Below are positions 1-64,000 of a DNA stretch of 64,000 nucleotides, in pieces. Positions within the stretch are counted from its first letter, which is position 1. Each line of letters starts with the position of its first letter. The DNA is from a virus (taxonomy: Duplodnaviria; Caudoviricetes), in IMG/VR virus record IMGVR_UViG_2912464834_000002; one strand, 5' to 3'. The notes below the pieces were generated by a model. It had not been told where the DNA came from. It worked only from the letters and a program-made list of their open reading frames with translations, and did not search any database. The position numbers and the translations under genes are program-made.

Positions 1-2
1 CG

Positions 3-134
3 CCCGAGGGCATCACGGTGGACGACTTCGACCTGTACTGGCATCGACGCATCGCTGATGGCGATGCGCGAATCGTCGAGCCCCAGGCGCCCGCGGCGGC
101 GAAGGTGGCAAAAATCGAAAAGGGTGATCAATGA
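3..134 (+). CDS. DUF2635-like small tail protein (3' part only)
   Basis: Frame 3 reads PEGITVDDFDLYWHRRIADGD...; stop overlaps the sheath ATG (ATGA). Confidence 0.7.
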   Translation, partial: PEGITVDDFDLYWHRRIADGDARIVEPQAPAAAKVAKIEKGDQ

Positions 135-1633
135 CCATCTCGTTTCCGAACGTTCCGCAGAACCTGCGCGTACCGCTGTTCTATGCGGACATCGATCCCC
201 GCAACGCAAATACCGGTCAGCCGACACTGCGCGCACTGATCATCGGTCAGATGACCAGTGCCGGCTCGGCGACGCCGAATGTCCCGCTGATCAGCCAGGG
301 TGTGTCCGACGCGAAGGCCGTCGGCGGCCAAGGGTCCATGTTGGCTCTGATGACGGCGGCCTATCGAGCGCGTGATCAATTCGGCGAGGTCTGGTATCTC
401 CCGCTCGCAGACGACCCAGCTGCGGTAGCGGCAGTCGGCTCGCTCAATTTCACGGCAGCGGCGACTGCCGCAGGTGTGTTGTCGCTGTATATCGCGGGCA
501 CCCGCGTCTCGCTGAACGTATCAACGTCGCAGACGCCCGCGCAACTCGCGACGGCGCTGGCCGCCGCAGTCAACGCCGTCGGTGACCTCCCGGTTACAGC
601 TGCCGTCGACGGAACGACGACGAGCAAGGTCAATTTCACGGCCAAGAACAAGGGCGCCGGTGGGAACGACATCGACCTGCGGCTGAACTACCTCGGCACT
701 GCCGGCGGAGAGGCGACTCCGGCCGGCATGACCGTCGCAATCGTCGCGATGGCTAGTGGAGCGACGAATCCGTCGCTCACGGCCGCGCTTGCGAACCTGG
801 GCGACAAGACATTCGACTTCATCGCGCTCCCGTACAACGACACCATGTCGCTGAATGCGATCAAGTCGTTCCTGAGCACGCAGACGGGCCGGTGGAGCTG
901 GGCGCAACAGCTCTATGGCGGCGCATATGGCGCGTATCGCGGCACGCTCGCGTCGTGCCAAACGTTCGGCGCGACGCGGAACGATGAGCATGTGTCGATC
1001 ACAGGCTTCAACGATTCGCCGACGCCGAACTGGATCTGGGCGGCTGACATCACGGCGGCCGTCGCTGTTTCGGCTCAAGCGGACCCGGCTCAGCCGTTGC
1101 AGACCGTCACGCTCGCGACCGCTCTGGCGCCGCCGGTGCAGTCCCGGTTCCAGCTGACGGATCGCAATACGCTGCTGTACACGGGCATCAGCACATTCAC
1201 GGTGGCGGATGACGGCACCGTCGCGATCGAGAACCTGATCACGACGTACCAGACGAACAGTTTCGGGCAGCCCGACAACAGCTACCTCGAGGTCGAGACG
1301 ATGAACACACTGGCGTATGTGCTGCGTCGGCTGAAATCGGTCGTCACGACAAAGTATGCCCGCGTGAAGCTGGCGGCGAACGGGACGCGGCTCACGGCCG
1401 GGAACAACGTCGTCACGCCGAACATGATCCGTGCGGACTTGATCGCCGACTACAAGGCGATGGAGGAAAGCGGATATGTCCAGGGTAGTGCGCAGTTCGC
1501 GCAGGGGCTCATCGTGCAGCAGAACGCCACGAACCCGAATCGCGTCGATGTGCTGTATCCGGCCGTGCTGATCGATCAGCTCCGGATCTTCGCGCTACTC
1601 ATGCAGTTCAGCAATCAGGTCGCTGCGGCCTGA
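131..1633 (+). CDS. Tail sheath protein (Mu gpL-like)
   Basis: 500 aa, N-terminus ISFPNVPQNLRVPLFYA, C-terminus NPNRVDVLYP..LIDQLRIFA. Confidence 0.92.
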   Translation: MTISFPNVPQNLRVPLFYADIDPRNANTGQPTLRALIIGQMTSAGSATPNVPLISQGVSDAKAVGGQGSMLALMTAAYRARDQFGEVWYLPLADDPAAVAAVGSLNFTAAATAAGVLSLYIAGTRVSLNVSTSQTPAQLATALAAAVNAVGDLPVTAAVDGTTTSKVNFTAKNKGAGGNDIDLRLNYLGTAGGEATPAGMTVAIVAMASGATNPSLTAALANLGDKTFDFIALPYNDTMSLNAIKSFLSTQTGRWSWAQQLYGGAYGAYRGTLASCQTFGATRNDEHVSITGFNDSPTPNWIWAADITAAVAVSAQADPAQPLQTVTLATALAPPVQSRFQLTDRNTLLYTGISTFTVADDGTVAIENLITTYQTNSFGQPDNSYLEVETMNTLAYVLRRLKSVVTTKYARVKLAANGTRLTAGNNVVTPNMIRADLIADYKAMEESGYVQGSAQFAQGLIVQQNATNPNRVDVLYPAVLIDQLRIFALLMQFSNQVAAA

Positions 1634-1653
1634 TCACGGTAGCGATGTCCACG

Positions 1654-1677
1654 AAGGCGCCCTAGGGCGCCTTTTTT
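1654..1677 (+). terminator. Intrinsic terminator-like hairpin
   Basis: AAGGCGCCCTAGGGCGCC followed by T6. Confidence 0.7.
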
Positions 1678-1696
1678 CATTTCAGGAGGGCATTCG

Positions 1697-2068
1697 ATGC
1701 CTAGCAATCTGCTCGCTGGCACGGCGTCCGTGTCCGTCGACGGCCAGACCTACATGGTGTCGGCGAACTTCAAGTACAGCCCGGGCAAGAAGACGCGCGA
1801 ATCGCTCACGGGCATGGACGGCGTGCATGGCTACAAGGAAAAGTGGCGTGCTCCGTCGATCGCCATGCAGATGCGCGACTGGGGCGGCTTGACGGTCGAG
1901 AACGTCAACAGCATGACGAACGTGACGGTCGTCGCTGAGCTCGCGAACGGCAAGACGATCATCGGCCGGAACATGTGGTCGGTCGAAGATCAAGAGGTGG
2001 ACTCCGAAGACGCCGTGTTCGACGTCAAGTTCGAGGGTCCGGAAGTCACCGAAACGACGACGAACTGA
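1697..2068 (+). CDS. Tail tube protein (Mu gpM-like)
   Basis: 123 aa after the sheath, GMDGVHGYKE motif, AGGAGG RBS. Confidence 0.88.
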   Translation: MPSNLLAGTASVSVDGQTYMVSANFKYSPGKKTRESLTGMDGVHGYKEKWRAPSIAMQMRDWGGLTVENVNSMTNVTVVAELANGKTIIGRNMWSVEDQEVDSEDAVFDVKFEGPEVTETTTN

Positions 2069-2070
2069 AC

Positions 2071-2358
2071 ATGAGCGATCACGACAACACTGCGCCGGCC
2101 GCGCCCGAGCATCCTGAAACCCTCACTCTCATGCTGCGCAAGCCGATTCAGATGAAGGGTGACTCGGTCGCATATTCGCATCTCGAGCTGCGTGAGCCGA
2201 CCGTCGACGAGCTCGATCGTTCGCTGAAAGCCGGCGAAACATCGCTCGCCACCAATGCAGCACTCATCGCGTTCATCACAGGGATTCCCGTGCAAGCGGT
2301 GCGCACGCTCGGGAAGCGCGATTACGAGGAGGCGGTCACGTACCTCCAGGGTTTTTGA
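2071..2358 (+). CDS. Tail assembly chaperone
   Basis: LELREPTV motif; between tube and tape measure; ends in GGGTTTT slippery site. Confidence 0.85.
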   Translation: MSDHDNTAPAAPEHPETLTLMLRKPIQMKGDSVAYSHLELREPTVDELDRSLKAGETSLATNAALIAFITGIPVQAVRTLGKRDYEEAVTYLQGF

Positions 2359-2507
2359 CCGCGTGGCCCGTCGGTTGGCGTGGGCTGGTCGCCGAGGTCA
2401 CGAAGTACTACCACTGGGGGCCGGAGGATGCGTGGCGCCTCAAATTGAGCCGCTTTCTCTACTGGTATGAGGAGGCGAAGCGATTGAAAGACATGGGAGT
2501 TAGTTGA
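2349..2507 (+). CDS. -1 frameshift extension of the tail chaperone (P2 gpE'-like)
   Basis: G GGT TTT at 2349-2355; the -1 frame reads LTAWPVGWRGLVAEVTKYYHWGPEDAWRLKLSRFLYWYEEAKR to TGA at 2505-2507. Confidence 0.75.
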   Translation, partial: GFLTAWPVGWRGLVAEVTKYYHWGPEDAWRLKLSRFLYWYEEAKRLKDMGVS

Positions 2508-4261
2508 TGGCGGCGCCGGTCTTTCAGATCACGATCGATGCGGTGGATAAGGCGACGGCGGTCGCCAAGCGCGTCAACGAGTCCATCGCAAAGATTACGA
2601 AGCCGATCGCAGACGTTAAGTCGTCAGTGGCCGGCTTCAATAAGGAAACCGGTCTCGACCAGCTCGGCAAGAAATTCGAATCTGTCGGAAAGTCAGCGCA
2701 GACGGTCGCGCGCAGCGTCGCATCGATTGCGCCGCCGCTCGCGGCGATCGTGGGCGTTGGGAGCGTGGCTGGGATCGCGGCATTTGCGACGAGCTGGGGC
2801 CGTGCTGCAGCCGAGATTGCCAATACCTCGAGCATGATCGGCGTTACGACGACCGACTTGCAACGCTATCGGGGCGCCGCTCGCGTAGCGGGGCTATCTG
2901 CCGACGCAATGACGAGCAGCATGCAGTCGCTCGGCGACGCGTTCGAGGATGCATCAGCGGGCCGGAACAACTTCGTTGCCGGCGTGCTCTCCGACAAGGG
3001 GATCGGCATCCATCGCCTGAAGGACGGCACGATTGATGTCGTGCGTGGCCTTCATGACATCGCGGGCGCGGCCTCGAAGATCACGAACACACAGGCGCAG
3101 CGGAAGTTTCTCGACATTTTCGGGCTCGGCGGTATCCAGGCGATGATTCGCCGCGGCACTATCGACCAGTTCGTTGCGAAGTTCGACGAATTGCACGCGA
3201 CGATGTCGCCCGAGCAGATTGCACAGGGCGAGAAATTTAACCAGTCCATGATCGCGCTCGATGCGTCGGTCGACAAACTGAAAAATTCGATCGGATCGGC
3301 TCTCGCGCCGGCGCTTGGCCGAGCTGTCGACGAGTTCGCACGTCTTGCTGACGATTACGGCCCGAAGATCGCGCATTGGATCGACAACGTCGACTGGGAC
3401 AAGACCGCGAAATCGGTCGCGGGTGTTGGCGAGGCCCTCGGAGGCGTCAAGGGCATCGCGCTGGGAATCGCCGCTGTCACGTTCGCAGGACCGATCGCTG
3501 GGTTGGCGACCCTTGTGGGGAAGGCAACTGCGCTTTCAGGCATCTTGATGCCGTTGGCCGCGAACCCGATCGTCGCCGGCGCGCTGGGGCTGCTCTATAG
3601 CCAGGGCTTGAATAAAGGCGAGGGCGATACGCGGCTGACGCAGCCTGGCGACGTATGGGACGGCGATCCGATAGGAGCGCGCCGTCGCGGAGGAGCCGCT
3701 GCAGATTCGAAAACTGCCGATGTAGTCAATTCCCTGATGTTGAAGGGATGGAGTAGGAAGCAGGCTGCCGGTATCGCCGCGAATCTCTGGTCAGAAAGTA
3801 TGTACAACCCGGGAGCCATCGGAGATGGCGGGAAGGCATACGGGATCGCGCAATGGCATGCAGATCGACAGGATGCATTCAAGAAGCTGTTCGGTATCGA
3901 CATCCGGAAATCGACTCTCGATCAGCAGCTTCAGTTTGTTGATTACGAGCTACGGAGCGGAAGCGACAGAGGGGCGCGTCAGGCTGGAAATGCGCTGATG
4001 GGCGTCGACAACGCGGCTCAGGCCGGCGCGATCGTATCTCGCCTCTACGAGAGGCCGGCCGACGCGGATGGCGAGGCGTCGAAGCGAGCGCAGGCGGCTG
4101 ATTCGATCGATTCGTCGGCCCGCAAGAATTACGGAACGCAGAAGCTCGAGGTCACGATCCATATGCCGGGGGCGCCGCATGGTACCCGCGCGAGCGTGCA
4201 CTCGAACGGCGAGGTTATGGCGACCGGCCAGATCGGTCATTCTTTGTTGATGGGGCCATAA
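2507..4261 (+). CDS. Tape measure protein with C-terminal phage tail lysozyme domain
   Basis: Ala-rich helical protein; QAAGIAANLWSES...AYGIAQWH motif. Confidence 0.88.
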   Translation: MAAPVFQITIDAVDKATAVAKRVNESIAKITKPIADVKSSVAGFNKETGLDQLGKKFESVGKSAQTVARSVASIAPPLAAIVGVGSVAGIAAFATSWGRAAAEIANTSSMIGVTTTDLQRYRGAARVAGLSADAMTSSMQSLGDAFEDASAGRNNFVAGVLSDKGIGIHRLKDGTIDVVRGLHDIAGAASKITNTQAQRKFLDIFGLGGIQAMIRRGTIDQFVAKFDELHATMSPEQIAQGEKFNQSMIALDASVDKLKNSIGSALAPALGRAVDEFARLADDYGPKIAHWIDNVDWDKTAKSVAGVGEALGGVKGIALGIAAVTFAGPIAGLATLVGKATALSGILMPLAANPIVAGALGLLYSQGLNKGEGDTRLTQPGDVWDGDPIGARRRGGAAADSKTADVVNSLMLKGWSRKQAAGIAANLWSESMYNPGAIGDGGKAYGIAQWHADRQDAFKKLFGIDIRKSTLDQQLQFVDYELRSGSDRGARQAGNALMGVDNAAQAGAIVSRLYERPADADGEASKRAQAADSIDSSARKNYGTQKLEVTIHMPGAPHGTRASVHSNGEVMATGQIGHSLLMGP

Positions 4262-4264
4262 GAT

Positions 4265-5722
4265 ATGAGCATCACGACGGGTGTGGTGATCGCTGGCAGC
4301 ATCGGCGGGGTTGCTGCGTCAGCTTCGGATCTCGTGAGCGGGGTTTCGAGCGTCGTCAACGGCGTGTCGAACCTGCTTTCTGGGAACTGGCAAAGCCTGA
4401 TGCGCGGGGCCTCGTACGGGGGTGTTCCGTTCGCGGTAGAGGCTGCGCGCACGGCCGGCGGTCGGCGCAATGCAGTCCACGATTACCCGTATCGCGATGA
4501 GGTTTGGGTCGAGGATCTCGGCAAGCTCCCTCGCCAGTTCAACCTGGTCGGATTTCTGGTCGAAGACAGCCTCATCTACGGCGGTGGCTCGGTCATCGGT
4601 CAGCGCGATCGCATGTTCAATGTCTGTGAGGCGGCTGGACCACAGACTCTCGTGCATCCGACGTTTGGCACCATCGAGAACGTGAATTGCCTGAATGTCG
4701 AATTCATGGAGCGCAAGGATCTCGGTCGGGTGGTAGAGGTGATGTTCACCTTCATTCGGACCGGCCTGAGAATCTATCCGAAAGCGGTAGATTCGACGCA
4801 GGATGTAGTTTCGGCGGCAGCCGAGGCATTGAACGCTTCTTCGCTTCTCGATTTCATCAAGAACACGGCGTCCGCCATTCAGGCGGGGGCTGCTGTCGTT
4901 CAATCTGCTGTTTCGGCTGCCGTCGGGATCTACCAGCTTGGCGTGACGGCGGTGAACGACGTAAAGCGGTTCCTCGGCGCGGTCTCGACGCTCTCCGGGA
5001 ATTTCGGTCGGCTGTTTGGCGGTGGAAATTCCGGCTACCTCGGATCAAACCAGAAGGCGCCGGCCGGCACGACAGTATCGATGCTGATTAAGAACGATAC
5101 GGCATTGCGATCGGCAGTGAACTCAACCGGGACGGCCCTTCAGGCAGCTGCAGCGTCGGTCGTAGATACGGCGTCGTTTTCGGCCGCCGCGGTGTCGTTT
5201 GTTCAGGCCGTGGCCGCATCAGCTTCTGATCCGGCAGATGCGATCCGTATGCTTGCGAGCATGGCGACGTACTCGCCGGCCGGCATTACCTCGTCATCTG
5301 CTATCGGAAGCGCGATGGCAGTGATGCAGACAGCATGCGGCGCGCTTTTCCGGCGCGCCGTGCTGGCTCAGCTTGCGAAGACTGTCACGGCATATCAGCC
5401 GGCATCTCAGCAGGATGCGCAGGCACTTACTGCAAGCGTGACTGCGATGCTCGATGCCGAGATCGAGATCGCGGGAGATGCTGGGGACGATTCGAGTTAT
5501 GCGGCGCTTCGGGCGCTTCGGCAGGCGGTCGTTGCTGATCTTCAGGCTCGAAGTGCAGGAATAGCGCCGGCGACGACGTTCAATTTCGCGGCTCCGCTGC
5601 CGGCCCTTGTGCTTGCGAATCGCATTTATCGAGACTCGACCCGATCCGATGGACTCGTTCAACAGGCGGATGCAGTACATCCTGCTTTCTTACCTACTTC
5701 GTTTCAGGCGCTCGCGACGTAA
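4265..5722 (+). CDS. Mu gpN-like DNA circularization/tail protein
   Basis: ASYGGVPF...GGRR..VHDYPYRD..WVEDLG; LVHPTFG. Confidence 0.88.
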   Translation: MSITTGVVIAGSIGGVAASASDLVSGVSSVVNGVSNLLSGNWQSLMRGASYGGVPFAVEAARTAGGRRNAVHDYPYRDEVWVEDLGKLPRQFNLVGFLVEDSLIYGGGSVIGQRDRMFNVCEAAGPQTLVHPTFGTIENVNCLNVEFMERKDLGRVVEVMFTFIRTGLRIYPKAVDSTQDVVSAAAEALNASSLLDFIKNTASAIQAGAAVVQSAVSAAVGIYQLGVTAVNDVKRFLGAVSTLSGNFGRLFGGGNSGYLGSNQKAPAGTTVSMLIKNDTALRSAVNSTGTALQAAAASVVDTASFSAAAVSFVQAVAASASDPADAIRMLASMATYSPAGITSSSAIGSAMAVMQTACGALFRRAVLAQLAKTVTAYQPASQQDAQALTASVTAMLDAEIEIAGDAGDDSSYAALRALRQAVVADLQARSAGIAPATTFNFAAPLPALVLANRIYRDSTRSDGLVQQADAVHPAFLPTSFQALAT

Positions 5723-5725
5723 TCC

Positions 5726-6808
5726 ATGGATGACGAACTCTCCCTGAGTATCGGCGGTCAGTCGATCTCGGGGTGGACCAACGTGCGCGTTACAAGAGGA
5801 ATTGAACGCCTGCCAAGTGACTTTGAGCTGGGTCTCACCGAACTTTATCCCGGCCAGCTCGACCGGGTCGTCGTGCAACCTGGCGACGAATGCATCGTGA
5901 AGATCGGGGCGGACGTCGTGCTCACCGGTTATGTCGATCGTTACGTGCCGTCAATGGACGCGCATAGTCACACGATTCGCGTCGCTGGGCGCGGGAAATG
6001 CCAGGATCTTGTCGATTGCGCCGCGTTCTGGCCGAATGGCCAGATCAGCGGGACGTCGGCGCTCGATGTCGCGTCGAAAATCGCTTCGCACTATGGGATC
6101 ACGGTTTCATGCGATGTCGAGGATCTGCGAGCAATCCCGCAGTTCAATCTGTTTCTCGGCGAGTCGTGCTACGAGATCATCGAGCGCATCAGCCGATACA
6201 GCTCGCTCCTCGTGTATGACGCGCCGGATGGGAATCTGGTTCTCGCGCAGGCCGGCACAGTCAATGCGGCGAGCGGGTTTCAGCAGGGTGTCAATGTGCA
6301 GGCCGCGACGGTTCAATATTCGGCAGATCAGCGGTTCCAGACATATACGGCGTTCACGCAGTCGGTGCAGATGTATTCAGACATTGGCGTGGCAGGCAAT
6401 GTGATCGCAACCGCGACCGATGCAGGCGTGAAGCGACCGCGCGAACGCGTGATCATCGCCGAGGCGGTTCAGGGCTTCCAGGATCTCGCGAAGCAGCGAG
6501 CAATCTGGGAAATGAATCGGCGGATCGGACGCGCCGCAGTCGTGACCCTCACGACCGATTCATGGCGCGACTCCGCTGGCACGCTTTGGACACCGAACAC
6601 GCTGGTGCCGATTCTATTGCCGCAGTTGAAGCTGGCCGACGAGTCGGGGACCGGCCCGGTGACGTGGTTGATCGGCGAAGTGACGTATCAGCGGAATCTG
6701 CAATCCGGCACGACCGCCACGATCACGGCAATGCGCCCGGAAGCATATCTTCCCGAGCCTACGGCTCTCCAACCGATGTTTGTCGACGGCAGCACCAATC
6801 CTCAATGA
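5726..6808 (+). CDS. Baseplate hub (Mu gpP/gp44-like)
   Basis: GWTNVRVTRGIE, GR.K..DLVDCA motifs; synteny. Confidence 0.85.
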   Translation: MDDELSLSIGGQSISGWTNVRVTRGIERLPSDFELGLTELYPGQLDRVVVQPGDECIVKIGADVVLTGYVDRYVPSMDAHSHTIRVAGRGKCQDLVDCAAFWPNGQISGTSALDVASKIASHYGITVSCDVEDLRAIPQFNLFLGESCYEIIERISRYSSLLVYDAPDGNLVLAQAGTVNAASGFQQGVNVQAATVQYSADQRFQTYTAFTQSVQMYSDIGVAGNVIATATDAGVKRPRERVIIAEAVQGFQDLAKQRAIWEMNRRIGRAAVVTLTTDSWRDSAGTLWTPNTLVPILLPQLKLADESGTGPVTWLIGEVTYQRNLQSGTTATITAMRPEAYLPEPTALQPMFVDGSTNPQ

Positions 6809-7407
6809 GCGATCAAGCGAACGGAGTGACTGCGCGTATTGCGCGGTTCATCACTGTGGTCACGGGATGGGGGCGCGTAACGCATCAGAACGACTCGGGC
6901 GGTGCGCAGCTTCTTCAAGTGCAGGTGAATTCCAGGGAGACGATCGACAATTTGCCTCGCAGTGCTGAATTCGGGCTGACCAGTGTCCCGCCGAACGGGT
7001 CCGACGTGACGATGCTCAATCTCGGCGGCGGTCGAAACAATGCAGTGATCGTCGGCACTAATCATCAACCATCGAGGCCCCGCAACTTGCAAGCTGGTGA
7101 AACGATGCTGTACAGCCAGGATGGCAAGAGTGTGTATCTCACCGCCAGTGGTGGTGTTGTCGTCGAGGCTAAAGGGCAGGCAGTCACAGTCAACGATGCA
7201 TCGACCGTCACGATCAATGCAGCCACGAAGGTGCGCATGGTGACGCCGCTGTTTGAATGCACTGGTGACATCGTCGACAACTGCGATACGACCGGCAGGA
7301 GCATGGCCGCCGATCGCGTGATCTTTGATGGGCACGACCACGACGTAACCAATGTCCAGGGCGGTCTCGATACCAGGACAACGAACTCGCCGAACCAGAC
7401 CGAATGA
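6805..7407 (+). CDS. Baseplate spike (Mu gp45-like)
   Basis: EFGLTSVPP motif, C-terminal HDH metal-binding motif; start re-called at ATG 6805. Confidence 0.85.
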   Translation: MSDQANGVTARIARFITVVTGWGRVTHQNDSGGAQLLQVQVNSRETIDNLPRSAEFGLTSVPPNGSDVTMLNLGGGRNNAVIVGTNHQPSRPRNLQAGETMLYSQDGKSVYLTASGGVVVEAKGQAVTVNDASTVTINAATKVRMVTPLFECTGDIVDNCDTTGRSMAADRVIFDGHDHDVTNVQGGLDTRTTNSPNQTE

Positions 7408-7853
7408 ACCCGACAGACATCCAGATTTTCTGGGACGCGGCCAACAATCGAGGCGACTGGGCGACGCTAGGTCCGGTACTTGCGACCGGCAACGACCTTG
7501 AGACAGCGATTATCGTAAGCCTCTTCACGGATCGCATGGCGGCGCCGGATGACGTGATTCCAGATGGCTCCGGTGACCCTCGGGGATGGTGGGGTGACGA
7601 TGCAACGAGCCCGATCGGTTCTCGTCTTTGGCTTCTTCGTCGCTCAAAGCAGACGACGGAAACGTTGCAGCGTGCATACGACTACATCGCAGAGGCTTTG
7701 CAGTGGCTGATCGACGATGGCGTCGTGGCCAAGTTCGACATCATGGTCGAGTGGACGCGGACCAGTTTTCTCGGCGCGAAGGTCATTGCCTATCAGAAGG
7801 ATGGGACGAAAGTCTCGCTTGCCTATTCGTGGGCTTGGAACGGAAATTCATAA
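7404..7853 (+). CDS. Mu gp46-like baseplate protein
   Basis: SLFTDR..RGWWGD..IGSRLWLL motifs. Confidence 0.9.
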   Translation: MNPTDIQIFWDAANNRGDWATLGPVLATGNDLETAIIVSLFTDRMAAPDDVIPDGSGDPRGWWGDDATSPIGSRLWLLRRSKQTTETLQRAYDYIAEALQWLIDDGVVAKFDIMVEWTRTSFLGAKVIAYQKDGTKVSLAYSWAWNGNS

Positions 7854-8966
7854 ATGCCATTCTCGCGACCGACACTCTCGGATTTGAAAGCACAGGTTGC
7901 GGCCGACGTTCAGGCGAACCTGCAGGGCGTCAGTGCGCTGTTGCGGAACAGCGTCCTGCGCGTCATCACGGTAGTTCAGGCCGGCCTTGCATACCTGCAT
8001 TACGGTTATCTCGATTGGATTGCCAAGCAGGCGGTTCCGTGGACCGCGACTGATGAATATCTCGTTGGCTGGGGTGCTCTCAAGAACGTCTACCAGAAGG
8101 GAGCTACTCCAGCATCTGGGGTGGCTGCATTTTTGGGGGCCGTCGGCACGACGATTGCATCGGGAACGACGGTCGTTCGTGGGGACAGCAGGACATACAT
8201 AGTTCAATCGTCAGCAACGGTGGGAAACGGCGGTTCAGTAGTGGTTTCTGTGCTGGATTCTCTGCCTGGTGCCGCGGGTAATTGCGACGCCGGGACGGTG
8301 TTGTCCCTCGGAACCGCAATTCCTGGTATCCAGTCATCTGGCGTGGCAGCAGTCGATTTTATTGGTGGCGCTGATGTGGAAGGTGATGATGTGTTCCGCT
8401 CGCGCGTGATCGCTGCTTTTCAGGCGAGTCCGCAGGGCGGCGACCAGAACGATTACATCTTATGGGCCACCGCGATTCCTGGGGTTTCGCGCGCATGGTG
8501 CCTGCCTAACGGCTTCGGGCCTGGCACTGTCGTCGTCTATTTCATGATGGACGAGGCAGAGTCTGCTCATTCTGGCTTCCCTCAAGGAACCAATGGAGTC
8601 GCGGCGAGCGAGACGCGCACCGTAATCAAGGCGACAGGAGATCAACTGACGGTCGCAAATGCGATCTACCAGTTGCAACCTGTCACCGCGCTGGTCTATG
8701 CGTGCGCGCCGCTTGCGAACCCGGTCAATTTTTCGATTTCTGGCCTCTCAACTGCATCAAGCGCGACGCAGTCAGCTGTTGAGGCGGCCATTGCCGACGT
8801 ATTTCTGAGAAAAGGTGCTCCCGGCGGGACGGTAGATATTTCCGACATCAACTCGGGGATCGATGCAGTGCCTGGCACTTCTGGATTTGTGATAACTGCG
8901 CCGATTGGAAATATCGTAAGCGCAGCCGGGTACTTGCCTACGGTTGGCACCGTTACTTTTAGCTAA
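7854..8966 (+). CDS. Baseplate J / Mu gp47-like wedge protein
   Basis: GGADVE, PQGG..DY..WA..IPGVSRAW. Confidence 0.9.
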   Translation: MPFSRPTLSDLKAQVAADVQANLQGVSALLRNSVLRVITVVQAGLAYLHYGYLDWIAKQAVPWTATDEYLVGWGALKNVYQKGATPASGVAAFLGAVGTTIASGTTVVRGDSRTYIVQSSATVGNGGSVVVSVLDSLPGAAGNCDAGTVLSLGTAIPGIQSSGVAAVDFIGGADVEGDDVFRSRVIAAFQASPQGGDQNDYILWATAIPGVSRAWCLPNGFGPGTVVVYFMMDEAESAHSGFPQGTNGVAASETRTVIKATGDQLTVANAIYQLQPVTALVYACAPLANPVNFSISGLSTASSATQSAVEAAIADVFLRKGAPGGTVDISDINSGIDAVPGTSGFVITAPIGNIVSAAGYLPTVGTVTFS

Positions 8967-8977
8967 GGGGGGGCTAT

Positions 8978-9619
8978 ATGGCTGCCCCGACACTGCTCGC
9001 CGCAAATTTTCTGAGTGCGATCCAAGCGCTCCTCCCTCGCGGTCAAGTGTGGCCGCGTGATCCGGATGCAGTACAGACCAAGGCGCTTTCTGGACTTGCT
9101 CCGTCGTATGAGCGAAACACCGCGCGCGCGAATTATCTGCTCGCCGACGCATTTCCAGCGACGGCGCTTGAACTTCTCCCCGAATGGGAGGCGTCCCTGG
9201 GGCTTCCGGATCCATGTGCTGGATCTGCGCCGACATTGCAGCAGCGCCGTGCTCAAGTGGTTGCACGCTTAGCAAACAGTGGCGGCCAATCGATTCAGTT
9301 CTATATCGATTTTGCCAAGAGTCTTGGATTTGACGTCACCGTTACCCAGTTCACCCCCTTTCGCGTTGGGCAGAACAGCGCTGGTGATGCCGTCAATTCA
9401 GAGGCATGGGCGCACACGTGGCGTGTGAATGCGCCCGCTGTAACGGTCAGCTATTTCAGAGCGGGTCAGTCTGCCGCTGGAGAGCCGCTGGCTGTTTGGG
9501 GAAATTCGGTGTTGGCGTGTGAGATGCGATCGATCAAGCCGGCGCATACGCAGGTGATTGTTGCAAACCCGGGATTTCTCGGGCAGTCATTCGTTTTGGA
9601 TATTTCTACGCTTTCCTAA
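8978..9619 (+). CDS. Mu gp48/YmfQ (DUF2313)-like baseplate protein
   Basis: LLPRG..W, LLPEWE..LGLPD, KPAHT. Confidence 0.88.
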   Translation: MAAPTLLAANFLSAIQALLPRGQVWPRDPDAVQTKALSGLAPSYERNTARANYLLADAFPATALELLPEWEASLGLPDPCAGSAPTLQQRRAQVVARLANSGGQSIQFYIDFAKSLGFDVTVTQFTPFRVGQNSAGDAVNSEAWAHTWRVNAPAVTVSYFRAGQSAAGEPLAVWGNSVLACEMRSIKPAHTQVIVANPGFLGQSFVLDISTLS

Positions 9620-9631
9620 TCCGGGTGGGGC

Positions 9632-10543
9632 ATGTTTCGTACAGATCAACAAACTGCGGTTTCTTCAATCCCGGCTCCGGCCCCTGCGGGCACGGGCGGT
9701 TACTTCACTGGAGGCAATCCAGCGACGGGCCAGCCTGCTACGATCCTGGATGCGGACTGGCTGAACATGGTCCAAGAAGAGCTGATGAGCATCCTCGCGG
9801 CGGCCGGGATTGCGCCGAGCAAGACCACATATACGCAGGTGCTGTCGGCAATTCGGATTCTTCTGGGTCAAGTTCAGCAATCCCAGATTTACCGGGTCGT
9901 TCAAAAGTCGGCGAACTATGCCGTACAACCTTCGGACGCTGGGACGATGTTTTATGCGAGTGCGGCGCTGACCTATCAGTTGCCGGATGCCGCAACCGCT
10001 GTTGGCTCGGTATTCGGTTTCATGAATCAGGCCGGGCATATTCCGACCCTGCAGACGTCTGTTGCGGGACAGACGATTCAGGGCGAGAACCTTCTGGGCG
10101 CGGCATCGCTTTCGCTGGCCAAGCAAGGTTCGATGTGTATCGTAATGTCGGACGGCTCGAATTATATTCCTCTGTCCGCATCTCCAGCGATTTGGTCCCC
10201 GAAAGTTGCGCCTGCATATAACGGAACCTCGATCAATGCGCCCGCCGCAAGTACCACATACACGACGACGGTCACGTTCACGGCGCCGAGCAATGGCATT
10301 GTCGTGGCGACCGGTTCGGTGAACGTCTCCGGAACTTCTGCATCGGTGTTGAACGGCGCTCTGTTGATCAACGGGACGAACACCTCCAATGACTCAACGA
10401 TCTCCTCGCAATCGCACATGGGGTGCGCACCGATCCTCGCCGGCCAAACGGTGACCGTGACCCTGCAAATGATGACGCAATCCACTGCGCCGGGCGTAGC
10501 GATGGGAATGCACGTGCAGGCAATGTTCGTTCCGAATCCCTGA
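9632..10543 (+). CDS. Tail fibre protein
   Basis: N-terminus GYFTGGNPATGQPAT..ADWLNMVQEEL typical of Mu-like fibres; C-terminus homologous to 57950-58630. Confidence 0.85.
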   Translation: MFRTDQQTAVSSIPAPAPAGTGGYFTGGNPATGQPATILDADWLNMVQEELMSILAAAGIAPSKTTYTQVLSAIRILLGQVQQSQIYRVVQKSANYAVQPSDAGTMFYASAALTYQLPDAATAVGSVFGFMNQAGHIPTLQTSVAGQTIQGENLLGAASLSLAKQGSMCIVMSDGSNYIPLSASPAIWSPKVAPAYNGTSINAPAASTTYTTTVTFTAPSNGIVVATGSVNVSGTSASVLNGALLINGTNTSNDSTISSQSHMGCAPILAGQTVTVTLQMMTQSTAPGVAMGMHVQAMFVPNP

Positions 10544-10558
10544 TTTTGAGGCAGTCCA

Positions 10559-11095
10559 ATGACCATCGAATACTACGTTTTCGCGAATGCAGCGGGGCAA
10601 ATCACCGGCTCAGGATCGACGGCGGACGGCACGATTCCGGAGGGAGCGATTATCTGCACCCAGAGCCAGGCCGCGAACCCGTTGGCCTACGCCATCGCCG
10701 GCGAAAGCGTCGTCGAGGCGAGCGGCGCGCAGCTTCTGGAACAGGCCCAAGCGGCCCAGATCTCCATCGTCAACGCCTCCTATGCGGCCGCAGTAATGGA
10801 GCCGGTCTCGTTCAAGACTGCTGAAGGCGCAACCGAATCGTTTCAGGCCGATCCGGGCAGTCAGCTGGTATTGATGCAAGCTACGCAGGGCTATACGCTG
10901 GCCGGTAGCGTGCCAGCCGGTTTTTACTGGGTTGCGGTCGACAATACGCAGGTTCCGTTCACTCTCACCGATCTGAGCGCGTTGTACCAGGCGATGCTCG
11001 ATCGCGGCTGGGCGGCGTTCCAGCGTAAGCAAACCCTGAAGGCTCAAATTGCAGCGGCTACGACTGTCGCTGCCGTGCAAGCAATCTCGTGGTGA
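10559..11095 (+). CDS. DUF4376-like tail fibre assembly protein
   Basis: FQAD, W...DN..VPFT, LKAQI.AATT...V.AI.W. Confidence 0.75.
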   Translation: MTIEYYVFANAAGQITGSGSTADGTIPEGAIICTQSQAANPLAYAIAGESVVEASGAQLLEQAQAAQISIVNASYAAAVMEPVSFKTAEGATESFQADPGSQLVLMQATQGYTLAGSVPAGFYWVAVDNTQVPFTLTDLSALYQAMLDRGWAAFQRKQTLKAQIAAATTVAAVQAISW

Positions 11096-11102
11096 TTGAG
11101 CT

Positions 11103-12641
11103 ATGAAAAACAGTTTTTTTCGATCGTTAGGTTGCGTGCTGTTCTATCTGACGGTCGGCGCGAACTTTGCGCTGGCCCAGAGCTCACCCGGATTCGTGAC
11201 CGGCCAGGTTCTGACCGCACAGCAGCTAAACAACGCGTTCTCGAATGTCTTGGCGCTCAGCGGCGGAACGCTGACTGGCCCGCTCACAGTGCCGACGCTC
11301 ATCGCAGGGAACGCGAGCATTTCGACAGGGACAATATCGGGGGCAACGATCTCCGGCGCCACCATCAATGGGACGTCCATCGGTTCGTCGATACCTAGCA
11401 GCGGGGCATTTACAAATGCCTCTGTGAGCGGATCAATGACGTTCACAAACGGATCGGATACGATTTCTGCGATCAACAATGCTAACAACGTGTTGGTATT
11501 CACAGGCTCAGGTGGAAGCAATGCAAAGAGCCTTGCAGTGCTGAACCGAGGTGGCTATATCGCATCGTCGGATGGAAACGTAGGAAATGGCGTTGAGATT
11601 GGCTCCGATGCTACAAATACCATAATCGTACAAGGCTTGAATGCGAGCGGCATTGCGGGCCTTGATACGAATTTCACGACGTATCGTCCTTCTTTGTCGA
11701 ACAATACGTTTATCGGGCCGACCATGTCTGCGGCCCCCGGGGCCGAAGAGCATATCTGGTTAGGTACTGACTATCAGAATAGCCGTTATGTGATTACGCA
11801 AACTGTCACCGGAACCGGTAGTTATCACCCGATGGCATTGAATAATGGGCAGGCAGATGCGCTCGTCGTCGGGACCGGAGCAACTCCGTCTACGACGTTT
11901 TATGGTGGCGGCATCGTATTGGCGGGCACGGAGGGAAATCAGATCGGGTGGGCGGCCGGTGGGCAGAACTGGCAAGTCAATGCAGTTTCCGGTGGGAATT
12001 TGTATGTCCACGATAGCACGCACAACAAGTTTCCGATTGCCGTCGTTCCTAACTCATCGGCGGCGCTCGCAATCAATTCAGCATCGTCGACGTTCACCGG
12101 CGGTCTGGATTCGACAGCCATAGGCCCCAACACGCCGAGCACGGGAGCATTCACGACGCTATCCGCGTCGAGCACCGTGAGCGGTGCGGGATTCACGAGC
12201 TACCTCGCGTCACCTCCGGCGATCGGTGGCACAGCAGCCAACGCTGACTCCTTCACGAATCTGTCGTCGTCCGGGACCGTAAGCGGGACAGGTTTCTCGA
12301 GCTATCTGTCTTCGCCTCCGCCCATCGGCGCAACGACGGCGAATACGGGGCGCTTCTCGACGCTTTCGTCGACCGGCACCGGCGCGATGCCGATGTACAG
12401 CACGACCGGTACCGGCGTGAACGCGCCGCATATGGTTCAAGGCACCGTCGCGCTGTCGTCTGGATCGGCGACGGTCACGCTCAGCGGATCGGCGGCGTTC
12501 TCGTCCTCGTCGACTTATACCTGCACCGCGAACGATACGACCGCCACGAATGCGGTGAAGGTCAGTCAGGGCTCCGGCACGTCGATCACGTTCACGGGCA
12601 CCGGCACCGACTCAGTGCAGTTTCTTTGCGCGGGCAGCTGA
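11103..12641 (+). CDS. Ser/Thr/Gly-rich fibre-like protein with predicted signal peptide
   Basis: MKNSFFRSLGCVLFYLTVGANFALA-Q; 34-aa IG..T...G.F..LS repeats; paralog at 59189. Confidence 0.7.
   Translation: MKNSFFRSLGCVLFYLTVGANFALAQSSPGFVTGQVLTAQQLNNAFSNVLALSGGTLTGPLTVPTLIAGNASISTGTISGATISGATINGTSIGSSIPSSGAFTNASVSGSMTFTNGSDTISAINNANNVLVFTGSGGSNAKSLAVLNRGGYIASSDGNVGNGVEIGSDATNTIIVQGLNASGIAGLDTNFTTYRPSLSNNTFIGPTMSAAPGAEEHIWLGTDYQNSRYVITQTVTGTGSYHPMALNNGQADALVVGTGATPSTTFYGGGIVLAGTEGNQIGWAAGGQNWQVNAVSGGNLYVHDSTHNKFPIAVVPNSSAALAINSASSTFTGGLDSTAIGPNTPSTGAFTTLSASSTVSGAGFTSYLASPPAIGGTAANADSFTNLSSSGTVSGTGFSSYLSSPPPIGATTANTGRFSTLSSTGTGAMPMYSTTGTGVNAPHMVQGTVALSSGSATVTLSGSAAFSSSSTYTCTANDTTATNAVKVSQGSGTSITFTGTGTDSVQFLCAGS
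12120..12377 (+). repeat. About 2.5 copies of a 102-bp (34-aa) coding repeat
   Basis: Units start at 12120, 12222 and 12324 (IGPNTPSTGAFTTLS / IGGTAANADSFTNLS / IGATTANTGRFSTLS). Confidence 0.75.
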
Positions 12642-12665
12642 TCGAGTTCGCATAAAACCATGCAT

Positions 12666-12687
12666 AGCCGCCTTTGGGCGGCTTTTT
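12666..12687 (+). terminator. Intrinsic terminator
   Basis: AGCCGCC-TTTG-GGCGGCT followed by T4. Confidence 0.75.
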
Positions 12688-12704
12688 CATTTCCGGGGGG
12701 ATGA

Positions 12705-13133
12705 ATGACCGACAACGTATCGGGGAGCGCTCGCGTCGAAGAGCGATTTCGTGCCGGAGAACGCCGATTCTCGAAGCTTGAACGTCGAATCGATGAGAGC
12801 GATGAGCAGGTGAAGGCTCACCTGCAACAGCAGGATGCGCACCTTCAACAGCAGGACGAGAAGATCGATACGCTCGTCGCCGAGATGGCTGACCTCCGAG
12901 CGGACACGAAATCGATTCAGGCGAATACGCAGTCGATGGTCGATACATGGGAGGGCGGCGCGCGCGCAGTGCGCGCGTTGTGCCGTCTTGCCGATGCGTG
13001 GCGCTTCCTTGTCCGGCACGTCGCCGGCCCGACGATCGCGTTCGGCACGGTCGGTGTGATCGTCTTTCGCTATATGCGACACGAACCGATCCCCGATTGG
13101 GCGAGCGCGGTCGTGAAACTGCTTCTGGGATGA
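12705..13133 (+). CDS. Coiled-coil protein with C-terminal TM segment (holin/antiholin candidate)
   Basis: Directly upstream of the endolysin; hydrophobic VAGPTIAFGTVGVIVF. Confidence 0.6.
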   Translation: MTDNVSGSARVEERFRAGERRFSKLERRIDESDEQVKAHLQQQDAHLQQQDEKIDTLVAEMADLRADTKSIQANTQSMVDTWEGGARAVRALCRLADAWRFLVRHVAGPTIAFGTVGVIVFRYMRHEPIPDWASAVVKLLLG

Positions 13134-13702
13134 CCATGACACCACAAACTCTTTCCGCCGCGCTGCGGATCCCGCTCGCGCGTGCGATGCCGTGGGCAGA
13201 TCCGCTTTCAGCCGCTATGGCGCTGTATGCGATCGACTCTCCCGCGCGGCAGGCTGCGTTTCTCGCGCAGTGCGGTCATGAGACGGGCGGTTTCCAGTGG
13301 CTCCGCGAGATCTGGGGGCCGACGGCGGCGCAGCGCGCGTACGAGCCGCCGGCCGCGAAGGCGGCGGAGCTGGGCAACACGCAGGCCGGAGATGGCTTCC
13401 GGTACCGCGGCGGCGGCCTGTTGCAGCTCACCGGCCGCTACAACTTCCGTGAGATGGGCCAGAAGATCGGCATCGACCTCGAGGGCAACCCGGACCTGAT
13501 CGCGCAGCCTTCCACAGCAGCGCATGCCTCGGCGCAGTTCTGGGCTGACCACGCGCTCAGCGCCTTTGCCGACGCAGGCGACTTCCTCTCGATCAGCCGC
13601 GCGATCAATCTCGGCAATCCGCGCTCGGCGGCGACACCGAACGGCATGCCGGACCGCCTGGCACTCTGGGGTTCCTGCAAGAAGGCGCTCGGCGTGGCCT
13701 GA
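13130..13702 (+). CDS. Endolysin, GH19 (chitinase-like)
   Basis: AAFLAQCGHETGGF, GDGFRYRG.G..QLTGR.N; start re-called at 13130 (or 13136). Confidence 0.9.
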   Translation: MTMTPQTLSAALRIPLARAMPWADPLSAAMALYAIDSPARQAAFLAQCGHETGGFQWLREIWGPTAAQRAYEPPAAKAAELGNTQAGDGFRYRGGGLLQLTGRYNFREMGQKIGIDLEGNPDLIAQPSTAAHASAQFWADHALSAFADAGDFLSISRAINLGNPRSAATPNGMPDRLALWGSCKKALGVA

Positions 13703-13738
13703 CGCGCCAGTTTTCGATTTTTGGAAATTTCGCAATCC

Positions 13739-13763
13739 AGCCTGGCCGCGCGCCGGGCTTTTT
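13739..13763 (+). terminator. Intrinsic terminator
   Basis: AGCCTGGC-CGCGC-GCCGGGCT followed by T4. Confidence 0.65.
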
Positions 13764-13779
13764 CATTTCTGGACCAGAC

Positions 13780-14415
13780 ATGACTCTATGCAGCCATGAC
13801 GTCGCGCTCGAGCAGCGCTGCGAGAAGTGCACGGCCGAGGGCCTCGCCGGCCTGCCGAAGATCGCCGGCGAGCACGCCGTGCGCGTGACCGACGTCGAGA
13901 TCGAGTACTACCCGGATCACGCCGAGCCGCGCACCGAGTCGGCGACGTTTCGCCATACGAAGAAGGTCGGCCATGCCGCCGGCCTGCGCTGCTCGATCAG
14001 CGGCCAGCCAGCGCCCGAGTACCACCACCTGTTCTGCGAGTGGGCCGATTCCGATGGCGTCGACTGGGCGACCGTGCGCGGCATCGCGCTCGGCGAGATC
14101 AAGGAAATCCCAGTGCTCGATCCCGAGACCGACCAGCCGACGAAGGAACTGTATCCCGCCGAGGAATCCTTCATCTGGCTCATCTGCAAGCTCGTCGAGC
14201 TGCGCGGCTTCGACTGGCATGCGTTCGACCCAGCGAAGCCCGAGACCTTCGTCGACGCGATGGTGAACATGCTGCCGCTCTCCGCGAAGTTCCATCGGTC
14301 TCCGACGCACGGCATCCATCACCGGTCGTTCCCGACCTACGTGTTCCAGGCGTTCCCGCGCAAGGCCGGGTTCGTCTTCACCCCGGACGAGCTCGTCCAA
14401 GACCACAAGGAGTAG
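13780..14415 (+). CDS. Hypothetical protein, HNH-like His-rich motifs
   Basis: CSISG..PEYHH, NMLPLSAKFHR...GIHH; paralog at 61821. Confidence 0.6.
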   Translation: MTLCSHDVALEQRCEKCTAEGLAGLPKIAGEHAVRVTDVEIEYYPDHAEPRTESATFRHTKKVGHAAGLRCSISGQPAPEYHHLFCEWADSDGVDWATVRGIALGEIKEIPVLDPETDQPTKELYPAEESFIWLICKLVELRGFDWHAFDPAKPETFVDAMVNMLPLSAKFHRSPTHGIHHRSFPTYVFQAFPRKAGFVFTPDELVQDHKE

Positions 14416-14417
14416 CC

Positions 14418-14612
14418 ATGCCGAGATCCATTCTGCAAACCGGCGCTGTCACGTTCACCGCGTCGTCGTTTGTCCCGCTCATCGATTGGGCCGCATCTGC
14501 GATGGGCGTGAAGATTCCGCTCGATGCACAGCTGCAAATCGCGGCAGGGCTGATCACGATCGGGCACGCCATCGTCGATCGCTTTTTCCCGCAAGCCGTC
14601 ACCCAGCAATAA
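14418..14612 (+). CDS. Small two-TM protein (holin candidate)
   Basis: 64 aa MPRSILQTGAVTF...; AAGGAG RBS. Confidence 0.6.
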   Translation: MPRSILQTGAVTFTASSFVPLIDWAASAMGVKIPLDAQLQIAAGLITIGHAIVDRFFPQAVTQQ

Positions 14613-14654
14613 CCACATGCCGCGCGCCGCGGCACCACTCCTGAAGGATCCTTC

Positions 14655-15338
14655 ATGAAGAAGCTCATGCTGCTCGCGGCAGGCATTGCTGCGTCCGCTT
14701 TCCTCGTCTCCGGTTGCCAGTCGCTCGGCCCGGTTCAGCAATCGCCAGCCCAGATTGCCGCAGTCTTGTGCCCGGCGACGAACAGCGCAATCACCCAGAT
14801 CACGGCATTCAATGCGGCCATGGCGCCGACGCTTCCGTCCGCTGCGAACGCGAACGTCGTGCTCGAAAAGACCGTCACACCGATCGTCGCCGGCGCGTGT
14901 GCAGCCGGCGCGACGATCACGTCGTCGAGCGTCCAAGCGCTCATCACGCAGGGCATCCCGGCAATCGCTGGTGTCGTCGCGGCACTCCCGCTGGCGCCGA
15001 CGACTCAGGCGGCCATTCAGGCAGGATTCGCGGCAGCCGAGCTGGCCGTGAATCTGGTCGGGATGTACGAAAACGCGCTTCAGGCGGCGAAGACGTCGGC
15101 CGCGATCCCGGCTGCCGTGCCCATTCAGGCACCCGTCACGACGTCGAAGGCGATGACGAAGTTTCAGCCCGGTGACGTGTTGACTGCTGAAGATCTCAAC
15201 CGGAATTTCCAGTCGCTCAATCGTCGTCTCGAAACGCTCGAAGCGCATTCTCAGCCGGTTGAGTTGACCGACGGCTTTTTCATGGTGCCGGCGGTCAATT
15301 ACCCGTCGACGCCGCTCGCTGGCACGCCGCTGCAATGA
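14655..15338 (+). CDS. Lipoprotein in lysis cassette
   Basis: MKKLMLLAAGIAASAFLVSG-C lipobox. Confidence 0.75.
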   Translation: MKKLMLLAAGIAASAFLVSGCQSLGPVQQSPAQIAAVLCPATNSAITQITAFNAAMAPTLPSAANANVVLEKTVTPIVAGACAAGATITSSSVQALITQGIPAIAGVVAALPLAPTTQAAIQAGFAAAELAVNLVGMYENALQAAKTSAAIPAAVPIQAPVTTSKAMTKFQPGDVLTAEDLNRNFQSLNRRLETLEAHSQPVELTDGFFMVPAVNYPSTPLAGTPLQ

Positions 15339-15643
15339 AGCTCGAAGAACAGAAGCACGACGACGGCACGCGGTCGATGCTGTTCGAGTGCCCGGGCTGC
15401 GACATGCTGCACGTCGTCTATGTCAAGGATGGCCGGTCGAATGGTCGGCCGGTGTGGCAGTGGAACGGCAGCATGGCCAAGCCGACCTTCTCGCCGTCCG
15501 TGCTGGTTCGCTACCCGTGTGGCGAGAGCCGTGAGGAACGCGTCTGCCATTCGTTCGTGCGAGAAGGGCGCATTCAGTACCTCAACGACTGCACGCACGC
15601 CCTTGCCGGTCAAACGGTCGATCTGCCGGAGATCGAGCCATGA
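15335..15643 (+). CDS. DUF6527-like Cys/His protein
   Basis: FECPGC..H, WNGS..KPTFSPS, CHSFV..G.I.YL.DCTH. Confidence 0.7.
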   Translation: MKLEEQKHDDGTRSMLFECPGCDMLHVVYVKDGRSNGRPVWQWNGSMAKPTFSPSVLVRYPCGESREERVCHSFVREGRIQYLNDCTHALAGQTVDLPEIEP

Positions 15644-16239
15644 CCCCGCGCGACTACGCACTGCTCGCGCAAGAGGCGTATTCCGCGAAGCCGGACATCG
15701 GCAAGGCGGCCAGCGCCTCGCGCGCGATCGTCCGGCAGACGGCGGCCGGCCTGGTCGTTGCCTTCCCGGGCACTGACAATCTCGACTGCGTGGCGGCCGA
15801 TCTCGACGCGCATCCGATCGACGTGATCGGCATCGGCCAGGTGCATCACGGATTCTGGAAGGCGTGGGGTGCGATTGCTGTCGACGTGCTCGCCGCGATC
15901 GATGGCCACCCGGTGACGCTCGTCGGGCACTCGCTCGGCGCCGCGATTGCGATCATGGCGGCGTCGGCGATGGTGGCCGCTGGCCACGCGCCAGTTGCTG
16001 TCTACGGCTTCGAGCCGCCGCGGGTGAGCACGAACGGGAGCGTCGCGGCGTTGCTCGCGGAGGTGCCGCTGAAGCTGTATAAGAACGGGAACGACATCGT
16101 GCCCGAGCTCCCGCTCGACTGGCACCACGCTGGCGTTATTCAGCAGATCGGACGCCCGATGTTTCCAATCCCGAATGTGACGGATCATGCGATCTCGCGG
16201 GTGATTACGGCTTTGTCTGCAACGGCAAGCGGGGCATAA
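15640..16239 (+). CDS. Class 3 lipase-like alpha/beta hydrolase
   Basis: VHHGF, GHSLG nucleophile elbow, NDIVP, C-terminal DH. Confidence 0.85.
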   Translation: MTPRDYALLAQEAYSAKPDIGKAASASRAIVRQTAAGLVVAFPGTDNLDCVAADLDAHPIDVIGIGQVHHGFWKAWGAIAVDVLAAIDGHPVTLVGHSLGAAIAIMAASAMVAAGHAPVAVYGFEPPRVSTNGSVAALLAEVPLKLYKNGNDIVPELPLDWHHAGVIQQIGRPMFPIPNVTDHAISRVITALSATASGA

Positions 16240-16257
16240 AAGGGCAGCGACTATTGC

Positions 16258-16473
16258 TCAAACTACGAAGGGATGCGCCATCGTAATAGCGTGAGAAGCC
16301 TCCAGATGGCGGATGACCTCATCTATCAACTTGCTTAGTTCCGTTTCGATTTCTTCGCCGCTCATAGAGCGCAGCAGGCCCAAATTACGGGCAGCAGAGT
16401 CTATCTCTTCCTTTGTTATCCGGAGGAAGGGGTGCAACTGATCGGGGCGACGCAGATCGTTGTTCGAGGTCAT
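16258..16473 (-). CDS. Hypothetical protein (lower-GC accessory gene)
   Basis: 71-aa ORF with GAGA-type RBS, convergent with the lipase. Confidence 0.5.
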   Translation of the reverse strand: MTSNNDLRRPDQLHPFLRITKEEIDSAARNLGLLRSMSGEEIETELSKLIDEVIRHLEASHAITMAHPFVV

Positions 16474-16593
16474 TTATATGGTCTCTCGTTCAATTGTGGA
16501 AGTTGCTCAATTAAGCTGTAAGGGATTCTACACGGCTTCTATGCTGCGCCGGCTTGGAGCGCAAGAGCGATGCGGGATACCGATTGCACTTGC

Positions 16594-16827
16594 TCAGAAG
16601 TAGCGCTGGGCGAGCAGGTCGCAGGCTTCGTCGTCGAACCCCATCGCGTGCACTCACCGGCTGCACCCATGATTCGGGTTCGAGCGCATCGGCACGCATT
16701 TCGAGCAGGTACAATGCGCGATGCCCGCTCCAGGCTCGGCGGTGCCTGCCCAGTGCTCGCATGTCCAGCACGTGCGCGTGACCGTGCGAACGTGCAGGCC
16801 AATATATCCGCCACCGTTCTTTTCCAT
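16594..16827 (-). pseudogene. Small Cys-rich protein interrupted by an in-frame TGA
   Basis: CWTCEHW...C...GCSR*VHAMGFDDE; stop at 16654-16656 falls where a Trp (TGG) is plausible. Confidence 0.5.
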
Positions 16828-16841
16828 GATGCGAAACAATG

Positions 16842-16857
16842 CTGTATATATATACAG
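16842..16857. promoter_or_regulatory. LexA (SOS) box
   Basis: CTGTATATATATACAG, a perfect CTGT-N8-ACAG. Confidence 0.85.
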
Positions 16858-16880
16858 TGTATCGCCGCTTCAGGCCAAGG

Positions 16881-17960
16881 CTAGGATTTTTCGGTTTTCC
16901 GCGGCGCGAGGCGGTCTAGCCATTTCCACCCGGCCCAGCGGTCTCCGCTATGGCGCAGGTGCGTATAGCGCTTCAGCGAGATCCAGCTCCGGTGTCCCGT
17001 TACAGCCGCCACGTGAGGGATATTCCAGCCCATCTCGAACAGCCGCGACGCGCCCTCGTGGCGCAGATCGTGAAATTTCAGGTCTTCGATGCCGAGGAAT
17101 GCGCAGGCGTCCGTGAAGCTGTCGCTGATCGACCGGTGATTGTATGGGAAGATCGGGCCCGAGGCAGGGCGCAAAGCCTCGACGATCCGCGCGGCCTCTG
17201 GCGGCACGTCGCACCACGTGTCGTTTCCTTTTTTTTGTCCCGGGTGCTTCATGTCGCGCACCAGCTGCCGATCGCCCTCGAAGTCCTCGATCCGGATCCT
17301 GGTAATTTCTTCCTGCCGGCGCGTGGAGAACATCGCGTAGACGATGATCTGGCGCATCGGGATCGTAGCCCGGCCGCGCGTCTCCATCTCGGTGTAGTAG
17401 GTGAGGATCCGGTCGAGTTCGTCCGGTGTCGGCCGGCGGTCGCGGTTTCGTGATCGATCTGTCATGCCGAGCCGCCGCAAGACGACCATCGCGTCGTCCA
17501 GCTCTTTCTCGTCAAGCGGGTACCCCCATCCCGGCCGCGCAATGCGCACGACGGCCGCCAAATGCGAGATGTAGTTGCTGACTGTCTGCGGCTGCACATT
17601 CAAACTGCGCGCGAAATCGACATAGTCGGGGCTTTTCAACGTCGAGCACTTCCGGCTGCCAATCGGCGCGGCCTTGATCGAGTTCAGCACCTGCGTCTTG
17701 GTGCGGCCGATTCCTTTCTTGTCCTCCCTCACGTAGCGGTCGATCACGTCCTTCAGCGGCGGATCTTCCTGCTTGGCCGACTCAAGCGCACCGGGCGCCG
17801 CGAGCGCCTTTTCGCGCTTCTCCATCCAGGCCCGTGCGGCCGCCTCCCTGTCGAATGTCTCCGCTTCGGTGTAGACGACTTTCCCTTTCTCCTTTCGGCG
17901 AATCTGGGCGGTGTACCCTATACTTCCATCCTTACGTTTTCTCGGCGTGATCGTTCCCAT
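16881..17960 (-). CDS. int: Tyrosine integrase, dusA-associated type
   Basis: MGTITPRKRKDG..YTAQIR, RQEEI, FHDLRHE, TGHRSW..L.RY. Confidence 0.92.
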   Translation of the reverse strand: MGTITPRKRKDGSIGYTAQIRRKEKGKVVYTEAETFDREAAARAWMEKREKALAAPGALESAKQEDPPLKDVIDRYVREDKKGIGRTKTQVLNSIKAAPIGSRKCSTLKSPDYVDFARSLNVQPQTVSNYISHLAAVVRIARPGWGYPLDEKELDDAMVVLRRLGMTDRSRNRDRRPTPDELDRILTYYTEMETRGRATIPMRQIIVYAMFSTRRQEEITRIRIEDFEGDRQLVRDMKHPGQKKGNDTWCDVPPEAARIVEALRPASGPIFPYNHRSISDSFTDACAFLGIEDLKFHDLRHEGASRLFEMGWNIPHVAAVTGHRSWISLKRYTHLRHSGDRWAGWKWLDRLAPRKTEKS

Positions 17961-17967
17961 GGTCCCC

Positions 17968-18006
17968 GGTGCTACGCGGCAAAAATCGGAGCTACATCGT
18001 AGCACC
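17968..18006. repeat. Putative integrase arm-type sites
   Basis: GGTGCTACG (17968), GGAGCTACA (17988) and inverted CGTAGCACC (17998). Confidence 0.45.
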
Positions 18007-18080
18007 ATAGCCAAAATATTCTCAATTTTCCTACGGGATTCTCAGGAATTCTGCGCCGCCGATAGAGAGTTAAGTGTCTG

Positions 18081-19121
18081 ATGTTTCAGGAAAATTCAAT
18101 AAAATCAACGGGTAGGCGTGTTTCGGTGGCCCCGATGCTCGACTGGACCGACCGTCATTGCCGTTCGTTCCACCGGACGCTGACGCGCGATACGTGGCTG
18201 TATACGGAGATGATCACGACGGGCGCGCTGTTGTTCGGCGATGCCCAGCGGCATCTTGCGTTCACGCCGAACGAATCGCCGGTCGCGCTGCAGTTGGGCG
18301 GCAGCGAGCGCGACGATCTGGCGCGCGCGGCGAAGCTCGGCGAGCAGTGGGGCTACGACGAAATCAACCTGAATTGCGGATGTCCGTCCGAGCGTGTGCA
18401 GCGCGGCGCGTTCGGCGCGTGCCTGATGAACGAGCCGCAACTCGTCGCGGACTGCGTGAAGGCGATGCGCGATGCGGTGTCGGTGCCGGTTACGGTCAAG
18501 CACCGGATCGGTGTCGACGCGGTCGAGGACTACGCATTCGTGCGCGACTTCGTCGGCACGGTGGCCGAGGCTGGCTGCGAAACGTTCGTCGTGCATGCAC
18601 GCAATGCGATCCTGAAAGGGTTGTCGCCGAAAGAGAACCGCGAGATCCCGCCGCTCAAGTACGACTATGCGTATCGGTTGAAGCGCGATTTTCCTTCGCT
18701 CGAGATCGTCATCAACGGCGGCATCACGACGCTCGACGAGGTTGCGCAGCATCTCGAGCATGTCGACGGCGTGATGCTCGGCCGCGAGGCGTATCACAAC
18801 CCGTACGTGCTCGCGGAGGTCGATGCACGCTTCTATGGATCGACGGCAGCGACGCCGACGCGCGAAGAGGCCGAGGCGAAGCTGATCGAATACTGCGCGG
18901 CCGAACTGAAGCGCGGCACCTACCTCGGCGCGATCGTGCGGCATGCGCTCGGACTGTATCGCGGGATGCCCGGTGCACGTGGCTGGCGTCGTGTGCTGTC
19001 GGACAACAAGAAGCTTGCACGCGGCGATCTGGCCGTGTTCGACGAGGCGCGCGCGCATCTGAACGAGGCCGAAGAAGTTTTTGAAAAAAAAGCTTTGCAA
19101 GATTCAAAAGTGTTCGTATAA
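18081..19121 (+). CDS. dusA: tRNA-dihydrouridine(20/20a) synthase DusA
   Basis: VAPMLDWTDRHCR, NLNCGCPS.RVQ.G.FGACLM, GLSPKENREIPPL. Confidence 0.96.
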   Translation: MFQENSIKSTGRRVSVAPMLDWTDRHCRSFHRTLTRDTWLYTEMITTGALLFGDAQRHLAFTPNESPVALQLGGSERDDLARAAKLGEQWGYDEINLNCGCPSERVQRGAFGACLMNEPQLVADCVKAMRDAVSVPVTVKHRIGVDAVEDYAFVRDFVGTVAEAGCETFVVHARNAILKGLSPKENREIPPLKYDYAYRLKRDFPSLEIVINGGITTLDEVAQHLEHVDGVMLGREAYHNPYVLAEVDARFYGSTAATPTREEAEAKLIEYCAAELKRGTYLGAIVRHALGLYRGMPGARGWRRVLSDNKKLARGDLAVFDEARAHLNEAEEVFEKKALQDSKVFV

Positions 19122-19122
19122 T
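19095..19122 (+). promoter_or_regulatory. Sigma70 promoter for tRNA-His
   Basis: TTGCAA-16 nt-TATAAT. Confidence 0.7.
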
Positions 19123-19123
19123 C

Positions 19124-19163
19124 TTGTTCTTCGCTGCTGAAACACAAAAGCAGCGAAGAACAA
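19124..19163. repeat. 15-bp perfect inverted repeat between dusA and tRNA
   Basis: TTGTTCTTCGCTGCT ... AGCAGCGAAGAACAA. Confidence 0.75.
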
Positions 19164-19177
19164 AAAGCAGTAACAGT

Positions 19178-19254
19178 GGTGGCTGTAGCTCAGTTGGTAG
19201 AGTCCAGGATTGTGATTCCTGTCGTCGTGGGTTCGAGTCCCATCAGCCACCCCA
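19178..19254 (+). tRNA. tRNA-His (GTG)
   Basis: G-1, acceptor stem GTGGCTG/CAGCCAC, anticodon arm CAGGA-TTGTGAT-TCCTG, GGTTCGA T-loop, encoded CCA. Confidence 0.97.
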
Positions 19255-19283
19255 AAGAATTCTGAGCAGTATCAAGCAGTTAG

Positions 19284-19322
19284 AAACGGCACTGAGATTT
19301 TATCCAGTGCCGTTTTTGTTTT
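19284..19322 (+). terminator. Terminator after tRNA-His
   Basis: AAACGGCACTG...CAGTGCCGTTT followed by a T-rich tail. Confidence 0.75.
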
Positions 19323-19341
19323 GGAATTCCCAAATTGGGAA

Positions 19342-20367
19342 TTACATGCCTCTTCGCTTTACGATTTTCGTTCGATCGTAGACGCGCGCCGTCGTCGCCG
19401 GATTCGCATGCAAGTCCGGCAATGCGCCGCGTTCCGCCTTATGCCGCGTCACGTAATACGCGCGCAGGTCGTGGAACGTAAAGCGCCTCCCGATCTTCTT
19501 CAGCTCCAGGGCCTTGCTCATCAGCTTCGACCATTCGGTCTTGAAGCCGGCCGGCGTGTAGTGCGTCGCGTATCGATTCGAGAACACGTATAGGCAGTCG
19601 TCCTTGCGAGCAGCGCGCAGGCGCGCGATCAGTTCGGTCAGAGCGGGCGTGATCTCGATATGCTCGATCACCTCGCCGCGTTTCTTGCCGCGCTGCTTCG
19701 CGCGCTTGACGCGGATCTCGCCGGCGGCTTCGTCGATCTGAGGCCACGCGAGATCGAGAAACTCGACCTTCCGGTTGCCCGCCAGCGCCGCATATTCGGC
19801 GGCCATGCCGATGACCGCCTTTTGTCCGCCGAGCGACGCTACCCAGGCGGCGAACGACTGGAAGTCTTCCGGTTCGGGTGCTTCGGTGCGCGGCTGCTCC
19901 TCGTTCCGACGAACCTCGCGACAGGGGTTATGCTTGGCCTCGCCGCGGTCGATCGCCAGACCGATCAGGTTCGAAAGCAGCGCAACCTCGCGGTTGGCGC
20001 GCACCGGCGCGGCTGCGCGCTCGATGCGCAGATAGCGCGAGACGTGTGTCGCGTCGATGTCGGCGGCGCGCATGTCGCCGAACGTTTCCAGCAGCGGCCC
20101 GCTGCATTGCTTGTAGTCGTTGCGCGTGTACTGCGAGTAGCGCTGCCATCCGGGCGTCTCCTGGAACTGCTCCCATAGCCGCGCGATCGTGCCAACGTCG
20201 TCGCCGGCGCCGAGCAGGTCGAGCACCTTGCGTATTGCGACGAGCCGGTCCTGGCCGAGGTTGATCGGCTTCTTCCCGACCGGGTGATAGCGGTACGTGA
20301 AGCCTTCCTTCCGTTTCCGCGCCTCCATGCGCGGCAGGAGGCCATCACGTTCCCGGTGCTTCTTCAT
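19342..20367 (-). CDS. int: Tyrosine integrase
   Basis: ANRE.ALLS, GNRKVE, FTFHDLRA, LH....T.RVY; start re-called at 20367. Confidence 0.92.
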   Translation of the reverse strand: MKKHRERDGLLPRMEARKRKEGFTYRYHPVGKKPINLGQDRLVAIRKVLDLLGAGDDVGTIARLWEQFQETPGWQRYSQYTRNDYKQCSGPLLETFGDMRAADIDATHVSRYLRIERAAAPVRANREVALLSNLIGLAIDRGEAKHNPCREVRRNEEQPRTEAPEPEDFQSFAAWVASLGGQKAVIGMAAEYAALAGNRKVEFLDLAWPQIDEAAGEIRVKRAKQRGKKRGEVIEHIEITPALTELIARLRAARKDDCLYVFSNRYATHYTPAGFKTEWSKLMSKALELKKIGRRFTFHDLRAYYVTRHKAERGALPDLHANPATTARVYDRTKIVKRRGM

Positions 20368-20570
20368 GCTGCGACTCTCCATTTCGGCTGCGCGCGCGGC
20401 GCGGCTTCGGCGCGCGGGCGGTTGACCTGCTCCCACGTCAGCATGGGATGCCCGTCAGCCTTTCGCGGCGCGTCGATGCCGAGTGCTTTCTTGATCCACC
20501 GGGCCTGCGCCGCACCCTGTTTCAGGCCGCCCGTCAGCTCGACGAGCTCGTCATTGGTCACGATTGGCAT
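20364..20570 (-). CDS. DUF4224-like excisionase/RDF
   Basis: ELVELTG....AQARW....GI....ADG.P; ATGA overlap with int. Confidence 0.75.
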   Translation of the reverse strand: MPIVTNDELVELTGGLKQGAAQARWIKKALGIDAPRKADGHPMLTWEQVNRPRAEAAPRAQPKWRVAA

Positions 20571-20572
20571 GG

Positions 20573-21586
20573 CTACACCTCCGGGAATTCGTCGTGCGTA
20601 CGGCCGTCGAGGTGGCGGCCGGCGGCGCGCTTTCCGACCTTGGTAAAGTGGTGGTTCGCCGCGAAGCGGAAAACTGGCTCACGAGCTGGTGTCGTCCCGC
20701 ATCCGCGGATAGCCGTGCCATTCGGCTCGACAGGCAGCCATTCGCCCCATTGCTTGAACAGAAACGGCACGCCGTAGGCCGTGCACTGGTCGCGAAGATC
20801 TCGGGCCCAGCCGGGATGCATCGGCCGCGCGCCGGGGCCGCTTTCGCCGCCGACGATCACCCAGTCGAGTCTGGGCGAGCTGTACCCCGAACCGTCGTCG
20901 GCATATTCGGTGGTCGGCCCGTGGATCCATGGCGCATCGGCAGGGCAGTCTTCGCAGGACTGCATTTCCCGCATGCAGCAGACACCCGTTGGATCGAACC
21001 AGGCTCGAAGATCGACCGGCCCGAGCAGCGGCTCCATCGATAGAAACCGGCGGCGCGCCGGCGTCATGAGAAGCTTTTCGATGTCGCGATCGGCCTCGAC
21101 CTGGTCGACGATCGTCGCGCCGAGCGAGACACCCGGCCAGGGTAGCTCGTCCCACGTGTTGATCCCGCACGACAGCTCGTCGACGACTTCGTTTAGCATC
21201 GCGTGCGCGTTGCCGATCCGCTTCGTCAAGAGCAGCCAGTCGAGGTTCGGCGTCTTGGCGATCAACCTGAACAGGTCGACGCGCCATGCCGGATCGACGG
21301 CGTTGTCGAACACGTCAGCAAGCGACGCGCAGAATACGCGCTGGCGCCGGCCGTGCGCGGCGAAAAACTCGGCATGTGCCTCTTCCCATGCGAGCGGCTT
21401 GCGCCAATTCGCCTGCGACGTGCGGCGGCGCGGCGCGCCGGGCCCCCAGTTCACGGCCGTGCCGCCGGCGAAGCGCGCGTTACGCGTCTCCGCGTAGCAG
21501 TGGTCGCAGCCCGGGCCGATCTTCTGGCAGCCTTCCCACGGGTTGAAGGTGTGGTCGCACCATTCGATTTTGGTGTTCTCGCTCAC
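20573..21586 (-). CDS. Phage Gp37/Gp68 (DUF5131) family protein
   Basis: TKIEW.DHTFNPW.GC..IGPGCDHCYA, WLLLTKR, FLSMEPLLG, WVIVGGESG, FKQWG. Confidence 0.9.
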   Translation of the reverse strand: MSENTKIEWCDHTFNPWEGCQKIGPGCDHCYAETRNARFAGGTAVNWGPGAPRRRTSQANWRKPLAWEEAHAEFFAAHGRRQRVFCASLADVFDNAVDPAWRVDLFRLIAKTPNLDWLLLTKRIGNAHAMLNEVVDELSCGINTWDELPWPGVSLGATIVDQVEADRDIEKLLMTPARRRFLSMEPLLGPVDLRAWFDPTGVCCMREMQSCEDCPADAPWIHGPTTEYADDGSGYSSPRLDWVIVGGESGPGARPMHPGWARDLRDQCTAYGVPFLFKQWGEWLPVEPNGTAIRGCGTTPAREPVFRFAANHHFTKVGKRAAGRHLDGRTHDEFPEV

Positions 21587-22341
21587 GATGCGTCTCCTGC
21601 GCGGGCGGTGTCGTACTTGGCTTTGGCTTCGCGGTAGTGTTCGTCGCAGCAGAAGCCTTGGCCCATCCAAAGCGAGGACGACGGATTGCCGCAGAAGCAG
21701 GACGGCATGGGGTTCGCCTGGTTTGCGTTGAACCAGAACTGAGCATGCTTGCCGTGCGGCGCGTCGAAATCGGGGAGGTGGCCCGGACCGGCCAAGGTAT
21801 TGACGATCCAGCTCAGGCCCGCTTCAGCGCCGTTGCCGTGCTGCCACTCGATAACGGCGGACTGCATGGCAACGGTTTGGTCGTGGATGATGTCCGACAG
21901 CGTCTTGATGAGAGACTCCGACCGCACGACGTCGCGCGTCTTCTGTTCTTCACGCTTCAGACGCTCGCGCATCGATTCGTGCTTCTTTTCGCGCACATAC
22001 AACGCGACTGGACCGTCCTCGGTGTCGTAGATTTCGAGTAGGAGCCAGCCGTCGCCGGCCGGCGCGCTCGGCGTCCAGAAGCTGCAGTTCGCACTGTTGG
22101 ATGAGAAGTACTGGTCATACGTGTCGCAATCGACGTCGTTCTCCATATGGATGAACGCGGCTTCGATACCGAACGCAGCGAAGAACGTCTCGTAGTTCAC
22201 ATCCTCGTCGAGGTACGGGACGGCGGGGTGCGACAGCATGCCTTCCTCGTCGCGCACGATCTCGCGCGGCGTGAGAATCGCGCGGCGCAGCCCCTGGAGG
22301 TCGGCCGGCATAGCGGCGCGCGGGGTATCGGTGGTGGTCAT
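21583..22341 (-). CDS. Hypothetical phage protein
   Basis: 252 aa, translationally coupled on both sides. Confidence 0.7.
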   Translation of the reverse strand: MTTTDTPRAAMPADLQGLRRAILTPREIVRDEEGMLSHPAVPYLDEDVNYETFFAAFGIEAAFIHMENDVDCDTYDQYFSSNSANCSFWTPSAPAGDGWLLLEIYDTEDGPVALYVREKKHESMRERLKREEQKTRDVVRSESLIKTLSDIIHDQTVAMQSAVIEWQHGNGAEAGLSWIVNTLAGPGHLPDFDAPHGKHAQFWFNANQANPMPSCFCGNPSSSLWMGQGFCCDEHYREAKAKYDTARAGDAS

Positions 22342-22733
22342 TGTTCCCGGCCCTCCATGTCGGCAGCGGTGATGACATACTGGCGCACATTGACGACGCT
22401 GTAGAACGTCGGCTTCGCGTGCTTCTCGATCCAGCCGGCCAGCAGCGCATCGAGTTCGGCCCTTGCTTCTGGCATGACGTCCGGGTAGCCGTCCGCATAT
22501 TCGCCGACCTCGTCGTAGGCACGATTGCCCATCGTGTCAATCACGTCGTCCGCATCGCACAGATACTTGATCGAGATGGGTTCAACATCTCCGACGTACA
22601 CGACGTCGCCGATGGCGAGGTCCTCGTATGTGTCGAGCAGCTCATCGAGCTCGTCACACGTGAAATCCTCGTTGTTGCGGCTCCAGACGACGCGCACATC
22701 AGCTGCCTGGCTGTTTTCGGTTTGGGTGGTCAT
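22338..22733 (-). CDS. Hypothetical acidic phage protein
   Basis: 131 aa, GAGGAG RBS after the RT stop. Confidence 0.7.
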   Translation of the reverse strand: MTTQTENSQAADVRVVWSRNNEDFTCDELDELLDTYEDLAIGDVVYVGDVEPISIKYLCDADDVIDTMGNRAYDEVGEYADGYPDVMPEARAELDALLAGWIEKHAKPTFYSVVNVRQYVITAADMEGREQ

Positions 22734-22743
22734 GGGACACTCC

Positions 22744-23889
22744 TCAGAAGGTTCTCGTGAGATCGCGATCGACGGCTTTACCCAGCGAACGCAGAAGGTT
22801 CGCGAGGCTCGCGCGATCGTGGTGGCTGGCGGTTGCCTGCCGCAGCAGGCCGAAATACGAATTCGCGACCGGCATCAGATCGCCGGCTGGTGTCTCGGCG
22901 ACGCGCCGCAGGGCTTCGTTGCGCGTGCGTTTCCGCGTCTCGCGACGCCATGGCTTGATGACCTGACCGACGAAGTCGATGCCGCGGTCAATCGGCTGGA
23001 GGATGGTTTTGCGCGGGTTGATCCGCGCGCCGAGCTGCGTGGGCAGGAACGCGGTGACGTCGGCGAGGATCGCGTTCAAGCGCGCCGGCGACTCGTGCAG
23101 GAACACGAAATCGTCGACGTACCGGATGTAGTGCCGCGCGCGGAGCACATGCTTCGCGCGCTGATCGAGAACGTCGAGGTACACGTTCGCGAAGAACTGG
23201 CTCGACAGGTTGCCGATCGGAAGGCCAAGGTGCTCGGCTTGTTCCATCAGGCGCTTGTGCGGCGGCACGAGCTCGATCATTGCCGGGTCGCCGTGGTGTT
23301 CGAAGTCGGCCCGTGGATCGTGCATCAGCACGCGCTCGGTCAGCGCACGCCAAAACGGCTCGGAGATCTTCGCGAAGAGCAGGTCGAGCAGGATGCGCTT
23401 GTCGATGCTGACGAAGAAGTTCGCGAGATCGCACTTCAGGTAGAACGCGCGACGCGACCAGTTCTGCGTGATCGATCGCACCTTCGCTTCGAGGCGCTGC
23501 GCGGCGTATAGCGTGCCGCGGCCCTTGATGCAGGCGCATGAATCGGCGATGAAGGACCGCTCGAAGCTCGGGCCGATCCGGTTGTAAAGCAGGTGGTGCA
23601 CGATGCGATCGCGAAATGCGGCCGCCCAGACTTCGCGCGGCTTCGGTCTCGTGATGACGAAGCATTTCGAGCGGCCGGGTGTGTAACTGCCTTCGGCCAG
23701 CTCGTCGTACAGGCGTCGCAGGTTGCGTTCGAGCCGCATTTCGAACGCGAGCGCTGCATTGCTGTTTCGCTTCGTTCGCCGGCAGTCGAGATACGCTTCG
23801 ACCAGCTCGGCGAACGAAAATGGCCCTCGATCTGCGGACGGCTCGGGCGCGCAACTCGTTGTTCTGGTGGTTGTTGTTCTGGTTGCCAT
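22744..23889 (-). CDS. DGR reverse transcriptase
   Basis: KPREV.AA.FRDRIVHH, GLPIGNLSSQFFANVYL (DGR GxxxSQ signature), YIRYVDDF, GIDFVG; start uncertain, nearest in-frame ATG is 23889. Confidence 0.93.
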   Translation of the reverse strand: MATRTTTTRTTSCAPEPSADRGPFSFAELVEAYLDCRRTKRNSNAALAFEMRLERNLRRLYDELAEGSYTPGRSKCFVITRPKPREVWAAAFRDRIVHHLLYNRIGPSFERSFIADSCACIKGRGTLYAAQRLEAKVRSITQNWSRRAFYLKCDLANFFVSIDKRILLDLLFAKISEPFWRALTERVLMHDPRADFEHHGDPAMIELVPPHKRLMEQAEHLGLPIGNLSSQFFANVYLDVLDQRAKHVLRARHYIRYVDDFVFLHESPARLNAILADVTAFLPTQLGARINPRKTILQPIDRGIDFVGQVIKPWRRETRKRTRNEALRRVAETPAGDLMPVANSYFGLLRQATASHHDRASLANLLRSLGKAVDRDLTRTF

Positions 23890-23920
23890 TGTTGAAGTTC
23901 TGGTACCACGCCCAGCCGGA
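23830..23920 (-). repeat. DGR template repeat (TR)
   Basis: TCCGGCTGGGCGTGGTACCAGAACTTCAACAATGGCAACCAGAACAACAACCACCAGAACAACGAGTTGCGCGCCCGAGCCGTCCGCAGAT; nine AAY codons. Confidence 0.95.
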
Positions 23921-24082
23921 GGTATCGTGCGATCTACGTCGCCCGACCGATTTCTCAGTCGGGAAACTGCGCTGGACCTTTCCGCACGCCGGCGGCCGGT
24001 TTCCTCATTGCGCATGGCGGTGGCTTTGTGAGCCAGCGGCACGGCCAGATTGATATATCGCTCAGCCGCGAAGGCCTTGACC

Positions 24083-24439
24083 TTAGCGGAGCGGGCGACG
24101 GTTTGCGGCGTTCTTCCAGCCTGTGGCCTGCTTCCCGATGCTCGTCGTCTTCTCGACGGCAGCTGCGTAGCCGTCACGTGAGATCAGGCGCTTGTCCATA
24201 CTGAGACGAAGCAGCAGCTCGATCACCTGCAGACGCTCGAGCAATTCGACGAGGTGCGGAGCCTTGTCGGCCGCGACGTTCGCGCGGAACACCAACACCA
24301 TGATCTCGATGCACTCCGCGTTGATCTTCTCGCCGATGCTGCGCTTGAAGTCGCGGGGCATGTTCTTGACCAAAGTGGTGACATCATCGAGCAGCCCATA
24401 GGCCGCTCGATATATCGGAAGTTGGTTGTGCAGGGCCAC
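24083..24439 (-). CDS. avd: Accessory variability determinant (Avd-like four-helix bundle)
   Basis: 118 aa, LPIYR..Y.L, PRDFKRSIGEKI, IGKQ..GW; lies between targets and TR. Confidence 0.85.
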   Translation of the reverse strand: MALHNQLPIYRAAYGLLDDVTTLVKNMPRDFKRSIGEKINAECIEIMVLVFRANVAADKAPHLVELLERLQVIELLLRLSMDKRLISRDGYAAAVEKTTSIGKQATGWKNAANRRPLR

Positions 24440-24453
24440 GGCGGGTTAAATAA

Positions 24454-24918
24454 TCAAAAAACTGAAGGGATAAATCTGCGGACGGCGCGGGCGCGCAACT
24501 CGCAGTTCTGGCGGGTGTTGCGCTGGGTGCCATGGCTGAAGTCCTGGTACCACGCCCAGCCGGAGTTCGATTCGTGGCGTTCACCGGACCAGTAATAGGT
24601 CGGCTCGAACTCGGCCTTCAGGTTCGCGAACAGGAGCGATTGCTCCCGCCGCGTCGGCAGTTCGCCGCCACGTTCGGCGGCCCACGTCTTCGCCGCCTCC
24701 CAATCCAGATCTTCGGCTTCCCCCGGCAGGAGAATCAGGTAGTGGCTCAACGAGCCGTCTTCGAGAAGGATCTGCCCGGCGATGCGCTCGCCGGCAGCGA
24801 GCGGGACCGTGACGGCGTCGACGTAGTACTCGGTCGCCCGCGGTTGCTTCTTGAACTCGTCGATCATCGCGCCGATGCGCGCGTGATCTGCTTCAATCTG
24901 TTCGAGCGTGATCGTCAT
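24454..24918 (-). CDS. DGR target 1, DUF1566/CLec-like protein
   Basis: W..A..WA...GG.LPTR.E, YWS, AW...F..G...LRARAVRR; C-terminal VR. Confidence 0.9.
   Translation of the reverse strand: MTITLEQIEADHARIGAMIDEFKKQPRATEYYVDAVTVPLAAGERIAGQILLEDGSLSHYLILLPGEAEDLDWEAAKTWAAERGGELPTRREQSLLFANLKAEFEPTYYWSGERHESNSGWAWYQDFSHGTQRNTRQNCELRARAVRRFIPSVF
24474..24564 (-). repeat. Variable repeat VR1
   Basis: 11 mismatches to TR over 91 nt, all at TR adenines. Confidence 0.95.
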
Positions 24919-24948
24919 TGCATGCTCCGATTGTGAATGGCTGAAGGG

Positions 24949-25311
24949 TTAAATCGACAATCTGCGGACGGCGCGGGCGCGCAACTCGCTGCTCTGGAGG
25001 TCGCCGTACTGGAAGCCATTGGCGAAGTACTGGGACCACGCCCAGCCGGCGAAATCCGGGTCATCGTCCGGCGTGTTCGACCAGTACGCAGCCTTCTCGA
25101 ACAGGTCGCGGTGCTGCTCGTATGCGATCACGAGCTCGGCGCGCGTCGGCAGGTCTCCACCGCGGCTCTTGGCCCAGTCCATCTGTTCCTGCCACGTCCC
25201 GCGATCGTTCTCGCCGGGCAGCAGGATCGTGTGCGTGACGTCGCCATTCCTGTCGACGAAGCCGCCGAGGTAGACCTCGCCGTCGGCGAGCGTGGGAAGC
25301 TGGATCTGCAT
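24949..25311 (-). CDS. DGR target 2, DUF1566/CLec-like protein
   Basis: 120 aa from ATG 25311 (GGAGA RBS); same motifs as target 1. Confidence 0.9.
   Translation of the reverse strand: MQIQLPTLADGEVYLGGFVDRNGDVTHTILLPGENDRGTWQEQMDWAKSRGGDLPTRAELVIAYEQHRDLFEKAAYWSNTPDDDPDFAGWAWSQYFANGFQYGDLQSSELRARAVRRLSI
24960..25049 (-). repeat. Variable repeat VR2
   Basis: 14 mismatches to TR over 90 nt, all at TR adenines. Confidence 0.95.
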
Positions 25312-25320
25312 GGTTTCTCC

Positions 25321-25352
25321 GGAAAAGAGAAGGGCGCCGATTGGCGCCCTTC
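25321..25352 (-). terminator. Terminator-like hairpin directly upstream of the DGR cassette
   Basis: Minus strand GAAGGGCGCC-AATC-GGCGCCCTTC-TCTTTT. Confidence 0.65.
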
Positions 25353-25400
25353 GAATGCCGCGCGGACCGAGGTATGCCGCGCGGGATAGGCTCTGTTGAA

Positions 25401-26024
25401 TCAGCGGGGCATCCACTGCGTGCCGCGCACGATCCGGCCGACTGGTTCGAGCACGAGCACCTCGGATTCCTTCTCGCTGCGCACGAGTGCGCTGCCGCGA
25501 CGCTGGGCTTTCTCCAGCGATTCGTGGCGTTGCGGCTTGCAGTTGCGGCCGACCGTGACGAACAGCGGCGCGCGTGTGCCGACCGGGCCGAGCGTCAGCT
25601 CGTCGATGCGGGCCTCGAGAGCCGCGGCGTTCGCTCGCCAGGTGTCGGCTTTCTGCTGCGCGGCGTCGCGCTCGGCCGCGAGGCGTTCGACGTCGGCGCG
25701 CAGGTCCGCGATGACCCGTGCAACGTCGATGACGCCTGCGTTCGGGTCCAGCGACTTATCGATCAGGCCGACCGATGCCAGCGCCGGCGCGGCTGCGGCC
25801 GGCGGCGTGTCGCCAGGCGGCGGGGGCGCCTTCACTGCGCGCGCGAGCCAGTACACGTACTCGTTGCCGCCGCCCGCGCGCTTCTCACGCTCGACCAGCC
25901 CATCGCCAAGCATGCGGTTCAACTCCTTCGTCACGTCGAGCTGCGGAAGCCCGGTTCCGGTCGCCACGGCCTTCGCCGTGGCTTCCGACGTATCAGCGAG
26001 ATACCGCTCGATGTCCTCTCTCAC
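25401..26024 (-). CDS. Hypothetical protein, N-terminal winged helix plus coiled coil
   Basis: ATAKAVATGTGL....VTKELNRM..DGLVER. Confidence 0.65.
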   Translation of the reverse strand: MREDIERYLADTSEATAKAVATGTGLPQLDVTKELNRMLGDGLVEREKRAGGGNEYVYWLARAVKAPPPPGDTPPAAAAPALASVGLIDKSLDPNAGVIDVARVIADLRADVERLAAERDAAQQKADTWRANAAALEARIDELTLGPVGTRAPLFVTVGRNCKPQRHESLEKAQRRGSALVRSEKESEVLVLEPVGRIVRGTQWMPR

Positions 26025-27787
26025 GCTGCCTCCCGTACGGCGCTTGGCGCGGTGGCGCTGACCCGTCCATCCTCGACCCAGAACGCCTCGATGCCTTCGG
26101 GTAGCCCAGTGGGTGGCGTTTTCAGGCTCATGAACACGAGCGCCATGTCGACCTGGTCGGTGTATGCGAGGTCGTCGAGCCAGTACAGCAGCCGGTCACG
26201 CTCCGGCCCGACCAGCACATCGGCGCGATCAAGGACGAGCAGTTTCAGGCCCGAGAAGTGGCTGATCGCTGCGGCGATGTGCGCGTCGGCGCGCCAGCGT
26301 TCCGATTCCGACAGTAAGGCGTACGCACGACCGTTCGCGAGGATCTCCATTTCCGGCGTGATCGTGACGTCGGCCCATTCAGACAGCTCGGCGAGCGCGG
26401 TCAAGCGCTCATTCATCGGGGTCAGCGCTTCGCGCAGTAGGTCGGCCGGAATTCCGTTCGGCGCCAGCGCGTCGGCGATTGCTTCCCAGACGGCCACGTC
26501 CTGATACAGCGCGAAAGCCTTACCCGTGATCTCGATTGCGGCGGCGGCGCGGCGCTCGGCGTCGCATGCGGCCGCGATGTCCGTATCGAGCTGCGTGCGG
26601 CGTTGCATCAGCGCGCCGAGCTCGCGGCGCGCCGCGTCGATCGCCTCGCCCGATGAGTCGCCAGCGCCGGCAGTCGCTTCGTTCTCCAGGTCCTTCAGCT
26701 GCTTCGCCGCCGCGTCAGCGGCTTCAAGTTCCGCGCGGCGATTGCGGGCGGCGTTCTGCAGCACCGTGAGGCTGCGCTCGTACTCGGGCAGTTTCGCGAT
26801 CGCTTCATCATCGCGCGCGCCGGCTGCGGCGGCGGCCGTGAGCGCGCCATGCAGGAAACGCAGCAGCGCGCCGCATTCCGGGCAGCTGCATTCCGTGCCG
26901 GCCGGCACGGCGCCGGCGCGCACGCGCATTGCATCGACCTGCGGCTGGAACTCCGCGAGCTGGTCGTCGGCCAGCTGAGCCAGCTCGGCGGCTTTCGCGT
27001 AGCCGGATGCCTTGTCGCGCAGCGCGGCGATTTTCGAAGCGCGGGCGCGCGCGGCGGCTTCGCCGGCCTCGGCCGCGCCGATCTGGCGCTGCAGCTCGCC
27101 GACGTCGCCGTCGAGCGACGCGCGCTCGCCTTCGAGCTTGCGCAGCGCCGCCGTGTCGAAGTTGACCGGTGCCGGTCGCCAATCCGCGGCCTTCTGGCTG
27201 CCGTACGTTTCACCGGTCGTCGCACGCCATGCCTGCTTCGCGCCGCGCGCGCGATCCGCCGCTTCCTTCTGCGCGGCCTCGAAACCGGCGCGCAGCATCG
27301 GCGTGATCGCCTCGAGCTGGGCGTCGACGGCGAGCCTGATCACGCGGGCCGGAGACGTCAGCTTGTCGACCAGCCGCGAGCGAATTTCCTGGGCACCGAT
27401 CTTCACGCCCATCAATTCATACAGGAACGCGCGGCGCGCAGCGGCGTCGAGCTGCGCGAAGCGCTGCGCGTCGAGCACCAGCGGAAGGCGCGGATCTTCG
27501 GCGAGCTCGCGCTTCAGCTTACCCGACGGCAGCATGACGCTGTTCGCCTGCTCGCCGCACGCGACGACGATCTGACCAGCGTCCGAGCCTTCGGTGACGA
27601 GCGAGCCGTATTCCTTCTTCAGCGCGACGCGCACGGTGTCCCCGGTGAGCGCCATACGCACGGCTTCCTGCAGGCTGCTCTTGCCGGCGCCGTTCGGGCC
27701 GGCGAAGAGTGCGACGGGTTTCGACAGCCGCAGGTCCGCGGCGTGGATCCCGAGCACTTTCGAGACGTAGATGTCGGTGATCTTCAT
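26021..27787 (-). CDS. SbcC/Rad50-like coiled-coil ATPase
   Basis: Walker A GPNGAGKS, CPEC hook, LSESE signature, LLVLD. Confidence 0.85.
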   Translation of the reverse strand: MKITDIYVSKVLGIHAADLRLSKPVALFAGPNGAGKSSLQEAVRMALTGDTVRVALKKEYGSLVTEGSDAGQIVVACGEQANSVMLPSGKLKRELAEDPRLPLVLDAQRFAQLDAAARRAFLYELMGVKIGAQEIRSRLVDKLTSPARVIRLAVDAQLEAITPMLRAGFEAAQKEAADRARGAKQAWRATTGETYGSQKAADWRPAPVNFDTAALRKLEGERASLDGDVGELQRQIGAAEAGEAAARARASKIAALRDKASGYAKAAELAQLADDQLAEFQPQVDAMRVRAGAVPAGTECSCPECGALLRFLHGALTAAAAAGARDDEAIAKLPEYERSLTVLQNAARNRRAELEAADAAAKQLKDLENEATAGAGDSSGEAIDAARRELGALMQRRTQLDTDIAAACDAERRAAAAIEITGKAFALYQDVAVWEAIADALAPNGIPADLLREALTPMNERLTALAELSEWADVTITPEMEILANGRAYALLSESERWRADAHIAAAISHFSGLKLLVLDRADVLVGPERDRLLYWLDDLAYTDQVDMALVFMSLKTPPTGLPEGIEAFWVEDGRVSATAPSAVREAA

Positions 27788-27799
27788 GGGAGGTTCCGG

Positions 27800-28858
27800 T
27801 TAGTCGGCGCTGATCGGCCCGCGTGCGCGGCGCGGCGCACCGGCTCGCGGCTGTTGCTGAGCCTGTTCGGCAGCCGCGGTGATGGCACGCATGCGCGCCG
27901 ATGCCGCCGCGTTCAGGTCCGCCTTCGCGGCCTCGTCCGGCACACCGGCGATCGCGCTGCGCGCGAGGTCGAGGTCCTCGGCAGTCGCCGCGGACTCGAT
28001 GTCCTCGCGAATGCCGCGCACCAGGCCGTCGACGTCGAACTCAAACCCGCCTTGGCTCTGGCCGGCCTCGCCGCGAGGCTCGTCCTGGTCGTCGACCCGA
28101 TCGGCTCGGGTAGCTGCCGGTGGCGCGTCGGCCGCGCGCGAGTCCGTCGCGGGACCGGTCTGCGCCGGCTCGGCGCCGCGCGGTACTTCCTCCGCAGGTT
28201 GCGCGCGGCCGTTGCGCAGCTCTTCGAGCGTACTAGTCACTGCAACCGAGCCGTCGGCTCGCACTTCGACGGTATCGATCAGTTCTTCCTGTGACGAAAG
28301 TCCCATGCTGATCTCGGGGGCGTAGGCCCGCTGCCAGAACGCGGCCGAGCGATACACGAACATCTGGTCGGGCATCGTGAGCCACTTACTGCCGCTCTTC
28401 TTGTTCCAGCCTTCAGCCTTGACCATCTTCCAGTCGATCCAGGTGCCGTTCAGGCGCTCGCCAGTCGACTTCTCGATCGTCCATGCCCGACAGCCGAAGT
28501 CGTCACTGCCTTCGGTGCCGCGCCATTCGTAGCGCAGCGTCTCGAACCGGCCGCATGTGTTCACGCTGGCGATCAGGAACTTGCTCGACCAGCCGGGGTT
28601 GCCGTGGACGATGTATAGGTTCTGCATGACCATCAGCTCGTCGGCGCCGAGGCGGCGCGCGAGATTCAGCGCGATCATGCAGTTCGCGACGTTGTTCTGG
28701 TAGTGAGCGGGGACCAGCGACGAAGACGCGAAAGCCTTGGCGACGCGCTGCAACAGCTCGAAGCCTTGAAGATCGAAGAAGCCCGCGCGAACAGGCGGCA
28801 GCGATGCCTCGCGCGGCGCGGGATTGCGGATAGCTTCCAGGGTGGTAGGCGTGGACAT
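27800..28858 (-). CDS. RecT-like single-strand annealing protein
   Basis: LVP..YQ....NC.IAL, VMQNLY.VHG.PGWSS, W..MPDQM..YR...FW.R; start re-called. Confidence 0.7.
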   Translation of the reverse strand: MSTPTTLEAIRNPAPREASLPPVRAGFFDLQGFELLQRVAKAFASSSLVPAHYQNNVANCMIALNLARRLGADELMVMQNLYIVHGNPGWSSKFLIASVNTCGRFETLRYEWRGTEGSDDFGCRAWTIEKSTGERLNGTWIDWKMVKAEGWNKKSGSKWLTMPDQMFVYRSAAFWQRAYAPEISMGLSSQEELIDTVEVRADGSVAVTSTLEELRNGRAQPAEEVPRGAEPAQTGPATDSRAADAPPAATRADRVDDQDEPRGEAGQSQGGFEFDVDGLVRGIREDIESAATAEDLDLARSAIAGVPDEAAKADLNAAASARMRAITAAAEQAQQQPRAGAPRRARGPISAD

Positions 28859-28872
28859 GGAGATCTCGCGGG

Positions 28873-29682
28873 TTAATCGTGGAACTGGCAGGTGCCGTGG
28901 CGCGGGCAGTACTTCTTGTCGCACAGCAGCGATTTCGGGTTAGGGTAGAAGCGGCCGGACCGGAACATGTCCGCGGCGAACTGGATCAGCCCCGGCGTTT
29001 CCTCGGTGCCGACCATCACGCGCTTCGAGTTCGCGATCGGCGCGGTCGCGACTTCTGGCGTGCCCTTCGTTTTCAGGCCGATGATCTCGGCGGTGTCGCC
29101 GATTTCCTCGCCGGTCGTGTGCTCGTACAGCAGCTCGTATGTGCCGATCTGCGGGCCGTGCCCCTTCGTGACGGCCGCGCCTTTCTGGACTGCGGACGAT
29201 CCGCTCTTCAGGTCCGCGATGCCGACGCCGGCCGCCGAGCGGCGCACGCGCGCGCGATCCATCGTGCCTGTCAGGCGCACGATGACGCCGCCGCCGCAGT
29301 CGATTTCGAGCGGCTTCGTTTCCATCTCGACCGCGACGAAGTTGTAGCGCGGCGCGACCTCGAGGCAGTACTTCGTGGTCAGCGACAGGCCGATGCGTTC
29401 CGCGTCGGACATGCTCAGGTCGTCGCGCTCCGGATCGAACTCGTTCTCGGGGTCGCGCAGCTTGTCGACGAACGCGCCGGCCGCATCGTCGACGGTCAAG
29501 CCCGAGCCATCGAGCCGCGCCTGGTCGAACACGGCCGTGCCAGCGTGAATCGCGGTGCCGAGCGCGGCACGCAGGCCGACCACGTTGCGCATATTCAGGA
29601 GGTGGATGCCCTCCCAGCGGTATGCGCAGTCGAAGAGTGCGCCCCAGCTGGACGCGCGGACGGTGTAGACGGATGGGTTCAT
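28873..29682 (-). CDS. PD-(D/E)XK exonuclease (RecB/Cas4-like)
   Basis: GTAIH, GTMD, DLKSG, Q..TY; one N-terminal Cys plus C-terminal CDKKYCPRHGTC. Confidence 0.85.
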   Translation of the reverse strand: MNPSVYTVRASSWGALFDCAYRWEGIHLLNMRNVVGLRAALGTAIHAGTAVFDQARLDGSGLTVDDAAGAFVDKLRDPENEFDPERDDLSMSDAERIGLSLTTKYCLEVAPRYNFVAVEMETKPLEIDCGGGVIVRLTGTMDRARVRRSAAGVGIADLKSGSSAVQKGAAVTKGHGPQIGTYELLYEHTTGEEIGDTAEIIGLKTKGTPEVATAPIANSKRVMVGTEETPGLIQFAADMFRSGRFYPNPKSLLCDKKYCPRHGTCQFHD

Positions 29683-29846
29683 CAGGTTCTCACGAGGTTG
29701 GCGACGGCGCTGGTGCCATCGGCATTGAGGGCGGCGACGGCATACATGCACGCGGCGGCGATCAAGCTCGCGACGATGTAGCTGACGACTGGACTGCGCG
29801 CGTGGATGCGTTCGAGCAGCGCGCCGAGGAAATCGAAGGGAGTCAT
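29682..29846 (-). CDS. Small membrane protein
   Basis: 54 aa MTPFDFLGAL..., one TM segment; coupled overlaps. Confidence 0.55.
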   Translation of the reverse strand: MTPFDFLGALLERIHARSPVVSYIVASLIAAACMYAVAALNADGTSAVANLVRT

Positions 29847-30028
29847 CCGAGGCTCCGCAGGTAGGGGCCGGCGACCAGCGAGCCGTACCAGAGGGCCGCG
29901 ATCGCGACGCCGTAGGCGGCCATCCATGCGCCGGCCTCGGCAGCGCGGCGCAGGCGCGGCGCGCGCGCGGCGACGCGCAGTAGCGCGTTGTCGGTCGGCG
30001 CACGAGGAAGCGTGAGCGTGCGCATCAC
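29843..30028 (-). CDS. Small membrane protein
   Basis: 61 aa with hydrophobic C-terminal half. Confidence 0.55.
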   Translation of the reverse strand: MMRTLTLPRAPTDNALLRVAARAPRLRRAAEAGAWMAAYGVAIAALWYGSLVAGPYLRSLG

Positions 30029-30354
30029 AGACCCTCTCCGCAGACGCGCACGTGCCGCACGGGGTCAGCGACCGGGACAGGTGCCGAGTAACCGGCCTTG
30101 CCGAGCGCGGCGTCGACGACGGCACGGATGCCGGACGTGAGCACCGTTTTTGAGGCGACGAGTCGCAGCGCCGTGACGATGTCAGGCGCCGCTGCGATCA
30201 GCTGCGCGCGCGCCTCAGATTGTTCGCCCGTGCCGAGCACGATGCAGATTCGTTCGTCTTCGCCGAGCACGACGATGCAGTTGCCGTCGTAGTCGAGGTA
30301 ATCGCCGGGTTCGCACGCTTCCCACGGCCCTTGCGGATGGTTGGTCTGTCCCAT
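30025..30354 (-). CDS. Hypothetical phage early protein
   Basis: H..GPW...ARAQLIAAAPD motif common in phage early genes. Confidence 0.7.
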   Translation of the reverse strand: MGQTNHPQGPWEACEPGDYLDYDGNCIVVLGEDERICIVLGTGEQSEARAQLIAAAPDIVTALRLVASKTVLTSGIRAVVDAALGKAGYSAPVPVADPVRHVRVCGEGL

Positions 30355-30379
30355 GTGGTCTCTCGGTGTGGTGTGCGGC

Positions 30380-30487
30380 TCAGCCGCGGTGGTGGTCGTC
30401 TCGGCCCTTGTCCTTGATCGCGATGGCGATTTCGACGACGAGCCAGAAAGCGAGCAGCGCGAGCGCGCCGATAACGAAGCGGGCCAT
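30380..30487 (-). CDS. 35-aa single-TM peptide (not in ORF track)
   Basis: MARFVIGALALLAFWLVVEIAIAIKDKGRDDHHRG; starts 1 nt after the upstream stop. Confidence 0.5.
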   Translation of the reverse strand: MARFVIGALALLAFWLVVEIAIAIKDKGRDDHHRG

Positions 30488-30488
30488 G

Positions 30489-30914
30489 TCAGATCCCGCT
30501 CAAGAGGCGCAGGCCGGCCGCGCCGTGGTCTGCGCAGTGGCTGACGCCAGCGTTGCCGGGACCGAGTTCCGCGCCGCATGCTGAGCAGGTCGTCTGCGCG
30601 AAGCGCGGTGCGGCGGCGGCGAGGTCGGCGGCGGCGATACGACGCGCGATCTCGGCGGCGCGCGCGGCGACGAGGATGCCCCAGACCGTGTACACGTCCT
30701 CGATGCGGCCGCGTGCCAGCGCAGCGTCGATCACCGCGCAGTCGGTCGTCGAGATCTCGAGCCTGTCGAATGTGACGCCGTCGGCGATTTCTTCGTTGCG
30801 CTCGTCGCGCGCCAGCGCCGCATCGTCGGCCGCCGCTTGTTGTCGATCGGCGCTCGCATCCTTCCGTGCCGGGAGGGTGCGGACGCTTCCGCCCGTGGAG
30901 TTGTTCAGATGCAT
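30489..30914 (-). CDS. Hypothetical protein with C-terminal CxxC..HCxxH motif
   Basis: CSACG...SHCADH; GGAGG RBS. Confidence 0.65.
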   Translation of the reverse strand: MHLNNSTGGSVRTLPARKDASADRQQAAADDAALARDERNEEIADGVTFDRLEISTTDCAVIDAALARGRIEDVYTVWGILVAARAAEIARRIAAADLAAAAPRFAQTTCSACGAELGPGNAGVSHCADHGAAGLRLLSGI

Positions 30915-30947
30915 CGCACCCTCCATGCAGTTGAAATGGACGAAGGG

Positions 30948-31328
30948 TTAAATCGACAATCTGCGGACGGCTCGGGCGCGCAACTCGTCGTCCTGGCGGT
31001 AGCCGTCCTGGTAGCCAAGGTCGAAGTACTGGCACCACGCCCAGCCGGCGTAGCCCGGGTCCGTGTCGGGTTGGTTCGACCAGTAGGCGTCCGGCTCGAA
31101 CTCGCCGCGATGGTTTTCCAGCAGGAAGAGCATCTCGATGCGCGTCGGCAGGTCGCCGCCGATCGACTTCGCCCACTCCATCTGCGCCTGCCAGCTGGCG
31201 TCGTCGTTGTCGCCCGGAAGGAGCACGACGTGATTCTGTTCGCCGGCCGTGTTGGTGACGATGCCGACGTAGATCTCGCCCTCGGCGAGCTGCGGAACGG
31301 AAACAGCGGTGGGGGTGGGCGCGTTCAT
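30948..31328 (-). CDS. DGR target 3 (remote), DUF1566/CLec-like protein
   Basis: 126-aa paralog of target 2, with C-terminal VR. Confidence 0.9.
   Translation of the reverse strand: MNAPTPTAVSVPQLAEGEIYVGIVTNTAGEQNHVVLLPGDNDDASWQAQMEWAKSIGGDLPTRIEMLFLLENHRGEFEPDAYWSNQPDTDPGYAGWAWCQYFDLGYQDGYRQDDELRARAVRRLSI
30959..31048 (-). repeat. Variable repeat VR3
   Basis: 13 mismatches to TR over 90 nt, all at TR adenines. Confidence 0.95.
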
Positions 31329-31658
31329 AGAAACTCCAGAAAGGAAGAACTACTAAGTAAATTGAAGTGTGAAACGGCAAACGGTGCTTGCTGCTGCAGC
31401 TCTCACCGGTGGCGCCTCGAAGAACGAACCGCCGCCGGTCAGAACTGCTTTCACTCGCGCGCCCGGCTACTCCCGGCCGTGCCGGCTCCGGGCCGCGCGA
31501 GGTTGTGTGCCGATTACCACGCCATCGGTCACGTGTTGCTGGCTGTCTTGCATCAGGCTCACTCGGCGCACAGCGGTCTTCCGCTAAGTCCGTCCTGACT
31601 CACGACGCTGATCGCGCCGGCCGGTTGCTCCGCAGAAGCGGTCCCGGCTTACCTTCGA

Positions 31659-31671
31659 TTGTTAGAGAGCG
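31659..31671 (-). promoter_or_regulatory. boxA-like antitermination site
   Basis: Minus strand CGCTCTCTAACAA versus boxA GCTCTTTAACA; about 45 nt downstream of PL. Confidence 0.6.
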
Positions 31672-31718
31672 ATCCGCCTGGGCGGTGGCGCAGCGCGTTG
31701 TGTGCTGCGTTGGGAAGG

Positions 31719-31763
31719 ACTTTAGCGAAACGCGAAAGTTGTGTCTATAGCGAAACGCGAAAG
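31719..31763 (-). promoter_or_regulatory. PL promoter with two operators
   Basis: TAGACA-17-TAAAGT on minus strand; operators CTTTAGCGAAACGCGAAAG (31720) and CTATAGCGAAACGCGAAAG (31745). Confidence 0.8.
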
Positions 31764-31826
31764 TTTTGAGGAAAATTTGTAACAGCCTTGCTGGTTGCGG
31801 TTTTCCCGCATGTCTGCTGACGACAG

Positions 31827-31873
31827 TTGAAAGGTCGTCGAGTCTGGAGATAAACTACTGTACATGCATACAG
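31827..31873 (+). promoter_or_regulatory. Promoter with LexA box
   Basis: TTGAAA-18-TAAACT, then CTGTACATGCATACAG (31858-31873). Confidence 0.7.
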
Positions 31874-31903
31874 TGTTTGTGACGGAGAAAAGCGAGGTCG
31901 GGG

Positions 31904-32194
31904 ATGAGTCGAGAGGCGAGCGGGATGAAGCTGCGGTGCAGGGCAGGCGATACGGCGAGGGTGGTGCACTCGTCGAATGCATCCCTCATCGATAGGATTG
32001 TCACGGTCGTGCAAATGCACGAAGACGGCCGGTGGGAATGTGAGCTTATCGGCCGATCCGTGTTGGGATGTGCGGATGACGGGGAAGGACTGATTTTGAC
32101 CCGAGATTGGCTGTTCTCGGATGCGTATCTCGAGCCGCGGCTCGACGCGCGGGACGCAACGTCAGTTCCCTTTGCCGAACCGCTTCTTTGCTGA
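31904..32194 (+). CDS. LexA-controlled small protein (antirepressor candidate)
   Basis: 96 aa downstream of the SOS box, convergent with the repressor; function inferred. Confidence 0.55.
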   Translation: MSREASGMKLRCRAGDTARVVHSSNASLIDRIVTVVQMHEDGRWECELIGRSVLGCADDGEGLILTRDWLFSDAYLEPRLDARDATSVPFAEPLLC

Positions 32195-32560
32195 TTGCGC
32201 GTCGTCAGCGGACGTAGGCTGCGTCAAAACCCATCCAATGAACGATTCCACCTGCGCCCGCTGAGCTGGATTCAATTTCCCCCAGCCGGCTGGCACATCA
32301 GCAGGGATCGTGGCCGACGTTGTCACAGAATGGTCTGTATCGATCCAACCTACGGCTTTTCCGAGGTTGTCTTCAATTTTCCGGGCGGTCGCAGCGCGCA
32401 TGCCCCGCGGCCGGCCGGTCTTTGAATCCTTGGCGCCGTCTCGCAAGTTCGTGAACTGGGAATGAGACATCCCGCAAGCTGCCGCAGCAGCTGACGGTCC
32501 TCCGTACTCGGCCTCGATAAGCCGGAGGTTGTCCCGGCGGATTTCGTCGATGTCCTTCAT
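32162..32560 (-). CDS. CI-like repressor lacking a peptidase domain
   Basis: IRRDNLR.L, HTH, ARKIE..LG...GW.D; 132 aa; divergent from cro. Confidence 0.8.
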   Translation of the reverse strand: MKDIDEIRRDNLRLIEAEYGGPSAAAAACGMSHSQFTNLRDGAKDSKTGRPRGMRAATARKIEDNLGKAVGWIDTDHSVTTSATIPADVPAGWGKLNPAQRAQVESFIGWVLTQPTSADDAQSAKKRFGKGN

Positions 32561-32570
32561 ATATGGAATT

Positions 32571-32639
32571 CAATAGCAAAACGCTAAAGGCGTATATGCG
32601 CGAAACGCTATAGACTTTCCTTTCGCGTTTCGCTAAAGT
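32571..32639 (+). promoter_or_regulatory. OR operators (three) and PR promoter
   Basis: 19-bp sites at 32571, 32595 and 32620 (consensus CTTTAGCG-AAA-CGCTAAAG); TAGACT-17-TAAAGT at 32611-32639. Confidence 0.8.
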
Positions 32640-32644
32640 TCGGC

Positions 32645-32899
32645 ATGGACCTGAAAACCTACCTCTCCGCCGAGCGCGGGCGACTTGTCGCACTCAGCCG
32701 GGCGATTGGCGCTCATGCGTCAGACGTCAGTCGCTGGTCGAGCGGCGAGCGCCCCATCCCGATCACGTTCGGCTTGCCGATCGAGCGGGAGACTCATGGT
32801 CTCGTGACGAGGCTCGAAATGTTTCCGAGGCAGGTCATCGAACGTGTCTGGCCCGACCTGATTGAGCAGGCCAAAAAGCGACCGAAGGAGGCGAAGTGA
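32645..32899 (+). CDS. Cro/YdaS-like regulator
   Basis: LSRAIG....VSRW..G.RPIP.....IERET.G.VTR..WPDL. Confidence 0.85.
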   Translation: MDLKTYLSAERGRLVALSRAIGAHASDVSRWSSGERPIPITFGLPIERETHGLVTRLEMFPRQVIERVWPDLIEQAKKRPKEAK

Positions 32900-33123
32900 A
32901 GAAGACCCGCGTTTTCAAGCCGGTTCGCGTCGAGCGGAAACCGTCCTCCCGCTGGCTCGCGCGCCCGAGCGTCGAGCGCGAGAAGTGGTGGCGGTTCGCC
33001 GAGGACAGCTTTGCCAGGGTGAAGGCGCTCCATGAACGGCCGTATCCCGAAGGCGCTGAGCCGAACGCATTCAACGCCTTCGGGCAGCCGGTCAATGAAC
33101 GCACCGATACCAAGGAGGCGTGA
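32896..33123 (+). CDS. Hypothetical protein
   Basis: GTGA-coupled to cro, AAGGAGG RBS. Confidence 0.55.
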   Translation: MKKTRVFKPVRVERKPSSRWLARPSVEREKWWRFAEDSFARVKALHERPYPEGAEPNAFNAFGQPVNERTDTKEA

Positions 33124-33413
33124 TGCCGCATGCCTTTCAGCTGCAGATCCACTTCGAAACAGCACAGATCGAATCCCGGCTGACCGAGCTGTCAGAACTT
33201 CTTCAACGCCTTCCGGAGCGCGTCGCCGATGGCATCCGAAAACGCATCGCCGATCTTCCTGACCAGCTCGTCGATTTCGCCCTTAGTGAAGGTCTTCGAA
33301 CAGCCGGCGCAGGTCGCTGCGATGTTCGGGTCTGCTCCATCCGGCTGTTCTCCCCCGTGCTCGATGAATTGTGTGCCGCCGCACGCGGGGCAGCGGATTT
33401 GAACGGTTCCTAA
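33120..33413 (+). CDS. Hypothetical protein
   Basis: AAGGAGG RBS, coupled; overlaps an antisense ORF. Confidence 0.45.
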   Translation: MMPHAFQLQIHFETAQIESRLTELSELLQRLPERVADGIRKRIADLPDQLVDFALSEGLRTAGAGRCDVRVCSIRLFSPVLDELCAAARGAADLNGS

Positions 33414-33428
33414 GTTGTGTGTGGTCAT
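33192..33428 (-). CDS. Small zinc-ribbon protein (antisense)
   Basis: CPACG...CAGC plus amphipathic C-terminal helix. Confidence 0.55.
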   Translation of the reverse strand: MTTHNLGTVQIRCPACGGTQFIEHGGEQPDGADPNIAATCAGCSKTFTKGEIDELVRKIGDAFSDAIGDALRKALKKF

Positions 33429-33524
33429 GCGAACCCCGTTGTGAGTGGGTTGGGGAAGTAGAGAGCTTCGATTCTCGCATAGCGGTGGTTCGCATCTTTT
33501 TCAATAAAAATCGGGGCTATCGTC

Positions 33525-33749
33525 ATGTCAAGACGCGCCGAATTTCGAAACGAAGTAAAAACGCGGCTGCGTGATCGCGTGTACGACGCGCTCCAGTTCT
33601 ACAAGCAGCTGCACGGCATCGATTCCGACTCCGCCGCGCTCAACCGCATCGCGGAAGTGGCGCTGTTTGGCGTTGTGGGTACTTTGCCCGTACAGCTCGC
33701 GGGCGTCAGTGCCGATGTGGGACAGACTGGCCCGCAGGTGAATGCATGA
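33525..33749 (+). CDS. Small DNA-binding protein (CII position)
   Basis: 74 aa, EVKTRL..RVYDAL; ribbon-helix-helix-like. Confidence 0.55.
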   Translation: MSRRAEFRNEVKTRLRDRVYDALQFYKQLHGIDSDSAALNRIAEVALFGVVGTLPVQLAGVSADVGQTGPQVNA

Positions 33750-33958
33750 CAGGTCGCCGCGTGGAGCAGGCGGTCCTGCTGCCAGTGGCCGAAGCAGCTG
33801 ATCTGGCAATGCGAGCGGCGGCGGAGGGCATCCCCGTTACCGATTTCCTGGGAATTCAGGTGCTACGCGGCGCGTACGGCGCCATGCACCCGCTCGTCAT
33901 CGAGTTCGAGAAGCGGCCCAAAGCGGCCCAATCTGGGACCGATGGTGAGGAGCAATAG
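33746..33958 (+). CDS. Hypothetical protein
   Basis: 70 aa, coupled. Confidence 0.55.
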   Translation: MTGRRVEQAVLLPVAEAADLAMRAAAEGIPVTDFLGIQVLRGAYGAMHPLVIEFEKRPKAAQSGTDGEEQ

Positions 33959-33960
33959 CC

Positions 33961-35070
33961 GTGAACGACCTCCCGAATCCTCTCACCGCAGTCGACTGCG
34001 ACCTGCGCGATTTCGCGTTCATGCCGCTCGACGTCGTGCGCCTGCGTGACAGCGACATCGCGGCGTTGTCGACCGCAGATGAGTTCCGCTCCGCAGTGCT
34101 GCTCTGGTGCGCCGCGTGGCACCAGGTGCCCGCTGCGTCTCTTCCGGACGACGATCGCGTGCTCGCGCAGCTAGCCGGGTACGGCCGCGTCGTTGCCGAA
34201 TGGAAGAAAGTGCGCGACGGCGCGCTGCGCGGCTGGGTGAAGTGCGCGGACGGCCGGCTGTATCACCCCGTGGTCGCCGAGAAGGCGCGCGATGCGTGGG
34301 CCGCGAAGCACGAGCAGCGCTACAAGACGGAGTGTGCTCGCATCAAAAAGCACAACCAGCGTCACGAAATCCAGATCGAATTTCCCTCGTTCGAAGAGTT
34401 CTTGTCCCCCGAATATCGCGATCCTGTCCCGAGGGACAAACAGAAGTTGTCCCCGGGGACAGGCGGCAAGCGTCCCCCGGGACAAACAGGGGGTGTCCCC
34501 CAAACCGTCCCCGGGGAAACAGCTTCCAAGGGACAGGGAGAGGGAGAAGTAAACCTAAAAGCAAGCGGCGGCGGCACAGCACAGGCAGTAGCGGACGATG
34601 CGCAGAACGCCGCCGCCGCGTTCGTCGAGATCCTTCGCTCGAGTGGCGTCGGCTTTGCCGCCGACGACGAGCGTGTGCGCAGCTGGCCGTCGCTCGGCGC
34701 GACGCCCATCGACCTGCGCACGGCGATCCAGGTCGGACTGCTGCGCCGGAAGCGCGAGGGCTCGACCCAGCCGCTGAACATCGGGCTGCTGAACTCGCTG
34801 CTGCCCGAGGCGATCGCGCAGCGCACCGGCCGCGCCGGTACCGCTTCGTCTGGCGCGGCTGCCGGCCCGTGGCATACGACCTGGCCCGGCATCGTCGCGC
34901 ACGGTCGCACGCTCGGCCTCGAGCAGGGCGAGCACGAGACGTGTCCCGATTTCAAGTTGCGAGTGCTGCGCGCCGCGGGCGATGGCCCGTGGTGGGACGA
35001 GCACAACCGCGCGTTTCGCAACAGCGCCGGCCCGGTCGCGGCTGGCTCGATCCTGGAGGCAGGGCGATGA
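33961..35070 (+). CDS. Replication initiator, DUF1376/YdaU-like
   Basis: FMPLDV.RLRDS, SLPDDD..LA.LAG, DGRLYHPVV; internal iterons. Confidence 0.82.
   Translation: MNDLPNPLTAVDCDLRDFAFMPLDVVRLRDSDIAALSTADEFRSAVLLWCAAWHQVPAASLPDDDRVLAQLAGYGRVVAEWKKVRDGALRGWVKCADGRLYHPVVAEKARDAWAAKHEQRYKTECARIKKHNQRHEIQIEFPSFEEFLSPEYRDPVPRDKQKLSPGTGGKRPPGQTGGVPQTVPGETASKGQGEGEVNLKASGGGTAQAVADDAQNAAAAFVEILRSSGVGFAADDERVRSWPSLGATPIDLRTAIQVGLLRRKREGSTQPLNIGLLNSLLPEAIAQRTGRAGTASSGAAAGPWHTTWPGIVAHGRTLGLEQGEHETCPDFKLRVLRAAGDGPWWDEHNRAFRNSAGPVAAGSILEAGR
34425..34519. repeat. Iteron-like palindromes (putative phage ori)
   Basis: YGTCCC-NN-GGGACA at 34425, 34448 and 34471 (23-bp period), with partial copies at 34494 and 34506. 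Confidence 0.75.
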
Positions 35071-35432
35071 CGCAGCAGCATTCCGCCAAGCGCCGCATGC
35101 AGGCTCTGGGGCGGCTCAAGGTCGGCGCAATGAACCAGACCGAACACCGCTACGCCGGCCACCTGGAAGCGCGTAAGCAGGCCGGGGAGGTCGCCTGGTA
35201 TCGGTTCGAGGGGGTAAAGCTTCGGCTCGCCGACAACACGTTCTACACGCCTGACTTCGCCGTGATGCTTGCGAACGGCCAGCTCGAAGCGCACGAGGTT
35301 AAGGGGCACTGGCAGGACGACGCGCGCGTGAAGATCAAGGTCGCCGCTGAGATGTACCCGTTTCGGTTCATCGCCGTGAAGCCAAGGGCAGCACGGGACG
35401 GGGGCGGATGGCATCAGGAGGAATTCGAGTGA
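35067..35432 (+). CDS. DUF1064-like PD-(D/E)XK endonuclease
   Basis: MNQTE..YA..L, YTPDF, EVKG. Confidence 0.75.
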   Translation: MTQQHSAKRRMQALGRLKVGAMNQTEHRYAGHLEARKQAGEVAWYRFEGVKLRLADNTFYTPDFAVMLANGQLEAHEVKGHWQDDARVKIKVAAEMYPFRFIAVKPRAARDGGGWHQEEFE

Positions 35433-35531
35433 GCGGCCGGCATCAACCCGGCAATCGGCGCGTGAACGCCATGGAATGGAGCGACCACGTTGTCGCGACG
35501 TTGAACCTGCAGCGAGCATAGGGAGGGCCCT

Positions 35532-35861
35532 TTGAAGACGAAAACCACGAAAATCACCCTCGACACGGTGCTGTCGATCATGAAGCCCGGCCAGCGTTAC
35601 ACGGCGCACGATCTCGCGCGCAACGCGGACGTGCCGCTGTCGACCGTGCGGCATCTGCTCGCGAGCGACCGCGCAGCGACGCGCGTGGACGTGCGGCGCG
35701 GCGAGAAGCGCGGCCGCATGTTCTCGCTGGCTGGCACGTGTGGCGGAGAAGGGCACGTCGACACGCGCATCCGCCCGGACTTCACGAGCCACCTCACGGG
35801 GTATGCCGGCTGGCTCGGTAGCGTGCGTGCGCTGGCGATGACGACGCGGGGTGCGCGATGA
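35532..35861 (+). CDS. HTH-containing hypothetical protein
   Basis: YTAHDLARNADVPLSTVRHLL; GGAGG RBS. Confidence 0.6.
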   Translation: MKTKTTKITLDTVLSIMKPGQRYTAHDLARNADVPLSTVRHLLASDRAATRVDVRRGEKRGRMFSLAGTCGGEGHVDTRIRPDFTSHLTGYAGWLGSVRALAMTTRGAR

Positions 35862-36451
35862 GCGACGTGATCGAGTTCAAATCGGCATTCGATGCCGTGC
35901 GCTTTGCGCTCTGCTACTCGTCGCAGCAGTTCGGCGAGACGATCATGGCGAAGCGCATGCGAGGCGAGATCGGCGGCGACGGGATGGGGCTGATCGGCCT
36001 CGTCGGCGCCGGCCAGGCGGGCATGATCCGGCGCGAGCTCGAAACGCTGCCCGAACTGCATCTTTCGGTGATCGTCGCGCGCGCCGCGCCGCATGTGCTG
36101 CCGTGCTCGTGCGCCTCGGCATGCTGCAGCGGCAGCACGCCCAACCTCGAATGGCAGGCAGCCATAGGCTGGCTGACGCGCGCGTCCTCCGCATACTGCT
36201 CCGGCTTCTCGCACTACCGCGTGCGCCGCGCGATCATCGAGCGGCTGTTCGGCGTGAAATGCGATTTGTCGGAGATCGCCGACGAATGCGAGGCTCATCG
36301 GAACACGGTGAGCAAGCAGAACGCGGCCGTGCGGCTCTGGATCGAGGGCGACAGAAAGGGCGAATCGATGGGCGTTTCGCAGGTTGCATGGCGCGAGATC
36401 GAGCGGAAGCTCAACGAGATCGGATTGCTGAAGGAGAGCGAAACCACTTGA
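35858..36451 (+). CDS. Late regulator (Q-like antiterminator candidate)
   Basis: Cys cluster plus C-terminal HTH (LSEIADECEAHRNTVSK); precedes a promoter-terminator pair. Confidence 0.6.
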   Translation: MSDVIEFKSAFDAVRFALCYSSQQFGETIMAKRMRGEIGGDGMGLIGLVGAGQAGMIRRELETLPELHLSVIVARAAPHVLPCSCASACCSGSTPNLEWQAAIGWLTRASSAYCSGFSHYRVRRAIIERLFGVKCDLSEIADECEAHRNTVSKQNAAVRLWIEGDRKGESMGVSQVAWREIERKLNEIGLLKESETT

Positions 36452-36476
36452 CGATGTGCATTTCGTGCACAATAAT
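36448..36476 (+). promoter_or_regulatory. Late promoter (pR'-like)
   Basis: TTGACG-17-AATAAT with a GTGCA/TGCAC palindrome in the spacer. Confidence 0.55.
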
Positions 36477-36509
36477 CCGCGATATTCGATACACGTGATA
36501 CGTGCGTCC

Positions 36510-36542
36510 AAAGCCCGCTGAGCGAAAGCCAGCGGGCTTTTT
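36510..36542 (+). terminator. tR'-like terminator
   Basis: AAAGCCCGCTG...CAGCGGGCTTTTT. Confidence 0.75.
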
Positions 36543-36558
36543 GCATTGGGGTTCCGCA

Positions 36559-36738
36559 ATGGGTTTCCGCATACTCGAATCTCGCATGTACCGCGATCCG
36601 ATGCTCGTGCTCGAGGCAAAGCAGGAAGCCGAGCAGCGCGAGCGGCAGCGGCAGGCGCTCAGGGACGAGCCGAGCGCCGCGCGCCGCGCTGCCGAGGCGC
36701 TGTTCGATCTTCCTGCGCGGCTGGATAGCGTGGCATGA
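36559..36738 (+). CDS. Small hypothetical protein
   Basis: MYRDP..VLE.KQE motif; coupled to the next gene. Confidence 0.5.
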   Translation: MGFRILESRMYRDPMLVLEAKQEAEQRERQRQALRDEPSAARRAAEALFDLPARLDSVA

Positions 36739-37388
36739 CCCGGGCGCAGAAGGCCACACCCAGCAGCAATCGACCCATGCCGCCTGACGCGCTCTTCGAC
36801 GACTCGAACTGGTTTCGCCACCTCATGCCGGCCGACGGCGTGAATGACTGGGTGCACCACACGTTCTTGCGCGACGGCGCGCCGCTGCACAACGACGATC
36901 ACGTGCACCTGGTCGACGCCGATGTCGCCTACCTCTGGGCTGCCGTCGAGAACGTGCGCCAGATGCGCCGTGTCGTCGGGCAGTGCGAAGAGGTGATGAT
37001 CCGCGCAGGCGGCTGGCAGCGCGCCAGGCAGGAGCAACAGCTCTGCGAGTGGTTCGGCCGCGTGCCTGCGTTCCTGATCACGCTAGACGCGCACTACGCG
37101 CGCGAATGCAGCGACATGGAGTGGTGCGCGCTCGTTGAGCACGAGCTGTATCACATCGGCCAGCGCTCCGACGAGTTCGGCGCGCCAGCCTTCACGAAGG
37201 ACGGCATGCCGAAGCTCGGCATCCGCGGGCACGACGTCGAGGAATTCGTCGGCATCGTCCGTCGCTATGGCGTTGGCGGCGGTGCTGGCGACACCGCGAA
37301 GCTGGTCGACGCCGCGCGGCGCACGCCCGAGGTCGGCCACGTCGACATCGCGCGAGCCTGCGGCACCTGCATCCTGCGAGCCGCATAG
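36735..37388 (+). CDS. Putative phage metallopeptidase
   Basis: ALVEHELYH, GHDVEEF.G.V.RYG. Confidence 0.8.
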   Translation: MTRAQKATPSSNRPMPPDALFDDSNWFRHLMPADGVNDWVHHTFLRDGAPLHNDDHVHLVDADVAYLWAAVENVRQMRRVVGQCEEVMIRAGGWQRARQEQQLCEWFGRVPAFLITLDAHYARECSDMEWCALVEHELYHIGQRSDEFGAPAFTKDGMPKLGIRGHDVEEFVGIVRRYGVGGGAGDTAKLVDAARRTPEVGHVDIARACGTCILRAA

Positions 37389-37408
37389 CCTACTGAACGC
37401 ATTCCACC

Positions 37409-37888
37409 ATGGCAAAACTTCAGGAGCCGATCAAGCTGTACGTCGTGCAGTCCTTGGCCTGCTTCGACACGATCTCGCGCGTTGCCAAGGCCGTGCGCGA
37501 GGAATTCGGCGTCGAGGTGTCGCCGCAGCAGTGCGAGCGGTACGATCCGACGAAACAGGCCGGCTCATCGCTGAGCAAGAAGTACCGGGAGATCTTCGAG
37601 CGCACGCGCGAGGAATTCCTGAAGGACACGTCGCGCATCGGCGTCGCGCACCGCGCCGTGCGCCTCCGCAAACTCGACCACGCTGTCGGCATCGCCGAGC
37701 AGCGCGGAAACATTCCGCTGATGGCCCAACTGCTCGAACAAGCTGCGAAGGAAGCCGGCGACGCGTTCACGAACCGTCACCGTCTTGAGCACACGGGCAA
37801 GGAGGGCGGTCCGATCACCGCGATCTCGACTGTGACGAACGACCCACAGGAGGCGGCGAAGATCTACGCCAAGCTCATGAACCCGTAG
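37409..37888 (+). CDS. Terminase small subunit (DUF2280-like)
   Basis: [26 protein letters not shown]. Confidence 0.85.
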
Positions 37889-37889
37889 C

Positions 37890-39491
37890 ATGCCCATCCC
37901 GTTCCCGTTCGACTTCCGCGCACCGGATTACGTGCAGGTGTTCGAATGGCGAGCGGAGCGGCTGAAGCGCATCCGCGCGAACCCGGGCATGCTGCCGGCG
38001 CTGCGCACGTTCTACCGCGACAACCCGGCCCAGTTCATCATCGACTGGGGCATGACGTTCGATCCGCGTAATGTCGAACGCGGGCTGCCGGCGACGATCC
38101 CTTTCCTGCTGTTTCCGAAGCAGGAGGAATGGTGCCAGTGGTTCATGGAGCGCTGGAAGGCGCAGGAGCCCGGCATCACCGAGAAGACCCGCGACATGGG
38201 CATGTCGTGGCTCACGGTCGGACTTGCCGACACGATTTGCCTGTTTCACGAGGGCGTAGCGGCCGGCTTCGGCTCGCGCAAGGAAGAGTACGTCGACAAG
38301 ATCGGCGCGCCGAAGAGCCTGTTCTGGAAGGCGCGCGAGTTTTTGCGGCTGCTGCCCGCCGAGTTCCGCGGATCGTGGGACATCGGCACGCACGCGCCGC
38401 ACATGCGCATCCTGTTCCCGGATACGGGATCGGTGATCACGGGCGAGTCGGGCGACGGTATCGGCCGCGGGGATCGCGCCAGCTTCTATGTCGTCGACGA
38501 GTCAGCGTTCCTCGAGCGGCCGCAGCTGGTCGACGCGTCGCTGTCAGCGACGACGAACTGCCGGCAGGACATCTCGACGCCGAACGGCATGGGCAACTCG
38601 TTCGCCCAGCGCCGGCACAGCGGCAAGATCAAGGTCTTCACGTTCCACTGGCGCGACGACCCGCGCAAGGACGACGCCTGGTACGCGAAGCAGGTTGCCG
38701 AGCTGCCGGCCGTTGTCGTCGCGCAAGAAATCGACATCAACTACGCGGCGTCCGTCGAGGGCGTCGTGATCCCGTCTGCATGGGTGCAGGCCGCGATCGG
38801 CGCGCACGTGAAGCTCGGCATCGAACCGAGCGGCCTGCGCCGCGGCGGCCTCGATGTGGCCGACGAAGGCAAGGACAAGAACGCATTCGCGGGCCGCTAC
38901 GGCTTCTTGCTGAACTTCTTGCGGTCCTGGTCCGGCAAGGGCGGCGACATCTACGAGACGGTCGAGAAGACCTTCGGCATCTGCGACGAGCTGGGCTACG
39001 AGTCGTTCGACTACGACGCCGACGGGCTCGGCGCCGGCGTGCGCGGCGACGCGCGCGTGATCAACGAGCGGCGAATCGAGATCGGCAAGCGGCCGATCAA
39101 CGACGAGCCGTTCCGCGGCTCCGGGCCGGTGCATGACCCGGAAGGCGAAATGGTGCAGGAGCGGAAGAACAAGGACTACTTCGCGAACCTGAAGGCGCAG
39201 TCATGGTGGGCACTGCGGCTGCGTTTTCAGGCGACGTATCGCGCCGTCGTCGAGGGCAAGCCGTACAACCCCGACGACATCATCTCGATCGATCCTGCGC
39301 TCGACGAGCTTTCCGCGTTGACGATGGAGCTGGCACAGCCGACCTACACAGTGAACGGCGTCGGGAAGATCGTTATCGACAAGGCGCCGGACGGCACGAA
39401 ATCGCCGAACTTGGCTGACGCGGTCATGATCGCGTATCAGCCGGCCGGGCAGGTATTGGACATCTGGACAAAGTTGGGGTCGGCGGGATGA
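37890..39491 (+). CDS. terL: Terminase large subunit
   Basis: [38 protein letters not shown]. Confidence 0.92.
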
Positions 39492-41071
39492 ATCGAAAGC
39501 AACGCAAGGCCGAGCAGCGGCAATACCGCGCGATGGCTGCGGATTCCGCCAACGCGAAGCGCTGGCTCACACCGGACAGCTTCCAGAACTTCGAGGCGCG
39601 CGTCGGGCTCGGCACGCCTAACCAGGCATCAGCCTACCAGTACGGGTTCGACTTCATCTCCCGCAACCGCGTGCAGATGGAGGCGATGTACCGGTCGTCG
39701 TGGATCGTCGGCCAGGCCGTCGACGTCGTCGCGGAAGACATGACGCGCATGGGCGTCGAGATCGGTTCGGACATCGATCCCGAGGACAAGGACACGCTGA
39801 ACCAGGGGTTCGAGAATCTCGCGATCTGGGACAGCTTCTGCGACACGGTGAAATGGGCGCGCCTCTACGGCGGCGCGCTCGCCGTCATGATGATCGACGG
39901 CCAGGACGCGTCGAAGCCTCTGCGGCTCGACTCGATCGCCGAGGGGCAGTTCAAGGGCCTCTGCGTGCTCGATCGCTGGCTCGTGCAGCCGACGCTTACG
40001 GATCTGGTGCAGGAGCCCGGCCCTGAGCTCGGTATGCCGCGCTACTACGACGTCGTCGCCGACTCGATGGCGCTCCCGCGCCAGCGCATCCACTACAGCC
40101 GCGTGCTCCGCTTCGATGGCGTCACGCTGCCGTACTGGCAGCGCATCGCCGAGAACCTCTGGGGGCAGTCCGTCATCGAGCGGCTGATCGACCGACTCGT
40201 CGCGTTCGACAGCACGACGATGGGCGCAGCGCAGCTCGTATTCAAGGCGCACCTTCGCACGATGAAGGTCAAGGACCTGCGCAAGATCATCGCGATGGGC
40301 GGCCCGGCGCTCGAGGCGCTGCTGAAGAACGTCGACTTCATCCGCCGATTCCAGTCGAACGAAGGGCTGTCGCTGATTGACGCCGACGACGAGATGCAGA
40401 TCGACCAGTACGGGTTCACCGGTCTGGACGCCGTCCTGCTGCAGTTCGCGCAGCAGCTCGCGGGCGCGTTGCAGATCCCGCTCGTACGTCTGCTCGGACA
40501 GTCACCGGCCGGCCTGAACGCCACCGGCGAATCGGACCTGCGCACGTACTACGACAACATCAAGCAGCAGCAGGAGCGCCGGCTGCGCCGCCCGCTGAAC
40601 GTGTTGTTCGAGGTGATGTTCCGCTCGATCCTCGGAAAAGCGCCTCCGAAGGGCTTCTCGTATGACTTCCGCGCGCTCTGGCAGATGACGGACGAGCAGA
40701 AGGCGGCGACGGCGAACACGATCACCGACGCGGTGACGAAGGCAGTCGACGCAGGCCTGATGTCCCCGTCCGGCGGCATGAAGGAGCTGCGCGCATCGGC
40801 GCATCGGACCGGCGTGTTCTCGTCGATCACCGACGAGGAAATCAAGCAGGCCGAGGACGAGCCGCCGCCGACAGCCGAGATGGAGCTTCCCACTGATGTT
40901 GACGACCCGAACGACGGACCGCAAGCGACGCCGAAATCCGGTGCGCCTAAGCGGTCCGGAGCAGTGGTACAGGACGCAGCTCCGCAAGCTCGCCAAGCAG
41001 GTTGGCGACCTAGTCGATGGCTTTCCGCCTGGAGATCCCGCCGCGGCGCCGACGATCGAGCAGCTGCTTAG
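39488..41071 (+). CDS. Portal protein (DUF1073 family)
   Basis: [36 protein letters not shown]. Confidence 0.9.
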
Positions 41072-41651
41072 GCGGTATGCCGAAGCCCTAGCACCTTGGG
41101 CCGAGGCGACTGCCGCGCGCATGCTCGCCGACCTGAACAGGCGCGACGAACAGGCGTGGATGCAGAACGCGCAGGACATGTCGCACGCGCTGCGCGACGA
41201 GCTGCGGCGCGCGCCGACCGGCGAGACGATGCGGGCGCTGATGGCCGAGCAAGTCGGCCTGATCAAGTCGATCCCGCTGGATGCCGCCGAGCGCGTGCAC
41301 CGGCTCACGATCGAGGCGCTCGAAGATAGCACGCGTGCGTCTGAGATCTCGAAGATGATCCAGGCCTCCGGAAGCGTTGCGAAAAGCCGAGCTGATCTGA
41401 TCGCGCGGACGGAGGTCGGCCGTACTGCCACCACCCTCACCGAGGCGCGCGCGCTGCACGTAGGCAGTCCCGGTTACTTTTGGCGCACGTCCGATGATTC
41501 TGACGTGCGTGAGGACCACCGCATCCTCGAGGGGCGGTTCATTACGTGGGACAACCCGCCGATCGCTGATCGGCGCACCGGGCGCCGAGCCCATGCCGGC
41601 TGTATCTACGGATGCCGGTGCTACCCCGAGGTTGTATTTCCGAAGGACTGA
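40896..41651 (+). CDS. Minor head protein (SPP1 gp7/Mu F-like)
   Basis: RADLIARTE, W.TS.D..VR..H, C..CRC. Confidence 0.85.
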   Translation: MLTTRTTDRKRRRNPVRLSGPEQWYRTQLRKLAKQVGDLVDGFPPGDPAAAPTIEQLLRRYAEALAPWAEATAARMLADLNRRDEQAWMQNAQDMSHALRDELRRAPTGETMRALMAEQVGLIKSIPLDAAERVHRLTIEALEDSTRASEISKMIQASGSVAKSRADLIARTEVGRTATTLTEARALHVGSPGYFWRTSDDSDVREDHRILEGRFITWDNPPIADRRTGRRAHAGCIYGCRCYPEVVFPKD

Positions 41652-41652
41652 C

Positions 41653-42957
41653 ATGCGCTTCTACACGATCCAGAAGCTCGGGCCGAAGCGTTCGCTCACG
41701 CCCGAGGGCTTCCTGCTGTGCGAGGACGTTCCCGTCGCGCGCACTGGCGAGATGCTGTACGCAGATGGAGAGGTGCCGATCGAGGCGGGGCCGGATGGCC
41801 TGATCCGCATCAGCCGGACGCCGGAAGAGGTGTTCCGCGACGAGACGCTCGCGAGCTGCGCCGGCAAGCCGGTGACGCTCGACCATCCCGACGACTTTGT
41901 CACACCCGCGACGTTCTCCGCGCTCGGCAAGGGCGTGATGCTGAACATCCGCCGCGGCGACGGCGTCGAGAACGATCTGATCCTCGCCGACCTGCTGATC
42001 ACCGCGCAGGACGCGATCGCCGCAGTTCAGGACGAAGAAATCGAAGAGGTCAGCCTCGGATACGAGGCCGACTACGAACAGGTATCACCCGGCCGCGGGG
42101 TACAGCGGAACATCGTTGTCAACCACGTAGCCATCGTCCCTCGCGGCCGCTGCGGTCCGCGCTGCGCGATCGGCGATAAGGAACCCGAGATGAAGACGAA
42201 AGACAGCAAGCCCCAGCGCCGGCCGGCGTGGCTCGACCGACTGATGAAGTCCATGAAGGCCAAGGACGAAGCCGGCGTCGAGGAAGCGCTCAAGGAAGGC
42301 CAGGAAGCCATGGACGAAGAGTCCGAGGAAGAGCGCGAGCGCCGCGAAGCCAGCGAACGCGAAGGACGCACCGGCGACACGGCCGCGATCCTGAAGACGC
42401 TGCGATCGCTCGATCGCCGCATGGCGCGCATCGAAGCGCGCGACGCCGACCGCGAGCGCGAAACCGAGGACGAAGACGAGGAAGAGGACGACGAGACGGA
42501 CACGACAACGGACACCGTCATCGAGGCCGAAACGGCTGGCCGCCTCGATCAGTCCGGAGTCGACCTGTACACCGGCGACTCCGCGCGCCTGATCCCGGCG
42601 CGCGCGGAGATCCTCGCGCCGGGCGTGAAGCTCCCGACGCTCGACGGCCTGAAGACGAAGGACCGCGCGGCAGCGCTCTGCCGTTGCCAGCGCAAGGCGC
42701 TCGACCAGGCGTACGAGACGGACGCCGGCCGCGCCGCGATCGCGCCGTTCCTCGGCGGCCGCGCTCCGGACTTCGACACCATGCCGGCACGCGTCGTCGA
42801 CACCATCTTCACCGGCGCGGCCGAGCTGATGCGGGCGAAGAACAACGCCGGCGCCTCGAGCGGAAAGGTCAACACGCGCGATTTCGGCAAGGCCACCACG
42901 ATCGCCGACATCAACAAGCGCAACGCGGAATTCTGGTCCAAGCGGGCCGGCCAATAA
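41653..42957 (+). CDS. DUF2213 prohead protease/scaffold
   Basis: TPEGFL.C.DVP.ARTG, E.SLGY, NHVAIV..GRCG. Confidence 0.88.
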   Translation: MRFYTIQKLGPKRSLTPEGFLLCEDVPVARTGEMLYADGEVPIEAGPDGLIRISRTPEEVFRDETLASCAGKPVTLDHPDDFVTPATFSALGKGVMLNIRRGDGVENDLILADLLITAQDAIAAVQDEEIEEVSLGYEADYEQVSPGRGVQRNIVVNHVAIVPRGRCGPRCAIGDKEPEMKTKDSKPQRRPAWLDRLMKSMKAKDEAGVEEALKEGQEAMDEESEEERERREASEREGRTGDTAAILKTLRSLDRRMARIEARDADRERETEDEDEEEDDETDTTTDTVIEAETAGRLDQSGVDLYTGDSARLIPARAEILAPGVKLPTLDGLKTKDRAAALCRCQRKALDQAYETDAGRAAIAPFLGGRAPDFDTMPARVVDTIFTGAAELMRAKNNAGASSGKVNTRDFGKATTIADINKRNAEFWSKRAGQ

Positions 42958-42969
42958 GGAGAGTGCCAC

Positions 42970-43458
42970 ATGGGCAACGCAATTCTGTATCGCATGCCTT
43001 CGGGCATTCCCGGCGACATCAGCCGGCAGTCGCAGGCCACCGTCGAGACGGGGTTCTTCGATTCGACGAACCCCTTCACGGCATACGGCCTGTTCGGCAA
43101 GGTTGTAAGCGGTAAATTCGTGCCGATCGGCGCGGGTGACGTCGCCACGGCCGTCTATGGCCTGCTCGTGCGCCCGTTCCCGACGCAGAGCTCGCAAGAT
43201 CCCGTCGGCACGTCGACGCCCCCGACCAAAGGGCCGGCCGACATCCTGCGCCGCGGTTACATGACCGTCCAGCTGAACGCAGGCGTCGCCGCGCTCAACG
43301 GCCAGGTCTACGTGCGCGTCGCGGCGGCCGCAGCAGGCAAGCCGATCGGTGGCATCGAAGCGGCAGCCGACAGCACGAACACGATCGCCATCGCCGGTGC
43401 GACGTTCATGGCGGCGGCCGATGCCGCCGGCAACGTCGAAATCGCCTACAACATCTAA
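42970..43458 (+). CDS. Head decoration/cement protein
   Basis: Lies between the scaffold and the major capsid gene. Confidence 0.7.
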   Translation: MGNAILYRMPSGIPGDISRQSQATVETGFFDSTNPFTAYGLFGKVVSGKFVPIGAGDVATAVYGLLVRPFPTQSSQDPVGTSTPPTKGPADILRRGYMTVQLNAGVAALNGQVYVRVAAAAAGKPIGGIEAAADSTNTIAIAGATFMAAADAAGNVEIAYNI

Positions 43459-43468
43459 GGGAGCCGAC

Positions 43469-44506
43469 ATGACGACTCACAACAAACCGCTGCTCGCCCG
43501 CGCGGCGGGCATCGCCATCGTCGGCGCGCCGGCGATCATCCGCGCACGCACGCGCGACGCGCTGATGACGTTCGACGCGGCGACGATCGACAGCACCGGC
43601 TCGTTCCTCGTCGGCGAGCTCGAACGGCTCGACCAGACGCTGCACATGCCGCTCGCGTCGGTCACCTGGTCGCGCGACATCGACCTCCGCGAGGACGTGT
43701 CGATCGCCGACGAGGTGTCGTCGTTCACGAACTCGACGTTCGCGGCCGCTGGCGGCGCGTCGCCGAACGGCAAGTCATGGATCGGCAAGGATGCGAGTGC
43801 GATCGCCGGCCTGTCGCTGGACATCGGCAAGACGCCGAACCCGCTGACCCTCTGGGGCATGCAGATCGGCTGGACGATCCCGGAACTCGAATCCGCGCAG
43901 AAGCTCGGCCGCCCGGTCGACCAACAGAAGTTCGAGGGCATGCAGCTGAAGCACAACATGGACGTCGACGAGCAGGTGTACATCGGCGATCCGATCCTCG
44001 GCGTGACGGGGCTGGTGAACGCGGCGTCGGTGACCAACGCCAGCAACGCGATCACCGGCAACTGGGGTAGCGCGACGCCGGCGCAGATGCTCGCCGATGT
44101 GAATGAGCTGTGCAACAGCGTGTGGGCGGCCTCGGCATACGCCGTGTGCCCGGAGCGCCTGCTGATCGACCCGCTGAACTTCTCGCGCCTGAATTCGGAA
44201 ATCGTGAGCAGCGCGGGCAACATCAGCATCCTGCAGTTCCTGAAGAACAACTCGCTGTCGAACGCGATCAACGGCCGCCCGCTCGAGATCTATCCGTCGA
44301 AGTGGCTCACGAACCGCGGCGCGAGCAACACGAACCGCATGGTCGCGTACACGAAGGACAAGAACCGCGTGCGCTTCCCGCTCGTGCCGCTGCAGCGCAC
44401 GCCGCTCGAGTACCGCGACATTCGCCAGCTCACGACGTATTTCGGCCGCCTCGGTGTCGTTGAAGTCGTGTATCCGGAAACGATCGGCTACCGCGACGGC
44501 GTGTAA
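43469..44506 (+). CDS. Major capsid protein (DUF2184)
   Basis: FL.GELERLD, W.RDI.LREDV, RM.AY.K; start re-called. Confidence 0.88.
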   Translation: MTTHNKPLLARAAGIAIVGAPAIIRARTRDALMTFDAATIDSTGSFLVGELERLDQTLHMPLASVTWSRDIDLREDVSIADEVSSFTNSTFAAAGGASPNGKSWIGKDASAIAGLSLDIGKTPNPLTLWGMQIGWTIPELESAQKLGRPVDQQKFEGMQLKHNMDVDEQVYIGDPILGVTGLVNAASVTNASNAITGNWGSATPAQMLADVNELCNSVWAASAYAVCPERLLIDPLNFSRLNSEIVSSAGNISILQFLKNNSLSNAINGRPLEIYPSKWLTNRGASNTNRMVAYTKDKNRVRFPLVPLQRTPLEYRDIRQLTTYFGRLGVVEVVYPETIGYRDGV

Positions 44507-44515
44507 GGGGACATC

Positions 44516-44953
44516 ATGGCGAAGACGAAAATCTACGTTTCGAAGGCGTTCAAGCTGCTCGGCGCCGACGGCAAGCACACCGACTTCCCGGTCGGCATGC
44601 ACACGGTCGACGAGGCCGTCGCCGAAAACTGGTACGTGAAGCACCACCTCGGCGACCCGGGCGACGCGCCGGCGGCGGCCGGCGGCGACATGTCCGCTGC
44701 GCTCGCGGCGGCGCGCGCCGAGCTCGAAGCCGAGGGCGGCCGGCTGGCCGAGCAGCGCGCCGAGCTCGATGCGATGTCGAAGGGCATCGACGCACGTGCT
44801 GCCGAGCTCGACGCGCGAGAGGGCTCGATCGCCGCGCGCGAACTGGAGCACGCCTCGAACGTTGCGGCGTTCGAGGCTGCCCAGGCGGCGGCTGCCGAGG
44901 CTGCGTCGCAGAAGACGAGCGGCAGCCAGAAGCAGGGCGGCAAGCAGGCATAA
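44516..44953 (+). CDS. Phage structural accessory protein with coiled coil
   Basis: 145 aa after the capsid gene. Confidence 0.65.
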   Translation: MAKTKIYVSKAFKLLGADGKHTDFPVGMHTVDEAVAENWYVKHHLGDPGDAPAAAGGDMSAALAAARAELEAEGGRLAEQRAELDAMSKGIDARAAELDAREGSIAARELEHASNVAAFEAAQAAAAEAASQKTSGSQKQGGKQA

Positions 44954-45008
44954 TGGCCGAAGGCGGGGCGCCACTGGCGCGCCCGCCATTTCCAACCGAA
45001 GGTGACCC

Positions 45009-45392
45009 GTGGACATTGCTCAGTTCCGCCAGACGTTTCCCGAATTCGAGAATTCGACGCTGTATCCCGATGCGGTCATCCAGATCTGGATGACCGTGTC
45101 CGTGTCGCTCGTGAATCCGGAGCGCTGGCAGGAGCTGACCGACATCGGCATCGGGCTCTGTACCGCTCACCATGTCGCGCTGTCGATGCGCGACCAGAAC
45201 GCGGCAGCCGTCGGCGCGGTGCCCGGCCAGGTGACCGGGCCGCAGTCGGCGAAATCCGTCGACAAGGTCAGCGCCAGCTACGACACGGCGGCCGTCGCCA
45301 TCAAGGACGGTGGGTTCTGGAACAGCACGATGTACGGAATCCGCTATCTCAGCCTCGCGATGATGATGGGCGCGGGCGGCATGCAGTTGTAG
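45009..45392 (+). CDS. DUF4054 head-tail connector
   Basis: FR..FPEF, SKSVDKVS.SYD, WNST.YG. Confidence 0.82.
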   Translation: MDIAQFRQTFPEFENSTLYPDAVIQIWMTVSVSLVNPERWQELTDIGIGLCTAHHVALSMRDQNAAAVGAVPGQVTGPQSAKSVDKVSASYDTAAVAIKDGGFWNSTMYGIRYLSLAMMMGAGGMQL

Positions 45393-45420
45393 CGCCGCCA
45401 CTGCCCATCGGGAGAACCCC

Positions 45421-45903
45421 ATGGGCAGCATGAAGGTAGACCGCCTCGATGAGGTGCTGAAGTCGATCGCCGGTCTCGTGAAGCAGGAAGTGCTCGTCGG
45501 CGTGCCCGACAGCACGGGCGGCCGCAAGGACGACGGCGAGCCGCTCAGCAACGCCGAGATCGGCTACATCCAGGAGACTGGATCCCCCGCAAACAATATC
45601 CCCGCGCGCCCGCACCTCGTGCCCGGCGTGCAGGACGCGCGGCCGAAGTTCGAGCCGCAACTGCAGAAAGGCGTCGAAGCGGCGCTCGACGGTGACCTCG
45701 AGCAGGTTCAGCGCCGGCTCAACATGGCCGGCATCGCGGCGCAGAACTCCGTGCGCGCGAAGGTCAACAGCAACATCGCCCCCGAACTGGCTGAATCGAC
45801 GCTCGAAGCGCGGCGCCGGCGCGGCGTCACGCGCGAGAACACGCTGGTCGACACCGGCCAGTACCGAAATTCGATCACGTACGTGATCCGCAAGAAGGGG
45901 TAG
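45421..45903 (+). CDS. Neck/tail completion protein
   Basis: NIPARP.L, L.DTGQ.RNSITY. Confidence 0.75.
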   Translation: MGSMKVDRLDEVLKSIAGLVKQEVLVGVPDSTGGRKDDGEPLSNAEIGYIQETGSPANNIPARPHLVPGVQDARPKFEPQLQKGVEAALDGDLEQVQRRLNMAGIAAQNSVRAKVNSNIAPELAESTLEARRRRGVTRENTLVDTGQYRNSITYVIRKKG

Positions 45904-45906
45904 CGC

Positions 45907-46278
45907 ATGGCTTTCCTCGACGTCACCGAAGTCCTGCTCGATCCCGATTTCATGGATACCGGCCTGATCTGCAACCGCATGGCGCAGGTCGTCGACACGC
46001 ATGGGCGCGGCCAGAACACGCCGACGGCAACGCCATTCTCCGCCGTCGTGACGAGCGACAAGGGCGACATCATGCACCGGAATGCCGATGGCAGCCGAAT
46101 CATCGGCTCGATCACGCTTCACACGATGTTTCGCCTGATGGACGGCAGTCCCGGGCAGGACGCCGACGAAGTGATCTGGGCCGGCCGCACCTACACCGTC
46201 GTCAACGTGAACGACTACTCGCATTTCGGGCGCGGCTTCGTCTGCGCGACCTGCGACCTGAAACCTCTTTCCGGATAA
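45907..46278 (+). CDS. Head-tail adaptor
   Basis: Synteny; LDV..VL.DPDF. Confidence 0.65.
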   Translation: MAFLDVTEVLLDPDFMDTGLICNRMAQVVDTHGRGQNTPTATPFSAVVTSDKGDIMHRNADGSRIIGSITLHTMFRLMDGSPGQDADEVIWAGRTYTVVNVNDYSHFGRGFVCATCDLKPLSG

Positions 46279-46282
46279 CCCC

Positions 46283-46873
46283 ATGACCGACAGCTCGACC
46301 GGCGGATACCTGGCGCCAGCCGTCGATACGCCGCCGGACGAGGACGATGCCCTCGACGACCTCGTGCACGACTTGGTCGCGGGCATCACGGCGCTGGCGC
46401 AGGACCTCGTGCGACCGCGCTGGCAGCCGGTCGTCGCGAAGCAACCCGAGCCGAGCGTCAATTGGTGCGCCTTCGGCATCCAGACGCAGACACCTGACGC
46501 GAGCCCGGCGATCGTGCACAACGGCGCGAACGAGGGCAGCGACACCTACATCCGCCATCAGGATCTCGACGTGCTCTGCACGTTCTACGGCCCGCAGGCC
46601 AAGGGCTACGCGCAGCGCCTCGCCGACGGTCTATCGCTCCCGCAGAACCGCGAGCAGCTCCAGCTGCTCGACATGGCATTCGTGGGCGTTTCCGAGATCC
46701 GAGCAGCACCGGACCTGGTCAACCAGCAATGGGTGCGACGGTACGACATGTCCGTGAAGCTGCGCCGCAAGGTCACGCGCACCTACGCGGTCCTGAACCT
46801 GAAGTCCGTGCAGGCGTCGACGACGACAGACGCGTCGCCGCCGGTCACATCCACCATAAACGTCAACCTGTAG
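46283..46873 (+). CDS. Tail terminator/neck protein
   Basis: VRPRWQP, QNR..L; precedes the sheath. Confidence 0.65.
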   Translation: MTDSSTGGYLAPAVDTPPDEDDALDDLVHDLVAGITALAQDLVRPRWQPVVAKQPEPSVNWCAFGIQTQTPDASPAIVHNGANEGSDTYIRHQDLDVLCTFYGPQAKGYAQRLADGLSLPQNREQLQLLDMAFVGVSEIRAAPDLVNQQWVRRYDMSVKLRRKVTRTYAVLNLKSVQASTTTDASPPVTSTINVNL

Positions 46874-48694
<1,821 letters not shown>

Positions 48695-48709
48695 AGGAAG
48701 AAAAACACC

Positions 48710-49150
48710 ATGAGCACCTACAGCTTTGTGGACGTCACGGCGACGATTGTCGGGCCGACGGGCGTCTTCTCGCTCGGCTACGGCGAAGCCACGGCCGAGG
48801 AAGGCATCGTGATCACGCGCGCCGGCGACAAGAACACGATGACCATCGGTTCGGACGGCGAAGGCATGCACAGCCTGCATGCCGACAAGTCCGGCCAGGT
48901 GACACTGCGTTACCTGAAGACCGCGCCCGTCAATGCCAAGCTGATGGCGATGTACGACGCGCAGTCGCTATCGAGCGCCCTCTGGGGCAAGAACCTGATC
49001 GAGGTCTCGCAGACGGCGGCCGGTGACGTCATCACGGCGCGCAGCTGCGCGTTCAAGAAGGCGCCGGACCTGAAGTATGCGAAGGACGGCGACATCGTCG
49101 AGTGGATCTTCGACTCGATCAAGATCGACAGCCTGCTCGGGACGTACTGA
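48710..49150 (+). CDS. Tail tube (DUF3277)
   Basis: TYSF.DV, AEEGI, MTIG.DG..MHSL. Confidence 0.85.
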   Translation: MSTYSFVDVTATIVGPTGVFSLGYGEATAEEGIVITRAGDKNTMTIGSDGEGMHSLHADKSGQVTLRYLKTAPVNAKLMAMYDAQSLSSALWGKNLIEVSQTAAGDVITARSCAFKKAPDLKYAKDGDIVEWIFDSIKIDSLLGTY

Positions 49151-49152
49151 CC

Positions 49153-49686
49153 ATGGCGACCGAAATCCAACTGGGCAGCAAGCGGTACCAGATCGGGCGC
49201 TTGAACGCGATGCAGCAGTTCCACGTGAGCCGGCGCATCGCGCCGATCATCCCGTCGATGATCCCGGTCCTGATGAAGTTCTATGCGGAGATCGAGCGCA
49301 CGCGCAACGTGACCGCGAATGCGGCCCTTGCCGCGCTCGCGGCCGAAGCTGGCGGAGCTGGGGCCGCAACCGAACAGCGTGACGTGCTGGGCCTGGTCGA
49401 CTCGATCGCACCGGTGCTGCAGCCGTTCGCCGATGCGCTCGCCGGCCTGAAGGACGAAGACGCCGAGTATGTGTTCGGCACGTGCCTGTCGGTGGTCGAG
49501 CGCCAGCATCAGAACGGCTGGGCGAAGGTCTGGTCGGCTGCCCATAAGACGTCGCTGTTCGACGATATGGACATGGGGTCCATGCTGCCGCTGGTCGTGC
49601 GCGTCGTGGTCGAGAACCTCGGCCCTTTTATCAACGGGCTGCTTACCAGCCAAGCGAGCAGCCCGGCGGCGACTACGGCTGGTTGA
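49153..49686 (+). CDS. Tail assembly chaperone
   Basis: LNA.QQFHVSRRIAP; between tube and tape measure. Confidence 0.78.
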   Translation: MATEIQLGSKRYQIGRLNAMQQFHVSRRIAPIIPSMIPVLMKFYAEIERTRNVTANAALAALAAEAGGAGAATEQRDVLGLVDSIAPVLQPFADALAGLKDEDAEYVFGTCLSVVERQHQNGWAKVWSAAHKTSLFDDMDMGSMLPLVVRVVVENLGPFINGLLTSQASSPAATTAG

Positions 49687-49868
49687 AGTCGCTGCCCGGC
49701 GGCGAGGACTGGCTGCTCGCGCCCGTGCACGCGCAGATGTGCCGGTTCGAGTCCTTGAAGGACGGGACGCTTGACCTGGCCGATGTCGCGCTGATGAACG
49801 ATTCACTCACCGTCCGGGCAGACAACGAAGCGGCTTGGCGCCGCAGACAGGAAAGAGAAAATGGCTGA
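49623..49868 (+). CDS. -1 frameshift extension of the tail chaperone
   Basis: C CCT TTT at 49623-49629; the -1 frame is open into LPGGEDWLL.PV...LKDG.LDL.D.ALMND. Confidence 0.7.
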   Translation, partial: PFYQRAAYQPSEQPGGDYGWLKSLPGGEDWLLAPVHAQMCRFESLKDGTLDLADVALMNDSLTVRADNEAAWRRRQERENG

Positions 49869-51717
49869 ATCGGTCGTCATCCGCGAGTTCCTGGTCGCTC
49901 TCGGCTTCAAGGTCGACGAGAAGGGCCTGAAGAACTTCACGGAAGGCGTCGAGGGGGCAACGAAGGGCGTCACGCGCCTGATCACCACGATCTCCGGCGC
50001 CGCGCTCACGCTCGGCGCGGGCGTGTCCGCGTTCGCGTCGAAGCTCGAACGGCTGTACTTCGTGTCGCAGCGCACGGGTGCCGCGGCGACGAGCCTGCGC
50101 GCGTTCGACTTCGCCGCGCGCAACCTCGGCGTCTCGACGGATGCTGCGTTCGGCACGATCGAGAACCTCGCGCGCTTCCTGCGCAACAATCCGACAGGGG
50201 AGAGCTACCTCGCGAGCCTCGGCGTGCAGACGCGTAACGCCAACGGCGAGCTGCGCGATACGGTCGACATTATGTCGGATCTCGGCGGCGCGCTCGCCAA
50301 GATGCCGACGTATCGCGCGGCGCAGTACGCGAACATCTTCGGGATCGACGAGAACCTGATGCTCGCGATGCGCAACGGAGACTTCGAGAAGTTCCTGAAG
50401 CAATATCGCGAGATGTCGGCGACGACCGGCCTCGACAAGGCGGCCGACGATTCGCATCAGTTCATGGTGCGGCTGCGCGAGATCGGGACGACGTTCGAGA
50501 ACCTTGGCATCCGCATCGAAGGCGTGATGCTGCAGAAGATCGGGCCACAGCTCGATCACTTCCAGAAGTGGATGGACGACCATGGCGAGGAAATCGCGCG
50601 CCGGATCGGCGACATCGCGAGCGCCTTCGTCAACGCGGCAGCCGCCATGGGACCGCCGCTGAAGTGGCTCGCCGACCAGTTCCTCGAGCTGGACAAGGCG
50701 ACGGACGGATGGTCGACGAAACTGCTGCTGATGGTCGGTATCTTCAAGGTGCTGGGCGGCTTCCAGATCATCGGTGGCATCTGGAAGATGGTCGCGGCGC
50801 TGCGCGCGATGGGCGCCGCTACGACTGCCGCGTCGACGGCTGGCGCGGCCGCAGGCGGAGCCGGGTTGCTCGGCCGGCTGCTTCCTTTCGCATTGCGCCT
50901 CGGCGGTGGACTTGGGCTGCTGCTGCATAGCGGCGACTTGAACAGCGGCGAGGAAGAGGAGTTGCGCCGGCGCCAGGCGCTCGGGCCGACGATCGATGGG
51001 CAGCAGCCAAGCGACACTCAGGGAGCGCCGTCGACCGCAACTCCGGCGGCGCCGGCGCGCGGCCAGCCCGGGCCGGCGGCCGCGAACAGCGGCAGCAATC
51101 TGTCGGCACCAGGTTTCATCGATCGCGTGCGCGCCGCGATCGCCGCGGCGAAGGAGTCGGAGCGCAAGTATGGTGTGCCCTGGCTCGTGACATTCGCGCA
51201 ATGGGCTCTCGAGAGCGGGTTCGGCAGTAGTGGCCTGTCGAAGCGGAGCAACAACCCGTTCGGTATGCAGGCGGCGAAGGGGCAGGACTTCGTATGGGGC
51301 CTTGATCATCGCGCCGACGGCACGCCGTACCAGGCGAAGTTCCGGCGGTTCAAGTCGCTCGAAGATGCCTTCGATGCGCATGCGCAGCTGCTGGTGAAGG
51401 GGAAGCCGTACGCGAACGCTCGGAAGGTAATGGGCAATGCGTTTTCGTTCGCCGACGCGCTGACCGGCGTCTACGCCGAGGACCGCAACTACGGCACGAA
51501 GCTCAAGAAGATCATGTCGAACGCGCTGCAAAATCCCGAGTGGCTCGCGCCGTCGGCCGGGCCGTCCGGCGCGTCGAATCACGTCGAGATCAACCAGGAC
51601 GTCAAGATCCAGGTGAACGGGTCGAGTGATCCTGATTCGACCGCGCGCTCGGTGGCGCGCGAGCAGAAGGGCGTCGCCGACGCCACGGTGCGGAACATGA
51701 AGGGGGCGATGACGTGA
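49861..51717 (+). CDS. Tape measure protein with GH73 glucosaminidase-like domain
   Basis: IREFLV.LGF; AQWALESG.G, NNPFGM, YAED..Y..KL. Confidence 0.85.
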   Translation: MAESVVIREFLVALGFKVDEKGLKNFTEGVEGATKGVTRLITTISGAALTLGAGVSAFASKLERLYFVSQRTGAAATSLRAFDFAARNLGVSTDAAFGTIENLARFLRNNPTGESYLASLGVQTRNANGELRDTVDIMSDLGGALAKMPTYRAAQYANIFGIDENLMLAMRNGDFEKFLKQYREMSATTGLDKAADDSHQFMVRLREIGTTFENLGIRIEGVMLQKIGPQLDHFQKWMDDHGEEIARRIGDIASAFVNAAAAMGPPLKWLADQFLELDKATDGWSTKLLLMVGIFKVLGGFQIIGGIWKMVAALRAMGAATTAASTAGAAAGGAGLLGRLLPFALRLGGGLGLLLHSGDLNSGEEEELRRRQALGPTIDGQQPSDTQGAPSTATPAAPARGQPGPAAANSGSNLSAPGFIDRVRAAIAAAKESERKYGVPWLVTFAQWALESGFGSSGLSKRSNNPFGMQAAKGQDFVWGLDHRADGTPYQAKFRRFKSLEDAFDAHAQLLVKGKPYANARKVMGNAFSFADALTGVYAEDRNYGTKLKKIMSNALQNPEWLAPSAGPSGASNHVEINQDVKIQVNGSSDPDSTARSVAREQKGVADATVRNMKGAMT

Positions 51718-52313
51718 GCACGCTTTCCGACATCCTCGATGTCACGCTGGTCGGCAGCAAGAAGATCGGCACCGTGACGATCGCGGCCGCGATCGAGGAG
51801 GTGTACAGCGATGAGGTGGTCGTTACCGAGCATCCCGTAGAAACCGGCGCGCCGGTGAACGACCACGCGTACATGCGGCCGCGCGAAATCCTGATGAAGT
51901 GCGGATGGAGCAATGCCGATTACGAAGCGCTGCTCGGCGCTGCGGTCGTATCGTTCGATGACACCGGCGCTAACACGATGGCGACCGGAACGTACGTCGA
52001 TGCGGTCTACAGCCAGTTGCTGCAGATCCAGAGCATTCGGCTTCCAATCGACGTCGTTTCGACGCGCCGCAAGTACTCGAACATGCTGATCACCGGACTG
52101 TCGGTCGTCACCGACCAGAAGTCCGGCTCGGCGCTGATGCTCACCGCATCGCTGAAGCAGGTCATCATCGTGAGCACGCAGGCGACGAAGCTACCGCCAC
52201 GCGCGAACCAGGCGAACCCGGCCGCGACTGCCGAGACGCAGAACGCGGGAGTGAAGTCGGCCATGCCGGCGACGCCGGCGCCAGGCGGCTCGGTTCCTCC
52301 GACGAGCATGTGA
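51714..52313 (+). CDS. Baseplate/distal tail protein
   Basis: TEHPVE.GA...DHAY..P. Confidence 0.75.
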   Translation: MSTLSDILDVTLVGSKKIGTVTIAAAIEEVYSDEVVVTEHPVETGAPVNDHAYMRPREILMKCGWSNADYEALLGAAVVSFDDTGANTMATGTYVDAVYSQLLQIQSIRLPIDVVSTRRKYSNMLITGLSVVTDQKSGSALMLTASLKQVIIVSTQATKLPPRANQANPAATAETQNAGVKSAMPATPAPGGSVPPTSM

Positions 52314-52627
52314 TGTCGAATTTCTACGAAATCCCGCTGACGCCCGACCCACAGACGTTCACCATCACGCTGAGCGGCGTCATATATCGGCTGACAGTGC
52401 AGTATCGTGCGGCTGGCGGCACGGGCTGGATCCTCGATATTGCCGACGCAAGCGGCAACGCGCTTGTGAATGGCGTTCCGCTTGTGACCGGCGTCGATCT
52501 GCTTGGCCAGTACGCATATCTCGGCTTCGGTGGCCGTCTATGGGTGCAAGGTGCCGCGAGCCCGGACGATGTCCCGACGTTCGACGACCTAGGCATTGGA
52601 TCTCATGTTTTCTGGGTGACAGACTGA
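52313..52627 (+). CDS. Baseplate protein
   Basis: EIPL, G.PLVTG.DLL.QY. Confidence 0.75.
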   Translation: MSNFYEIPLTPDPQTFTITLSGVIYRLTVQYRAAGGTGWILDIADASGNALVNGVPLVTGVDLLGQYAYLGFGGRLWVQGAASPDDVPTFDDLGIGSHVFWVTD

Positions 52628-53619
52628 TGGCAACGCAATTCGGCCGCAAGGTCTCGCTGATCATTGGGCCGGACTCCGGCGACGCGCTCGACCTGTCCGG
52701 CCTGCGCATCGTATTCCGCGTGCAGCGTGGCGACCTCCAAACGCCGAACTCGGCACGGATCCGCGTATACAACGTGTCCGACAATACCGCGCAGCGTGCG
52801 GCCGCAGAATTCACACGCGTGGTGCTCCAGGCCGGTTACGAGGGCAACTACGGGATTATTTTCGACGGCTCGATCATCCAGGTGCGGCGCGGGCGCGAGA
52901 GCCCGACCGACACTTATATCGACATCACCGCCGCTGATGGCGATATGGCGTACAACTTCGCCGTGGTCAATACGACACTTGCGGCAGGGGCGACGCATGC
53001 TGATGTCGTCGACGCATGCCTGAAGGCGATGGGGAAGTACGGTGTGACCGCTGGCTATATCGCGGACCTGCCGTCTAACCCGATGCCGCGTGGCCAGGTG
53101 CTATTCGGCATGGCCCGCGATCACCTCGAAACCGTCGCGCGCTCGACGCAGACCCTCTGGTCGATTCAGGACGGCCAACTGCAGATCGTGCCCGAGACAT
53201 CGTACGTGCCTGGGGAGATTCCAGTAATCAATGCGAGATCCGGAATGGTTGGGCTGCCGGAGCAGACGCAGAACGGTATCACCGTGCGCATGCTGCTCAA
53301 CCCGGGCATCAAGATCGGCCGGCTGATCCAGCTCGACAACTCGGGAATCCAGCGGTATGAGTTCGGCATTAGCGTCCCTCAACAGAAGGACAACGGAGCC
53401 ATCGCGCAGCAAAACCAGCTCAACGGAAAGATCGATGGCGACGGTTTCTACTACGTGATGTCGAATGAATTCTGGGGCGATACTCGCGGAAATGACTGGT
53501 ACAACGAGGTAATTTGCTTGTCTGTCGATGCAACTCCCGGTCTGGATTTGACGACCAAGGCCAGCGGTATTGCTGCGCCGGCCCCGGCGAAGCTGGGAGT
53601 AATTAACCCATACGGTTAA
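52627..53619 (+). CDS. Baseplate hub
   Basis: L.AGY.G....IF.G, WSIQDG, GDTRG..WY. Confidence 0.8.
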   Translation: MATQFGRKVSLIIGPDSGDALDLSGLRIVFRVQRGDLQTPNSARIRVYNVSDNTAQRAAAEFTRVVLQAGYEGNYGIIFDGSIIQVRRGRESPTDTYIDITAADGDMAYNFAVVNTTLAAGATHADVVDACLKAMGKYGVTAGYIADLPSNPMPRGQVLFGMARDHLETVARSTQTLWSIQDGQLQIVPETSYVPGEIPVINARSGMVGLPEQTQNGITVRMLLNPGIKIGRLIQLDNSGIQRYEFGISVPQQKDNGAIAQQNQLNGKIDGDGFYYVMSNEFWGDTRGNDWYNEVICLSVDATPGLDLTTKASGIAAPAPAKLGVINPYG

Positions 53620-54272
53620 TTCGATTCTGTTATTTCCCGCAATTTTTGCTTTGTCATCAGGTGGCCGGTTACCAAGGCTTCTGAGCGGTCTGGAGACAAG
53701 TTGAGCGTGATGATAGAGAAATCGGGGAACGTGTCGTATTGCGTCTGGCCACGGAATAGGAATAGCGATACGACCTTGTTGTCGATCGTTCGCCAGTAGC
53801 AGCCTGAATAGGTTCCGAGCCCCGGAACTTTGCGCTCCATATATCGCATGCTCTTCGCCTTTTCAAGCGGGAGTTGGCAACTTCTGTTCGGGTAGTACGT
53901 GTAGAGCAGGGCCGATGCTGGGACAGTTTGGCCGATGTGATATTGGTTGGTCGTATAACTGAATATCGGCTCGGCTTTTTGTGATGATTTTCCGCCTTTC
54001 CGTAAACTCATGAACCGCGCCGAATCTGGGCCACATGGGTTATATGTGTTCTTGCTGTCGATAAAACACCATCCGCCCGCGAACAACTGGGATTCGAGAT
54101 TTTGTGCTGTTTCGCACGACTTCTGGCTCTCGAAATCGTCGATGCGTGCTTTGTTGCACGTCTGTTGAGCTGCGATGAGATCGTTGATCAATGCCTTTCC
54201 CTGATCGATCGACAGGTCTGCGGCTGCCGCGACGGGCGATATCAGCGCGAGCACGTACAAAATCTTTTTCAT
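53616..54272 (-). CDS. Antisense moron, exported protein
   Basis: MKKILYVLALISPVAAAA signal peptide; six Cys; lower GC. Confidence 0.7.
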   Translation of the reverse strand: MKKILYVLALISPVAAAADLSIDQGKALINDLIAAQQTCNKARIDDFESQKSCETAQNLESQLFAGGWCFIDSKNTYNPCGPDSARFMSLRKGGKSSQKAEPIFSYTTNQYHIGQTVPASALLYTYYPNRSCQLPLEKAKSMRYMERKVPGLGTYSGCYWRTIDNKVVSLFLFRGQTQYDTFPDFSIITLNLSPDRSEALVTGHLMTKQKLREITESN

Positions 54273-54284
54273 TCTTATTCCCCG

Positions 54285-55028
54285 ATGGATAGAAAAGAGC
54301 GAGTCGACGACGAGCTGGCGTCGCTACGCGCGGCGCTTCGCGGTTGGCAGGTCGGCATGTGGACGGCGCTGCCCGGCGTGATCGAGTCGTTCGATAACGT
54401 CGCACTGACGTGCGTCGTGCAGCCGGCAATCAAGATCCCGGTGCGTGCCAATGATGGCACGGTCACAACCGCGGCACTGCCGCCGGTCGTCGACTGCCCG
54501 GTGCAGTTCCCGTCTGGCGGGAATTGTACGCTGACCTTTCCGGTGGCTCCGGGCGACGAATGCCTGCTCGTGTTCGCGTCGCGCAGCGTCGACTCCTGGT
54601 GGCAGTCGGGCGGGGTGCAGGAGCAGGCCGCGCTGCGCATGCACGACCTATCCGACGGGTTCGCGTTGCTCGGCTTCAGGTCGCGGCCGCGCGCGCTCGC
54701 CGGCGTTAGCTCGACGTCGACGCAGCTGCGCAGCGACGACGGTTCGACGTACATCGACCTGAACCCGACGCTTCAGAAGGTCAGGATCGTCGCGCCCGGC
54801 GGCTTCGACGTCGTCGCGCCGCTCTCGACGTTCTCGGCCGCCGTGACGATCACGGGTCTCCTGACCTTCGTTGGCGGCATGGTGGGCAGTGCGGCCAGCG
54901 GCGCGGCTGCGGTGTTCAACGGCATCCTCAACGTGATCGGCCAGATCACGGCGAACGGCAAGCGCGTCGACGACACGCACACCCACCGAGAGAACGGCGC
55001 GGGCAGCAATACGAGCCCGCCTAACTGA
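54285..55028 (+). CDS. Gp138-like central spike
   Basis: GDECL..F..R..D.WW, RMHDLSD, C-terminal HTH metal-binding motif. Confidence 0.85.
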   Translation: MDRKERVDDELASLRAALRGWQVGMWTALPGVIESFDNVALTCVVQPAIKIPVRANDGTVTTAALPPVVDCPVQFPSGGNCTLTFPVAPGDECLLVFASRSVDSWWQSGGVQEQAALRMHDLSDGFALLGFRSRPRALAGVSSTSTQLRSDDGSTYIDLNPTLQKVRIVAPGGFDVVAPLSTFSAAVTITGLLTFVGGMVGSAASGAAAVFNGILNVIGQITANGKRVDDTHTHRENGAGSNTSPPN

Positions 55029-55036
55029 GGATTCCC

Positions 55037-55390
55037 ATGCGATACCGAAAACTCGACGCTGATGGCGACTTCGTCTTCGGCGGGTCGGCGAACGACTTCC
55101 TCGTGAACTCGCCGGCCGCCGTCGCGCAGGCCGTGATCACGCGCCTGCGGCTGCATCGCGGCGAGTGGTTCCTCGATACGACGGTCGGCATGCCGTGGGA
55201 AACCGCCGTGATCGGCAAGAACACGCAGGGCACTGCGGACGCGGCGATCCGCGCGTGCATCCTCGGCACGACTGGCGTCACGGAGATCACCGCGTATGCG
55301 AGCTCGCTCGACAGCGACACCCGGAAGCTGACCGTCACCGCGACGATCACGACGATCTACGGCACCACTACCATCGAGACCACCCTGTGA
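55037..55390 (+). CDS. Baseplate wedge protein (gp25-like position)
   Basis: MRYRKLD..GD..FG, GEWFLD. Confidence 0.78.
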   Translation: MRYRKLDADGDFVFGGSANDFLVNSPAAVAQAVITRLRLHRGEWFLDTTVGMPWETAVIGKNTQGTADAAIRACILGTTGVTEITAYASSLDSDTRKLTVTATITTIYGTTTIETTL

Positions 55391-56574
55391 CGACGACGCT
55401 CACCACTGTCGCGCCGACGATCGACGCGAACGGCATCACCGCGCCGACCTACGCGGATATATACGCGTACCTTCAGGCGCAGTACCAGTCGATCTATGGG
55501 ACGGACGTCTACATTGATCCGGATAGCCAGGACGGCCAGCTGCTCGCCGTGTTCGCGCAGGCGATCGCGGACTGCAATTCGGTCACGATCGGCGTCTACA
55601 ACTCATTCAGCCCGGCGAAGGCGGTCGGTGCCGCGCTGTCGAGCAACGTGAAGATCAACGGCATCCAGCGTGAAGCACCTTCGTACTCGAGCGCTGACCT
55701 GACGGTGGGCGGCCAGGCAGGCACAACGATCTCGAACGGTATCGCGAAGGACGGCAACAACTACCAGTGGGCGCTACCGGCGACGGTCACGATTCCGCCG
55801 GCCGGCGAGATCACGGTAACGGCGACCTGCACGACGATCGGCGCGATTGCGGCGCCGGCCGGCACGATCAACCAGATCGGCACGCCGACGCGCGGCTGGC
55901 AGTCGGTCACGAACGCATCTGACGCGTCCCTCGGAGCGCCGGTCGAAACTGACGCAGCGCTGCGCGCGCGGCAGACGGTTTCTACGGCGCTGCCGTCGCA
56001 GACCGTGCTCGACGGGATCGTCGGGGCAGTCGCGAACCTTCCCGGCGTGACGCGCTACGCGCCCTATGAGAACGACACGAGCGCAACCGACGCGAACGGC
56101 ATCCCGTCACACTCGATTTCGCTGGTCATCGAGGGTGGGGACGCAACGGCAATCGCGAACGCGATCGCGGTGAAGAAGACGCCCGGCGGCGGCACGTTCG
56201 GCACGACGACGATCGTCACGACCAACCGATACGGGATGCCGGTACCGATTCACTTCTTTCGGCCAACCGATGCACCTGTCTCGGCCGTCGTGGCGATCCG
56301 CGTGCTGACCGGGTACACCAGCTCGACCGGCGCAGCGCTGCAGGCCGCCGTCGCGGCGTACATCAACGGCGTTGCGATCGGTGGCGGCGCCGCGCAGGCA
56401 GTCGAGTGGGACGACTGTATCGCGGCAGCGAAGTCGATCCCCGGCGCAGCCACGTTCAAGATCGTCAGCCTGGTGCTGACCGGTCCGCGGGGCGCCGGCT
56501 CACCGGACGTGGCACTGCTATTCAACGAGTCGGCGTCGTGCACGGCTGACCAGGTGACGATCACGACGGGGTGA
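55387..56574 (+). CDS. Baseplate J-like protein
   Basis: DSQDGQ, ETDA.LR.RQ, IPSHSI; GTG start re-called. Confidence 0.85.
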   Translation: MTTTLTTVAPTIDANGITAPTYADIYAYLQAQYQSIYGTDVYIDPDSQDGQLLAVFAQAIADCNSVTIGVYNSFSPAKAVGAALSSNVKINGIQREAPSYSSADLTVGGQAGTTISNGIAKDGNNYQWALPATVTIPPAGEITVTATCTTIGAIAAPAGTINQIGTPTRGWQSVTNASDASLGAPVETDAALRARQTVSTALPSQTVLDGIVGAVANLPGVTRYAPYENDTSATDANGIPSHSISLVIEGGDATAIANAIAVKKTPGGGTFGTTTIVTTNRYGMPVPIHFFRPTDAPVSAVVAIRVLTGYTSSTGAALQAAVAAYINGVAIGGGAAQAVEWDDCIAAAKSIPGAATFKIVSLVLTGPRGAGSPDVALLFNESASCTADQVTITTG

Positions 56575-57293
56575 GCATGGCCGAACTGAACGATTACACG
56601 GCGCTGATCACGTCCGAGCATAGCGACAAGCCGAAGTTCATGGCGGTGGTCGAAATGCTGTCCGCGCCGCTCGTCGACCTGATGAACGTGCTCGGCGGCA
56701 TGCCGTCGCTGTTCGACCTAGATGTCGCGGTAGGCGATCAGCTCGACGTGCTGGGGCAGTGGATCGGGTTGAGCCGTTACGTCAGCACGCCGTTGACAGG
56801 CGTCTACTTTTCGTTCGACGTCGGTGGTCTCGGCTTCGATCAGGGTGTTTGGAAGGGGCCGTTTGACCCGGATACAGGCCTCGTCTCGCTCGACGACGAC
56901 ACGTATCGCATGACGCTGCGCGCGAAGATCGCGGCGAACCGATGGGATAGTACGCCGGAAGCGGCGGCCGACATCCTCGATTCGCTCGCACCCGCCGGCA
57001 CGCTGGTGTTCCTCGAAGATCCGTGCGACATGTCGATCACGATCGGCATTGCTGGGAAGCAGCCGCCCGCGCTGTACATCGCGCTGCTGAAGAATGGATT
57101 CCTGTCGCTGAAGCCCGAGGCCGTGCGCGTAAACTATGCGGTGACGTCCGTCGACGGTGCACCGATCTTCGGCTTCGACATGGACAACCAGTACGTCGCC
57201 GGTTTCGACGCCGGCGCGTGGTCGGCCGAAACCCTCGCGGCCCCCAACGAGCTCGACTACACCTTCGCACTCGACAACTCGACGCTGTCGTAA
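56571..57293 (+). CDS. DUF2612 baseplate protein
   Basis: FDLD.AVG.QLD..G.W.G.SR. Confidence 0.82.
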   Translation: MSMAELNDYTALITSEHSDKPKFMAVVEMLSAPLVDLMNVLGGMPSLFDLDVAVGDQLDVLGQWIGLSRYVSTPLTGVYFSFDVGGLGFDQGVWKGPFDPDTGLVSLDDDTYRMTLRAKIAANRWDSTPEAAADILDSLAPAGTLVFLEDPCDMSITIGIAGKQPPALYIALLKNGFLSLKPEAVRVNYAVTSVDGAPIFGFDMDNQYVAGFDAGAWSAETLAAPNELDYTFALDNSTLS

Positions 57294-57325
57294 GCGTCGT
57301 CTCGCATTCCCCCTTCGGAGTTTCC

Positions 57326-58630
57326 GTGGCCATTCAAAACGACTTCTTGCCGTTCGCGGTAGGCGCGGGCGCGAACGTGCTCACGCAATCCGCCTATGCC
57401 GCATTGTCGGCGATCGAAAGCGGCTATCAAGCCGGCACAGCGCAGTCCGCGGCGTGTAACAAGACCTGGCGGCAGAGCAGCATCATGACTGCGGTGATCG
57501 CGCAGTTCGTCGTCGCCCAGACCGGGCAGGCCGCTGTCGACGACGGCACGACCGCCGCGTTGCTCGCCAACTTCACCCAGGCCGTGAGCGCGGCGTCGCG
57601 TAACTCGGTGGTGCTCGTCGACACGGGCAGCGCGAACGCATACGCGGCTGCGAATGGCGCGCCGTTCACGGCCCTTCCGACTACCACGGGCATCGCGCAG
57701 ACCTTCAGCGTCGCGCACGCGAACACTGGTGCATCGACGTATGCGCCGGACGGACTTCCGGCTGCACCGATCTTCGGGGAGGGCGGTGTGGCGTTACAGG
57801 GCGGCGAGTTGGTCGCCGGCGGCATCGCGACCCTGATGTCCTATGTCGGCCCGCTCATCAACGGCGGCTCGTTGTGCTGGGTGCTGGTGAACACAGTTGG
57901 AGGGGCGTCACCGGTCGCTCCCGCATCGAAGAGCTGCCATGCAGCGCAGCTCGGGCAGGTCCAGCAGTCCCAGATCTGCCGGACAGTCCAGAAAGCGGCA
58001 AATTACGCGGTGCAGGCATCCGACGCCGGGACGATGTTTTATGCAGGCGCGGCGCTCACGTATCAGCTTCCGAGCGCCGCCGCCACGGCGGGCATGGTGT
58101 TCGGCTTTATGAACCAAGCCGGCTTTGTGCCGACGGTTCAGACGTCGGTTTCGGGACAGCTGATCCAGGGGGAAAATCTCTCCGGCGCGACTTCCATCGT
58201 GCTGAGCAAGCAGGGCGGGGCCCTCATCGTCATGTCCGACGGCGCGAACTACATCGTCCTGTCGGCGTCTCCGGCGATCTGGTCCCCGAAAGTCGCGCCG
58301 GTCTATAACAGCACGTCGATCAATTCGCCTGCTGCCAGCACGACGTACACGACGACGGTCAGCTTTACGGCGCCCTGTCCAGGAAGTGTCGCAGCGATGG
58401 GCTCGTTGAACGCATCAGGGACTTCGGCGTCTGTACTGAACGCTTCCCTGATGATCAATGGATCGAGTGTCTCCGGCGATTCCACCCTTTCATCCCAGAC
58501 GCATATGGGTGTCTTACCGATTCTCGCAGGGCAGACCGTAACGGTGACCATGCAGGTGGCGACGCAGTCGACCGCCCCCGGTATCGCGCTCGGGATGCAC
58601 GTGCTGGCGATCTTTTCTCCGAATCCCTGA
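57326..58630 (+). CDS. Tail fibre protein
   Basis: NDFLPFA.G.GANV..Q, NK.WRQ; C-terminus shared with the prophage A fibre. Confidence 0.85.
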   Translation: MAIQNDFLPFAVGAGANVLTQSAYAALSAIESGYQAGTAQSAACNKTWRQSSIMTAVIAQFVVAQTGQAAVDDGTTAALLANFTQAVSAASRNSVVLVDTGSANAYAAANGAPFTALPTTTGIAQTFSVAHANTGASTYAPDGLPAAPIFGEGGVALQGGELVAGGIATLMSYVGPLINGGSLCWVLVNTVGGASPVAPASKSCHAAQLGQVQQSQICRTVQKAANYAVQASDAGTMFYAGAALTYQLPSAAATAGMVFGFMNQAGFVPTVQTSVSGQLIQGENLSGATSIVLSKQGGALIVMSDGANYIVLSASPAIWSPKVAPVYNSTSINSPAASTTYTTTVSFTAPCPGSVAAMGSLNASGTSASVLNASLMINGSSVSGDSTLSSQTHMGVLPILAGQTVTVTMQVATQSTAPGIALGMHVLAIFSPNP

Positions 58631-58644
58631 TAGAGGGCTGATTC

Positions 58645-59181
58645 ATGGACTTCGAATACTACGTTTTCGCCGACGCCTCGGGGAATATTACCGGCTCCGG
58701 AGCGACCCGGGATGGAACAATTCCGGAGGGCGCCATTGCCTGTACGAAGGACCAGGCGTCCGATCCGTCAGCCTATTCGGTAAGCGGCGGCAGTGTGGTG
58801 ACGCCGAGCGGCGCGCAACGGTTGAAGCAGGCGCAGGATGCGCAGCTCACCATTGTTGCTGCGTCGTACACCGACGCAATCATGCAGCCCGTATCGTTCA
58901 AAACTGCGGGCGGCATCACTGACACGTTCCAGGCGGATCCAGGCAGCCAGACGGTGCTGATGCAGACCACGCAGGGCTATTCAATCGCCGGAGGTGTGCC
59001 CGATGGTTTCTTCTGGGTGGCCGCGGACAACACCCATGTACCTTTCACTCTCGCAGATCTCGAAGGGTTGTATCAGGCGATGTTGGCCCGCGGCTGGGCA
59101 GCTTTCCAGCATAAGCAAGCCCTGAAAGATCAAATCAATGCGGCGACGACCATCGAAGCTGTTCAGGCAATCACCTGGTGA
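58645..59181 (+). CDS. DUF4376-like fibre assembly protein
   Basis: Paralog of 10559-11095. Confidence 0.75.
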   Translation: MDFEYYVFADASGNITGSGATRDGTIPEGAIACTKDQASDPSAYSVSGGSVVTPSGAQRLKQAQDAQLTIVAASYTDAIMQPVSFKTAGGITDTFQADPGSQTVLMQTTQGYSIAGGVPDGFFWVAADNTHVPFTLADLEGLYQAMLARGWAAFQHKQALKDQINAATTIEAVQAITW

Positions 59182-59188
59182 TCGATCC

Positions 59189-60724
59189 ATGAAAACACGC
59201 CTCTCCCGACTCATCGGATGCGCGCTGATCTGCGCGGCAGCGGCTTGGAATGTGGCCGTTGCCCAGTTCGTGCCCGGTCAGATATTGAGCGCGCAGCAGC
59301 TCAACACCGCTTTCTCGAGTGTATTGCCTATTTCAGGCGGTACGCTTGCTGGACCGTTGACCGTTCCGTCGTTGACCGCCGGCAGCGCCAACATTTCGGG
59401 CGGCACGATCACCGGTTTGTCCGCGCCGCTTCCTGTCGCGTCGGGAGGTACCGGCACTGCGATGGCTACCGGATCGGGCGCTGTGGTGCTGGCGAACTCG
59501 CCGGCGATCGCGAATGGCCTGAGCGTCTCGAACGGCAGTGACGTCATCACGGTGAACAATAACGCGAACAACGTTCTCGTGCTTAGCGGTACTGGTACAA
59601 GCACCGCAAAGTCCATCGCGGTGACGTCGCTCGGTGGCCTCATCGCCTCATCCACTACCAATGTGGGAGACGGTGTTGCACTCAAATCGGACTACTACAA
59701 TACGGCGGTGATTCAGGGGCTCAATTCGAGCGGCACAGCAGGCTACGACACGAACCTGACGCTGTACCGGCCGGCCAGCACGAACAATGCATTTCTCGGT
59801 GTGACAATGTCGGCGAACCCTGCCGCCGAGCAGCATCTGTGGATGGGGACCGACTACACGAACAACCGGTACGTGTTCACGCAGACGGTGACTGGGTCAG
59901 GCGCATATCTGCCTACCATGTTCCGCAACGGACAGGCTGACGCGTTCAGCATCGGCTCTGGGACGACGCCGCCGATCACGTTCTACGGCGGTGGCGTGGT
60001 GCTCGCGGGCACGGAAGGAAATCAGGTTACGTGGGCGCTTGGTGGCCAAATCTGGTCATGGAATATGGCTCCTGGCGGCAATCTTTATGTGCACGATGGT
60101 ACCAACAACAAATTCCCACTCGCGATTGTTCCCAACTCAACCGCTGCGCTCAAAATCAACGCTACGTCGTCGACGTTCACCGGTGGACTCGATTCGACTG
60201 CCATTGGCCCGAACACGCCGAGCACTGGCGCGTTCACGACGCTATCGGCGTCGAGCACAGTGAGCGGTGCGGGATTCACGAGCTACCTCGCGTCACCTCC
60301 GGCGATCGGTGGCACAGCAGCCAACGCTGGCTCCTTCACGAACCTGTCGTCGTCCGGGACCGTAAGCGGGACAGGTTTCTCGAGCTATCTGGCTTCGCCT
60401 CCGCCCATCGGCGCAACGACGGCGAATACGGGGCGCTTCTCGACGCTCTCGTCGACCGGCACCGGCGCGATGCCGATGTACAGCACGACCGGTACCGGCG
60501 TGAACGCGCCGCACATGGTTCAAGGCACCGTCGCGCTGTCGTCTGGCTCGGCTACGGTCACGCTCAGCGGATCGGCGGCGTTCTCTTCCTCCTCGACCTA
60601 TACCTGCACCGCGAACGATACGACCGCCGCGAATGCGGTGAAAGTCAGCCAGGGCTCCGGCACGTCGATCACGTTCACGGGCACCGGCACCGACTCCGTG
60701 CAGTTTCTCTGCGCGGGCAGCTGA
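59189..60724 (+). CDS. Fibre-like protein with predicted signal peptide
   Basis: MKTRLSRLIGCALICAAAAWNVAVA-Q; paralog of 11103-12641. Confidence 0.7.
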   Translation: MKTRLSRLIGCALICAAAAWNVAVAQFVPGQILSAQQLNTAFSSVLPISGGTLAGPLTVPSLTAGSANISGGTITGLSAPLPVASGGTGTAMATGSGAVVLANSPAIANGLSVSNGSDVITVNNNANNVLVLSGTGTSTAKSIAVTSLGGLIASSTTNVGDGVALKSDYYNTAVIQGLNSSGTAGYDTNLTLYRPASTNNAFLGVTMSANPAAEQHLWMGTDYTNNRYVFTQTVTGSGAYLPTMFRNGQADAFSIGSGTTPPITFYGGGVVLAGTEGNQVTWALGGQIWSWNMAPGGNLYVHDGTNNKFPLAIVPNSTAALKINATSSTFTGGLDSTAIGPNTPSTGAFTTLSASSTVSGAGFTSYLASPPAIGGTAANAGSFTNLSSSGTVSGTGFSSYLASPPPIGATTANTGRFSTLSSTGTGAMPMYSTTGTGVNAPHMVQGTVALSSGSATVTLSGSAAFSSSSTYTCTANDTTAANAVKVSQGSGTSITFTGTGTDSVQFLCAGS

Positions 60725-60748
60725 TCGAATTCGCACAAAACCATGCAT

Positions 60749-60771
60749 AGCCGCCCACTGGGTGGCTTTTT
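60749..60771 (+). terminator. Intrinsic terminator
   Basis: AGCCGCCC-ACT-GGGTGGCT followed by T4. Confidence 0.7.
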
Positions 60772-60787
60772 CATTTCCGGGGGATGA

Positions 60788-61174
60788 ATGATCGACAACG
60801 CATCGGCGCCGGCGAGGGTCGAGGAACGGCTGCGCGCGGGTGACCGCCGCTTCTCGAAGCTGGAGCAACGAATCGACGCAAGCGACGCGGCGGTGAAGGC
60901 CCACCTTCAGCGGCAGGACGAAAAGATCGATGCCATCGTGGCGTCGGTTTCCTTGATCCAGACGAACACGCAATCGATGGTCGATACGTGGGAGGGAGGC
61001 GCGCGCGCGGTACGTGCATTGTGCCGCCTTGCCGATGCGTGGCGTTTCCTTGTCCGGCACGTCGCCGGCCCGACGATCGCGTTCGGCACGGTCGGCGTGA
61101 TCGTCTTTCGCTACATGCGACACGAACCCATCCCCGACTGGGCGAACGCGGTCGTGAAATTGCTTCTGGGATGA
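60788..61174 (+). CDS. Coiled-coil plus TM protein (holin/antiholin candidate)
   Basis: Paralog of 12705-13133. Confidence 0.6.
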   Translation: MIDNASAPARVEERLRAGDRRFSKLEQRIDASDAAVKAHLQRQDEKIDAIVASVSLIQTNTQSMVDTWEGGARAVRALCRLADAWRFLVRHVAGPTIAFGTVGVIVFRYMRHEPIPDWANAVVKLLLG

Positions 61175-61743
61175 CCATGACACCACAAACCCTTTCCGCG
61201 GCGCTGCAGATGCCTCTCTCGCGCGCCACGCCGTGGGCCGACCCACTGTCGGCAGCCATGGCGCTGTATGCGATCGACTCGCCAGCGCGGCAGGCCGCGT
61301 TTCTTGCGCAGTGCGGCCATGAGACTGGCGGTTTCCAGTGGCTCCGCGAGATCTGGGGGCCGACGGCCGCGCAGCGCGCGTACGAGCCGCCGGCGGCGAA
61401 GGCGGCCGAGCTGGGCAACACGCAGGCCGGCGACGGTTTTCGGTACCGCGGCGGCGGCCTGCTGCAGATCACCGGGCGCTACAACTTCCGTGAGATGGGC
61501 CAGAAGATCGGTGTAGACCTGGAGGGCAATCCGGACCTGATCACGCAGCCGTCCACGGCGGCGCATGCCTCGGCGCAGTTCTGGGCCGACCACGCGCTCA
61601 GCGCATTTGCTGATGCTGGCGACTTCCTCGCGATCAGTCGCGCGATCAACCTCGGCAATCCGCGCTCGGCGGCAACACCGAATGGCATGCCGGACCGCCT
61701 GGCGCTCTGGGATTCCTGCAAGAAGGCGCTAGGCGTGGCCTGA
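61171..61743 (+). CDS. Endolysin, GH19
   Basis: Near-identical to 13130-13702. Confidence 0.9.
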   Translation: MTMTPQTLSAALQMPLSRATPWADPLSAAMALYAIDSPARQAAFLAQCGHETGGFQWLREIWGPTAAQRAYEPPAAKAAELGNTQAGDGFRYRGGGLLQITGRYNFREMGQKIGVDLEGNPDLITQPSTAAHASAQFWADHALSAFADAGDFLAISRAINLGNPRSAATPNGMPDRLALWDSCKKALGVA

Positions 61744-61779
61744 CGCGCCAGTTTTCGATTTTTCTAAATTTCGCAATCC

Positions 61780-61804
61780 AGCCCGGCCGCGCGCCGGGCT
61801 TTTT
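61780..61804 (+). terminator. Intrinsic terminator
   Basis: AGCCCGGC-CGCGC-GCCGGGCT followed by T4. Confidence 0.7.
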
Positions 61805-61820
61805 CATTTTCGGACCAGAC

Positions 61821-62453
61821 ATGACCCGATGCAGCCATGACGTTGCGCTCGAGCAGCGCTGCGAGAAGTGCACGGCCGAGGGCCTCGCCGGCCTGCCGAA
61901 GATCGCCGGTGAGCATGCCGTGCGCGTGACTGACGTCGAAATCGAGTACTACCCGGATCACCCGCCGCGCACCGAGTCGGCGACGTTCCGGCATACGAAG
62001 AAGGCAGGGCACGCCGCGGGCCTGCGCTGCTCGATCAGCGGCCAGCCGGCGCCCGAGTATCACCACCTGTTCTGCGAGTGGGCAGATTCGGACGCGATCG
62101 ACTGGGCCATCGTGCGCGGCGTCGCGCTGGGCGACGTCAAGGCGCTGCCCGTGCTCGATCCGACCACCGACCAGCCGACGAAGGAGCTGTACCCGGTCGA
62201 GGAATCGTTCCTGTGGCTCGTCTGCAAGCTCGTCGAACTGCGTGGTTTCGACTGGCATGCGTTCGATCCGGCGAAACCCGAAACCTTCGTCGACGCGATG
62301 TCGAACATGTTGCCGCTCTCGGCGAAGTTCCACCGATCGCCGACGCACGGCATCCATCACCGGTCGTTCCCGACCTTCGTGTTCCAGGCGTTCCCGCGCA
62401 AAGCAGGGTTCGTCTTCACCCCGGACGAGCTCGTCCAAGATCGCAAGGAGTAG
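61821..62453 (+). CDS. Hypothetical protein, HNH-like
   Basis: Paralog of 13780-14415. Confidence 0.6.
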   Translation: MTRCSHDVALEQRCEKCTAEGLAGLPKIAGEHAVRVTDVEIEYYPDHPPRTESATFRHTKKAGHAAGLRCSISGQPAPEYHHLFCEWADSDAIDWAIVRGVALGDVKALPVLDPTTDQPTKELYPVEESFLWLVCKLVELRGFDWHAFDPAKPETFVDAMSNMLPLSAKFHRSPTHGIHHRSFPTFVFQAFPRKAGFVFTPDELVQDRKE

Positions 62454-62455
62454 CC

Positions 62456-62662
62456 ATGCCCATGAAATCCAGCCTCGTCAGCGGCGGCATCACGCTTGGC
62501 GTCACCGACCTCATCCCGACCGTCGACTGGGCGCTCGGCGGCTTCCACGGCGCCGTACCGACCAGCGCATCGTCGCTCGTCGCGACCCTGATCGTCGCCG
62601 GCCTGCATGCGGCCTACAACGCGCTCGTCGCGCGCGCGGCCGCGAAGGCCGCGCAGCAGTAA
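62456..62662 (+). CDS. Small two-TM protein (holin candidate)
   Basis: 68 aa; same position as 14418 but a divergent sequence. Confidence 0.6.
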   Translation: MPMKSSLVSGGITLGVTDLIPTVDWALGGFHGAVPTSASSLVATLIVAGLHAAYNALVARAAAKAAQQ

Positions 62663-62705
62663 CCGTCCCGCCGCACGCCGCGGCACCACTCCCGAAGGAA
62701 ATCCC

Positions 62706-63170
62706 ATGAAGAAGCTCATGCCGCTCGCGGCAGGCGTCGTTGCGTCCGTCCTCATCGTCGCGGCCGGATGCACGACGGCCCAGCAACAGAAACTCGCCGA
62801 TCTGGCGGCGACCGCCAAGGTGCAGGTCGCGCAAGCCTGCGCGGTCGTGCAGCCGACGCTGCTCGACCTGAGCGCGTCGCTGCCGAATGACGAGAGCCTG
62901 AAGCAGCTCTCCGATGACAACGGCAAGTTGTGCGCGGCCGCGCAGTCGCTCGATCCGACCAGCGCGCAGACGCTCGTGAACACGCTGATCCCGCAGGCGA
63001 TCGGCCTCGTTGGCATGCTGCCGATCGATCCGGCCGCGCAGACGTCGATTCGACTCGCGCTCGGCGCCGCGTCGATCGCTCTGTCGAACTGGCTGGTGGT
63101 CTACGGCACGCCGGCGGCGACTGCGCCGGCCGCCGCGTCGACTCCGCTCGCGGGCGCGCCGCTGCAATGA
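62706..63170 (+). CDS. Lipoprotein in lysis cassette
   Basis: MKKLMPLAAGVVASVLIVAAG-C; hydrophobic C-terminal helices. Confidence 0.75.
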   Translation: MKKLMPLAAGVVASVLIVAAGCTTAQQQKLADLAATAKVQVAQACAVVQPTLLDLSASLPNDESLKQLSDDNGKLCAAAQSLDPTSAQTLVNTLIPQAIGLVGMLPIDPAAQTSIRLALGAASIALSNWLVVYGTPAATAPAAASTPLAGAPLQ

Positions 63171-63787
63171 CCCCGCACGACTACGCGCTGCTCGCGCAGG
63201 AGGCTTATTACGCGAAGCCGGACATCGGCAAAGCGGACAGCGCCTCGCGCGCGATCGTGCGGCAGACGGCCGCCGGCCTGGTCGTCGCCTTTCCGGGAAC
63301 CGACAACCTCGACTGCGTCGCGGCGGATCTCGACGCCCATCCGATCGACGTCATCGGCATCGGCCAAGTGCATCACGGGTTCTGGAAGGCATGGGGCGCG
63401 ATCGCAGTTGACGTGCTCGCAGCGATCGACGGCCGACCGGTGACGCTCGTCGGACATTCGCTCGGCGCCGCGATCGCGATCATGGCTGCGGCCGCGATGG
63501 TGGTTGGCGGCAACCCGCCGGGGGCCGTCTACGGCTTCGAGCCGCCGAGGGTGAGCACGAACGGAAGCGTTGCGTCGCTGCTCGCGAGGGTGCCGATGAA
63601 CCTGTACAAGAACGGCAACGACATTGTGCCGGACCTTCCGCCAGGCTGGTGTCACGCTGGCGCCGTCCAGCAAATCGGGCGTCCGGCTCTGCCATTCGCG
63701 AACGTTACGGACCATGCGATCTCCCGAGTGATCGAGGCGCTTTCAGTCCTCGGCGTGCCTGGCTTCGTCCTGCAGAATCAGGCGTAG
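63167..63787 (+). CDS. Class 3 lipase-like hydrolase
   Basis: GHSLG; paralog of 15640-16239. Confidence 0.85.
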   Translation: MTPHDYALLAQEAYYAKPDIGKADSASRAIVRQTAAGLVVAFPGTDNLDCVAADLDAHPIDVIGIGQVHHGFWKAWGAIAVDVLAAIDGRPVTLVGHSLGAAIAIMAAAAMVVGGNPPGAVYGFEPPRVSTNGSVASLLARVPMNLYKNGNDIVPDLPPGWCHAGAVQQIGRPALPFANVTDHAISRVIEALSVLGVPGFVLQNQA

Positions 63788-64000
63788 CTTATGGAGCGCC
63801 ACGAGGTGGCCGCCGACGTCTTCCGACCAGACTTTCTGAACCGTTTGGCGCAGGTCCTCCGCATCTTGGAACTGGTGGCGGCACCGGGCAATTTCGAGGA
63901 TCAGGCGCCGCACCTCATGGCCATCCGGGTAGCGACGCCACATCTCGCGCAGCTCGCGATTGGTCGGCGACTGGAAGGACGGAAGGGGCTGGCGAAGCAT
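63743..64000 (-). CDS. Hypothetical protein (start at or beyond the window edge)
   Basis: ELREMW.....VRRLILEI.R helical protein. Confidence 0.55.
   Translation of the reverse strand: MLRQPLPSFQSPTNRELREMWRRYPDGHEVRRLILEIARCRHQFQDAEDLRQTVQKVWSEDVGGHLVALHKLRLILQDEARHAED

Follow-up and report, generated by a model that had tools for sequence, protein, structure and literature searches.

DGRs are, to our knowledge, the only natural system of targeted protein hypermutation in prokaryotes, and their textbook role in phages is receptor switching. The BPP-1 DGR (mtd-avd-TR-brt) has a single target, Mtd, a trimer-forming fibre-tip protein of 381 aa whose gene belongs to the tail module. In a survey of DGRs, targets with CLec2 VRs and DUF1566, DUF823 or Fib_succ_major domains were grouped as 'category d', and short DUF1566-only targets, multi-target cassettes and non-adjacent targets were already catalogued, with several targets in about 15% of the DGRs; placement in a phage early operon was not discussed (Wu et al. 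2018 NAR, PMC5758913). The closest described relative of the locus analyzed here is the DGR of the cultured Burkholderia phage Magia (MT701587; genes 44-47 and 57), whose authors pointed out a possible DGR and placed its targets in short reading frames (Microbiol Resour Announc 2021, PMC7883833). That paper marked just genes 47 and 57 and did not deal with the function or activity of the DGR.

The window analyzed here, a stretch of 64,000 nucleotides, contains a temperate myophage similar to Magia as a prophage of a Burkholderia cepacia-complex genome, with the left prophage end near position 19206 where the homology to Magia starts. The nucleotide identity to Magia is 86.7% over 91% of positions 22000-32000, and the gene order is the same, namely target 3, recombination genes, terminator, target 2, target 1, avd, TR, RT and integrase. 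Magia gene 46, the orthologue of target 1, also has a VR with 11 mismatches that are confined to adenines, and Magia gp47 is equal in length to target 2. The two phages differ in the tail fibre region and in the immunity region. The original prediction had ranked this locus as the best candidate for an undescribed system, a claim that has to be dropped because the Magia DGR is published and short DUF1566-only, multi-target and remote-target DGRs have been catalogued (PMC5758913). Both the element type and the target class are known, and the locus is a typical member of that class. Its features are as follows.

19342..20436, minus strand: tyrosine integrase, end of the leftward arm (phrog_1, 4e-37)
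22744..23889, minus strand: DGR reverse transcriptase (RT) gene (Pfam RVT_1, 1.9e-14; IGNLSSQ and YVDD in the translation)
23830..23921, minus strand: TR, from repeat comparison and mismatch counts
23918..24100, minus strand: structured RNA, Rfam RT-15 (RF03018; 161 bits, gathering score 82, E 1.5e-39)
24083..24439, minus strand: avd accessory gene, 118 aa, four-helix bundle (Pfam bAvd, 50.6 bits, cut-off 40)
24454..24918, minus strand: target 1, 154 aa, C-type-lectin/DUF1566-like domain with an N-terminal extension of about 45 aa, carrying VR1 (24474-24565)
24949..25311, minus strand: target 2, starting at the ATG at 25311 (120 aa; GGAG ribosome-binding site) and carrying VR2 (24960-25051)
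25329..25352, minus strand: intrinsic-terminator-like hairpin with a 10-bp stem, 8 GC pairs and a T-rich tail
25401..30003, minus strand: early recombination block with a winged-helix regulator, an SbcC/Rad50-like ATPase, RecT and a PD-(D/E)XK nuclease
30948..31328, minus strand: target 3, 126 aa, the remote target and first gene after the leftward promoter and leader, carrying VR3 (30959-31050)
31719..31768, minus strand: promoter-like site TAGACA-17-TAAAGT, overlapped by two 19-bp palindromic operators
32162..32560, minus strand: phage repressor (phrog_12107, 3e-49; phrog_35)
32645-32899, diverging from the repressor: Cro-like gene (YdaS/Cro-like Pfam match)
57023..60724, plus strand: tail fibre genes of 535 aa (57023-58630) and 528 aa (59138-60724) with a 178-aa assembly-like protein

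The TR (SGWAWYQNFNNGNQNNNHQNNELRARAVRR) is 92 nt long, has 27 adenines and contains nine AAY codons. A recount on the functional minus strand agrees with the original prediction of one TR and three VRs that carry 38 mismatches (11, 14 and 13 in VR1 to VR3), all of them at TR adenines (19 A>G, 10 A>T and 9 A>C), while one extra T>G was found in each of VR2 and VR3 at the extreme 5' edge of the homology. With 27 adenines in a 92-nt TR, the probability that the all-adenine pattern arose by chance is negligible. The VRs end 10-22 nt upstream of the stop codon in all three targets, and the final 27 nt, a GC-rich repeat end, are common to the TR and the VRs. The flank 3' of every VR begins with T and has a CCTTC-type motif, whereas most TRs run on as CGAGGG; a VR-specific flank of this kind (IMH versus IMH*) probably functions as an IMH. 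No GC-rich hairpin was found downstream of the VRs in folds of 111 nt spanning each VR end (z of +0.5 to +1.0 versus shuffles), and such a hairpin or cruciform is absent from most DGRs (Wu et al. 2018, PMC5758913).

The RT reading frame (22744-24177) is intact and contains both the DGR-type [LIV]GxxxSQ motif (IGNLSSQ) and the YxDD box (YVDD), which together with the Pfam matches to RVT_1 and bAvd bears out the description of an RT with GNLSSQ and YVDD motifs beside an Avd. The start of the RT is uncertain as the frame is open to 24177 and the sole in-frame ATG before the conserved N-terminus, at 23889, lies within the TR. NCBIfam DivGenRetAVD is the best match of the avd product, yet it scores under its cut-off. 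The RT-15 RNA lies directly 5' of the TR, overlaps the avd stop and occurs at the identical position in five other cassettes. On the 3' side of the TR, a conserved hairpin (23746-23830, z -1.9) was also considered, but it lies inside the RT coding sequence, shows one compensatory pair across nine elements and is unproven.

The cassette resembles the BPP-1 DGR in its order of target, avd, TR and RT, its adenine-specific mutagenesis, its AAY-rich TR, the C-terminal C-type-lectin-fold variable domain and the GC-rich repeat end common to TR and VR. It differs from BPP-1 in the conserved structured RNA (Rfam RT-15) 5' of the TR, in the lack of a hairpin after the VRs and in having three stand-alone targets of 120-154 aa encoded in the early arm. 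On the BPP-1 model, an RNA with the RT-15 structure and the TR would be reverse-transcribed by an RT-Avd complex with misincorporation opposite template adenines, and the cDNA would replace the final ~90 nt of three paralogous genes.

Hydropathy and the lengths of their relatives confirm that the targets are stand-alone domains without signals for export. Neither a signal peptide nor a transmembrane segment was found in targets 1-3 (all 15-aa hydropathy windows at or below 1.22), and the three proteins also contain no lipobox and no N-terminal attachment or trimerisation domain. They share with category d the VR at the C-terminus of a DUF1566-type domain, but Legionella LdtA, which exemplifies that category, is exported as a surface lipoprotein. 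Of their relatives, 1447 are of similar length and 14 are longer (about 99% stand-alone), with the best 150 cluster representatives mostly 100-220 aa long. In a single metagenomic contig, an SNF2-like N-lobe is fused to the target domain ahead of avd and RT, although this may be an insertion artefact and is a hint only.

Lcl_C (PF07603) was the sole Pfam family matched by the targets, with 21.4-24.4 bits on three window proteins and therefore below the 34.9 cut-off. Many close homologues of the targets nevertheless have a precomputed PF07603 match and the NCBI name DUF1566, and the relatives P0135 (39.8 bits) and P0163 (43.8 bits) pass the cut-off. A structure model of target 3 has a C-type-lectin-like fold with a pLDDT of 68, falling below 50 across the VR. 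All of its best 50 VIA-align matches are C-type-lectin-like domains, each with a middling Z (4.0-6.7). The best bacterial structural match is the C-terminal domain of Legionella pneumophila Lcl (PDB 8q4e; PF07603), with Z 5.4, 95 aligned residues and 19% identity; Lcl is a secreted collagen-like adhesin that is not DGR-diversified, and the sequence matches to its family here are under the Pfam gathering score. Foldseek found nothing in the PDB with E <= 0.001, its list agreeing weakly with a C-type-lectin fold, and a sequence-profile search of solved structures returned chance-level matches only. The model and matches shown here indicate that the targets each consist of one C-type-lectin-fold domain (DUF1566/Lcl_C type) whose ligand face bears nine AAY codons.

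Next to the repressor gene is an operator-covered leftward promoter, and the first gene that follows this promoter is target 3. A third copy of the operator (32620-32638) lies on the far side of the repressor gene, giving three matches versus none expected. The recombination block sits between target 3 and the cassette, while targets 2 and 1, avd, TR and RT are found further down the same leftward arm, past a strong terminator. This terminator-like hairpin is located 18 nt before the start of target 2, where it divides the recombination genes from the DGR cassette, and a terminator is annotated at the equivalent place in Magia. An Rfam BjrC68 candidate (25322-25396) was below threshold and corresponds to the same hairpin. 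The targets were correctly assigned to the leftward early/recombination arm, which is repressor-controlled and includes RecT, a nuclease and the integrase. The cassette occupies the same arm in Magia, vB_PL1, QDWS, a metagenomic phage, a sister prophage and other sampled contigs. This architecture predicts that none of the three targets is expressed in the lysogen, that target 3 is the first to be produced once induction or infection has occurred, and that the cassette is read only once the terminator is overcome.

We consider it probable that the locus is a recently active DGR which diversifies three early-arm, off-virion lectin-fold binders. Lacking an export signal and a fibre-attachment domain, and encoded outside the late operon, the targets would most likely work off the virion as variable binders of a changeable ligand, either within the infected cell or once lysis has released them. 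Such a non-virion early role is somewhat favoured when judged by itself, with its timing read from the architecture alone. A specific role against host defence or competitors is predicted tentatively and is rather unlikely, although it fits the gene position and the missing export signals. Slightly more doubtful still is the generalization that many proteobacterial temperate phages keep a DGR-made repertoire of small cytoplasmic lectin-fold binders which, as the first early proteins produced upon infection or induction, would neutralise rival phages or variable defence proteins of the host in an antibody-like counter-defence that differs from receptor switching. The locus represents a large recurrent class of phage DGRs aimed at tiny signal-less early-operon proteins, and if the targets do act inside the cell, the known uses of DGRs in phage-host conflict would widen.

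A BPP-1-like tropism switch, in which the targets are accessory receptor-binding proteins of the virion docked non-covalently on the fibre or baseplate, is the best surviving alternative and appears unlikely. It has the precedents on its side: a receptor-binding protein is what every experimentally characterised phage DGR diversifies, and in surveys most of the viral targets are attributed to tail structures (PMC8144416). PHROG 4245, a phage family of 583 positions, carries the same domain at its C-terminus. The tail type is readable in three carriers (Magia, the sister prophage and QDWS) and all are of the baseplate or sheath type, so that an argument for independence of the cassette from tail morphology fails. 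The targets had been placed more than 25 kb from the fibre, which is true of the prophage map, but in the circular Magia phage genome the distance between fibre genes and RT is only ~9 kb, as would apply to the excised genome. The position of the genes argues against this explanation, since they are on the strand opposite to the tail fibre genes in a repressor-controlled early arm with RecT and a nuclease, outside the late operon, and no relative of the targets lies next to tail genes in any of the sampled contexts. An Mtd-type target is a tail-module protein with an N-terminal attachment domain, whereas the targets here are single-domain proteins of the early arm with no fibre similarity. A genome-wide search found no VR, TR-like match or target paralogue in the fibre genes; since two prophage cassettes hold the only TR-like and target-like sequences of the 8.6-Mb genome, the fibre indeed has no VR, as first noted. 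Moreover, the two prophages share the cassette, yet their tail modules are unrelated except for a fibre C-terminus.

An improbable alternative is that the lysogen itself produces the targets, by read-through or from a promoter that escaped detection, and that they exclude superinfecting phages by serving as variable sensors or decoys. DGR-based immunity with cytosolic VR-bearing pathogen-recognition proteins was already proposed by Belalov et al. 2023 (PMC10053308). The cassette of the sister prophage and that of one metagenomic phage each lie on the same strand as an S24-type repressor gene, 1-2 kb downstream of it. This is like the position of lambda rexAB, downstream of the repressor gene. 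In addition, a DpdH-like gene and DUF5131, which PADLOC treats as a candidate-defence family, are found between RT and integrase, but none of the three targets has a PADLOC match. The operator-covered promoter in front of target 3 implies repression in the lysogen, and the cassette follows the strong terminator with no promoter-like site found in the 18 nt before target 2.

VRs were then compared across related elements. Among 22 VRs from nine elements, each set against its own TR, 261 of 579 adenine sites were changed and 0 of 1379 other sites. The TRs differ between elements at non-adenine sites, and each cognate VR copies these differences, remote VRs included; that private TR substitutions occur in every cognate VR, including the remote third one, points to recent retrohoming. 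Adenines of CAG/GAG codons are changed in 0-1 of the 22 VRs and those of AAY codons in 6-21, while scaffold codon changes are mostly synonymous. In 35 target 3 orthologues, adenine codons have an entropy of 1.77 bits, compared with 0.05 for the remaining VR codons and 0.36 for the scaffold. On these sequence comparisons the locus is a complete and recently active DGR, and it is almost certainly a genuine one with three live targets.

The sister prophage in the same genome carries the second cassette 48.4 kb upstream. In the two targets shared by both cassettes, 14/27 and 13/27 adenine sites differ, against 1/65 and 0/65 non-adenine VR sites and 22/373 and 40/271 scaffold sites. The TR at position 78 has a private A that is present in VR3 and, in the genome sequence, in VR1 (VR2 has G), whereas the sister cassette has C in its TR and both VRs. 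That the cassette is a decaying relic, with a purely historical TR/VR pattern and no further homing in this prophage, is highly improbable despite the uncertain RT start codon, given the intact RT frame with its catalytic motifs, the intact Avd and the 161-bit RT-15 RNA, the absence of any non-adenine TR/VR mismatch in spite of 6-15% divergence between the two cassette scaffolds, and the private position 78 allele in cognate VRs.

The window differs from the genome sequence at 76 sites, all within 23963-25034 (avd, VR1 and VR2), and at 76 of 76 it carries the allele of the second cassette; the VR1 and VR2 alleles of the window may therefore be mis-phased. With the alleles of the genome sequence, the adenine mismatches in VR1, VR2 and VR3 are 12, 12 and 13. 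The locus is a tractable model, as the related Magia is in culture and the private TR markers of the two cassettes record homing within one genome.

One template repeat (TR, 23830-23921) and three variable repeats (VR1, 24474-24565; VR2, 24960-25051; VR3, 30959-31050) were confirmed in the window, in agreement with the original prediction. VR1, VR2 and VR3 differ from the TR at 11, 14 and 13 positions respectively, all of them TR adenines on the minus (coding) strand (19 A to G, 10 A to T and 9 A to C), with one extra T to G change each in VR2 and VR3 at the extreme 5' edge of the homology. The TR contains 27 adenines in 92 nt, including nine AAY codons. The neighbouring open reading frame carries the IGNLSSQ and YVDD motifs of a reverse transcriptase (RT) and matches RVT_1, while Avd scores above the Pfam bAvd threshold. 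The element is a genuine, recently active DGR, whose mechanism would be that of the Bordetella phage BPP-1 model.

The prophage is a relative of Burkholderia phage Magia (MT701587), and its leftward arm is arranged as listed below together with a second cassette found in the same genome. The 19-bp operator has three matches where none is expected.

Features of the leftward arm, in minus-strand order, and the second cassette
32162-32560, minus strand: repressor, flanked by a 19-bp palindromic operator
31719-31768, minus strand: promoter-like site beneath two operators
Following, minus strand: leader of about 390 nt, then target 3 (30948-31328)
After target 3, minus strand: small genes, nuclease, RecT, SbcC-like ATPase and winged-helix regulator
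25329-25352, minus strand: strong terminator hairpin, 18 nt ahead of target 2
After the terminator, minus strand: target 2 (24949-25311), target 1 (24454-24918), avd, Rfam RT-15 RNA (161 bits), TR and RT
After RT, minus strand: accessory genes and integrase
C1:2584671-2587265, sister prophage: second, two-target DGR cassette

The gene order behind the repressor, with nuclease, RecT and integrase, demonstrates the predicted early-arm position of the targets. The cassette occupies the same arm in Magia, vB_PL1 and QDWS, with RecT/exonuclease on one side and a methylase, a Gam-like gene and the integrase on the other. The sister prophage and one metagenomic phage also have it in this arm, in both cases downstream of an S24-type repressor by 1-2 kb. 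More distant relatives, sampled blind, belong to clusters of small early genes or precede YqaJ/RecT, and in none of the sampled contexts were tail genes adjacent. Between RT and integrase (20573-22733, minus strand), the genes encode a DUF5131 protein that matches two PADLOC candidate families (PDC-M41B and PDC-M30B, E 1e-46), a second protein part of which resembles DpdH, and a phrog_1672 protein, a content typical of accessory or defence-type cargo.

The three targets (154, 120 and 126 aa for targets 1, 2 and 3) are acidic proteins lacking conserved cysteines. For target 2 the start codon is the ATG at 25311, as in Magia, in preference to a GTG upstream. None of the three has a hydrophobic N-terminal segment, which demonstrates the lack of export signals originally noted. 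Their Lcl_C/DUF1566 matches are weak and under the Pfam threshold, and many homologues are named DUF1566 proteins. Modelled with AlphaFold, target 3 gives a structure of moderate confidence (pLDDT 68, with low values in the VR), and every one of its 50 best structural matches is a C-type-lectin-like domain; the C-terminal domain of Legionella Lcl is among them. The stand-alone nature of the targets is borne out by 1447 relatives of similar length versus 14 longer ones, and most of the 150 best cluster representatives (from 1476 clusters) measure 100-220 aa.

A 373-aa protein on a single metagenome contig (P0182; L040, 174-1295), encoded directly ahead of avd and an RT, carries the targets' lectin-type domain fused to an SNF2-related N-lobe (Pfam, 53 bits), and is either a real intracellular-enzyme fusion or a cassette inserted in a helicase gene. 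Other relatives are fused to or lie near Lar-type restriction-alleviation domains (contig L034, 10001-10717, protein P0123; contig L039, 8500-9237); they belong to arrays of small early phage genes, and their contigs contain no RT.

With the TR and the three proteins as queries, no further VR or target paralogue was found in the 8.6-Mb genome outside the two prophage cassettes, and therefore the tail fibre genes (57023-60724) are not targets, in keeping with the original prediction; this search demonstrates the target set. The predicted distance of more than 25 kb from the fibre stands on the prophage map but not in the Magia genome, where the gap is about 9 kb.

The architecture tilts towards targets that are expressed early and off the virion. 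That they are virion-associated receptor-binding proteins is rather unlikely. Viral structural and non-structural DGR targets have been told apart (Roux et al. 2021, PMC8144416), and cytosolic variable recognition proteins were a speculation of Belalov et al. 2023 (PMC10053308). An anti-defence role would be one among several possible, and is likewise rather unlikely. A lysogen-side exclusion function is less likely still. What the small early-operon targets do is the moderately interesting point, and we found no paper in the literature testing their role.

The VR comparison across related prophages, proposed in the original prediction as a check, covered nine related elements (two in this genome, phages Magia, vB_PL1 and 'Shewanella' QDWS, and four other Burkholderia species genomes), a match being present in 7 of 94 other Burkholderia species representatives. 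Each of 22 VRs was set against its own TR. The VRs vary: of 579 adenine sites 261 are changed, against none of the 1379 others, which demonstrates evolutionary activity. The TRs of the elements also differ at non-adenine positions, and each private change is carried by every cognate VR, the remote third ones included. When the two cassettes of this genome are compared, each shared target differs at half of its adenine sites but at almost no other VR site, while the scaffolds diverge by 6-15%. Such a pattern reflects concerted evolution through retrohoming after the elements diverged, and it extends to target 3 of the prophage, which carries the private A78. Adenines of CAG and GAG codons are altered in 0-1 of 22 VRs and those of AAY codons in 6-21; scaffold changes are mostly synonymous, and diversity among 35 target 3 orthologues lies almost wholly at adenine codons. 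Selection is visible in this codon-level pattern.

The second cassette (target 2, target 1, avd, TR and RT) lies 48.4 kb upstream in the genome and is about 90% identical over 2.6 kb. Its carrier is a different, myophage-type prophage near-tandem to the first, and its late genes occupy 1-19000 of the window. Apart from the cassette, the two share only a tail-fibre C-terminus, endolysin and HNH gene (59978-62460 and 11895-14422 of the window, 87-91% identity). Comparison of 23963-25034 with C1:2634295-2635366 (genome) and C1:2585890-2586961 (upstream paralogue) accounts for all 76 sites at which window and genome assembly differ, the window having the upstream-cassette allele at 76 of 76, which makes it a clean chimera. 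The switch points fall within the TR (23843-23963) and at VR2 and the target 2 scaffold (25034-25156). Both copies are identical there, which suggests either that the phase was swapped from one assembly version to another or that the co-resident prophages underwent gene conversion. With the genome-assembly alleles, TR position 78 is A and the three VRs have A, G and A, whereas the sister prophage has C in its TR and in both VRs; the self-consistent phasing is that of the genome assembly. The mismatch counts then become 12, 12 and 13, adenines only, and this finding holds under either phasing.

The Rfam RT-15 RNA (RF03018; 23918-24100, minus strand) adjoins the TR on its 5' side, overlapping the stop codon of avd, a position that it holds in all six cassettes tested, whereas the functional non-template RNA part of BPP-1 (Sp) is positioned 3' of the TR. 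No in-frame ATG, GTG or TTG was found from the TR end to the conserved RT N-terminus (FSFAELVEAYL...) in 23739-24177 (minus strand), and the nearest in-frame ATG, at 23889, is within the TR. The annotated RT coding sequence is extended across the TR in Magia and begins downstream in vB_PL1 and QDWS, truncating the conserved N-terminus.

The system had been proposed as undescribed, but it is of a known kind. Category d of Wu et al. 2018 (PMC5758913), DUF1566-type with CLec2 VRs, makes up 14% of DGRs and about half of its targets are short and DUF1566-only; several targets occur in about 15% of DGRs, and targets away from the cassette are also described. Gene 46 of Magia is a third DGR target, unflagged by its annotators. 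'Shewanella phage vB_Sb_QDWS' (OK094664) and 'Hujiaoplasma phage zrk29-1' (OP650936) look doubtful in their host assignments, because both are 47,902 bp with cassettes about 87-88% identical in nucleotides to that of the Burkholderia prophage; they look like the same phage or a contaminant.

Follow-up and report, generated by a model that had tools for sequence, protein, structure and literature searches.

Prophage setting and gene order

The window (the whole stretch of DNA analysed, 64,000 nt) holds a lambda-like prophage within the 3.8-Mb contig C1 of a four-contig, 8.6-Mb Burkholderia genome, and the region described here is probably its immunity and early-left part. Genes were called by GC3-guided ORF calling together with family scans (Pfam, PHROGs, NCBIfam), and all features lie on the minus strand unless another strand is given. 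The leftward operon starts with target 3 of a DGR, followed by a 141-aa gene, a 153-aa gene, a PD-(D/E)XK exonuclease and RecT, and continues with an SbcC-like ATPase, a MarR-like gene, target 2, target 1, Avd, the RT-15 RNA, the template repeat (TR) and the RT. A 132-aa repressor gene (32162-32560; phrog_12107 transcriptional repressor, E = 3e-49) has a Cro/YdaS-like gene on the plus strand (32645-32899) to its right.

On the plus strand a 96-aa gene (31827-32194) runs divergently from the early-left promoter PL and shares 33 nt with the 3' end of the repressor gene. This small gene is kept in phage Magia (gp60), and a promoter-like TTGAAA-18-TAAACT lies upstream of it, as does a palindromic CTGT-N8-ACAG at 31858-31873 that resembles a LexA box.

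The PL promoter and its operators

A consensus scan placed PL (TAGACA-17-TAAAGT) at 31719-31747, with a predicted start at about A31711. Three promoter-like sites were found in the 1.5-kb region 30800-32300 compared to 0.3 expected, PL being the sole one on the minus strand. Over PL lie two 24-nt direct repeats with a common 17-bp core, ACTTTCGCGTTTCGCTA. The operator OL2 (31748-31764), a 17-bp repressor site just 5' of the -35 hexamer, is an exact copy of this core; OL1 (31723-31739), also a copy, sits between the -35 and -10 hexamers and overlaps the -10, and the PR operator is placed likewise. The same motif occurs in the OR region (32574-32635), within the 85-bp gap between the repressor and cro genes, at 32619-32635 (one mismatch) and 32574-32590 (three mismatches). 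The window thus has four matches, compared to 0.18 expected, a number reached by 0/100 shuffles. PR has the TAGAC-N-TAAAGT build of PL, with an operator between TAGAC and TAAAGT, and the operators common to PL and PR/PRM adjoin the repressor gene, as in a lambdoid OL/PL region. Since the operator core recurs in the repressor/cro gap and PR is of the same build, PL is regarded as a bona fide repressor-controlled early promoter. An initial annotation of this DNA had proposed a TAGACA-17-TAAAGT promoter under two operators; it holds at the same coordinates and gains from the recurrence of the motif in the cI/cro region. The 132-aa repressor would bind the same 17-bp operators at PL and PR/PRM, and lifting of repression would allow a PL transcript to begin at about 31711.

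Between the end of the PR -10 hexamer (TAAAGT) at 32639 and the cro ATG at 32645 there is so little room (32634-32647, plus strand) that the cro mRNA may be leaderless or nearly so.

Transcript start and distribution of the leader

The 383 nt from the start to target 3 form a leader of mosaic build whose modules recur in many Burkholderia prophages. Of 95 genomes of the genus, 32 contain a homologue of the leader, as do several phages, among them Magia, Bups phi1, phiE125 and KS9. Homology in about 20 aligned loci begins 5-8 nt past the -10, at CCAACGCAGC, and the sequences upstream are unrelated except for clear -35 and -10 hexamers. The abruptness of this boundary, found below immunity regions of many kinds, argues strongly on comparative grounds that transcription starts at about 31711. 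The PL transcript very probably begins near that position, in agreement with the start near 31712 suggested initially.

A neighbouring prophage in the same genome (G000:C1:2584674-2589237) has its own leader module 1 and core, about 1.7 kb upstream of its targets. Some relatives (L003:2950-3230, L010 and L021) carry an extra conserved insert of 100-330 nt (GGAGCCGGAATGCGCAGGCTGATGCGC...) between the core and the long hairpin, which looks structured.

Structure of the leader RNA

Taken whole, the leader has a better predicted fold than 99 of 100 shuffled versions. RNAalifold supported three modules in it, the first two of which, module 1 and the core, were also controlled by shuffling and sliding. 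Module 1 (31716-31600; 19 loci) has 21 pairs, nine of them compensatory, which 0/500 shuffles reach. It opens with hairpin 1 (31689-31709; CGCAGC paired with GCTGCG), which shows A-U to G-C covariation in seven of the 19 aligned sequences, and hairpin 2 (31674-31685; CCGCC with GGCGG), whose pairs are mostly invariant. Hairpin 3 (31620-31648), which has the form GCCGG-GA-CCGC-loop-GCGG-AGCAA-CCGGC, occupies the position of boxB; its outer stem covaries, its internal loop is conserved and its apical loop is variable. Hairpin 4 (31603-31619) shows G-C to U-A covariation in six sequences. The covarying core (31454-31528) is composed of hairpin A (31528-31510) and the long hairpin B (31501-31454), and has 24 pairs, 14 of them compensatory, across 20 loci including other genera; again 0/500 shuffles reach this, and slid controls gave 2-7 pairs. 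Finally, a long imperfect hairpin of 51 nt (31397-31447; -35.9 kcal/mol, z = -6.3) keeps 20 pairs in 11 loci, five of them with compensatory changes. Invariant G-U pairs agree with the minus-strand sense of the RNA. The leader is thus a well-supported, covarying structured RNA that is absent from Rfam: a search at E <= 1 over 22000-34000 gave no match in it, nor was any terminator-like site found inside it. The initial annotation had recognized the long imperfect stem as an element leading into target 3. The stem is present, strongly folded and conserved, but it is part of the leader and precedes the 141-aa gene in relatives.

In its proposed working form the leader would be an untranslated and tightly folded RNA with two hairpins, an exposed boxA, two further hairpins, the core, the long hairpin and an open AU-rich ribosome-binding stretch. 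The Shine-Dalgarno GGAG of target 3 (31334-31337) lies in this unstructured AU-rich stretch, and the fold around it is weak (-4.5 kcal/mol, z = -0.6).

One may ask whether the leader acts chiefly after transcription, by controlling translation of target 3 or of the 141-aa gene, by RNase III processing or as a stable small RNA, with boxA of minor importance or none. The flanking genes are much less conserved than the core and the long hairpin, the core is found apart from the first module in some loci, and the long hairpin, with its roughly 20 pairs, has a size that could suit an RNase III substrate. The predicted fold, however, does not sequester the ribosome-binding site, and a single-stranded boxA is held at a fixed place near the start in most loci, as described below; we consider a chiefly post-transcriptional role doubtful.

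A second question is whether target 3 is really the first product of PL, as it would not be if a leader peptide were translated or if target 3 had a promoter of its own. The leader does contain sense ORFs of 33-34 codons, one of which, of 33 aa (MQDSQQHVTDG...), recurs in four relatives. In four loci, however, this ORF no longer has its ATG, and in the window its frame is shifted; variation in the leader falls in hairpin loops and compensatory pairs rather than in third codon positions. Nor was any minus-strand promoter-like site found from 31719 to 31328, and we regard a different first product as very improbable. Leader genes in sense or antisense orientation, the latter annotated in Magia, were rejected on account of frame shifts, the lost start codon and the pattern of compensatory pairs. 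The initial annotation had taken 31330-31715 to be free of a translated ORF, and by sequence comparison no conserved leader ORF was found there.

boxA and antitermination

A boxA-like element, CGCTCTCTAACAA (31659-31671), is predicted to be single-stranded between hairpins 2 and 3. It differs by one mismatch (T6C) from the consensus GYTCTTTAANA (PMC5725501). In about 19 of 24 related loci the alignment has a boxA match within one mismatch at this very position, perfect in five of them; of 20000 random 120-nt pieces drawn from the window, 0 have such a match. When the window was scanned by pattern on its own, boxA did not rise above chance, so the case for the element rests on conservation, and on this basis the boxA-like stretch pointed out initially is upheld. 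In the six rrn operons of the host the leader boxA reads GCTCTTTAAAAA and the spacer boxA GTTCTTTAACAA. It is known that boxA acts outside rRNA operons too, and that an E. coli boxA double mutant, C4T/T6C, is non-functional (PMC5725501). Given that mutant and the T6C change in the window, Nus binding is not assured.

The scans of Pfam, PHROGs and NCBIfam gave no match to an N-like protein, in line with the initial annotation, which had recognized none, and among 25 loci there was neither a recurring N-like first gene nor a consistently basic one. No conserved boxB loop was found, the apical loop of hairpin 3 varying freely among loci. A nutR-like second copy was likewise missing from the window by pattern scan and by a covariance model, which found a single copy. 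The next-best covariance hit (18214-18334, 17 bits) looks protein-coding and was read as chance.

These results bear on the possibility of a true N-type system, in which a phage protein of unrecognized family, e.g. the 141-aa product or that of a different early gene, would bind hairpin 3 beside boxA and form an N-like complex. The order of boxA, a 10-nt spacer and a hairpin is that of lambda nut, boxA is slightly off consensus as lambda's is, and a small conserved gene, the 141-aa one, follows the leader in most relatives. Against this stand the unconserved apical loop, the lack of an N family in the three databases and of a second nut-like site in the right operon, a 141-aa model that folds as a helical hairpin and lacks an arginine-rich N-terminus, and the unrelated first genes of loci that have the first leader module alone. 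We therefore think an N-type system unlikely.

Among the hallmarks of lambda N/nut, boxA is present, but a conserved boxB loop, an N protein and a nut site in both operons were not found; one hallmark of the rrn type, a near-consensus boxA in untranslated RNA near a promoter, is present. Because no N-like protein, conserved boxB loop or second nut-like site was found, antitermination by host Nus factors (rrn-type) or by RNA only fits better than lambda N. In the former case boxA would recruit a host NusB/NusE-NusA-NusG complex as in rRNA operons, and this complex might shield the long untranslated leader from Rho.

Target 3 is a diversified DGR target

Target 3 (30948-31328) encodes a 126-aa stand-alone DUF1566/Lcl_C protein (Pfam Lcl_C, E = 3e-4) that is 58% identical to target 2 over the full length. 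Its AF2 model (pLDDT 83) predicts a C-type lectin fold with the VR at the C-terminus; among solved structures it matches the C-terminal domain of Legionella Lcl best (TM 0.63) and C-type lectin domains next, with weak E-values throughout. The family comprises at least 1446 proteins, and those that are named are called DUF1566 or Lcl C-terminal domain. Inspection revealed no signal peptide.

VR3 (30959-31050) and the TR (23830-23921) differ at 14 positions, 13 of which are TR adenines and the remaining one at the 5' edge. With regard to an IMH and flanking cis signals, which are putative here, VR3 is identical to the TR over its final 28 nt; past CGCAGAT the two flanks part, and the sequence downstream is common to VR2 and VR3. 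The distance of 7.0 kb between TR and VR3, with the exonuclease, RecT and SbcC-like genes in between, is as the initial annotation had described it. The RT (phrog_1423, E = 2e-112) and Avd (bAvd) are in the same element as the TR, and the RT-15 RNA adjoins the TR. Four orthologues, those of the window, Magia, G001 and G021, differ from one another at 11-19 of 27 adenine sites compared to 0-2 of 65 other sites. Differences confined almost entirely to adenine sites imply repeated diversification, and target 3 is, as judged from these sequence comparisons, a genuine and repeatedly diversified DGR target.

The RT-15 RNA (Rfam, 161 bits) was found at 23918-24100, between avd and the TR. The neighbouring prophage, about 21-26 kb before the window start, carries a second DGR with an RT 91% identical, a TR 99% identical (91/92) and two adjacent VRs; in a genome with two near-identical TRs and five VRs, cross-use seems possible.

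Insertion of target 3 ahead of a conserved first gene

In most relatives the first gene after the leader is a homologue of the conserved 141-aa gene (30489-30914); the leader is directly followed by it in G014, G051, G082, G015, G044, G065 and Bups phi1. The window has at this point an insert of about 400 bp (about 30942-31345) that comprises a ribosome-binding site, target 3 and a target-2-like 3' flank. Gapped global alignment scattered the borders of the insert, and they were therefore read by eye and are good to about 10 nt. By this comparison target 3 is a paralogue of target 2 inserted ahead of the conserved first gene of the family. Of the prophages searched for an RT, those with a first-position target 3 (the window, Magia, G001 and G021) all bear a DGR, and RT-negative relatives are without target 3. 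In G046 a diverged copy, some 0.7 kb beyond the leader, seems to occupy the same place. G065, by contrast, has an RT and no first-position target.

Lying between the leader and the usual first gene, target 3 is by its position the first protein from PL. The initial annotation had put target 3 in the position of lambda N: it is indeed the first ORF here, but most relatives have the 141-aa gene in that place. An immediate host-interaction role, which had also been suggested, is conjecture.

The 141-aa gene has 162 Burkholderia homologues, all named hypothetical. Its product is modelled as a helical hairpin with a C-terminal conserved CxxC...CxDH knuckle, and no family, solved relative or structural match was found. 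A weak row for lambda Gam (E = 8) was not taken as evidence. The first ATG, at 30926 (30489-30926, minus strand), is part of a Shine-Dalgarno GGAGGG, and the homologues start at ATG 30914.

A terminator ahead of the DGR cassette

An intrinsic terminator with a 10-bp GC stem and a U tract (25329-25352; -22.9 kcal/mol, z = -5.0) lies just before target 2 and the DGR cassette, directly 5' of the target 2 ribosome-binding site, and is kept in G001 and G021. Target 3 and the recombination genes are upstream of it, and target 2, target 1, avd, TR and RT are downstream. With this placement an antitermination leader would have a plausible job. In lambda, N precedes tL1, and the terminator after target 3 stands as tL1 does after N, which makes the comparison with lambda N better than the initial annotation could tell. 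A sigma-70 consensus scan found no minus-strand promoter-like site between PL and the RT, although a promoter of the DGR cassette could be missed by such a scan.

Target 2 probably starts at ATG 25311 (120 aa) and not at GTG 25416. A sub-threshold Rfam match to BjrC68 at 25322-25396 (E <= 1, 22000-34000) is explained by the strong intrinsic terminator before target 2 (25311-25403).

A model for early-left expression

We favour, with a probability of roughly 60%, the reading that a repressor-controlled PL gives rise to a structured boxA leader that acts in Nus-type antitermination, with the inserted target 3 expressed first and the DGR cassette by read-through. Target 3 would be made first from PL, upstream of the terminator, and the antiterminated polymerase would pass the terminator at 25352-25329, so that production of targets 1 and 2 and of the mutagenesis machinery would depend on read-through. 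The sequence comparisons show the promoter and its operators, the comparative place of the start, the RNA fold, the conserved boxA, the diversified VR3, the insertion and the terminator; that Nus factors are recruited and polymerase antiterminated, when the genes are expressed and what target 3 might do belong to the proposed model.

Phage DGRs are generally held to retarget tail fibres. All three targets here are small stand-alone lectin-fold proteins in an early operon, which points to an intracellular, early-acting role, and the promoter-proximal slot is taken by one target in several DGR-bearing prophages. A bolder, joint proposal is that the DGR diversifies small cytoplasmic early proteins, one of them first behind PL, and that the boxA leader is a new protein-independent or Nus-only antiterminator RNA of Burkholderia phages; we hold this combination to be improbable. 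If it were true, a hypervariable binder would meet the host within minutes of infection or induction and might neutralise variable host defence or takeover targets, and the DGR would serve adaptive counter-defence rather than receptor switching. A leader with a ribosomal-type boxA, for which no N was found, offers in any event a tractable case for antitermination in non-enteric lambdoid phages.

Comparison with known systems

The arrangement resembles lambda pL-nutL-N in its repressor-controlled leftward promoter, the operators shared with PR, a boxA near the start followed by a hairpin, a long stem preceding the first gene and, farther along the operon, a terminator. It differs from lambda in that no N, conserved boxB loop or nutR was found, in the length of the leader (about 380 nt) with its extra conserved hairpins, and in having a DGR target as the first gene. 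With rrn Nus antitermination it has in common a near-consensus boxA in a long untranslated RNA after a hairpin, as in the rrn leader of the host; here, in contrast, boxA is in a phage early operon and carries the T6C change, and Nus binding is putative.

HK022 is a lambdoid phage without N whose putL, a folded leader RNA, lies just past PL, and whose nun, a non-N gene in the N position, deals with a competitor. The likeness would lie in a folded leader just after PL and a non-N gene in the N position with no N; in contrast to the present leader, put has no boxA and acts directly on polymerase.

The layout is the same in Magia (MT701587), which has the repressor, the divergent small gene, a homologous leader, a 126-aa lectin-fold gene (gene 57), the 141-aa homologue and recombination genes. 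Its genome paper already named genes 47 and 57 DGR targets, so that the orthologue of target 3 was known as such (PMC7883833). The paper and the record make no mention of an early promoter, boxA or structured leader, and the record annotates antisense ORFs inside the leader. Non-adjacent targets in the same prophage are common among DGRs, and in the DUF1566 class about half of the targets consist of a short domain standing alone (Wu et al. 2018, PMC5758913), so that these traits were known too. New are the promoter-proximal target behind a boxA leader, the evidence for its insertion, the terminator and the leader RNA itself. Compared to the targets of that survey (PMC5758913), all three targets and the DGR are here located in an early recombination operon, not near tail genes, and one target is promoter-proximal.
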